Positions 1-24,000 of a DNA stretch of 24,000 bases are shown piece by piece. Numbering within the stretch: position 1 is the first letter of the stretch; every line of letters begins with the position of its first letter. Source of the DNA: Nanobdellota archaeon (lineage in GTDB: Archaea; Nanobdellota; Nanobdellia; Pacearchaeales; GW2011-AR1); NCBI GenBank assembly GCA_038045705.1, contig JBBSXO010000003.1, positions 128,828 through 152,827 on the forward strand, in the 5' to 3' direction. The position numbers and the translations under genes were made by a program. The notes under the pieces are model-generated. The model saw only the letters and a list, made by a program, of their open reading frames with translations. It ran no database searches and was not told the origin of the DNA.

Positions 1-407
1 CAAGCGTCAGCATACTTTCTCCACTCAAACGGTCCTTTTCCATCTACCGCATCTTTTGCAGATCTATTTACATCAACTGCTAAGTCATCTATACTTTTAA
101 CGACTTCAAATCTTAGTCCTCTTTTAACTAAATCTCCAAGTTTATCTTCAAATTCAGCTTTTGTTATTGTTTGTAAGTCAATCCCATGATCTCCCAAATA
201 AGATCTTATAATTAAACCAAAAAGAGGTGTTTTACTTTTGACATATTGTGGCTCTAAAGTCATTTTTCTTATCCAATCTTCTGTTTCCCTTATTACCAAA
301 GGGTTACCTTTAAACATCATATAAGTACTATGAATGTAATTAGCTAACGGAAACCAATCATTCCATCTATGTTTGCTTTCTCCAAATTCATATTCGCTGT
401 CTAACAT
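1..407 (-). CDS. hypothetical protein, N-terminal part only (ORF continues past the left edge)
   Basis: Absent from the ORF track. A reverse-strand ATG at 407..405 opens a stop-free frame to position 1, about 135 codons (MLDSEYEFGESKHRWNDWFPLANYIHSTYMMFKGNPLVIRETEDW...GPFEWRKYADA). A TATA-like TTTAAAT (431..437) is centred about 27 nt upstream of the ATG. I recognise no family motif. Confidence 0.5.
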   Translation of the reverse strand, partial: MLDSEYEFGESKHRWNDWFPLANYIHSTYMMFKGNPLVIRETEDWIRKMTLEPQYVKSKTPLFGLIIRSYLGDHGIDLQTITKAEFEDKLGDLVKRGLRFEVVKSIDDLAVDVNRSAKDAVDGKGPFEWRKYADA

Positions 408-538
408 AGTTCTCCCACAAAATAAGGCTATTTAAATTTAACTAATAAGTAGTTACATGTGCTTCCTCAAGACATTTGTCACCCCCTATCAAAATGATGA
501 GTAACCAATTTATTCATAGGCTGTAAAAACAATTATTA

Positions 539-1609
539 TTACCTTTTTGCTTCAGCCAATAATTCATCCATTAATCCATCACAAAGTTGAGTATAATAGT
601 ACTGATCAAAATGAACAACTGAATCATGAGAATGTATAACATCCCAAAATTTCTCTTTAATACTTATTAAAAAGTCTCTAAGATCTTTAGCATTTGTAAA
701 GAACATCATAAGTGATAAATCCCATGTACCTATTTGTTCTATTAAAGAGTAAAAGCGTTCATCATTGTAGAGATATGTCAAAAAGTCTTCTTTTCTTTTA
801 TGAGATATATTTCTAAATTTTATCATTACGGTAGTGTATTGGTAATCAAGTAGATGGTAATTTAGACGAAGAATAAATTCTTTAATAATTCCAGCTTTAA
901 TTAGGTTTTTTATCCTATAGTTTACTGCATCTCTGGAAAGATTTAATTTTTTTCCTAGATCTGTAAGGGAGATGCGTGAATCTTCGTGTAGGTTTTTTAG
1001 TAGGATAATATCCTTTTCATCCAATTCAACTTCTTTCTTTTGTTTTGCATTAAATTCAGAGGTATAAGGGAAATTTAATTTAGATCCATATTCACTTTTC
1101 TTTTTCATATTTCTAATATATTTTTGGCTTTTATGTATAAAGTTTTTTACTGTAGCTACCATAAAATCATTAAGATATTCTTTAATTGGAGAAAGAATGC
1201 TCTCTAAGATTGAGTCGTAGTTTTCTTCATATAATGTTTCAAACATCAAAATTATCTCCCATTTCCCACCTGTTTCTATGACCCAATTAACATATTTGTT
1301 TTTTAAAAAGTCCTCGATAATTAGTTTCATTTTATCTTGAGATAAAGAATGAAATTGGAGGTATAGAACATATCTATGTGCTCCTAAAAGTTTTGGATCT
1401 ATAACTGTGAAAACATCAGTTATTATCTTATTTTTCCTAAGATTATTATATCTATAATTGATTACCTCTGTACTGGTTCTTAATAAGTCAGCTATTTGAG
1501 ATAAAGGAGTTCTACTATTAACTGTTAAGATATTAACAATTTCCCTATCTTTATTAGTTAACTCTATTTTTTTATGTTCTTCAGCAATTATTTCGCCAGT
1601 TTTCCTCAT
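539..1609 (-). CDS. tandem (duplicated) Lrp/AsnC-family protein: two HTH plus ligand-binding (RAM-like) modules in one 356-aa chain
   Basis: Two internally homologous halves each start with an AsnC-type HTH. The first is ELTNKDREIVNILTVNSRTPLSQIADLLRTSTEVINYRYNNLRKNKII. The second is ELDEKDIILLKNLHEDSRISLTDLGKKLNLSRDAVNYRIKNLIKAGII. Each is followed by 'xxxDPxLLG/LNYHLLDY' and a beta-alpha-beta-like segment (WVIETGGKWEIILMFE / IEQIGTWDLSLMMFF). ATG at 1609..1607, with a TATA-like element about 27 nt upstream. Confidence 0.8.
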   Translation of the reverse strand: MRKTGEIIAEEHKKIELTNKDREIVNILTVNSRTPLSQIADLLRTSTEVINYRYNNLRKNKIITDVFTVIDPKLLGAHRYVLYLQFHSLSQDKMKLIIEDFLKNKYVNWVIETGGKWEIILMFETLYEENYDSILESILSPIKEYLNDFMVATVKNFIHKSQKYIRNMKKKSEYGSKLNFPYTSEFNAKQKKEVELDEKDIILLKNLHEDSRISLTDLGKKLNLSRDAVNYRIKNLIKAGIIKEFILRLNYHLLDYQYTTVMIKFRNISHKRKEDFLTYLYNDERFYSLIEQIGTWDLSLMMFFTNAKDLRDFLISIKEKFWDVIHSHDSVVHFDQYYYTQLCDGLMDELLAEAKR

Positions 1610-1702
1610 ATATTATATAGTGCTAAATTAGCTTATATATTTTACGCATATTTCAAGAAAGTCTATAACTAATTTTAAATATAGCTAATTATCTCTAAAT
1701 TT
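1610..1702. promoter_or_regulatory. divergent promoter region with two separate TATA-like boxes (double-Lrp gene / radical SAM gene)
   Basis: GCTTATATATTT (1631..1642) is centred about 27 nt from the minus-strand ATG at 1609. TTTTAAATATA (about 1674..1684) is centred about 24 nt from the plus-strand ATG at 1703. There is no Shine-Dalgarno-like purine run, which fits leaderless transcripts. Confidence 0.45.
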
Positions 1703-3256
1703 ATGAGTAAAGGTAATTTTGACCAAGCATTAGAGTCAGCAAGGCAAGAGTTAGCAACTTTTGATCTAAATGCAGTTCATGCTTTAGGGTTATCGAAAGT
1801 TCATACAGATTTACTTGGGAGTCATACAGTTGTCACTTACCCTCCCTTAGACTCTTTATCCAAAGACATTGATTCAGACAGATTACTTCAAAAAGTTAAA
1901 TTTGGACAAACAGTTAACGGCTATGCTCACGTTCCATGGTGTGAGTATCCATGCAAGTTTTGTCCGTATACCACATTAGGAATTAAAGGACAGGGTATAG
2001 AAAGAATGCCTGAGTATTTCCAAGCATTACAAAAAGAAGTTAAAATGTGGGCAGAAAAAATGAAAAGAGATTCATCTCAAATGGAATCTTTATATATTGG
2101 TGGAGGAACACCATTTGCAATTCCTACAAGTAAACTTGAATGGTTAGTTTCTATGCTTAGAACAGAAATTCCATTTACAAGTAATCCTGCAATATCAGTT
2201 GAAACAACACCATTTGCAGCATTGCAACCAGATGCAAGAGATAAGTTTGGAATATTAAGAGCAAATGGCGTTAACAGAATGAGTATGGGTGTCCAATCTT
2301 TTGATTTTCCAACTCTAAAAGATACTGCTAGAACATTTCAAGGGCATAAAGATGGAGACGAAGAAAAAGCAGTAAGAGTTCTTCTAGACTCGGAAATACC
2401 TCATATTAATATAGATATGATTCAAGATTTGCCAGAACAAGCTGGTTCTCCACTCGATCGTCTTCGTAATGATTTGGAAACAGTAGTAAGATTACAACCA
2501 CATCATATTACATGGTACAATATGCGTCTGAGACCTGAAACAACTTATGCCAGAAGAGGCACTTCATTTAAATCTCCCGAAGAAGAAAGCTTACTCCACC
2601 GTCTAACAATTTGGAACTTTATGGAAGTAGCTGGATATCAGGTATTAGAAGGAGATAGATTCGCTAAAGGAAAAGAATACGAAGATAAATTTAGGAAAGC
2701 AAGAGGATCAGTAACGAAAGATCTTCTAGGAATGGGTGTATCTGCTTATTCGCATGTTAATGAAGTATTCTTCCAAAATCCAAGAGTAACTGGCAATAAT
2801 GTTAGGTCAGATTCTAAATTAGCTACAGAACAATATGTTGAACGTCTAAGAAATGGAAATCATGCAATTACATTTGGTTTTCCAATAGATGCTTCTGAAA
2901 GGCTAGCAGCACTTTTTGCTCTAGGATTAAAGGCAGGAGTGGATCTTGAAGAAATTGAAAACGTAGCATTTGGTCAACCTGATTGTGGAGCATATATAAG
3001 ACACGTAATTAATCCAAGCGCAGATAGGTATGTTCCAGCAGGATTGTTAGAAGTAAAAGATGGAAGAATAAGATTTACAAGATTAGGAAGGTTATTTGAG
3101 AATGAGATTTGTGCTTCATTTTATTCTCCAACAGTTGTTGCTGAAGCGAAAGCAAGAAGAGGAGAATTAGCTCCAGAACTAATGAGATTATATCAAAACT
3201 ATGAAGGAACCAAGGCAATAGATAGAATGGTTATGGAACAAAAACCAACTTTATAG
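1703..3256 (+). CDS. radical SAM enzyme, HemN/HemW (oxygen-independent coproporphyrinogen oxidase-like) family
   Basis: CxxxCxxC cluster motif CEYPCKFC at 1940..1963. HemN-family signatures are present: LYIGGGTP, VNRMSMGVQSF, NIDMIQDLPEQ, DLLGMGVSAYSH. An N-terminal 'VVTYPP' segment resembles the HemN N-terminal YP(T/P) motif. Length is 517 aa. Confidence 0.85.
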   Translation: MSKGNFDQALESARQELATFDLNAVHALGLSKVHTDLLGSHTVVTYPPLDSLSKDIDSDRLLQKVKFGQTVNGYAHVPWCEYPCKFCPYTTLGIKGQGIERMPEYFQALQKEVKMWAEKMKRDSSQMESLYIGGGTPFAIPTSKLEWLVSMLRTEIPFTSNPAISVETTPFAALQPDARDKFGILRANGVNRMSMGVQSFDFPTLKDTARTFQGHKDGDEEKAVRVLLDSEIPHINIDMIQDLPEQAGSPLDRLRNDLETVVRLQPHHITWYNMRLRPETTYARRGTSFKSPEEESLLHRLTIWNFMEVAGYQVLEGDRFAKGKEYEDKFRKARGSVTKDLLGMGVSAYSHVNEVFFQNPRVTGNNVRSDSKLATEQYVERLRNGNHAITFGFPIDASERLAALFALGLKAGVDLEEIENVAFGQPDCGAYIRHVINPSADRYVPAGLLEVKDGRIRFTRLGRLFENEICASFYSPTVVAEAKARRGELAPELMRLYQNYEGTKAIDRMVMEQKPTL

Positions 3257-3306
3257 TAATTTTATTAAAATAATCAGTTACGCATGAAAGGATACGAAGA
3301 GGGGTA

Positions 3307-3378
3307 TGCGCCGGTCGGGAATCGAACCCGACTCTTCGACTTGGGAAGCCGAAATCTTAACCGATGGACCACCGGCGC
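3307..3378 (-). tRNA. tRNA-Gly (anticodon CCC), 72 nt, no encoded CCA, no intron
   Basis: The reverse complement reads GCGCCGG-TG-GTCC-ATCGGTTA-AGAT-T-TCGGC-TTCCCAA-GTCGA-AGAGT-TCGGG-TTCGATT-CCCGA-CCGGCGC-A. It has a perfect 7-bp acceptor stem and a 5-bp anticodon stem with one G-U. The anticodon loop is TT-CCC-AA, the T-arm is TCGGG/TTCGATT/CCCGA, the variable loop is 5 nt, and the discriminator is A73. It is not in the ORF track, and ORF 3306..4241 spuriously reads through it. Confidence 0.9.
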
Positions 3379-3399
3379 CTAAAGTTAGCAATGACAAGT

Positions 3400-3410
3400 C
3401 TTTTAAAAAG
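3400..3410. promoter_or_regulatory. single palindromic TATA-like box apparently shared by the divergent tRNA-Gly and ATPase genes
   Basis: CTTTTAAAAAG is nearly its own reverse complement. Its centre (3405) lies 27 nt from the tRNA 5' end (3378, minus strand) and 24 nt from the ATG at 3429 (plus strand). No other TATA-like element fits in the 50-nt spacer. Confidence 0.45.
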
Positions 3411-3428
3411 CTAATTACAAATTACAAT

Positions 3429-4241
3429 ATGAAAAAGAGCACAAAGAAAAATTGGAAAAGGTTCTTCAAATATCTTTGGCTTGTAATCTGGAACATAATA
3501 AAAATCCCTTATTACATAGTAAAATTAATTTCAAAAACTCAAGATAAATTAGAACAAAAAGAAATTAAACAGATAGTAGAAAAAAAGAGGGATTCAGTAA
3601 AAGCCATTTACCAAGATTTCAAAATATTAAATACACAGAACGGAAATTACAAAGAATATGAAAAATATATCTCGAGTGATAAAAGCAAGATAGGAATAAT
3701 TCTAGGTGCTAGAGGCACAGGTAAAACAGCAATTGGAATTAAAATATTAGAAAACATTTACGCAAAGAGCAAAAGAAAGTTATATGCTATAGGTTTCAAA
3801 AAAGAAGACATGCCTTCATGGATTGAAGTAATAGAAAGCATAGAAGAAATAAATAATAATTCAACAGTCCTAATTGATGAAGGAGGAGTTTTATTCAGTT
3901 CAAGAAATGCAATGACTAAACCCAACAAACTTCTTAGCCAGTTAATTCTCATTGCAAGGCATAAAAATCTTAACATCTTATTTATTTCTCAAAACTCATC
4001 AAACTTAGATGTAAACATACTAAGACAAGCAGACCATTTGATACTAAAGCCAACTTCCTTACTACAGGAAGACTTTGAAAGAAAAAAAATAAAAGAGATA
4101 TATGAAGAACAACAAGAAAACTTCAAAAAATATCAAAATATTAAAGGATACACATATATCTATTCAGAAGAGTTCAGAGGATTCATAGCCAACCCATTAC
4201 CATCATTTTGGAGTACAAATATCAGCAAGAGCTTCAGATAA
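3429..4241 (+). CDS. membrane-anchored P-loop NTPase, Zot-like (zonular occludens toxin / phage pI-type ATPase fold), function unknown
   Basis: The start is moved to ATG 3429 because the track start at 3306 overlaps the tRNA. An N-terminal hydrophobic helix is present (FFKYLWLVIWNIIKIPYYIV). Walker A is GARGTGKT (3706..3729) and Walker B is VLIDEGG (about 3870..3887). The following 'ARHKNLNILFISQNSSNLDVNILRQAD' matches my recollection of the Zot-family 'HRHxGxDIxxxTQxxxxLDxxIR' pattern. Confidence 0.55.
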   Translation: MKKSTKKNWKRFFKYLWLVIWNIIKIPYYIVKLISKTQDKLEQKEIKQIVEKKRDSVKAIYQDFKILNTQNGNYKEYEKYISSDKSKIGIILGARGTGKTAIGIKILENIYAKSKRKLYAIGFKKEDMPSWIEVIESIEEINNNSTVLIDEGGVLFSSRNAMTKPNKLLSQLILIARHKNLNILFISQNSSNLDVNILRQADHLILKPTSLLQEDFERKKIKEIYEEQQENFKKYQNIKGYTYIYSEEFRGFIANPLPSFWSTNISKSFR

Positions 4242-4272
4242 GGTTTTAATATCAAATAATTATTCTATAATT

Positions 4273-5715
4273 ATGACAAAAGAAACATTCTATATTACAA
4301 CCCCTATATACTATCCAAATGATATTCCACATTTGGGTCATGCATACACAACTATAGCAGCAGATGTAATGGCCAGATGGAATAAACTTCTTGGAAAAAA
4401 TGTATTCTTTCTAACAGGTACAGATGAACACGGTAAAAAATTAGCAGACACAGCTACAAAAAATAAACAGAAACCAAAAGAATTTATAGATAAATTAATA
4501 CCAGAATTCAAAAAAGATTGGAAAAGCCTAAACATAGAATATGATAGATTCATAAGAACAACAGACAAAGATCATGAGGATACAGTTCAGAAAATATTGC
4601 AAAAACTAGATGACAACGGAGATATTTACTTAGGAGAATATGAAGGGTTTTACTGTACTTCTTGTGAAGCCTATTACACTGAAAAAGACGCCCCTAATCT
4701 AAATTGCCCTATACACGAAAAACAATTAGATAAATTAAAAGAACCGTCCTATTTCTTTAAATTATCAAAATATGAAAAATTTTTGTTAGACCATTATAAA
4801 AAAAATCCAAATTTCATCCTGCCACAAAAAAGAGCAAATGAAGTAATAAACAGAGTAAAAGAAGGTCTAAAGGATCTAAGTATATCAAGAACTTCTTTTG
4901 ATTGGGGGATTCCTTTACCATTCAATAAAAAACACGTCACTTTCGTTTGGGTAGACGCCCTATTCAATTATTACTCTGCAACTCAAAGTGAAAAAAAATT
5001 AAACAAATTCTGGCCAGCAGATCTTCACTTAATTGGAAAGGATATTTTATGGTTTCACACAGTTTATTGGCCAGCACTTCTAAAAGCAGTAGATTTACCC
5101 TTGCCAAAGACAGTATTTGCTCATGGATGGTGGACAGTTAATAGTAAAAAGATGGGCAAGTCTACAGGTAATGCAGTAAAAATAAATGAGCTAATTAGTA
5201 TTGTAGGTGTAGATTCTGCTAGATATTTCTTACTTCGTGAAACTCCTCTAGGAGATGACGGAGATTTTTCTGAAAGCATGCTAATCGAACGTCACAACAA
5301 CGAACTAGCAAACAAACTAGGTAATCTAGTAAGCAGAGTCTCAGCTCTAGCTGAAAAATATGGAATTGAAAAAACAAAAAATAGTTTAGAAATAAAAGAA
5401 ACTCTAAAACAAATAGAAGAACATTTCAATAATTACGAATTGCATAAAGTCCTAGAGAGTATTTTCACATATATAGATAAAACAAATGAATACATACAAG
5501 AAAAGAAACCATGGGAAACAAAAGATAAAAAAGTATTATATGAGCTAGTTTTAGCAATAAAAAATATTGCAATTCTAGTCAGTCCATTCATGCCAGACAC
5601 AGCAGAGAAGATAGCTAAAACATTTAATTTCAAAATCTCTTTAGATGAGTTAGATAAAACTCTAAAGGAAAGCAAGATAGTTAAATCAGAAATTTTATTC
5701 CAAAAAATAACATGA
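4273..5715 (+). CDS. metG: methionyl-tRNA synthetase, catalytic core only (480 aa)
   Basis: Class I HIGH motif is PHLGHA (4328..4345) and the KMSKS variant is KMGKS (5149..5163). A Zn-knuckle-like CTSCEAYY...CPIHEK is present, along with typical MetRS blocks (YITTPIYYPN, FFLTGTDEHG, WFHTVYWPALL). Confidence 0.9.
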   Translation: MTKETFYITTPIYYPNDIPHLGHAYTTIAADVMARWNKLLGKNVFFLTGTDEHGKKLADTATKNKQKPKEFIDKLIPEFKKDWKSLNIEYDRFIRTTDKDHEDTVQKILQKLDDNGDIYLGEYEGFYCTSCEAYYTEKDAPNLNCPIHEKQLDKLKEPSYFFKLSKYEKFLLDHYKKNPNFILPQKRANEVINRVKEGLKDLSISRTSFDWGIPLPFNKKHVTFVWVDALFNYYSATQSEKKLNKFWPADLHLIGKDILWFHTVYWPALLKAVDLPLPKTVFAHGWWTVNSKKMGKSTGNAVKINELISIVGVDSARYFLLRETPLGDDGDFSESMLIERHNNELANKLGNLVSRVSALAEKYGIEKTKNSLEIKETLKQIEEHFNNYELHKVLESIFTYIDKTNEYIQEKKPWETKDKKVLYELVLAIKNIAILVSPFMPDTAEKIAKTFNFKISLDELDKTLKESKIVKSEILFQKIT

Positions 5716-6050
5716 CTGATAAAATACCCTTCACAGACTTTGAGAAAGTAGACTTGCGAGTTGGAACAATACTCGAAGTTGAGAATCATCCTAAAGCAGA
5801 TAAACTTTATGTCTTAAAAGTAGATTTAGGAGAAGATAGTCCAAGAACAATAGTAGCAGGTCTAAGACCACACTATACTCACGAAAACCTAAAAGGAAAA
5901 CAAGCCATATTCGTAGTTAATCTTGAACCAGTAAATCTCAGAGGAATAGAAAGCAATGGCATGATTCTAGCAGCCTCAAACCAAGAAAAAACTAATGTCT
6001 TTTTCTTAAAACCAGATAAACAAATAGCACCAGGAAGTAAAATACACTAA
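5712..6050 (+). CDS. stand-alone Trbp111/EMAP-type tRNA-binding domain protein (normally the MetRS C-terminal domain)
   Basis: Reads FEKVDLRVGTILEVENHPKADKLYVLKVDLGEDSPRTIVAGL...VVNLEPVNLRGIESNGMILA, the classic OB-fold tRNA-binding domain pattern. Its ATG (5712..5714) overlaps the MetRS TGA (5713..5715) as ATGA. Confidence 0.85.
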   Translation: MTDKIPFTDFEKVDLRVGTILEVENHPKADKLYVLKVDLGEDSPRTIVAGLRPHYTHENLKGKQAIFVVNLEPVNLRGIESNGMILAASNQEKTNVFFLKPDKQIAPGSKIH

Positions 6051-6054
6051 ATTT

Positions 6055-6798
6055 TTAACCAATCAACTTCTTCCAAAACCCTGGTTCTTTATAACTAACT
6101 CCTGCAATCTTAGCAGCAATTCTTTTGTAAGCTAAAGCAGATTTTGTATATGGATACATATGAATAACAGCATCTTTATGTCTCAAAGAAGCTAATATCT
6201 TTTTATCTTCAGGAATAACACCTAATATCGGCAAATCAAGCATTTCCTTAATATTAGAAATAGACATCTCATGAGTATTTCCAGAGACTCTAGTAACTAT
6301 AACTCCCCTCACTTTTTTTCCCAACTCTTGAGCTAACCTAGCAGTTTTCAAAGCATCTGTAACAGCAGTAATTTCCGGGTTAGTAACTATAACAAGTTCA
6401 TCAGCAGCTTCTATCGAAGCAACAGCCTCATCTCCCAAACCAGCAGCTGAATCAAGTAAAACAAAATCAGCCATTCCTCTAAGTTTTTTAGCAACATCAG
6501 TCAATTTACTATGATTAATTTTTCTAAGTTCTTTAACAGAAAGTGAAGAAGGAATAACCTTAGTTCCAGAATCATGCTCATAAATAGCATCTCCTACTTT
6601 AGCTTTTCCTTGCATAACATGATTTAAATTAACAGGAACAATTGGAGCCCCAAGATGCAATCCAACATTAGGAGTAGTCAAATTAGCATCAACAATTATG
6701 ACTTCTTTATTTAAAGCATTTAAAGCGGCGCCTAAATTTATAGTAGTAGTCGTCTTACCAACGCCACCTTTTCCAGATGTAACTGTTATTACTGCCAT
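6055..6798 (-). CDS. minD: MinD/ParA-family ATPase (archaeal MinD type)
   Basis: Deviant Walker A is SGKGGVGKTT (about 6751..6774), with a DSAAGLG switch region. The C-terminus PGFWKKLIG resembles a MinD amphipathic membrane-targeting helix. Length is 247 aa. Confidence 0.85.
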   Translation of the reverse strand: MAVITVTSGKGGVGKTTTTINLGAALNALNKEVIIVDANLTTPNVGLHLGAPIVPVNLNHVMQGKAKVGDAIYEHDSGTKVIPSSLSVKELRKINHSKLTDVAKKLRGMADFVLLDSAAGLGDEAVASIEAADELVIVTNPEITAVTDALKTARLAQELGKKVRGVIVTRVSGNTHEMSISNIKEMLDLPILGVIPEDKKILASLRHKDAVIHMYPYTKSALAYKRIAAKIAGVSYKEPGFWKKLIG

Positions 6799-6829
6799 TT
6801 GAATTTAAAATCACTTTAATAAAAGACAA

Positions 6830-7255
6830 TTACTTGAGATAGCTTATAAACCTTTCTAGAATTTGCGAATATATTGCAAGTTGTTCGAGGTTAATATTAA
6901 CAATTTTAGTTTTGTAAGTAACTCTTAAATTAACTCCTTTTCGAAATTCACTTTCTCTCATTTTCTCAAGGTTTTCAATGTCTCTAAAAAATTCATACAA
7001 ATCAAGTGCTTCAATGATAACTGGTTCGTTAGCATAAATTTTCCTCAACTGAATAACCTTGGCTCTAGGCGCATCAGGTACCGGTTTCCAAGACTTCCCA
7101 GCCTTTTTAATTAAAAAACCAAAAGAAGTATCAACCATAATTTTCCATCTGGAAAGTAAATTCAAAATAACATCACAAGTCTTTGTATATTTTAAGCTAA
7201 CATAAAGTAAATGGTCTGCGCTAATTTTCTCCTTAATAATATCTTCAATCAACAT
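6830..7255 (-). CDS. hypothetical protein (141 aa from the ATG; the track start at 7264 is a TTG)
   Basis: The long ORF lies directly upstream of and co-oriented with minD, with a 31-nt gap. The first ATG is at 7255..7253 (MLIEDIIKEKISADHLLYVSLKYTKT...). No motif recognised. Confidence 0.5.
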   Translation of the reverse strand: MLIEDIIKEKISADHLLYVSLKYTKTCDVILNLLSRWKIMVDTSFGFLIKKAGKSWKPVPDAPRAKVIQLRKIYANEPVIIEALDLYEFFRDIENLEKMRESEFRKGVNLRVTYKTKIVNINLEQLAIYSQILERFISYLK

Positions 7256-7335
7256 AAATAGCAATTCCTAAGGACAAGACTATGTTAAAAGTTCTTTTTA
7301 TACCTTTCTACTTATAAACTTTATAAAGGGATATA

Positions 7336-7668
7336 TCACTCAGAAGAAAGTTCAATTATTGTTTGAGCTATATCCCCCTCATTCCTTTCAAGAGCACTCT
7401 TTGATCCATCATAATCTTTTCCAGTTTTTTCCATAATTAAACGAATATCTTCTTCGGAAATACCTATCTCCTCTTCATTAGCCTCTCCAGATATTTGCCA
7501 TGTTTGTTGACCTTGCATAGTTACTTTAACAACAGAAGGATTTTCAATCACAATCTTAGATCCATCATTTTTCTCAATAACAACACGAGAAGCATCAACT
7601 TCATCTTGTTTAATACCCATCTGCTTCATCATAGCTTGCATCTTCTTAGGGTCAATTCCGCCAAACAT
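7336..7668 (-). CDS. nac: nascent polypeptide-associated complex protein (archaeal NAC: NAC domain plus C-terminal UBA)
   Basis: Reads MFGGIDPKKMQAMMKQMGIKQDEVDASRVVIEKNDGSKIVIENPSVVKVTMQGQQTWQISG, followed by a UBA-like EEDIRLIMEKTGKDYDGSKSALERNEGDIAQTIIEL. This is the typical archaeal NAC layout and size (110 aa). Confidence 0.9.
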   Translation of the reverse strand: MFGGIDPKKMQAMMKQMGIKQDEVDASRVVIEKNDGSKIVIENPSVVKVTMQGQQTWQISGEANEEEIGISEEDIRLIMEKTGKDYDGSKSALERNEGDIAQTIIELSSE

Positions 7669-7689
7669 GTTCCAAAATCACAAACAAAC

Positions 7690-8292
7690 CTATTTATAGG
7701 TTTCTAAAAAATCAGCAAGAGCATTCCCAATCAATGTGGGGGGAAATGAAGGAGCATCAATTCCAAGAGTATTAACTTCTTTAGGAGAAAGAGGCACATG
7801 AACAAAAACAGTTTTAGAATTTAGATTTTTATCAGAAACTAATTTTAAACATCTAAAATAAGCATTATTACAGATATAAGTTCCAGCAAAAAAAGATAAA
7901 TCGCAAGGTATATCCAATTTCTTCAAATGGTTTACTAACATTTCACAATTAAATTTGGTTTTAATAGCGTCAGCTCCAGAGATTATTTTTTTATTAGTAA
8001 AAATCTTTCCCTTCTCATCACCCCTAGGTTCATGAATTACATTTAAAGCAATACTTTCAACAGTAATTTTGTTTCTTTTAGAAGCACCTAAACCTAATAT
8101 AAAATAAGGTTCAAATTCTAAAATCACTTTTTCTAAATTTCTCTCAAATCCATAATCAACTGAAAAGATCTCAAGTCTTATATTGATTCCATTTTTGCCT
8201 TTAAGAGAGTCATAAATAATTTTTCCAACTTCAGCAGATGGATTAGTATTCAGTTTATCAAATTTCTTGAAAGCATAAACTAAAATCTTCAT
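7690..8292 (-). CDS. pcp: pyrrolidone-carboxylate (pyroglutamyl) peptidase I, peptidase family C15
   Basis: Starts MKILVYAFKKFDKLNTNPSAEVG. The catalytic Cys context is FAGTYICNNAYF and the His context is VFVHVPL. The track start at 8304 is TTG; the ATG at 8292 is preferred. Confidence 0.8.
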   Translation of the reverse strand: MKILVYAFKKFDKLNTNPSAEVGKIIYDSLKGKNGINIRLEIFSVDYGFERNLEKVILEFEPYFILGLGASKRNKITVESIALNVIHEPRGDEKGKIFTNKKIISGADAIKTKFNCEMLVNHLKKLDIPCDLSFFAGTYICNNAYFRCLKLVSDKNLNSKTVFVHVPLSPKEVNTLGIDAPSFPPTLIGNALADFLETYK

Positions 8293-8336
8293 AAATTCCA
8301 ACAAAAAGTTATATTAATATAACTTCCTATTACCCT

Positions 8337-8549
8337 TCACTTCTTCATAGGTAAAATAACCTTAGTCCCACACTCTGAACAAAACTTAACATTATCTTGC
8401 AAAACTATTTGACATCCAGAACATCTAACAGGTTCAACCTTTCTTTCAATTACTGTCTTATAGCCTTTCTTTCCAGATAGTAAAAAACCAAAAGCCTCTG
8501 CAACAGCATCACTATTCATCTGATCACGCAAATCTCTTCCACTAGTCAT
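8337..8549 (-). CDS. small zinc-ribbon protein (70 aa)
   Basis: C-terminal CSGC-x11-CSEC (RCSGCQIVLQDNVKFCSECGTKV) is a CxxC...CxxC zinc ribbon. GGTGAT lies 6-11 nt upstream of the ATG and is SD-like. A TATA-like TTTAAA sits about 40 nt upstream. Confidence 0.6.
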   Translation of the reverse strand: MTSGRDLRDQMNSDAVAEAFGFLLSGKKGYKTVIERKVEPVRCSGCQIVLQDNVKFCSECGTKVILPMKK

Positions 8550-8677
8550 TATAAATCACCTGCACAACGAAAAAACAATTCATTATTTAAACTTTGTTCA
8601 AGAATTATACAAAGTTTATGCTTGACAACATCAGTTGGCATTGTTTAAACTTTATTCCAAATTATCATCGAGCTCAA

Positions 8678-8845
8678 TTAAACAATCGGCCAAAAGACTT
8701 TTAAAACAATTACAAAAGAAATAACTGCAACTAGAAAAGCAACAACTGCTCTTGGAGAGATCATAAACTTACTAGAATACTCAGAATCATAGCGCATTAT
8801 TCCACCAAATGCTCCAGGCATTTGTATTTGATTTTGTTGAGCCAT
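8678..8845 (-). CDS. preprotein translocase subunit Sec61-beta (archaeal SecG/Sec-beta), 55 aa
   Basis: Below the ORF-track size cutoff. The hand translation is MAQQNQIQMPGAFGGIMRYDSEYSSKFMISPRAVVAFLVAVISFVIVLKVFWPIV*. It shows the conserved Sec61-beta pattern G(A/G)G(L/I)MRY(F/D)xE...K(I/M)xP plus a single C-terminal TM helix. A TATA-like TTTTTATA lies about 30 nt upstream. Confidence 0.75.
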   Translation of the reverse strand: MAQQNQIQMPGAFGGIMRYDSEYSSKFMISPRAVVAFLVAVISFVIVLKVFWPIV

Positions 8846-8918
8846 AAAAAATAAAGCAAAAAACAGTATAAAAACCTTATTAAGATAGTTATTTAAACAA
8901 AATAAGGTAAATTACATC
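8846..8918. promoter_or_regulatory. divergent promoter region (Sec61-beta / small membrane protein) with two TATA-like boxes
   Basis: GTATAAAAACC is about 30 nt from the minus-strand ATG at 8845. GTTATTTAAACA is about 25-28 nt from the plus-strand ATG at 8919. Confidence 0.4.
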
Positions 8919-9101
8919 ATGACTAAAAATAAACCAAAAGATACAAATAGTTACAAGGGATGGTTAAACTCAGACAGTTTTCTTAAGAGGGCATTTGCAA
9001 TATCTGGATATAGTTTTATCCCAGTTTTAATATTCTATGGAATAATCATAATTTTATTTATTATTATATTTTTGATATTTTTAGCATTCAATATTAATTA
9101 G
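8919..9101 (+). CDS. small hydrophobic membrane protein (60 aa), unknown function
   Basis: Has an ATG start with a properly spaced TATA-like box. A polar N-terminus is followed by one or two TM segments (FAISGYSFIPVLIFYGIIIILFIIIFLIFLAF). In AT-rich DNA the hydrophobic low-complexity tail could be spurious. Confidence 0.45.
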   Translation: MTKNKPKDTNSYKGWLNSDSFLKRAFAISGYSFIPVLIFYGIIIILFIIIFLIFLAFNIN

Positions 9102-9706
9102 ATTTTCTTTATATTTTCAAGCAACTCATTCTTCTTTTTTCTTGAAGTATATTTCTTACCAAACCTAACAAGAGTAGGATTCACTTGAGACCAATATTTA
9201 GGAGGAAATAGTTTCTTCAGATCAGCTTCAACTTTATGAGGATTATTTGCCTTGCTCCAACCAAGTTTTCTCGCCAAGTAAAACACATGAGTATCAACAG
9301 CAAGCCCATATTTACCATGTTCAGACAAAAACACATTAGCGGTCTTTCTACCAACACCAGGCAACTCAATTAACTTATCCAAATCATGAGGAATTTTACC
9401 ATTATAATTTTTAATCAATTCATTAGAACAAGAAATAACATTTTTTGCTTTTCCCTTATTTAAGTTTAGTCTTCTAAAAATATACAAGACATCCTTATAT
9501 CTAGATTTAGAAAGTTTCTCAAGTGAATCATATGTATTAAACAAAGTCTGAGCAATAGGAATTGTAGTCTCATCCCTAGACTGTGCACTCATAATAGTAG
9601 CAATCAGGCATTTCCACTCACTACCCCATCCTTCAGCAGCAAGCCTCATGCTTCCGCCAAGTCTTTCTAGTTCACTTAATTGCCTTAAAGCACGTTTTAA
9701 ATCCAT
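9098..9706 (-). CDS. nth: endonuclease III-like HhH-GPD DNA glycosylase lacking the C-terminal 4Fe-4S cluster loop
   Basis: The HhH motif is LIELPGVGRKTANVFL, followed by the catalytic-Asp context AVDTHVFYLARKLGW, with an N-terminal WKCLIATIMSAQSRD block. The C-terminus (LVRFGKKYTSRKKKNELLENIKKI) has no cysteines. The track start at 9721 is GTG; the ATG at 9706 is preferred on promoter geometry. Confidence 0.8.
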   Translation of the reverse strand: MDLKRALRQLSELERLGGSMRLAAEGWGSEWKCLIATIMSAQSRDETTIPIAQTLFNTYDSLEKLSKSRYKDVLYIFRRLNLNKGKAKNVISCSNELIKNYNGKIPHDLDKLIELPGVGRKTANVFLSEHGKYGLAVDTHVFYLARKLGWSKANNPHKVEADLKKLFPPKYWSQVNPTLVRFGKKYTSRKKKNELLENIKKI

Positions 9707-9725
9707 AAGAATTGAAAGCACAAAA

Positions 9726-9737
9726 CCTTAAAATACG
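9726..9737. promoter_or_regulatory. single TATA-like box shared by the divergent nth-like and valS genes
   Basis: CCTTAAAATACG is centred at about 9731.5. That is about 25 nt from the minus-strand ATG at 9706 and about 25 nt from the plus-strand ATG at 9756. The spacer is only 49 nt. Confidence 0.45.
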
Positions 9738-9755
9738 TTTCTCCTTGCTCAATAT

Positions 9756-12128
9756 ATGGAACCAAAGCTATCAGAAATTAAGAATTGGTCAATAGAATTA
9801 GAAGATAAAATAACTACATTATGGAAAAATAAAGAATTATTTACATTTAATCCTGACACAAAAAAGAAGATCTACTCAATAGACACTCCTCCTCCATATG
9901 TTAATACTCCAATTCATATTGGTCATGCAACAACTTATACTTACATGGACTTTTTTGCAAGATACAAAAGAATGAAGGGTTTTGAAGTTCTTTTCCCCCT
10001 AGGACTAGATAGAAATGGTCTTCCAATAGAATTAGCGACAGAAAAGAAATTCAATGTATCTCCTTTCAAAATAGGCAGGGAACAATTTATAGAATATTGC
10101 AAAAAACTATTACAAGAAGCATCAGAAGAATCAATTCATTCTTTTGCAAAGCTTGGACACTCATATTCATCATATAAAAAAGGCAATAAACTAGGGGAAA
10201 TTTATTATACAGATTCTCCAGAATATAGAAAAATAACACAAGATACATTTATTGACCTGTTCCATAAAGGTCTGATCTATGAAGATGAGAGAATAAATAA
10301 TTGGGACATAAAACTTCAAACAACAGTAGCCGATTCAGAGATAGAATATAAAGAAATTCCGTCTAAATTTAATCATATAGAATGGAAAGTAGAAAAATCA
10401 AAAGAAAAAATAGTAGTTGCCACGACAAGACCAGAATTACTATGCACTTGTGCAATGGTTATCTATAATCCAGAAGATAAAAGATATAGCCATCTAAAAG
10501 GAAAAAAAGCAATAGTTCCTATATTTGGTCATGTTGTTCCAATACAAGAACATCCATTTGCTCAAATGGATAAAGGAACAGGATTAGTAATGATGTGTTC
10601 TACAGGAGATGTTACAGACATCCAATTCTTTAGAGAAATGAAAATAAAACCAAAAATAGCAATTACAAAAGAAGGAAGAATGAATGAACATGCTTCTCAA
10701 TTTAGCGGATTAAAAGTCAAGGAAGCAAGAGAAAAGACAATAGAAGAATTACAAAAACAAGACTTAATAGTAAAACAAGAAAACATCATTCATAGAACTC
10801 CGACTTCAGAAAGGTCAAGTGCAGAGATAGAATTCATACAAATGCCTGAGTATTATCTTAAGCAATTAGAAACATTACCGAAACTAAAAAAAGAAATTAA
10901 TAAGATAAAATTCTACCCTAAACAATCAAAAGAAATTTTAACTAAATGGATAGATTCTATTTCTATTGATTGGCCAATATCTAGAAGAAGGTTTTACGCT
11001 ACTCCTATTCCATTGTGGAGATCAGGCAACTTAATAGCTGTTCCTCCAAAAGGAAAATATTATGAGCCTACAAAAGAAAATGTTCCAAAAGATGCAACAG
11101 TATATGAAAAAGATAAAAAAATAGGTAATGTAAGCGATTTCAAAAACAAAATTTGGATCGGTGAAGAAAAGGTATTTGATACATGGTTTGATTCTTCAAT
11201 TTCAGAACTAAATATCATTCAATATCCTTCAGAATTTGCAAAGAAAGCATATCCAATTTCATTAAGACCACAAGGTAAAGAGATAGTTAGAACTTGGCTT
11301 TATTATTCTTTACTTAGGGGTTATTTGGAAACCAGTAAACTACCTTTTGAGAGTGTTTGGATACATCAACATATAGTAGATACCCAAGGAAGAAAAATGT
11401 CTAAATCTGTAGGAAATGTAATAGATCCTAAAGAAATACTAAAACTTCATGGATCTGAAAGTTTCAGGTTCTGGGCAGCACTAGAAGGAAACCTTGCAGA
11501 GCAGGATCTAAAATGTTCAATGGATAGAATAGGCGCAGAAACAAAAACAATAAACAAATTACTCAATTTAGCAAGATTTGTTACGCAATTCAAAAAACCG
11601 TCCAAAATAAATTTAACTAAAACAGATGATAATTTCATAAATTATATAGACGCAGAAACAATAAAGGTAGATGAAAATTATGAAGAATATGAATTTCATG
11701 CACCTGTTGAAAAATTAAGAAAGTTCCTTTGGGACACTTTTGCTTCACATTATGTGGAAATGATAAAGAACAGAGTTTATAATGAAAATTCTAATTTTAG
11801 TAAAGAAGAAAGCGATTCAGCAAAATACACTTTACACTATTTATTGGAAAGAATAATAACTCTATTATATCCAATAATTCCACAAGTAACTTCAGTTATA
11901 GGAAATGAATTAGGGTTAACATTGCATAAAATAGAATTTCCAAAAGTTATAAAGCAAAAAGAAAATTCTGAAAAAATAATAGAAGAAATAATGAAGTTCA
12001 ATAGTGAAGTTTGGAAACAAAAGAAAGAACAAAGTATTTCACTAAAAGAACCAATCTCAAATATCAAAATACCTTCAAACCTGAAGGACTTTGAAAAGGA
12101 TCTAATAGCATGTCATAATTTAAAATGA
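9756..12128 (+). CDS. valS: class Ia aminoacyl-tRNA synthetase, most likely valyl-tRNA synthetase (790 aa)
   Basis: HIGH motif context is IDTPPPYVNTPIHIGHA (9911..9928) and KMSKS is RKMSKSVGNVIDP (11394..11408). An editing-domain block TTRPELLCTCAMVIYNPEDKRY and DTWFDSS are also present. The 'TPPPY' pre-HIGH context and the size fit ValRS better than IleRS or LeuRS, but I could not confirm this by alignment. Confidence 0.75.
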   Translation: MEPKLSEIKNWSIELEDKITTLWKNKELFTFNPDTKKKIYSIDTPPPYVNTPIHIGHATTYTYMDFFARYKRMKGFEVLFPLGLDRNGLPIELATEKKFNVSPFKIGREQFIEYCKKLLQEASEESIHSFAKLGHSYSSYKKGNKLGEIYYTDSPEYRKITQDTFIDLFHKGLIYEDERINNWDIKLQTTVADSEIEYKEIPSKFNHIEWKVEKSKEKIVVATTRPELLCTCAMVIYNPEDKRYSHLKGKKAIVPIFGHVVPIQEHPFAQMDKGTGLVMMCSTGDVTDIQFFREMKIKPKIAITKEGRMNEHASQFSGLKVKEAREKTIEELQKQDLIVKQENIIHRTPTSERSSAEIEFIQMPEYYLKQLETLPKLKKEINKIKFYPKQSKEILTKWIDSISIDWPISRRRFYATPIPLWRSGNLIAVPPKGKYYEPTKENVPKDATVYEKDKKIGNVSDFKNKIWIGEEKVFDTWFDSSISELNIIQYPSEFAKKAYPISLRPQGKEIVRTWLYYSLLRGYLETSKLPFESVWIHQHIVDTQGRKMSKSVGNVIDPKEILKLHGSESFRFWAALEGNLAEQDLKCSMDRIGAETKTINKLLNLARFVTQFKKPSKINLTKTDDNFINYIDAETIKVDENYEEYEFHAPVEKLRKFLWDTFASHYVEMIKNRVYNENSNFSKEESDSAKYTLHYLLERIITLLYPIIPQVTSVIGNELGLTLHKIEFPKVIKQKENSEKIIEEIMKFNSEVWKQKKEQSISLKEPISNIKIPSNLKDFEKDLIACHNLK

Positions 12129-12175
12129 AAACAAAACATTTAAATATAACTTGATGTTATATTTTATTATACTCA

Positions 12176-12394
12176 ATGTATAACATGGAAACCGAATTAA
12201 AAACTTTGGCAAGAACAAGGAGAATAGGGGGATCTCTAGTTATAACAATACCTATGGAAATAGTAAAAGAAGAACAGCTAGAAGAAAATCAAGTAGTAGA
12301 AATTTCTGTAAAAAAATCAAGAAAAAGTTACTTTGGAGCACTCAAAGGAATAGGTCCTTTCACAAGAAAAGATAGAATGGAAGATAGATTTTAA
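12176..12394 (+). CDS. vapB: AbrB/SpoVT-fold antitoxin (VapB-type)
   Basis: RRIGGSLVITIPMEIVKEEQLEENQVVEISVKK is the typical swapped-hairpin AbrB/MazE-like motif. The 72-aa ORF has a stop (12392..12394) that overlaps the next ATG by 1 nt (TAATG). Confidence 0.75.
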   Translation: MYNMETELKTLARTRRIGGSLVITIPMEIVKEEQLEENQVVEISVKKSRKSYFGALKGIGPFTRKDRMEDRF

Positions 12395-12777
12395 TGAAAT
12401 ACTTTGTTGACTCCTCCGCGTGGATAGAATATTTTAATGGAAGTTCAGCAGGCGAAAAAGTAAATGACATTATGTTAAATGAGGAAAGCGAAATATTTAT
12501 CATTAACATTAATATAGGAGAAGTCGTTAGTTTTCTAAAAAGAGAAAGCAAAAACATTGAAACCGCTTATGAATCTATGATAAAAAGAGCAAAAATATTT
12601 GAGATAACTCCAAGGATTGCCAAAGAAGCTGGAATATTGCACGCGGAAAAAAGAATGAACAAATCAACTATTTCTTTGGCAGACACTTTAATCATTAGTG
12701 CTGCAAAATCAATAAATGCAAAAATAGTAGCTAAAGATCCTCATTTTAAAGATGTAAAAGAAGCAATTCTACTCTAA
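12394..12777 (+). CDS. vapC: PIN-domain ribonuclease toxin (VapC)
   Basis: MKYFVDSSAWIEYF carries the first conserved Asp. Later acidic residues occur in NIGEV, LADTLIISAA and KDPHF. The 127-aa size and translational coupling to an AbrB antitoxin also fit. Confidence 0.8.
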   Translation: MKYFVDSSAWIEYFNGSSAGEKVNDIMLNEESEIFIININIGEVVSFLKRESKNIETAYESMIKRAKIFEITPRIAKEAGILHAEKRMNKSTISLADTLIISAAKSINAKIVAKDPHFKDVKEAILL

Positions 12778-12870
12778 TCCACAACCTTTAAAATTATCTC
12801 AAAAGTTATAATTTTAAACCTGTTAATCTCAATTAACAATGTTTAAAACACAATTTTAACACTTAATAAC

Positions 12871-13965
12871 ATGAACGACAAACAAAAACTCCAATTAGAA
12901 GAACAAATTGAAGAATTAGAATCTGTAAGAGGAAGACATACAGAATTAGTTACAGTATTAATTCCTGTTGATTTTAATATTCATAGTGTAACAAAACAAC
13001 TAGAAGCAGAGCGTTCAACAGCAGATAACATTAAATCAAAAGCAACTCGTTCAGCTGTTACCGACGCTATTGATATGATTGTACGTTTCCTTAAAGGTAC
13101 AAAACAAACTCCTCCAAATGGTTTAGCTTTGTATGCAGGAAATGTTTCACAAAAAGAAGGAGTTCAAGACATGAAATTATGGTCTATTGAACCTCCTAAG
13201 CCATTAAAAGTTAGAATGTACCGCTGTGATCAAGTATTTGTAACAGAACCATTAAGAAACATGTTACAAACAGATGAAGTCTATGGTCTTATTGTAATAG
13301 ATAGGCAAGAAGCAACATTGGGATTATTAGAAGGAAAGCAGATTAAAGTTTTAAGACATCTAACTTCAGGAGTTCCAAGCAAAGTAAGAGCAGGTGGACA
13401 GAGCGCACAAAGGTTTCACAGAATTACAGAAGGTCTGGCTAAGGAATTCTTTAGACGTACAGCTGAAGCAGCAAAAGAATTGTTTTTTGAGTTACCAAGA
13501 TTAAAAGGATTACTTGTTGGAGGACCAATACCTACCAAGGAAGAATTTTTAGAAGATGGGAATTTAGTTACAAAGTTGAAAGAAAAAGTAATTGCCGTAA
13601 AAGATATAGGTTACGTCGATGAACATGGATTAAAATTATTAGTGGAAGCATCTCAAGAAGACATAGCCGAACAAGAAATAATAAAAGAAAAGAAAATAAT
13701 AGAAGAATTTTTCATGACATTAGGGAAATATCCTGAAAAAACAACTTATGGAGAAGAAAAAACAAAAGTTGCATTCGAGAGAGGAGCAGTCTACAAGTTG
13801 ATTTTATCAAATAAATTAGAGAAAAGTAAAATAGCAGAGTTTGAAAAATTAGCTTTAAACATAGGATCTGAAGTAAGTCTAGTTTCAGATGAAACTCCTG
13901 AAGGAGAACAATTTTTTAATATTACAAAAGGAATTGGAGCTATTTTAAGATTTCAAATAGAATAA
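12871..13965 (+). CDS. prf1: peptide chain release factor aRF1 (short form, 364 aa)
   Basis: The NIKS stop-codon recognition motif is at 13027..13038 (ADNIKSKATR). The GGQ peptidyl-hydrolysis motif is at 13393..13401 (RAGGQSAQRFHR). The C-terminal GIGAILRF is typical. Confidence 0.9.
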   Translation: MNDKQKLQLEEQIEELESVRGRHTELVTVLIPVDFNIHSVTKQLEAERSTADNIKSKATRSAVTDAIDMIVRFLKGTKQTPPNGLALYAGNVSQKEGVQDMKLWSIEPPKPLKVRMYRCDQVFVTEPLRNMLQTDEVYGLIVIDRQEATLGLLEGKQIKVLRHLTSGVPSKVRAGGQSAQRFHRITEGLAKEFFRRTAEAAKELFFELPRLKGLLVGGPIPTKEEFLEDGNLVTKLKEKVIAVKDIGYVDEHGLKLLVEASQEDIAEQEIIKEKKIIEEFFMTLGKYPEKTTYGEEKTKVAFERGAVYKLILSNKLEKSKIAEFEKLALNIGSEVSLVSDETPEGEQFFNITKGIGAILRFQIE

Positions 13966-13983
13966 TCTAAAAGATAAAAACCT

Positions 13984-16900
13984 TCAATTGTAACCTGTCT
14001 TCCTAATTAATCTGTTTCCCATCAAACTCTTAAATCTCCTATGCTTTCTCACAGAATGAACTATTACTATCATTACAATAATTATCCCAACAATAAGAGT
14101 ACTCATTATTATCCAGAATACTAATCTTATTTGAGAATCAATAGGACTATCTTCAGTCAATGTTTCAGTTTCCTCCAAATCTTCATCGACTAACTGAGTT
14201 TCATCAAGCTCAATATTATCATTATCATTAGAACATCCTGTATCAGATGGATAGTCAACTAATCCATCACCATCATTATCAACTTCATCATTACATTGAG
14301 TAACTAAAGTATTAGTTCTTCTAGGAGGACCACCAGTCCCACTTCCAGAACTACTTCCACTTCCAGATCCAGAACTACTAGAACCAGATCCAGTCCCACA
14401 CGTTCCACAATCAGAAGCACAAGAAGAACAAGTCTCACTTAATACATGACAATAATTATCTCCACAAGTAGAGTTTAGAGTACTGTAATTACTAAACCCT
14501 ACAGCAGTCATCACAAATTCACCATTAGAGTAAGATAAAGGAGTACACTTTGTAGAAGGACAAGTAACATTCCCAGATGAAGTCTGAATTATAGGAACAG
14601 GAGCTTGAGTATAACTCAAGTTATAGAAAGTAACTCTAGCAGTTTGATTCAATTCAACATAACTTTCACTATATACTCCAACTATATTACTTGCAATAGC
14701 AATAGCATTATTCAAGTTCAAAGCCTGATAAACTCCAGAAACAGATCTCCACAATGAAACCTGTTGTCCTAAGTACTGTATTCTTCCAAGTCCTGGAATT
14801 CCAATAGAAAAGTCAACAACTCTAGTCAAATCAGTAATATTAGAAATATTAGTAGTCAGATTATTATTAAATCTAGAGTAAAGAGGAATAGGACATCCAC
14901 TATCTCCTACTAAATCACGAGTTCCATCACAATCATTATCCAGTCCATCTCTACACAATTCAACCCCAGTTTCAACAGTAGCATATCCTGAAATAGAATT
15001 GTAATTACATCCAGGCCAGTTATTATTAGTACAAGTCTCAAATGAATTCAGACAAACTCCTCTCTGTTCTCCACAGTTTCTAACCTGTCCGTTAGTACAA
15101 ACAGGTAAACTCAAAACAGTTAAGTTATAATTTACATTTCTAACAACTGTTCCACTTGTTCCAGTAATTATAATACTTTGATTAGAAACCAAAGTAGCAC
15201 TAGAAGAAGCAGATAAAGTAAGAGTTGAAGAGCAAGAATTTCCACTAGAAGGAGTACAACTTGTTGGATTAAATAACGCAGAAATTCCAGCAGATAAGTT
15301 AGTAGCAGTAAATGTCACAGCAGATGAAGTTCCAGAAGTATGAGTCGCAGTAACTGTAGTAGAAACAGTGTTACCTCTTTGTACAGATCCAGATGTAGGA
15401 CTTCTAGAAATTGTAAAGTCTAATGGAGCACTTTGATTTGTAGTATTACTAGCAAGATTAGACCAACCTGAAACACCAACACTATTATTCGCTAAAACTC
15501 TATATTCAAATGAAGTACTTGTAGGCAAACCATTATCAGTAAATGTAATTGTATTTGCAGGCAAGTTAGAAGCAGTAGACAATACATTAAAGCTACCAGA
15601 AGGTAATTGTCTTCTCTCAACTCTGAAGTTCATTTCATTATCGCTATTGTCTTTCCAATTAAGTCTCAACTGTATAGAACTTACTGGAGTAACGTTTAAG
15701 TCAGAAGGGGAGTTAGGCAAACTCCCAGGTACACATCCCTCATCAACCTGACCATCACAGTCATTATCTAATCCATCACAAGTGCTTTCAATTACTTGAT
15801 AATTAGAATTATGAGTTACATATGTAGTAGGTGAATAAGTAGGGGCACTGCATCCCCACCAATTCTTAAACTTACAAGTCTCTCTTGATCCAGCACAAAC
15901 TCCTCTCTGTTCTTGACAATTTCTTTGCGTGTTTTCAGTACAGAGATCATTAGGGTTCCATTGCCGACCATAATCAGACCTATGAGTAACCCATAATTGG
16001 TCAAGCCATCTTCGCCAATCAGGAAATTGGGTAACACCTTCAATTTGCATATAACGATCCATATATGGGAAATAAACATCATGATTCCAAAGATCAGTAA
16101 TGCCCATAATATGAGCGGCTAAAGCATAACCAACCCATGAACTAGCAGTACAACAAATACGATAACCATTTCCAGTCCAAATAACATTATCACCTCTAGG
16201 ATCGTCCCAATGATTCCAACCCCAATCAGGAAGTCCTATATCAGCAGAAGTATACCCTCCATAACCACAATTCACACCTCCTGCAGAACATTCAGGAATA
16301 ACAGAAGGAGGTGTATTTACAGGATAATTAGTTACAGCAAAAGTCTGTCCAGTATCTCCAAAATAGCCTGGATCAGTATTATCAAAACGAATCCTAGACA
16401 TACCTTGATCATTAAGCAAAGCTCCCGCAAAAAGAATTGGGAACAACCGACCGGAGCCATGGCCCCCATTAGGAAACCAAGAATCATTAACATTAACACG
16501 ATTGTTAAAAGCACCATAGAAATCAATACCTAATTGAGTAAGCATAACAACTAATCTTTCTTTTTCCGCATTAGTATAATTAAGATTAACTAAAATAGCT
16601 ATATAAGAAACATCTAAAGCAAAAGCTCCACCATATCCAGAGGCACCTAAAGAAGGTTGAACCCCTTCAGTTCTCCAATAATTAGTCTGAACATTAACAC
16701 GTTCAAATGTTTTTTCTATCTGTGATATGTTTAAAGGAGAAGGTGGAGCGCTAGAGGGAGTTAATCTTCCCAGACGATTATAATCTAATTGATTTTTATT
16801 AAAACGAATAGTTTTATCTGTTCCAAAATAAGTCGGTCTAAAACTATTTGCTGGAGGTACTTGAGTAAGAATAGTTAATACTGCAGCATCTCTAACAAAA

Positions 16901-17859
16901 CCTCTTGTACATGAGAATGTAATGCTGTTAACTGCATCCCAGCCATATGTAGCTCCGCAAGTAGAAGGAGTAGTCTGACTTTCTGTAGATAAAAGAGATG
17001 CAGAAGCAGTAATAGTTAAAGGGAAAGTTGGCCGTAATGTAGCATCATAAGAAGGCCCATCATTATTACTAAGACGATCATCATAAGGTTGACCGCTTAG
17101 ACCACTACGAAAACTTGGATTCAACCATGAACCATGCCTTCCAGGTATTTGTAAAGGAGAAGTACTAGTAATTGTTACAGGACCAATAACCCACCAATCT
17201 CCATTAGCAAATTGCCCGCATTCAACAGGTGTTTGAAAATTCCAAGTAATTCCATAACGAGTAATTGAAGAACACAAAGCACTTTCAGGTCCAGACCCAC
17301 CAGAAGGAGATAAAGAAGAATCATCGCCATAAAAAAGATAAATTTTTTCAGAAACCAAATTCTTAGAATAACTAGGAGAAGAGCTAAGACTAACAATAGA
17401 ATAAATTTCAAGTCTAGAATCTTCTGAAGATTCATCCGCCAAAATTAAAACTCCATCGGTAATTTTCCAGTCAAATGAAGCAACACCATTTTCAAAAACG
17501 CTTTGAAGATTAATTATATGGTCATCAAACAGGATATCTTTTTCAAAAATCTCAAAATCAACTTTATAACCATCACAATTTTTTCCAAAAACTTCAAAGT
17601 GAACAACATCTCCAATTTTAACAGAATTAACACTCGATGAAACTCTTTCAATTATACACGAAGAACCAATATCTACATTAGGAAAAGTTCTAAGATCTGA
17701 AATATTAAGAAGAGAATCTTCTTCAGAAATAACTTTGCCTGTAATTGTCCCATCAATATCAAAAAAACTATAAGTCTTATTTACGTCAAAAAATAAAACA
17801 AAAGAAAAAAAAGCAATAAAAAAAACAAATATAATAAAAAAATCAACACTCCACTTCAT
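13984..17859 (-). CDS. giant modular surface protein A (1291 aa): N-terminal signal/anchor, beta-sandwich, about 450-aa unassigned enzyme-like domain, Cys-rich DNDCDG module, FN3, Ig-like, second Cys-rich module, shared C-terminal cassette with TM anchor
   Basis: - N-terminus is MKWSVDFFIIFVFFIAFFSFVLFF.
- The FN3-like domain is at about 15430..15715 (PSDLNVTPVSSIQLRLNWKDNSDNEMNFRVERR...FEYRVLANNSVGVSGWS).
- CxxQRGVC...CDGLDNDCDG modules are at about 15725..15950 and about 14890..15110.
- The Gly/Ser linker is at about 14333..14397.
- QCNDEVDNDGDGLVDYPSDTGC is at about 14230..14305.
- The C-terminal TM helix is FWIIMSTLIVGIIIVMIVIV, followed by a basic tail.
- There are many N-x-S/T sequons.
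- The reading frame is uninterrupted for 3.9 kb in AT-rich DNA. Confidence 0.85.
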   Translation of the reverse strand: MKWSVDFFIIFVFFIAFFSFVLFFDVNKTYSFFDIDGTITGKVISEEDSLLNISDLRTFPNVDIGSSCIIERVSSSVNSVKIGDVVHFEVFGKNCDGYKVDFEIFEKDILFDDHIINLQSVFENGVASFDWKITDGVLILADESSEDSRLEIYSIVSLSSSPSYSKNLVSEKIYLFYGDDSSLSPSGGSGPESALCSSITRYGITWNFQTPVECGQFANGDWWVIGPVTITSTSPLQIPGRHGSWLNPSFRSGLSGQPYDDRLSNNDGPSYDATLRPTFPLTITASASLLSTESQTTPSTCGATYGWDAVNSITFSCTRGFVRDAAVLTILTQVPPANSFRPTYFGTDKTIRFNKNQLDYNRLGRLTPSSAPPSPLNISQIEKTFERVNVQTNYWRTEGVQPSLGASGYGGAFALDVSYIAILVNLNYTNAEKERLVVMLTQLGIDFYGAFNNRVNVNDSWFPNGGHGSGRLFPILFAGALLNDQGMSRIRFDNTDPGYFGDTGQTFAVTNYPVNTPPSVIPECSAGGVNCGYGGYTSADIGLPDWGWNHWDDPRGDNVIWTGNGYRICCTASSWVGYALAAHIMGITDLWNHDVYFPYMDRYMQIEGVTQFPDWRRWLDQLWVTHRSDYGRQWNPNDLCTENTQRNCQEQRGVCAGSRETCKFKNWWGCSAPTYSPTTYVTHNSNYQVIESTCDGLDNDCDGQVDEGCVPGSLPNSPSDLNVTPVSSIQLRLNWKDNSDNEMNFRVERRQLPSGSFNVLSTASNLPANTITFTDNGLPTSTSFEYRVLANNSVGVSGWSNLASNTTNQSAPLDFTISRSPTSGSVQRGNTVSTTVTATHTSGTSSAVTFTATNLSAGISALFNPTSCTPSSGNSCSSTLTLSASSSATLVSNQSIIITGTSGTVVRNVNYNLTVLSLPVCTNGQVRNCGEQRGVCLNSFETCTNNNWPGCNYNSISGYATVETGVELCRDGLDNDCDGTRDLVGDSGCPIPLYSRFNNNLTTNISNITDLTRVVDFSIGIPGLGRIQYLGQQVSLWRSVSGVYQALNLNNAIAIASNIVGVYSESYVELNQTARVTFYNLSYTQAPVPIIQTSSGNVTCPSTKCTPLSYSNGEFVMTAVGFSNYSTLNSTCGDNYCHVLSETCSSCASDCGTCGTGSGSSSSGSGSGSSSGSGTGGPPRRTNTLVTQCNDEVDNDGDGLVDYPSDTGCSNDNDNIELDETQLVDEDLEETETLTEDSPIDSQIRLVFWIIMSTLIVGIIIVMIVIVHSVRKHRRFKSLMGNRLIRKTGYN
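14249..14349. repeat. 101-nt near-identical DNA patch shared with 18192..18292 (copy in protein A gene)
   Basis: Base-by-base comparison by hand gives 7 mismatches in 101 nt, with the last 37 nt identical (14313..14349 = 18256..18292, TAGTTCTTCTAGGAGGACCACCAGTCCCACTTCCAGA). It encodes GGPPRRT..LVTQCND.VDNDGDGLVDYP. Confidence 0.9.
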
Positions 17860-17917
17860 AAAGAAAAAAGAATAAGGCTATTTATAAGGTTTATTATAGC
17901 TCTATCTCGACTACAAA
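17860..17917 (-). promoter_or_regulatory. promoter of giant protein A gene in the 58-nt gap between the two giant genes
   Basis: TTTATAA (17881..17887) is centred about 25 nt upstream of the ATG at 17859. The 14-mer AATAAGGCTATTTA (17871..17884) is identical to 421..434, upstream of the left-edge ORF. Confidence 0.45.
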
Positions 17918-20900
17918 TCAAATCCCTAGAGGAGGCGAATTACTTGAACTTGAAGCAACTTTTGCAAGATTATTAAATCTATTTTTTCCAATCAAATATC
18001 TAAGGATGATCATAGAAGCAATAACAATTCCACCAATAAGCGCAACAATAACTATCCAAAAGATAATCTTTATCTCAAAGACTCTTTCAAGAGGAGTAGG
18101 TAAGCTTTGGTCTTCACCTTCTGATTCATCAATCAAAGAGTCTACATTCAATTCAACATTATCTTGGGCATTGCTACAACCAGCATCTCTAGGATAATCA
18201 ACTAGTCCATCACCATCATTGTCAACTCTATCATTACATTGAGTAACTAAAGGAGTAGTTCTTCTAGGAGGACCACCAGTCCCACTTCCAGATCCAGAAC
18301 CTGAGCCAGATCCACTTCCACTAGAAGAAGGGCATGCCCCACAATCAGAACTACAAGAAGAACAAGTCTCACTCAGGCTGCAGTAAGTGTCTCCACAACT
18401 AGAGTTTCTAGTACTATAATTACTAAATCCAGCAACATTCATACTAAATACACCATTAAGATAAGCCAAACTTTGACATGATGTAGAAGGACAAATAACA
18501 TATCCAGTAGAACTTGAAACAACAGGAGTAGGTGCTTCCGAATAAGACAAACCTTCAAATGTTAAAACAGCAGTTTGATCAAGTTCAGGATTACTTAGAG
18601 CATCAACACCAATCAAATTATTTTCTATAGTTACAGCATCATCCAAATTCAAGGCCTGATGAATTCCAGAAGCATTTCTCAAAACAGAAACTCTCTGTCC
18701 TAAGTATTGTATTCTTCCAGCTCCAGAAACTGCTAGAGACATATCTTGAACATTGCTTAAATCAGGAACAGCAAAGAAATTAGTAGTCAATGGAGAAATA
18801 AATCCAGTAACAGAAGGAACAGGACACCCATTCAAAGTACTAACAACTGTAGATATAGACGTATTAAGACATAAATCTAAATTATTTGGAACTGGTCCAT
18901 CTGGAATACTGTCTCCATCATTATCAAAACTACAGATATTATTATAACACAATCCAGTAGTATATGTAGAACCAGCAATAACGCAATCAGAGCCAGAGCT
19001 TAATAGACAAGACTCTCCAAAATCACACAACAAACCAGCAGGTGTGCAAATAGGGCCACCGCCATCTCTACAGGTTTCATGAGAATCCTGAATACCATTA
19101 CTACATTCAGCAAGAGTTCCTGTCTCTCCTTGCAAAGTCAATGTAACCCGACGGACAACGTTAGTAGTTTGAGATGTTGCAGTAATAACTATGGGATAAT
19201 TTTGTTCAACAACATTTCCAACATCTACATCAAGAGTTACATTACAAGTAGGATTAGGGTTTCCAGCACTAGGAGTACATCTATCTGATCCAACAAAACT
19301 AACAGAAGCTTCAGGAATAGATTGAGCAGACACAACAACTTCTTCTTGAGTCATTTCAACAAGACTCTCTAATTTAACTTCGACATTAAATGAAGATCCA
19401 GAAACAACAGGAACTGTAGAAGGATTCAAAGTAGATAGATAACTAAATGGATAATTCACTCTAAGATTTTGCGGAGAAGAAGAAACAATACCATCTCCAC
19501 TTATAACTCTTATTGCAAAATCACCTACTAATGTCCCTAATATTCCAGGAGGTAAAGACAATTGTATTAAGTTAGAATTAGCAACAGTTGTTAAAGGAGT
19601 TATATCTATTCCATTTGCAGTAACAAAAGCCAAAGGATCAAAATCATTTCCAACTAGATTAATAATATTATTAACATTGTTAACAATAATATTAGGAGAA
19701 ATAGAATTTATCACAGGACTAGATCTCAAAGTAAAAGTGAAAGAGTTAGAATTCAGTCCAGGAGCAGGAGTCGGATTTACAACACTAATGGAGTGAGTTC
19801 CAACTCTAAATGTTTCAGCCTCAATATTAAAAGAGATACTATTTCCAGTAATAACTAAGTTCTGACATTGCGTAGAACAAGGAACTCCATCAATTCTTAA
19901 TTCAGCATTAGACGCAAAATATTGCCCATTAATAGTTAAAGCATTATCAGATCCCCACAAAAATATAGGGCTAGGAAGATTATTTATGTTATTTATAACT
20001 GGGCTCTGATCAACACAACCGCAAGAATTAGCATTACAACTTTGTGATTGAGAACAACCACTACTAGAATCACATGTAGCACCACACTGATTGATCCTAC
20101 ATTGATAAGAACCAGCACAAGTACCTGCATCTACACATCTATCTGGACTACCACTAGATTTAGTTCCACTAGTACCAGCACATTCAACACACCATTGACA
20201 AAGATTACCAGGTGCAGTATTACAAGATGTACTTGTACTGTATCCAGAACAAGAACCAGCAGTTATTTGCACGTTAGAAGTCAAAGCATTTCCGCTTCTA
20301 TAAGATATAGAAGAATCAATATCACATCTTGCAATTTGAGTTATTCCAGGAGTAGAAGAACTTAAACAATTAAAAGTAGCTGTACTTCCACTAGAACTAG
20401 ATAAAGCACAAGTAGAGGAACCAATAAATCCATCTAATGCAACGGCAACATTTGCAGGATTTGAAGTACAAACTAAATTAAAATTAGTATTTGCATTAAC
20501 ACTAGAAGGCGCATTTATGTTTGTAATCTGAATAGAACATCCACTATCTCCTTTAATTAAACCATCTCCACTTCCAATATAATCTCTTCCACCAGTAGCA
20601 ATATTGAGTTCATCACAGTCATTATCCATACCATCAGAACACAAAGCAGAACCAGTTTCAACAGAAGCATAATTGGGACTATGAGATGAATATGTCCCAG
20701 AAGTGCAAGCCTCAAACTCTCCATCAACACATCTAGCAACAGAACCTTGACAAACACCCTGTTGATTGCTACAAGGAATAGTATCAACACCATCAAGACA
20801 AGTAGTAGCTTCTATAGTCAAAGGTAACCAATTAGCAGAATACTGCAAGAAAGGATTGCCAGTAGGATCAAATACATTAGCATATTGATATTCTAAAGAT

Positions 20901-21973
20901 GCAGGATCCTGTCCTTGAGGAATTACAAAAGTAAATGTATTGCTATCAACCCAATTACAATTATAATTACTTCCAACAAGGTAATTACAAACATCTATAG
21001 TCGTTTGAGTAAGTGTATCTCTTACAAAAATTGAATACTCTGGCATCAAATTAGTCCCGGTAATTGTAATTGGTCTTGCAATATTATGTCTTACAGTCCC
21101 GGGAGTTAATGTATTAATTACAGGAACAGGTGCATTCCTAATAGTAAGCTGCTGAGGTTGAGATTCTCGAAAATTATCTAAATTAACAACCTTAATATCG
21201 TAAACATCTGCAATAGCATTTCTCTGTACAGGAAATCTAATTTCATTAACACTAACTCTAGAACAACCAAGAGTCGCAAAAGAACAATAAGGATCATAAT
21301 TAGATTGTTCTTGAGGTTTATAAAAAATAGCAAAATTAACTGGAAGGTTATCTCCTAGCATAGAAACATCAGTTAAAACATGATTGTAAACAGGGTTAGG
21401 ATTAAACGAATTAATAATAGGAGCATCAGATAAAGTAACTCCAGTAGCTGTATTTGACCAAGGAGATGATAAAATTATATTATAAGCAAGAACTCTATAA
21501 TCGTAAGAAGTGCTTGGCATAAGATTATTATGTATAAATGATTCTGTATTTGGAGGTAAACCATTAGCTCCCTGAACATCTGCCCAAGCAGACTCTGGAG
21601 CAGAAGATAATTTATATTGTAAAATAAATCCATCTTCACTATTACTTGGACTATTACTATTGTCAGTCCAATCCAGCCTTATAGAAGAAAAACTTAAAGG
21701 TGTAGCAGTTAAATCACTAGGTGGTAAAGGTGGTTCAGTTGGATCATCAGTAGGCTGTAAAAGAATGCCATCGACAGGATTAACAAAAGGATAAATAATT
21801 TTAGACAAAACAGAATCTCCCAATTCATATTCGGAAGGTGAAGCCTCTCCAGTAGAAATATATTCTGCAACACAAGGAAGAGAACCACAATTATTAGCAT
21901 AATCTAAGTAAAGCACAAAAGCAGATAAAAAACTAAAAATAACAACTACAAATAAAAAACCATCTCTTTTCAT
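17918..21973 (-). CDS. giant modular surface protein B (about 1351 aa from ATG 21973): N-terminal anchor, FN3, 2 IPT/TIG-like, Cys-rich DNDCD module, Cys/Ser/Gly-rich segment, 2 IPT/TIG-like, Ig-like, Cys-rich linker, shared C-terminal cassette with TM anchor
   Basis: - The start is moved from the TTG at 22108 to the ATG at 21973 (MKRDGFLFVVVIFSFLSAFVLYL).
- The FN3-like domain is at about 21430..21725 (PPSDLTATPLSFSSIRLDWTD...YDYRVLAYN).
- IPT/TIG-like repeats begin PIINSFNP, PVINTLTP, PVINNINN and PVINSISP (about 20815..21430 and 19450..20005).
- CSNQQGVCQGS...CSDGMDNDCDE is at about 20535..20810.
- The C-terminal third is paralogous to protein A, including the (GS)n linker, QCNDRVDNDGDGLVDYPRDAGC and the TM helix IIFWIVIVALIGGIVIASMIIL. 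Confidence 0.85.
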   Translation of the reverse strand: MKRDGFLFVVVIFSFLSAFVLYLDYANNCGSLPCVAEYISTGEASPSEYELGDSVLSKIIYPFVNPVDGILLQPTDDPTEPPLPPSDLTATPLSFSSIRLDWTDNSNSPSNSEDGFILQYKLSSAPESAWADVQGANGLPPNTESFIHNNLMPSTSYDYRVLAYNIILSSPWSNTATGVTLSDAPIINSFNPNPVYNHVLTDVSMLGDNLPVNFAIFYKPQEQSNYDPYCSFATLGCSRVSVNEIRFPVQRNAIADVYDIKVVNLDNFRESQPQQLTIRNAPVPVINTLTPGTVRHNIARPITITGTNLMPEYSIFVRDTLTQTTIDVCNYLVGSNYNCNWVDSNTFTFVIPQGQDPASLEYQYANVFDPTGNPFLQYSANWLPLTIEATTCLDGVDTIPCSNQQGVCQGSVARCVDGEFEACTSGTYSSHSPNYASVETGSALCSDGMDNDCDELNIATGGRDYIGSGDGLIKGDSGCSIQITNINAPSSVNANTNFNLVCTSNPANVAVALDGFIGSSTCALSSSSGSTATFNCLSSSTPGITQIARCDIDSSISYRSGNALTSNVQITAGSCSGYSTSTSCNTAPGNLCQWCVECAGTSGTKSSGSPDRCVDAGTCAGSYQCRINQCGATCDSSSGCSQSQSCNANSCGCVDQSPVINNINNLPSPIFLWGSDNALTINGQYFASNAELRIDGVPCSTQCQNLVITGNSISFNIEAETFRVGTHSISVVNPTPAPGLNSNSFTFTLRSSPVINSISPNIIVNNVNNIINLVGNDFDPLAFVTANGIDITPLTTVANSNLIQLSLPPGILGTLVGDFAIRVISGDGIVSSSPQNLRVNYPFSYLSTLNPSTVPVVSGSSFNVEVKLESLVEMTQEEVVVSAQSIPEASVSFVGSDRCTPSAGNPNPTCNVTLDVDVGNVVEQNYPIVITATSQTTNVVRRVTLTLQGETGTLAECSNGIQDSHETCRDGGGPICTPAGLLCDFGESCLLSSGSDCVIAGSTYTTGLCYNNICSFDNDGDSIPDGPVPNNLDLCLNTSISTVVSTLNGCPVPSVTGFISPLTTNFFAVPDLSNVQDMSLAVSGAGRIQYLGQRVSVLRNASGIHQALNLDDAVTIENNLIGVDALSNPELDQTAVLTFEGLSYSEAPTPVVSSSTGYVICPSTSCQSLAYLNGVFSMNVAGFSNYSTRNSSCGDTYCSLSETCSSCSSDCGACPSSSGSGSGSGSGSGSGTGGPPRRTTPLVTQCNDRVDNDGDGLVDYPRDAGCSNAQDNVELNVDSLIDESEGEDQSLPTPLERVFEIKIIFWIVIVALIGGIVIASMIILRYLIGKNRFNNLAKVASSSSNSPPLGI
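18192..18292. repeat. 101-nt near-identical DNA patch shared with 14249..14349 (copy in protein B gene)
   Basis: See the paired feature: 94 of 101 positions are identical by hand alignment. Flanking sequence stays recognisably similar at lower identity, for example TCCACAA(G/C)TAGAGTTT..AGTACT.TAATTACTAAA.CC at about 14461 versus about 18392. Confidence 0.9.
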
Positions 21974-22087
21974 TACAATAGATATAACTAAGTCATTTAT
22001 AAAGTTTATTCTAAAAATTACTAGATTATTAATAACTATATCTTTAATGGTAACAAACAATATAAAGCAAAATCCATCTGCAACACA
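21974..22087. promoter_or_regulatory. divergent promoter region (giant protein B / MCM)
   Basis: TTTATAAA (21996..22003) is centred about 27 nt from the minus-strand ATG at 21973. AATATAAAGC (about 22059..22068) is centred about 24 nt from the plus-strand ATG at 22088. Confidence 0.45.
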
Positions 22088-24000
22088 ATGGAGCTTGGAA
22101 AGAAACAAGAATTGGAACTAGAAGCAAAAAGATTCTTTGAAAGCTATAAGAAAGAAATATTTCAATCAATAAGAGGAGGAGGTCAAGTTGTAATTTTAGA
22201 ATTCGATATGTTATCTAGATTTTCTCCAATGCTTTCTGAAAAGCTCTTAGAAATTCCAGAAGAAATAACTGCACTATTAGAAATCTCATTGGATGAGACT
22301 GGTCTCATAAAAAATCCAAGAATCAGATTCAAAACACTTCCAGATTCGGTAAAAATAAAAATAAAAGAAATTCGTGCAAAACACCTAGATCAATTTATTG
22401 CAATTGAAGGAATAGTAAGACAAGCTTCAGATGTTAGACCACAAGTTGTAAACGCAAGATTCGAGTGTCCTACATGTGGTGCAATTTTATCAGTTCTTCA
22501 AATAGACAGAAAGTTTCGTGAGCCTTCAAGATGTTCCTGTGGGAGAAAAGGTCTATTCAAATTATTATCAAAAGAAATGGTTGATGCTCAGCGTCTAGTG
22601 ATTGAGGAATCTCCCGACTCACTAGATGGAGGTGAACAACCAAGAAGAATGAATGTTTTTCTGAAAGAAGACTTAGTAGATCCTAAAATGGAAGAGAGAA
22701 CAACTCCAGGAAGCAAGGTAAAAATAATTGGAGTTCTAAAAGAAGTCCCTGTTCCACTACCACAAGGCTCTATTTCAACAAGATTTGATTTAGCAATTGA
22801 AGCCAATAATGCAATCCCTTTAGAAGAAACATTCGATGATTTAGAAGTTAATGAAAAAGATGAAGAAGAGATAAGGAAAATAGCATCGGATCCAAAAGCT
22901 TTTGAAAAGTTAGCATCAAGTATAGCTCCTAGTGTATATGGTTTCAAAGAAGTGAAAGAAGCAATTCTATTACAATTATTTTCAGGAGTAAAAAAGAAGC
23001 GTTCTGACGGGGGAAATACGAGGGGAGATATTCATATTTTATTAGTAGGAGATCCAGGAGTAGCAAAATCAGTTACTTTAAAATTTGTATCAAGTATTGC
23101 TCCAAAGGGACGTTATGTTTCAGGTAAAGCTACAACTGGAGCTGGGTTGACTGCAAGTGTAATAAAAGATGAGTTTCTAAAGGGCTGGTCTTTAGAAGCA
23201 GGAGCAATGGTGTTAGCAAATAAAGGTTTAATAGCCATTGATGAAATTGAAAAAATGGACGAACATGATCGTTCAACTATGCATGAAGCGATGGAACAAC
23301 AAAGCGTAACAATATCTAAAGCTAATATTCAGGCAACATTAAGATCTGAAACATCTGTTCTAGCTGCAGGAAATCCAAAACTAGGAAGATTTGACCCAAT
23401 AATTCCAATTCCTCAACAAATTAACATTTCTCCAGCGCTTTTAAGCCGTTTTGACGTAATTTTTGTTTTGAGAGACTTGCCCAATAGAGTGCAAGATGAA
23501 GCAATCGCATCACATGTTTTAGAAGAACATAAGCAAGAAGTAGAGAGAGATGTAATTAATCCAAAAATGTTACGTAAATATATTGCATACGCTAGAAAAA
23601 AAGTAAAACCCAAGTTAACAGATGAGGCAGCCGATGAAATAAAAGAATTCTATATATCCATACGTAATAAAGCAATCACTTCAAATTCAGAAGTAAAAGC
23701 AATCCCTATTACTGCAAGACAGTTAGAAGCAATAGTAAGATTATCAGAAGCATGTGCAAAAATTAGATTAAGCAATTACGTTGCTTTAGAAGATGCAAGA
23801 AGAGCCATAGCACTCTTAAAATATTCAATGATGCAAGTAGGTTTTGACCAAGAAACCCAATCATTTGATATTGATAGAGTCACAACAGGAATACCCGCAT
23901 CAAAGAGGAATAAAATTATAGTAGTTCGAGACACAATAGCAAAGTTAGAATCAAGTCTAGGAAAACTAATACCTACAATAGAATTAGAAAAAGAAATAGG
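22088..24000 (+). CDS. mcm: MCM replicative helicase, N-terminal about 637 aa (ORF continues past the right edge)
   Basis: Absent from the ORF track because there is no stop in the window. The hand translation runs from ATG 22088.
- C4 zinc finger: CPTCG...CSCG (about 22466..22545).
- Walker A: GDPGVAKS (about 23049..23072).
- Walker B: IAIDEIEKM (about 23234..23257).
- MCM signature: SVTISKANIQATL...AAGNP.
- Arginine finger: SRFD (about 23443..23454).
- The start of a C-terminal winged-helix region is also visible. Confidence 0.9.
   Translation, partial: MELGKKQELELEAKRFFESYKKEIFQSIRGGGQVVILEFDMLSRFSPMLSEKLLEIPEEITALLEISLDETGLIKNPRIRFKTLPDSVKIKIKEIRAKHLDQFIAIEGIVRQASDVRPQVVNARFECPTCGAILSVLQIDRKFREPSRCSCGRKGLFKLLSKEMVDAQRLVIEESPDSLDGGEQPRRMNVFLKEDLVDPKMEERTTPGSKVKIIGVLKEVPVPLPQGSISTRFDLAIEANNAIPLEETFDDLEVNEKDEEEIRKIASDPKAFEKLASSIAPSVYGFKEVKEAILLQLFSGVKKKRSDGGNTRGDIHILLVGDPGVAKSVTLKFVSSIAPKGRYVSGKATTGAGLTASVIKDEFLKGWSLEAGAMVLANKGLIAIDEIEKMDEHDRSTMHEAMEQQSVTISKANIQATLRSETSVLAAGNPKLGRFDPIIPIPQQINISPALLSRFDVIFVLRDLPNRVQDEAIASHVLEEHKQEVERDVINPKMLRKYIAYARKKVKPKLTDEAADEIKEFYISIRNKAITSNSEVKAIPITARQLEAIVRLSEACAKIRLSNYVALEDARRAIALLKYSMMQVGFDQETQSFDIDRVTTGIPASKRNKIIVVRDTIAKLESSLGKLIPTIELEKEI

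Follow-up and report, generated by a model that had tools for sequence, protein, structure and literature searches.

Autoproteolysis at a phenylalanine-serine bond is described for the autoproteolytic domain (APD) of Nup98, in which H862A/Q mutants still cleave; CARD8 cleaves at SF|S, and the phenylalanine and serine are essential (PMC3210808). Earlier work noted ZU5-superfamily autopeptidases in surface proteins of bacteria, alongside adhesion and glycohydrolase modules (PMC3482391), and a part in host contact is generally suspected for the surface proteins of DPANN archaea (PMC6142677; PMC6642349).

We analysed a 24,000-nucleotide stretch of DNA from a very small, probably symbiotic DPANN archaeon (the window), in which two large genes, A (positions 13984-17859, 1291 aa) and B (17918-21973, 1351 aa), lie side by side. 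Both ORFs were intact and on the minus strand, where all the features of A and B listed below lie, in agreement with the initial annotation of two adjacent large genes on the same strand. The product of A exactly matched an entry of the protein collection, MEK6908933.1, named by NCBI 'MAG: fibronectin type III domain-containing protein [Nanoarchaeota archaeon]', whereas no exact entry for B was found in the public collection. A longer TTG-initiated ORF for B reaches 22108 and thereby overlaps the divergent MCM gene, whose start is at 22064. Because of this overlap, we took the ATG at 21973 as the real start of B. The A-B spacer is 58 bp and the divergent B/MCM spacer is 90 bp. On reading the sequence, a TATA-like element was seen in each: TTATAAATA at 17879-17887, with its centre ~24 nt upstream of the A ATG, and TTTATAAAT at 21995-22003, with its centre ~26 nt upstream of the B ATG. 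Both are candidate promoter elements. The dN/dS ratio was below 1 in all domains of both proteins, ranging per domain from 0.11 to 0.59 in A (relative to its orthologue at L005 6707-10885) and from 0.12 to 0.53 in B, and every domain is thus under purifying selection (dN/dS 0.1-0.6). The B orthologues (P0056/L001 and that of L006) were 82 % identical to B and of equal length.

In a Kyte-Doolittle scan, each protein had two hydrophobic segments and no more, one N-terminal and the other C-terminal; K/R residues lie at the N-terminus, and the C-terminal helix is followed by a basic tail, as had been claimed from the sequence. The N-terminal h-regions are ~18 residues long and have no obvious small -3/-1 cleavage site. 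In A, this helix (residues 1-26, 17782-17859; Kyte-Doolittle maximum 2.77) could be a signal peptide or a signal anchor; in B (residues 1-24, 21902-21973), it is followed by a conserved LDYxxxCGSxPC motif. The C-terminal TM helix spans residues 1244-1268 in A (14056-14130; maximum 3.03) and 1301-1325 in B (17999-18073), and AlphaFold placed a helix at 251-295 of the A C-terminal fragment. BLASTP aligned A and B over a C-terminal block of ~500 aa with 40 % identity. It ends in both with a Gly/Ser linker, a QCNDxxDNDGDG...GC loop, an acidic stretch, the TM helix and the basic tail, which confirmed the C-terminal order given in the initial annotation. Cysteines number 38 in A and 56 in B, or 3-4 % of residues. 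These results support the view that A and B are large modular proteins that lie outside the cell, are rich in disulfides and are anchored in the membrane at the C-terminus.

Immediately outside the C-terminal anchor region, both proteins contain a conserved β-sandwich that sequence-profile comparison identifies as a homologue of the Nup98/Nup145 APD (ZU5 superfamily). It occupies residues 991-1131 of A (14467-14889) and 1051-1192 of B (18398-18823). PF04096 was the sole Pfam family matched by the APD-like modules, in 7 of 10 (best E = 1.4e-5); the A module reached 19.5 bits, below the gathering score of 28.4. Against PDB, the top match of the APD-like profile was the human Nup98 APD, and five of the seven matches were Nup98. 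In hhalign, the comparison with PDB-verified Nup98 733-883 gave 87.2 % (E = 3.9e-6) over 104 columns reaching GFSNY/HFSKY. When more members were added (divergent metagenome sequences with a canonical H-F-T-x-Y), this rose to 95.7 % (E = 8.8e-9), and shuffles reached at most 2.1 %. The AlphaFold model of the C-terminal block was poor (pLDDT 52); a low-confidence model matched the Nup116 C-terminal domain (CTD) with a probability of 0.82. The reversed and 30 shuffled hhalign controls reached at most 0.7 %.

The A and B modules end in G-F-S-N-Y where Nup98 has H-F|S-K-Y, and the histidine is thus replaced by glycine in both. The putative scissile bond is F1122|S1123 in A (codons 14491-14496) and F1183|S1184 in B (codons 18422-18427). 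F-S/T-x-Y was invariant in all 15 APD-like modules despite identities of 32-80 %, an argument for selection on the bond itself. The module also had the lowest dN/dS of B (0.12). It is missing altogether from some family members (P0058, P0059 and L005 466-4839) and is therefore not required for anchoring. The initial annotation had not spotted a Nup98-type (ZU5-superfamily) autoproteolysis domain as the family-defining juxtamembrane module.

The remainder of A is built from several modules. Residues 27-178 (17326-17781) form an N-terminal domain of unknown fold that had no Pfam match, occurs only in A-type orthologues and is 85 % identical to that of the L005 orthologue. After the domain at residues 196-636, described below, comes an 8-Cys module (637-710, 15730-15951) with a C-terminal MopE-type motif, CDGxDNDCDG; scanned alone, it gave 27.8 bits to PF11617 against a cutoff of 27. 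FN3 follows (711-811, 15427-15729; PF00041 26.5 bits, cutoff 25, plus PDB FN3 matches), and then an S/T-rich region with 2 Cys (812-917, 15109-15426) that had no Pfam match, is homologous to B 841-948 in the A-B BLASTP and probably adopts an Ig-like fold. A second 8-Cys MopE-type module (918-990, 14890-15108; PF11617 21.8 bits, below threshold) is paralogous to A 637-710 and to B 390-480. Between the APD-like module and the acidic stretch, TM helix and basic cytoplasmic tail (1214-1291, 13987-14220), residues 1132-1213 (14221-14466) contain a 6-Cys knot (CGDxYC...ETCSSCxSDCGxC), the Gly/Ser linker and a QCNDxVDNDGDG...GC disulfide loop. These motifs are invariant columns in alignments A2-A4, and NCBIfam acid_disulf_rpt was matched below threshold.

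Residues 196-636 of A (15952-17274) correspond to the large enzyme-like domain that had been proposed for A only, and it held up as a conserved, unclassified domain of 440 aa, here called domain X. Its AlphaFold model was good (pLDDT 80, pTM 0.87), but no match was found in Pfam, in PDB sequences or in PDB by Foldseek. The family comprises 4361 clusters and is most abundant in Sedimentisphaerales, Planctomycetes and Opitutaceae, which are free-living polysaccharide degraders. Its fusion partners are carbohydrate-binding modules in PVC bacteria and a tail-protein module in cluster-J mycobacteriophages; bacterial members join it to CBM6/35, F5/8-C, malectin, CBM4_9, dockerin or LamG, and CHB_HEX_C is a further partner. 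The gene for the phage LamG-X protein has the tail genes on one side and the lysis cassette on the other. Because of these fusions to carbohydrate-binding and tail-protein modules, domain X is probably glycan-active. A catalytic role is likewise probable from domain association and conservation in a family with no characterised relative: ~16 polar positions were >85 % conserved in 186 members and are retained in A. The FGED motif of the family reads FGDT in A. Domain X of A is 33 % identical to the phage LamG-X protein. With 30-40 % identity to bacterial copies, it appears to have been horizontally acquired or shared. It was only 58 % identical to the L005 orthologue, versus 79-89 % in the flanking domains (dN 0.37 versus 0.07-0.15).

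In B, FN3 (residues 78-182, 21428-21742; PF00041 35.3 bits, plus PDB FN3 matches) precedes TIG-like repeats 1 and 2 (183-389, 20807-21427), an 8-Cys MopE-type module paralogous to both of those in A (390-480, 20534-20806; PF11617 only 12.6 bits), and a 4-Cys Ig-like domain with a 14-Cys region (481-655, 20009-20533) that was assigned from Cys positions and had no Pfam match. TIG-like repeats 3 and 4 (CoaZ_rpt_PGGG) occupy residues 656-840 (19454-20008) and are followed by an Ig-like domain (2 Cys) and a 10-Cys region with FDNDGDSIPD (841-1050, 18824-19453). The APD-like module then leads to the Cys knot, Gly/Ser linker, DNDGDG loop, acidic stretch, TM helix and tail (1193-1351, 17921-18397). 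The four TIG-like repeats reported earlier for B are present: scanned singly against PF01833 (cutoff 20.9), repeats 2 and 3 passed (23.7 and 30.2 bits), repeat 4 was sub-threshold (16.9 bits) and repeat 1 had no Pfam match but the same sequence pattern as the others. NCBIfam CoaZ_rpt_PGGG (NF058597) gave 62.7 bits against a cutoff of 30. FN3 exceeded the Pfam cutoff in both proteins, as had been stated.

A and B are paralogues and belong to a small family of modular cell-surface proteins whose range is restricted to one lineage, the Woesearchaeales/Pacearchaeales-type 'Nanoarchaeota'. Full-length relatives came from no more than a few Woese-/Pace-/Nanoarchaeota MAGs and metagenome contigs, with two to three divergent paralogues of variable domain content per genome. 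No homologue with an assigned function was found, and the domain architecture is undescribed, as the initial annotation had suspected. The tandem pair in an otherwise compact housekeeping locus that it described did not hold up as a unit, since the adjacency is not conserved: L001 and L006 have the order MCM, B, eRF1-like gene with A absent in between. The L006 genome does have an A orthologue on that contig, but at a distance of 23 kb and next to a third paralogue. In L003, a partial A-like gene is followed by P0003, in which domain X is joined to B modules. Domain X thus moves between A-type and B-type scaffolds.

It is improbable that A and B, both doubly anchored and heavily N-glycosylated, work together as a pair dedicated to host-surface attachment and processing. 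Their adjacency on one strand, the shared C-terminal block, the long N-terminal h-regions lacking an obvious cleavage site, the tandem arrangement in L003 and the general suspicion about DPANN surface proteins would fit such a pair. However, the adjacency is missing in L001 and L006, and the proposed two-gene apparatus is contradicted by domain X on a B-type protein in a third relative and by the separate TATA-like element of each gene. The glycosylation argument also failed. Both proteins had been called dense in N-x-S/T sequons, but shuffling predicts 20.3±4.0 for A, which has 20, and 22.7±4.1 for B, which has only 5 (z = -4.3). B-type relatives are likewise depleted (P0003, 0 observed versus 26.7 expected).

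Polysaccharide foraging, with A as a cell-bound depolymerase feeding a fermentative archaeon on polysaccharide of the environment or of biofilms and B as a matrix or particle binder without a specific host, is unlikely but deserves more weight. It would account for the prevalence of domain X in free-living degraders, fused to CBMs and dockerin, and for its apparent horizontal acquisition or sharing. Yet the family is small and occurs solely in DPANN lineages whose genomes are reduced, and the surroundings of the locus contained no genes for sugar uptake or catabolism. Moreover, domain X evolves rapidly and is exchanged like a cassette between close relatives (58 % versus ~85 % in flanks), a pattern that resembles the evolution of receptor specificity, as in the homologue from phage. 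Least probable is a purely structural role, in which A and B would be an S-layer or cell-wall scaffold with an inactive APD-like β-sandwich and domain X a non-catalytic lectin. C-terminal TM anchoring below an Ig-like/FN3/TIG stalk, the lost histidine of HFS and the altered E-D motif of domain X in A are consistent with it. Against it stand the divergent paralogues of variable content, the high Cys fraction, the invariance of F-S/T-x-Y, and the finding that neither an S-layer family nor a PGF/PEF-CTERM-type sorting signal was matched in NCBIfam or Pfam.

We give a little better than an even chance to an anchored pair of modular paralogues encoded by independent genes, with a self-cleaving APD-like module, a glycan-acting domain X on A, and B as an adhesin or spacer. 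Both proteins are exported through the N-terminal hydrophobic segment and held by the C-terminal TM helix with its basic cytoplasmic tail, and FN3, TIG, Ig-like and DNDCDG-type Cys modules make up the ectodomain, a stalk stabilised by disulfides. Judging from its sequence, the APD-like module may cleave itself by an N-O acyl shift at the F|S bond. The large ectodomain would then stay non-covalently on a short Cys-knot/linker/TM stub, an arrangement like that of GAIN, SEA and ZU5-UPA proteins, with shedding or release under load as possible outcomes. If the N-terminal helix stays uncleaved, cleavage at F|S would not free the ectodomain. Near the distal end of A, the fast-evolving domain X is predicted to bind and cleave cell-envelope or matrix polysaccharide. 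B may serve as an adhesin or spacer without enzymatic activity, with N-glycosylation sites kept off its exposed surface. The genes would be independent transcription units, neighbours here through local rearrangement rather than as a fixed two-gene machine. For a DPANN archaeon, contact with a host is plausible, and host attachment may be part of it; the data are equally compatible with a polysaccharide target in the environment.

Intact minus-strand ORFs for both large surface-protein genes were found where the initial annotation had placed them, A at window positions 13984-17859 (1291 aa) and B at 17918-21973 (1351 aa). The mechanically called ORF of B extends to a TTG at 22108; we placed its start at the ATG at 21973 because the extension overlaps the divergent MCM gene, which begins at 22064. 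The NCBI entry for A is MEK6908933.1, 'MAG: fibronectin type III domain-containing protein [Nanoarchaeota archaeon]'. A is present in a collection of 15 billion proteins; for B, translated from ATG-21973 or from TTG-22108, this collection has no exact entry. Gene calling may have missed B or chosen a different start for it, or B may have been flagged in the source annotation. The possibility that A and B are pseudogenes was ruled out, since the ORFs are intact, collinear with their orthologues and under constraint, with dN/dS below 1 in every domain (0.11-0.59 in A and 0.12-0.53 in B, compared with 0.05-0.10 in the neighbouring housekeeping genes).

A Kyte-Doolittle scan detected two and only two hydrophobic segments per protein, one at the N-terminus and one at the C-terminus, both with basic outer flanks, so that by the positive-inside rule almost the whole chain is predicted to be extracellular. 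The N-terminal h-regions, putative uncleaved signal anchors in a doubly anchored topology, are about 18 residues long and have no clear small -3/-1 site, the tail after the C-terminal TM helix is 23-26 aa, and the chains contain 38 (A) and 56 (B) Cys residues. A class-III (prepilin-like) signal peptide was also considered. The start of B, MKRDG/FLF, fits a FlaFind-type pattern, but the orthologues (MKKSIF, MKRGFF) do not keep it, and this candidate was rejected.

The FN3 domains that had been proposed in both proteins were confirmed by PF00041 (26.5 bits in A and 35.3 bits in B, cutoff 25) and by FN3 matches in the PDB. Four TIG-like repeats had been described in B; when scanned singly against PF01833 (cutoff 20.9), repeats 2 and 3 passed with 23.7 and 30.2 bits, but repeat 4 remained sub-threshold at 16.9 bits and repeat 1 gave no match, and PF01833 was not reported in the whole-protein Pfam scan of B. 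NCBIfam called a choice-of-anchor-Z repeat in B at 62.7 bits. The C-terminal ~500 aa of A and B are 40 % identical, and their FN3 and Cys modules match as well; on this sequence evidence the two proteins are paralogues. They also have in common the elements CxDGxDNDCDG and QCNDxxDNDGDGxxDYPxDxGC, which resemble the MopE-type motif (PF11617) and the acidic double-disulfide repeat (NF033662). CDGxDNDCDG terminates three 8-Cys modules, one of which reached the PF11617 cutoff, and the loop scored 17-19 bits against NF033662, far short of its cutoff of 41, with metal or Ca2+ binding no more than putative. MopE-type copper binding was dropped, since the DNDCDG motif is the sole shared feature. The QCNDxxDNDGDGxxDYPxDxGC loop on its own was seen in many CPR bacteria (Saccharibacteria, Kaiserbacteria, Nomurabacteria, Peribacteria), other DPANN archaea, Myxococcota and Bdellovibrionota (L010-L084), mostly small-celled or predatory/episymbiotic lineages.

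The first Pfam scan gave a faint match to PF04096 in the juxtamembrane β-sandwich that precedes the Cys knot (A 991-1131, B 1051-1192). When ten such modules were scanned alone, seven matched PF04096 (Nup98-96 autopeptidase S59) and essentially no other family, with a best E-value of 1.4e-5; the curated threshold was not reached by the A module (19.5 bits, cutoff 28.4). A module profile searched against the PDB retrieved the autoproteolytic domain (APD) of human Nup98 first, and five of the seven matches were Nup98. Comparison by hhalign of 10 module sequences with human Nup98 733-883, a reference sequence verified from PDB entry 7f60_C, gave 87.2 % (E = 3.9e-6, 104 columns), with the alignment ending in GEFVMTAVGFSNY (module) and GSWVFKVSHFSKY (Nup98), whereas the reversed and 30 shuffled controls gave at most 0.7 %. 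Inclusion of divergent metagenome members (15 sequences) raised this to 95.7 % (E = 8.8e-9; shuffles at most 2.1 %). The match to the Nup98/Nup145N/Nup116 APD (PF04096, MEROPS S59) spans ~104 columns, up to and including the terminal strand G-x-[FWL]-x-[FMV]-x-V-x-[HG]-F-[ST]-x-Y. All 15 modules without exception have F-[ST]-x-Y in this strand, in line with F-S-K-Y of Nup98, so that the Phe and the Ser/Thr nucleophile are common to both. Homology of the juxtamembrane module to the Nup98 APD is well supported by these profile comparisons. AlphaFold modelled the C-terminal block poorly (pLDDT 52), and the Foldseek matches of this model provide weak corroboration only; the top match, 9mqr_A, was ignored because it may be a Fab Ig domain. 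The module was not present in the relatives P0058 and P0059 or in a third paralogue, and is therefore an optional accessory of the family. In the metagenome Ga0209211, two giant ORFs, L092 1-12336 (more than 4112 aa) and L093 1-6786 (more than 2262 aa), run past the ends of their loci; each includes a Nup98-APD-like module in its interior, with the canonical V-[ST]-H-F-T-x-Y, and, by eye, many N-x-S/T sites.

The His that precedes the Phe in Nup98 is Gly in A, B and most members, and is retained in P0060, L092 and L093. Published mutagenesis found that H862A/Q barely changed Nup98 cleavage while the Phe and Ser were essential, and the CARD8 cleavage site is S-F/S (PMC3210808). From the APD homology, the F-S/T invariance and this mutagenesis, cis-cleavage is predicted in both proteins, at F1122/S1123 of A and F1183/S1184 of B, and it is from these features that we infer activity. 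A fuller proposal is that the module, a prokaryotic relative of the Nup98 APD, is an active autoprotease, and that the ectodomain stays strand-complemented on a tiny TM stub from which it is shed or released by force; we advance this tentatively and consider it somewhat doubtful as a whole. Under this proposal, the giant ectodomain, which in A would carry a new class of glycan-degrading domain, would be released at a symbiont-host or cell-matrix contact.

The setting of the module differs from that of Nup98. In A and B it is predicted to be extracellular and juxtamembrane in an archaeal surface protein rather than in the nuclear pore, and besides Gly for His it has an extra CxxxxC loop and is followed by a 6-Cys knot instead of Nup96. 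ZU5, GPS and the Nup98 APD were unified by Zhang et al. 2012, who also noted autopeptidases of this kind in surface proteins of bacteria that combine adhesion with glycohydrolase modules (PMC3482391). Compared with the bacterial ZU5 surface proteins of that study, A and B are archaeal and carry the module, which is nearer to Nup98 than to ZU5, at a C-terminal juxtamembrane position. GAIN/GPS of adhesion GPCRs, SEA of mucins and ZU5-UPA/FIIND likewise combine a long adhesive ectodomain, an autoproteolysis-type β-sandwich and a membrane anchor, and by analogy with them (PMC9539791, PMC3210808), two non-covalently joined fragments are predicted for A and B. Unlike in the eukaryotic adhesion receptors, the anchor of A and B consists of one TM helix and a tail of 23-26 aa, in which there is no signalling domain; cleavage of A and B is only predicted, and the likeness to GAIN and SEA is an analogy.

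Among DPANN proteins, the precedent that comes closest in spirit is SPEARE of Nanohaloarchaeota (Hamm et al. 2019, PMC6642349). SPEARE and A/B are very large, mostly extracytoplasmic DPANN proteins that combine adhesion with an enzyme domain (putative in A) and have a TM segment near the C-terminus. The SPEARE ectodomain was recovered in different gel size fractions from the TM and cytoplasmic parts (PMC6642349). SPEARE proteins are larger, at 3-8.5 thousand aa, and contain serine-protease, LamG and conserved cytoplasmic restriction-endonuclease regions. Pfam and NCBIfam detected none of these domains in A or B, there is no sequence similarity, and the A/B cytoplasmic tail is too short for the restriction-endonuclease region.

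The enzyme-like head that the initial annotation had noted in A, domain X (residues 196-636), was modelled by AlphaFold with 20 homologues at pLDDT 80 and pTM 0.87, as an N-terminal β subdomain and a helical subdomain. None of 21 members matched Pfam at E ≤ 1, NCBIfam gave no match, and a domain X profile retrieved nothing from PDB sequences at E ≤ 10. Foldseek against the PDB likewise returned no significant match (best E-value 1.1). The (α/α)6 glycosidases and lyases (GH81, PL8, GH9, GH116) were weighed as a possible assignment and rejected, since their Foldseek matches (E = 3-8, TM below 0.21) were not significant. The sole family-model match was the function-unassigned phrog_34846. An exhaustive HMM search nevertheless placed domain X in 4361 clusters at 50 % identity, 2334 of them at E ≤ 1e-30, so that a domain of several thousand clusters with a confident predicted structure is without a Pfam model or a structural relative in the PDB. 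Some members are stand-alone proteins of ~440 aa. Named carriers belong to Planctomycetes/Sedimentisphaerales, Opitutaceae and Cerasicoccus, together with one Pacearchaeote, and the bacterial fusion partners are CBM6/35, F5/8 type C, malectin, CBM4_9, dockerin, LamG, CHB_HEX_C and a sialidase-like CBM. Among 186 members, conservation exceeds 85 % at ~16 polar residues; A keeps these, with the exception of the family FGED, which is FGDT in A.

Domain X also occurs in 21 cluster-J mycobacteriophages (33 % identity, 94 % coverage; BFVD, tblastn). In these phages (Omegavirus; background in PMC3706429) a 706-aa protein represented by Redno2 gp43 and Halley gp45 (phrog_34846) contains it with a BFVD TM-score of 0.75. 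Its C-terminal two-thirds are domain X and its N-terminus is a LamG/'minor tail protein' module, a fusion also found in many homologues from PVC bacteria. The gene, whose function in the phage is only putative, lies between minor tail genes and the lysin A/lysin B/holin cassette. Its labels vary among hypothetical, 'lysin A' and 'minor tail protein' in Redno2 gp43 (L085 7293-9413) and the 20 other phages, and the genuine lysin A and lysin B genes of Redno2 appear to bear labels displaced by one gene. Domain X is thus common to mycobacteriophages, DPANN archaea and PVC bacteria, and in almost every case carbohydrate-binding modules are linked to it. This wide spread and linkage, together with the absence of a known family, make it a good candidate for a new family of carbohydrate-active enzymes, and by guilt by association we infer that it may bind and cleave glycan.

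Identity between A and its orthologue is only 58 % in domain X and 79-89 % in the domains on either side, and dN is 0.37 in domain X compared with 0.07-0.15 in the flanks, indicating accelerated evolution or allele exchange. Fast diversification of surface proteins has been described in Nanoarchaeota (PMC6142677). Between this genome and that of the related locus L006, the dS of B is 0.23-0.47, ~3-fold below that of the adjacent eRF1-like and aaRS genes (9756-13965, dS about 1.1), and the B protein is nonetheless more diverged than these neighbours. A codon-usage effect may account for this, or populations may recently have exchanged the surface-protein gene.

Both proteins had been described as dense in N-x-S/T sequons, as would suit glycosylated archaeal surface proteins. 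The counts did not bear this out: A has 20 sequons against 20.3±4.0 in shuffled sequences and B has 5 against 22.7±4.1. A-type proteins were at expectation, whereas B-type relatives were depleted, with z-scores of -3.4 in P0056 (the B orthologue of locus L001), -4.0 in P0057 and -4.4 in P0060, and P0003 (from locus L003) has none where 26.7 were expected (z = -6.3). Sequon avoidance was noted for B, P0003, P0056, P0057, P0058, P0060 and the ORF at 466-4839 of L005. Two of the five B sequons directly follow the putative F/S site (FS-NYS-TR-NSS). No sorting-signal model (PGF-CTERM, PEF-CTERM or others) or S-layer model matched A or B at E ≤ 0.1 in NCBIfam or Pfam, and because of this and the sequon statistics a glycosylated S-layer protein was dropped as an explanation. 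The sequon avoidance of B-type proteins and the cassette-like turnover of domain X point to selection on exposed surfaces and specificity.

Full-length relatives of A and B are few and none is named; the complete C-terminal block was found at five loci in four Woese-/Pace-/Nanoarchaeota genomes (GTDB) and at seven metagenome loci. The initial annotation had treated the tandem pair as a unit, but this arrangement is not kept in L001 and L006, where the order is MCM, the B orthologue (82 % identical) and the eRF1-like gene, without A. In the L006 genome the A orthologue, which is 68-70 % identical and has a second FN3 domain, lies 23 kb off beside the third paralogue. L003 has a partial A-like gene followed by P0003 (1886 aa), which joins domain X of A to B modules and adjoins the eRF1-like gene. 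In our window, a TATA-like TTATAAAT element lies 24-26 nt upstream of the ATG of both A and B. The synteny of the relatives and an element for each gene indicate a local arrangement of independently transcribed, module-shuffling paralogues. An A-B operon was dropped on the synteny evidence, and the pair is, judged from gene order, a local arrangement and not a conserved two-gene system.

The window has a low GC content (~32 %) and its housekeeping genes include NAC, an eRF1/Pelota-like factor, class I aminoacyl-tRNA synthetases, MCM and an HhH-GPD glycosylase. The MCM gene (22064-24000, + strand) is divergent from B and extends past the window end; it aligns to residues 1-405 and then 833-1102 of a relative's MCM, a jump indicating that the ~430-aa intein (Intein_splicing and LAGLIDADG) of L001 and L006 is missing here. 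A tRNA-Gly(CCC) at 3307-3378 (- strand) overlaps the 5' end of a mechanically called Zot-like P-loop ORF (3306-4241, + strand), whose true start is probably more downstream. At 4273-6050 (+ strand), MetRS is divided into two ORFs with a 4-nt overlap, one for the core (480 aa) and one for the tRNA-binding domain (112 aa, PF01588), a split also present in L003. At 12176-12777 (+ strand), between the aaRS and eRF1-like genes, a 72-aa ORF abuts a PIN-domain gene (12394-12777); the L001 counterpart of the ORF has a weak MazE_antitoxin match, and the two look like a VapBC-like toxin-antitoxin pair.

The observation behind the initial annotation was largely real and its interpretation half right: modular surface proteins, with an enzyme-like head in A, are supported, but the glycosylation, the paired apparatus and host specificity are not. 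DPANN archaea are believed to live in attachment to other cells and, to our knowledge, very few of the molecules at this contact have been identified. Two features, the Nup98-type module and the unclassified domain X, set A and B above an ordinary large adhesin. If the module is a true relative of the Nup98 APD in a prokaryotic surface protein, it would bear on the origin of this nuclear-pore module. If self-cleavage at F/S occurs, autoproteolytic tethering of adhesins in the manner of GAIN, SEA and ZU5 would extend to archaea, and A and B, if active, would be the first archaeal 'cleavable adhesins'.

Follow-up and report, generated by a model that had tools for sequence, protein, structure and literature searches.

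A large unnamed domain family, possibly glycan-active, on a giant surface protein of a Nanobdellota archaeon

In a 24,000-nucleotide stretch of a Nanobdellota archaeon genome (GCA_038045705.1 JBBSXO010000003.1:128828-152827; hereafter the window), we identified a domain of a large unnamed family, represented in phages by phrog_34846, at 15970..17268 on the minus strand, corresponding to residues 198-630 of protein A. We interpret it as the putative catalytic head of an enzyme that degrades or modifies glycans outside the cell; the head would be bacterial in origin and mounted on an archaeal stalk. We give this reading a probability of roughly 45%. A glycan-cleaving role is proposed because of the partner modules, the exopolysaccharide (EPS) and glycosyltransferase (GT) neighbours, and the phage tail placement of family members, with function read from context. 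A preliminary description of this segment had anticipated a discrete, conserved, extracellular domain absent from paralog B and set in a glycan context, all of which was supported, the glycan context indirectly. The alpha/alpha-toroid fold that it proposed was not established, and its suggestions of catalysis and of a tool to breach a host envelope stay proposals.

When the window copy was left out of the family profile, that profile still matched residues 198-630 of protein A (E 2e-143), with 395/395 profile positions covered, giving a homology-supported span of 15970-17268. The peptides cited in the preliminary description were all located at their expected places, namely SITRYGITWNF at residues 198-208 (17236-17268), SWFPNGGHGSGR... 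at 460-482, LPDWGWNHWDD... at 543-586, FPYMDRYMQIEG at 597-608, and DYGRQWNPNDL at 629-639 (15943-15975). The span first proposed, 15950-17290, was thus correct to within about 20 nt. Residue entropy across the domain was 4.11 bits, with a minimum of 3.14 bits over 30-aa windows, in keeping with a discrete segment that is neither repetitive nor of low complexity, and the 442-aa domain segment contained 17 Trp and 44 Gly.

Protein A (13984..17859, 1291 aa, from the ORF list and its translation) and all of its modules lie on the minus strand. Its N-terminal half comprises a hydrophobic segment (residues 1-25, MKWSVDFFIIFVFFIAFFSFVLFFD; 17785..17859), located by eye in the translation and taken to be either a signal peptide or a signal anchor, an Ig-like module of putative fold placed by by-eye sequence comparison (approximately residues 60-180; 17320..17682), a GS linker, the domain, and a Cys-rich MopE-like knot (residues 640-707, ...CDGLDNDCDGQVDEGC; 15739..15942), in which residues 691-707 matched the MopE-like motif PF11617 at E 2.4e-05, under the curated Pfam cut-off. 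The C-terminal half continues with an fn3 module (residues 717-801; 15457..15711; PF00041, 26.5 bits against a 25-bit Pfam cut-off), an Ig-like module, a second copy of the Cys-rich knot (residues 929-993; 14881-15075), a membrane-proximal beta module common to proteins A and B (residues 1001-1150; 14410..14859), a GS/acidic linker, a transmembrane helix identified by eye in the translation (residues 1246-1267, LVFWIIMSTLIVGIIIVMIVIV; 14059..14124), and, directly after it, a basic tail, HSVRKHRRFK.... The shared beta module had a weak Nup98 S59-like match (Pfam PF04096, E 0.0015, under cut-off). With its signal-like N-terminal segment, long modular stalk, and C-terminal membrane anchor, protein A fits the extracellular placement suggested earlier and appears to be a giant type-I membrane-anchored surface protein whose domain would sit approximately 600 stalk residues from the membrane. 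A full-length ortholog with 60% identity was identified in a Nanoarchaeota MAG (L009 5371-9549), its N-terminal Ig-like module being 83% identical to that of protein A, and the DPANN homologues P0004 and P0005 likewise have this module ahead of the domain.

Paralog B (17918..21973, minus strand) has the stalk modules and the anchor without the domain. It is listed as an ORF of 1396 aa at 17918-22108, the 5' end of which overlaps the start of a divergent MCM gene, and its true start is likely the ATG at 21973, not the listed TTG at 22108. With filtering disabled and E relaxed to 1000, the domain profile still found no match in paralog B; in the six-frame translation of the window it found a single copy. 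BLASTP alignments between the 2 proteins were restricted to residues 648-1279 of protein A, with 40% identity between A 784-1279 and B 864-1381, and the Cys-rich knot repeats were also found in B by BLASTP.

The domain is not an orphan, with 137 homologues identified at E values down to 1e-131 and a family of 4,472 cluster representatives (2,473 at E <= 1e-30). Most members are Planctomycetota "hypothetical proteins" of approximately 580 aa, and the family extends to Chloroflexota, anammox bacteria, Actinobacteria, CPR bacteria, phages, and DPANN archaea. An N-terminal hydrophobic run was present in 293/355 Met-starting members, 69 had a lipobox-like motif, and T9SS tails or dockerins were found on some, which suggests that these are secreted proteins. 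As expected from the preliminary description, searches of Pfam, NCBIfam, and PDB sequences with the domain returned no match, including phmmer and profile searches of the PDB, and in a set of 70 members no Pfam family at E <= 10 fell on the core.

The AlphaFold (AF2) model of the domain was confident (pLDDT 90.4, pTM 0.93), except for low confidence in a Cys-containing loop at domain positions 106-115. DSSP placed the strands within domain positions 2-134 and the helices within 181-433, dividing the model into a beta subdomain (residues 198-332 of protein A; 16864..17268, minus strand) and an extended linker with a helical subdomain (residues 333-630; 15970..16863, minus strand); the model of member P0107, also confident, had an identical order of strands and helices. 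Foldseek searches of the PDB with the 2 models gave nothing significant (best E 0.37 and 0.81, TM <= 0.27, RMSD about 8-20 A). Alpha/alpha-toroid polysaccharide lyases (PL) and glycoside hydrolases (GH), including PL38, PL5, PL15, PL17, GH116, GH9, GH95, and others, accounted for 18 and 22 of the sub-threshold top 50 matches, so a toroid fold is only hinted at by the models. GH116 was the top, insignificant, CAZyme match of the window model (E 0.63, TMq 0.25, RMSD 7.7 A). Hydrolases of the GH116/GH15/GH63 type combine a leading beta-sandwich with an (alpha/alpha)6 domain and a catalytic carboxylate pair, and the domain studied here resembles the toroid enzymes in being secreted, with a helical part that would be the catalytic one, and the GH116 type in having its beta domain first. 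It differs from them in having approximately 7 long helices instead of the 10-14 of a full toroid, in lacking any Pfam match, and in its Foldseek scores (E >= 0.37).

In phages, the domain forms the C-terminal 465 aa of one protein in 21 Cluster J (Omegavirus) mycobacteriophages, for example Redno2 gp43 and Halley gp45, most of these records being annotated "hypothetical protein". The N-terminus of this protein matches phrog_8174, "minor tail protein", with LamG, and in Redno2 and Halley the gene closes the tail block as its last large gene, a small hypothetical ORF separating it from the lysis cassette. The window domain matched the Cluster J copy at 33% identity and 99% coverage (tblastn E 1e-54) and phrog_34846 at E 1.1e-52, and 2 phage models in BFVD matched by Foldseek at TM 0.73-0.76 (best E 3e-31, TM 0.76). 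Further, the domain occurs on 32 IMG/VR contigs, joined to a tail-fibre segment, near a tailspike, or amid structural genes (L101, L103, L110); this tail or structural-module placement holds for the phage homologues only. The virion mass-spectrometry table of Omega, a phage outside the 21 that bear the homologue, listed no 706-aa protein. The C-terminal position on a minor tail protein and the fusion to a tail-fibre segment would also suit a noncatalytic receptor- or glycan-binding head, an adhesive stalk tip recognising the polysaccharide of a partner cell much as a phage receptor-binding protein does; we consider this rather unlikely.

In the tree, all archaeal copies group together in a single clade that lies within the bacterial diversity. 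Between the ortholog pair, the domain evolved faster than any other module. It was 60% identical where the stalk was 79-89% identical, and its dN of 0.37 compares with 0.09-0.12 for the flanks, a three- to fourfold excess over the stalk modules; dN/dS in the domain was 0.50, which could reflect relaxed constraint. The acceleration was limited to the domain and the C-terminal tail of protein A. In thermophilic Nanoarchaeota populations, a high density of nonsynonymous SNPs was reported in hypothetical cell-surface proteins (PMC6142677), a pattern with which that of the domain agrees, both being an excess of nonsynonymous change in surface proteins of host-dependent DPANN archaea, although the domain itself is not described there. 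Such divergence, the fastest of any module, is also what a recognition head might display, as are the tandem copies (up to approximately 5 per protein) and the absence of any match to a catalytic family.

Conservation was analyzed over 356 domain copies, 351 non-DPANN copies, and a 91-sequence alignment, with residues such as N22, H204, and D404 given in domain numbering. Across phyla, at 30-40% overall identity, 48 positions were at least 90% conserved over the 351 non-DPANN copies, including N22, D24, D63, R144, Y147, K152, Y212, K236, Q245, D249, Y369, W394, Y402, D404, and R405, which bears out the expectation of conserved polar and aromatic residues. The beta subdomain bears N22, D24, and D63, and the helical part bears R144, Y147, K152, Y212, K236, Q245, D249, R274, Y369, Y402, D404, and R405. 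The proposal that particular blocks form conserved cores held only in part: for GGHGSGR, in which G268, G269, and G273 were 92-98% conserved in the 356-copy set, R274 reached 90% in that set and 100% in the 91-sequence alignment, and H270 was 69-76% conserved, and for DRYM, with D404 at 90% and R405 at 98%, but not for WNHWDD, where only H353 was conserved (62-89% by set) and the remaining 5 positions vary. A vicinal Cys pair (C372, C373) in the helical subdomain was conserved in 76-77% of members. Toroid lyases use a Tyr/His base-acid pair and an Asn/Arg/Gln charge neutraliser around the +1 uronate, and the Tyr, His, Arg, Asn, and Gln that the family conserves are reminiscent of PL5 and PL8 active sites; the possible lyase residues Y369, Y402, H204, R144, and Q245 were found at 98%, 97%, 86%, 100%, and 99%, respectively. 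The conserved D24, D249, and D404 are candidate catalytic carboxylates.

The window copy kept 59 of the 70 positions at least 90% conserved in non-DPANN members (non-DPANN median 68, minimum 55) and 18 of the 19 universal polar residues, K275 being the sole loss; R214G and E305D were found in the window copy alone. In the DPANN clade, H204 is replaced by Q or T (Q in the window copy) and K275/D306 by hydrophobic residues, losses that speak for a binding head, and the archaeal copies may be inactive if H204 is catalytic. In several lineages, however, K275 and D306 change together, so their replacement looks structural and not like a loss of function. A carbohydrate-binding module is typically a single beta-sandwich of small size in which few polar residues are conserved, and conservation as high as that found here is unusual for binding modules; the domain has 430 aa and 2 subdomains, and its 48 positions at or above 90% include Asp, Arg, Lys, and Tyr. 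Judged on the predicted structure, this size, architecture, and conservation lower the likelihood of a binding-only role. Modules fused to bacterial members include LamG_3, malectin, CHB_HEX_C with Fn3_assoc, BACON_2, dockerin, and beta-helix, and the presence of separate binding-type modules and, on some members, of dockerins suggests that the core supplies something besides binding.

Genes adjoining bacterial members included GT2, GT4, Alg13/14, AsnB, Wzz, Wzy_C, and Poly_export, along with UDP-sugar dehydrogenase and Pel9A-like beta-helix genes. As raw counts, GT/EPS-type ORFs were present in 37/80 genome loci and in 28 of the 48 that span 10 kb or more. Together with the accessory domains and the phage tail modules, these neighbourhoods indirectly support the glycan link drawn in the preliminary description. 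Location within synthesis loci (Wzz, Wzy, GTs, Poly_export) would also suit an enzyme that trims or remodels the envelope or the secreted polysaccharide of the archaeon itself, much as AlgL, PslG, and BcsZ act within bacterial EPS systems, but we regard this as quite improbable, given that no EPS genes were found near the domain gene in DPANN loci, that the domain is distal on a stalk of approximately 600 residues, that phage copies must target foreign envelopes, and that fast divergence is unexpected of housekeeping self-processing. An enzyme with a nonglycan substrate (a peptidase, an esterase, or one acting on S-layer protein or lipid) is very unlikely: the lack of a fold match, the Cys-Cys pair with a conserved His, and a phage gene located shortly before those for lysin A and lysin B, labelled "lysin A" in one record, speak for it, but that label, in Redno2, seems to sit one gene off when compared with Halley, peptidase and esterase families were unmatched even at E 10, the partner modules and neighbours are of carbohydrate type, and the Cys pair is missing in about a quarter of members.

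Under the favoured reading of a glycan-active head, a groundwater DPANN lineage of Nanoarchaeota/Woesearchaeota type would have taken the domain from bacteria and joined it to a very large type-I surface protein with a membrane anchor. A cleft built from both subdomains, beta and helical, and lined with conserved aromatics and Asp, Arg, Lys, Tyr, and Gln, would bind a polysaccharide chain and cut it by beta-elimination or hydrolysis. Acting outside its own membrane, the head may reach the capsule, EPS, or surface glycan of a partner, or a biofilm matrix, in a manner like that of phage tail depolymerases, and differences in target would explain why it diverges so fast between close relatives. 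A narrower version, which we hold to be doubtful, is that the family is a new PL or hydrolase family with a beta-plus-partial-toroid fold without a solved relative, the DPANN branch being a rapidly diversifying enzymatic tip that opens the glycan coat of the partner.

If catalytic, the family would represent a sizeable gap in carbohydrate-enzyme catalogues, with thousands of secreted proteins lacking a Pfam, NCBIfam, or PDB anchor. The favoured reading, if true, would also provide a concrete, testable effector for an ultra-small DPANN episymbiont meeting the glycan coat of another cell, and a clear example of an archaeon capturing a bacterial domain and mounting it on a surface stalk. The faster change in this module than in the stalk makes the domain a candidate specificity determinant, and if it is a binding head only, it would be a new widespread recognition module common to phage tails and archaeal adhesins.

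Self-directed EPS-processing glycanases classically lie within polysaccharide-synthesis loci, as in the alg, psl, and bcs operons, and bacterial members of the family are likewise found inside GT/Wzz/Wzy/export clusters, just as phage members, like tailspike depolymerases, are found in tail modules. AlgL, PslG, BcsZ, and the tailspikes belong to unrelated sequence families and folds (PL5, GH39, and GH8; beta-helix trimers), and the analogy is functional only. In Cluster J phages, the carrier presents a homologous domain to the surface of another cell, as the archaeal stalk may do, but that carrier is a minor-tail N-terminus with LamG instead of a membrane stalk, and the phage copy retains H204, K275, and D306, which are replaced in the DPANN clade. 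By this analogy, the proposed DPANN enzymatic tip would be the archaeal counterpart of a phage tail depolymerase, used for attachment or feeding.

We identified the domain carried by protein A (1291 aa, 13984-17859, minus strand, from the ORF list and translation) as a member of an unnamed family. The preliminary description had set apart an enzyme-like segment without a family assignment, and the peptides it quoted all lie in the places described, within A residues 198-639 (window 15943-17268). The segment is discrete, with boundaries refined to 15970-17268 by the family profile, and, as the preliminary description had proposed, it is not low-complexity, its composition being complex and Trp/Gly-rich. 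A profile built without the window sequence matched A residues 198-630 end to end (395/395 positions, E = 2e-143). The reported absence of the domain from the giant paralog B was also borne out, with no profile match in B at E ≤ 1000 with filters off; no second copy was found in any frame of the window by family profile search, and the BLASTP alignment of A with B was confined to A residues 648-1279.

The homologue search returned 137 relatives of the domain, down to E = 1e-131, and an exhaustive profile search recovered 4,472 cluster representatives (50% identity), of which 2,473 reached E ≤ 1e-30. Planctomycetota (including Brocadiaceae/Kuenenia) predominate among 562 encoding loci in species-representative genomes, with Chloroflexota, Spirochaetes, Desulfobacteria, Bacteroidetes, Oligoflexia, and others also present. 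Searching outward from P0120, the most divergent member, led to a second large branch that includes Phycisphaerae, Pseudonocardiaceae, Bdellovibrionales, and one CPR bacterium, and no annotated core was found there either. Pfam searches with A, B, and the excised domain gave no match on the domain, and those with 8 homologues and, at E ≤ 10, with 70 diverse family members returned accessory domains only, none on the core of the 70. NCBIfam had no match on the domain, nothing credible emerged from the PDB sequence search with either the single sequence or a 91-sequence profile (best E = 0.54), and sequence placed the domain in no named polysaccharide lyase (PL) or glycoside hydrolase (GH) family. 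Source labels are mostly "hypothetical protein", and the few other names derive from accessory domains alone. Tandem arrays of two to approximately five complete domains were identified in some bacterial proteins, among them P0121 (3989 aa), P0122, P0123, P0125, P0126, P0128, and P0149, and many members carry an insertion of ~100 aa at profile position ~300.

AlphaFold2 with the family alignment modeled the window domain at pLDDT 90.4 and pTM 0.93, and the whole compact bacterial member P0107 at pLDDT 87, with the core above 90. In both models, a beta subdomain of ~135 residues is joined by an extended conserved linker (…PPAxSFRPPYxGxDKTIR…) to a helical subdomain that has approximately seven long helices. 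Foldseek searches of the PDB with the two independent models gave no match at E ≤ 0.001 (best E = 0.37 and 0.81, TM ≤ 0.27). Of the 50 best sub-threshold matches for each model, 18 and 22, respectively, were alpha/alpha-toroid polysaccharide lyases or glycoside hydrolases, including GH116, GH127/146, GH9, GH95, GH81, GH78, PL5, PL15, PL17, PL38, and an AGE-family epimerase, and this repeated enrichment below threshold hints that the helical subdomain may be toroid-like. Against BFVD, 2 phage proteins matched strongly (E ~1e-31, TM 0.73-0.76).

Across 351 non-DPANN copies of the domain, 48 positions were at least 90% conserved, the polar ones being N22, D24, D63, S91, S97, T132, R144, Y147, K152, Y212, K236, Q245, D249, K275, Y369, W394, Y402, D404, and R405 (domain numbering). 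The conserved positions come from both subdomains, which suggests a possible site at the interface between the beta and helical parts. The 6 DPANN copies (the window, its ortholog at the Nanoarchaeota locus L009, the Woesearchaeota locus L010, P0003, P0004, and P0005) form one long-stem clade nested among bacterial sequences in a midpoint-rooted neighbor-joining tree without support values, a placement that would fit a single bacterial-to-archaeal transfer. P0003 (612 aa) lies on an unmistakably archaeal contig, and all 6 copies have a signal segment ahead of the domain, those with a complete N-terminus also the same Ig-like module.

The DPANN clade carries substitutions at positions conserved elsewhere, namely M48W, G61P, N79R, W192N/Y, H204Q/T, K275L/M/F, and D306T/L/I/K. 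Positions 79, 192, and 214 (A residues 276, 389, and 411) switch jointly by subfamily, as N-W-R, V-Q-[A/S/G], and, in DPANN, R-[N/Y]-[G/Q], and behave like candidate specificity positions. The K275L/D306T change was considered as loss of a catalytic pair and rejected, since the pair (A residues 472/503) covaries in several independent lineages (K-D in 303 copies, L-L in 5, L-Y in 2, and R-G in 4, with L-T also seen) and so looks like a structural contact. Likewise, E305D was discounted as a disabling change, with Asp found there in 26/356 copies. Position 204 is His in 86% of copies, and the replacement of this residue in DPANN is the chief reason not to take activity for granted. A decaying or pseudo-domain was rejected because the window retains 59/70 conserved positions and 18/19 polar ones, and the clade-specific changes are common to the 6 archaeal sequences.

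From translation and Pfam, protein A (minus strand throughout) was read as an N-terminal hydrophobic segment (residues 1-25), an Ig-like module (~60-180), a Gly/Ser linker, the domain (198-630, by family profile), a Cys-rich MopE-like knot (640-707), an fn3 module (717-801), a second Ig-like module, a second Cys knot (929-993), and a beta module also present in B (1001-1150). The chain continues with a Gly/Ser linker, then a double-disulfide motif of acidic character and an acidic linker, and ends in a TM helix (1246-1267) with a basic tail behind it. As read from the sequence, the topology is that of a type I membrane-anchored surface protein with the domain in its distal third. The membrane-proximal module of A (residues 1009-1084; 14608-14835, minus strand), which has an equivalent region in B, gave a weak Pfam match to the Nup98 S59 autopeptidase beta-sandwich that was below threshold throughout (E = 0.039 for the whole protein, 0.0015 for the excised module, and 0.0054 for the L009 ortholog). 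No HFS-type cleavage motif was seen, and the module may only resemble that fold or may be a site of shedding.

The window has a GC content of ~32%, with a small-genome, low-GC profile, and is archaeal by its gene content, which includes an MCM helicase, NAC, an eRF1/Pelota-type factor, class I aminoacyl-tRNA synthetases, and a single tRNA. The nearest genomic relatives of the domain gene were found in MAGs labeled Nanoarchaeota archaeon (Hainich groundwater well H41) and Candidatus Woesearchaeota, which makes the source of the window a DPANN archaeon. Small ORFs with family matches in this housekeeping context encode a PIN-domain protein (12394-12777, plus), the archaeal NAC (7336-7668, minus), and, directly after the MetRS gene, a stand-alone tRNA-binding domain (5712-6050, plus). 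The sole tRNA, tRNA-Gly(CCC) (3307-3378, minus; Rfam 54 bits), lies wholly beneath the 5' end of an opposite-strand ORF listed at 3306-4241 (plus) for a Zot-like P-loop protein, whose true start probably lies downstream of the listed one. Protein B is listed head to tail with A at 17918-22108 (minus). With its TTG start at 22108 it would overlap the divergent MCM helicase gene (22088-24000, plus; Pfam 2e-89), which begins with an ATG at 22088 and extends past the window end; a start at ATG 21973 (Met46), followed by a hydrophobic signal-like segment, is more likely. The giant genes A and B are only 58 nt apart, unlike in the related groundwater archaeal contigs L001 and L009, where genes for an MBL-fold hydrolase and deoxyhypusine synthase lie between the B-like and A-like giants.

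We compared A with its 60%-identical ortholog in the Nanoarchaeota MAG (L009). Identity was 60% in the domain and 61% in the C-terminal 141 residues (GS/acidic linker, TM, and tail), compared with 83% in the N-terminal module, 83% in the Cys knot plus fn3, 87% in the Ig-like module, 89% in residues 926-1000, and 79% in the shared C-terminal module, with sharp boundaries near residues ~198 and ~640. Nei-Gojobori estimates gave dN 0.37, dS 0.73, and dN/dS 0.50 for the domain (198-639), dN 0.09-0.12, dS 0.48-0.50, and dN/dS 0.19-0.24 for the flanking modules (1-197 and 640-1150), and dN 0.33, dS 0.69, and dN/dS 0.48 for the C-terminal tail (1151-1291). The domain and the tail are about equally divergent, and both lie far above the stalk modules. 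The sharp boundaries and the higher dS of the domain relative to the flanking modules are as compatible with selection on the head, whether diversifying or relaxed, as with its exchange as a cassette; they could point to such an exchange rather than to faster evolution alone. High non-synonymous variation has been described in Nanoarchaeota surface proteins (PMC6142677). The L009 ortholog has one additional fn3 module, so stalk modules are gained and lost.

An N-terminal hydrophobic run was identified in 293 of 355 family members and a lipobox-like motif in 69, and some members carry T9SS sorting tails or dockerins, features that point to secretion. Partner modules include LamG_3, malectin, chitobiase-C with Fn3_assoc, BACON_2, PKD/Big/He_PIG/cadherin-like Ig domains, beta-helix, and DUF5648. 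In 5 of the 6 bacterial contexts read in detail, polysaccharide-synthesis or -degradation genes adjoin the domain gene, with neighbors encoding GT2, GT4, Alg13/14, asparagine synthase, Wzz, Wzy_C, Poly_export, UDP-sugar dehydrogenase, acyltransferase, and Pel9A-like beta-helix proteins, and tandem paralogs are often present. A crude survey found GT/EPS-type ORFs within ~6 kb at 37/80 genome loci and at 28/48 loci of at least 10 kb. Relative to an assumed frequency of roughly one GT per 60-100 kb in such genomes, the neighborhoods would be enriched. We found nothing specific in the literature on DPANN surface glycan enzymes or on unknowns of planctomycete EPS loci.

In 21 Cluster J (Omegavirus) mycobacteriophages, the domain (phrog_34846) occupies residues 241-706 of a 706-aa protein whose residues 1-221 belong to a PHROG named "minor tail protein" and include a LamG domain. 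Among the large genes of the tail block its gene comes last, separated by a small hypothetical ORF from the lysin A, lysin B, and holin genes that follow. The virion mass-spectrometry table of the Cluster J phage paper contains no homologue, the virions being those of Omega, which is outside the 21 homologue-bearing phages. The phage Redno2 (L007) labels the homologue "lysin A" and the next large gene "endolysin / Lysin B", with a separate cutinase-family gene, whereas Halley (L008) labels these positions "minor tail protein", "lysin A", and "lysin B"; the Redno2 annotation appears shifted by one gene, and its "lysin A" label was rejected as functional evidence. The domain was also found on 32 IMG/VR contigs, of which 3 were examined for placement: in L101 it is fused to a tail-fiber-like segment, in L103 a protein with a tailspike N-terminus precedes it by two genes, and in L110 it is surrounded by structural genes for head and virion.

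The most economical reading, held at slightly below even odds (roughly 0.45), is that the domain is a putative extracellular glycan-acting enzyme head. Its origin would be bacterial, where it may serve EPS/capsule processing or foraging; in phages it may act in envelope penetration or recognition, and in DPANN it would be a head presented on a long stalk toward whatever is outside the cell. Of the two chemistries such an enzyme might use, lyase action on acidic polysaccharides is slightly favored over hydrolysis by the Tyr/Arg/Lys/Gln-rich conserved set and a UDP-sugar dehydrogenase neighbor. A head that only binds is unlikely by comparison, yet it is favored by the placement in phage tails, by the proteins with tandem copies, by the rapid divergence, and by H204 having been lost in DPANN. 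Glycan remodeling directed at the cell itself is less probable again, and action on a non-glycan substrate is improbable.

The interest of the family lies in its size and total absence of annotation, its spread across phages, bacteria, and DPANN, and the module-specific acceleration. We rate the glycan-acting head as a putative secreted or tethered module on an unclassified, presumed catalytic scaffold, one that may work or be positioned similarly to the glycanases of EPS loci and the depolymerases of phages, by analogy and not by homology.
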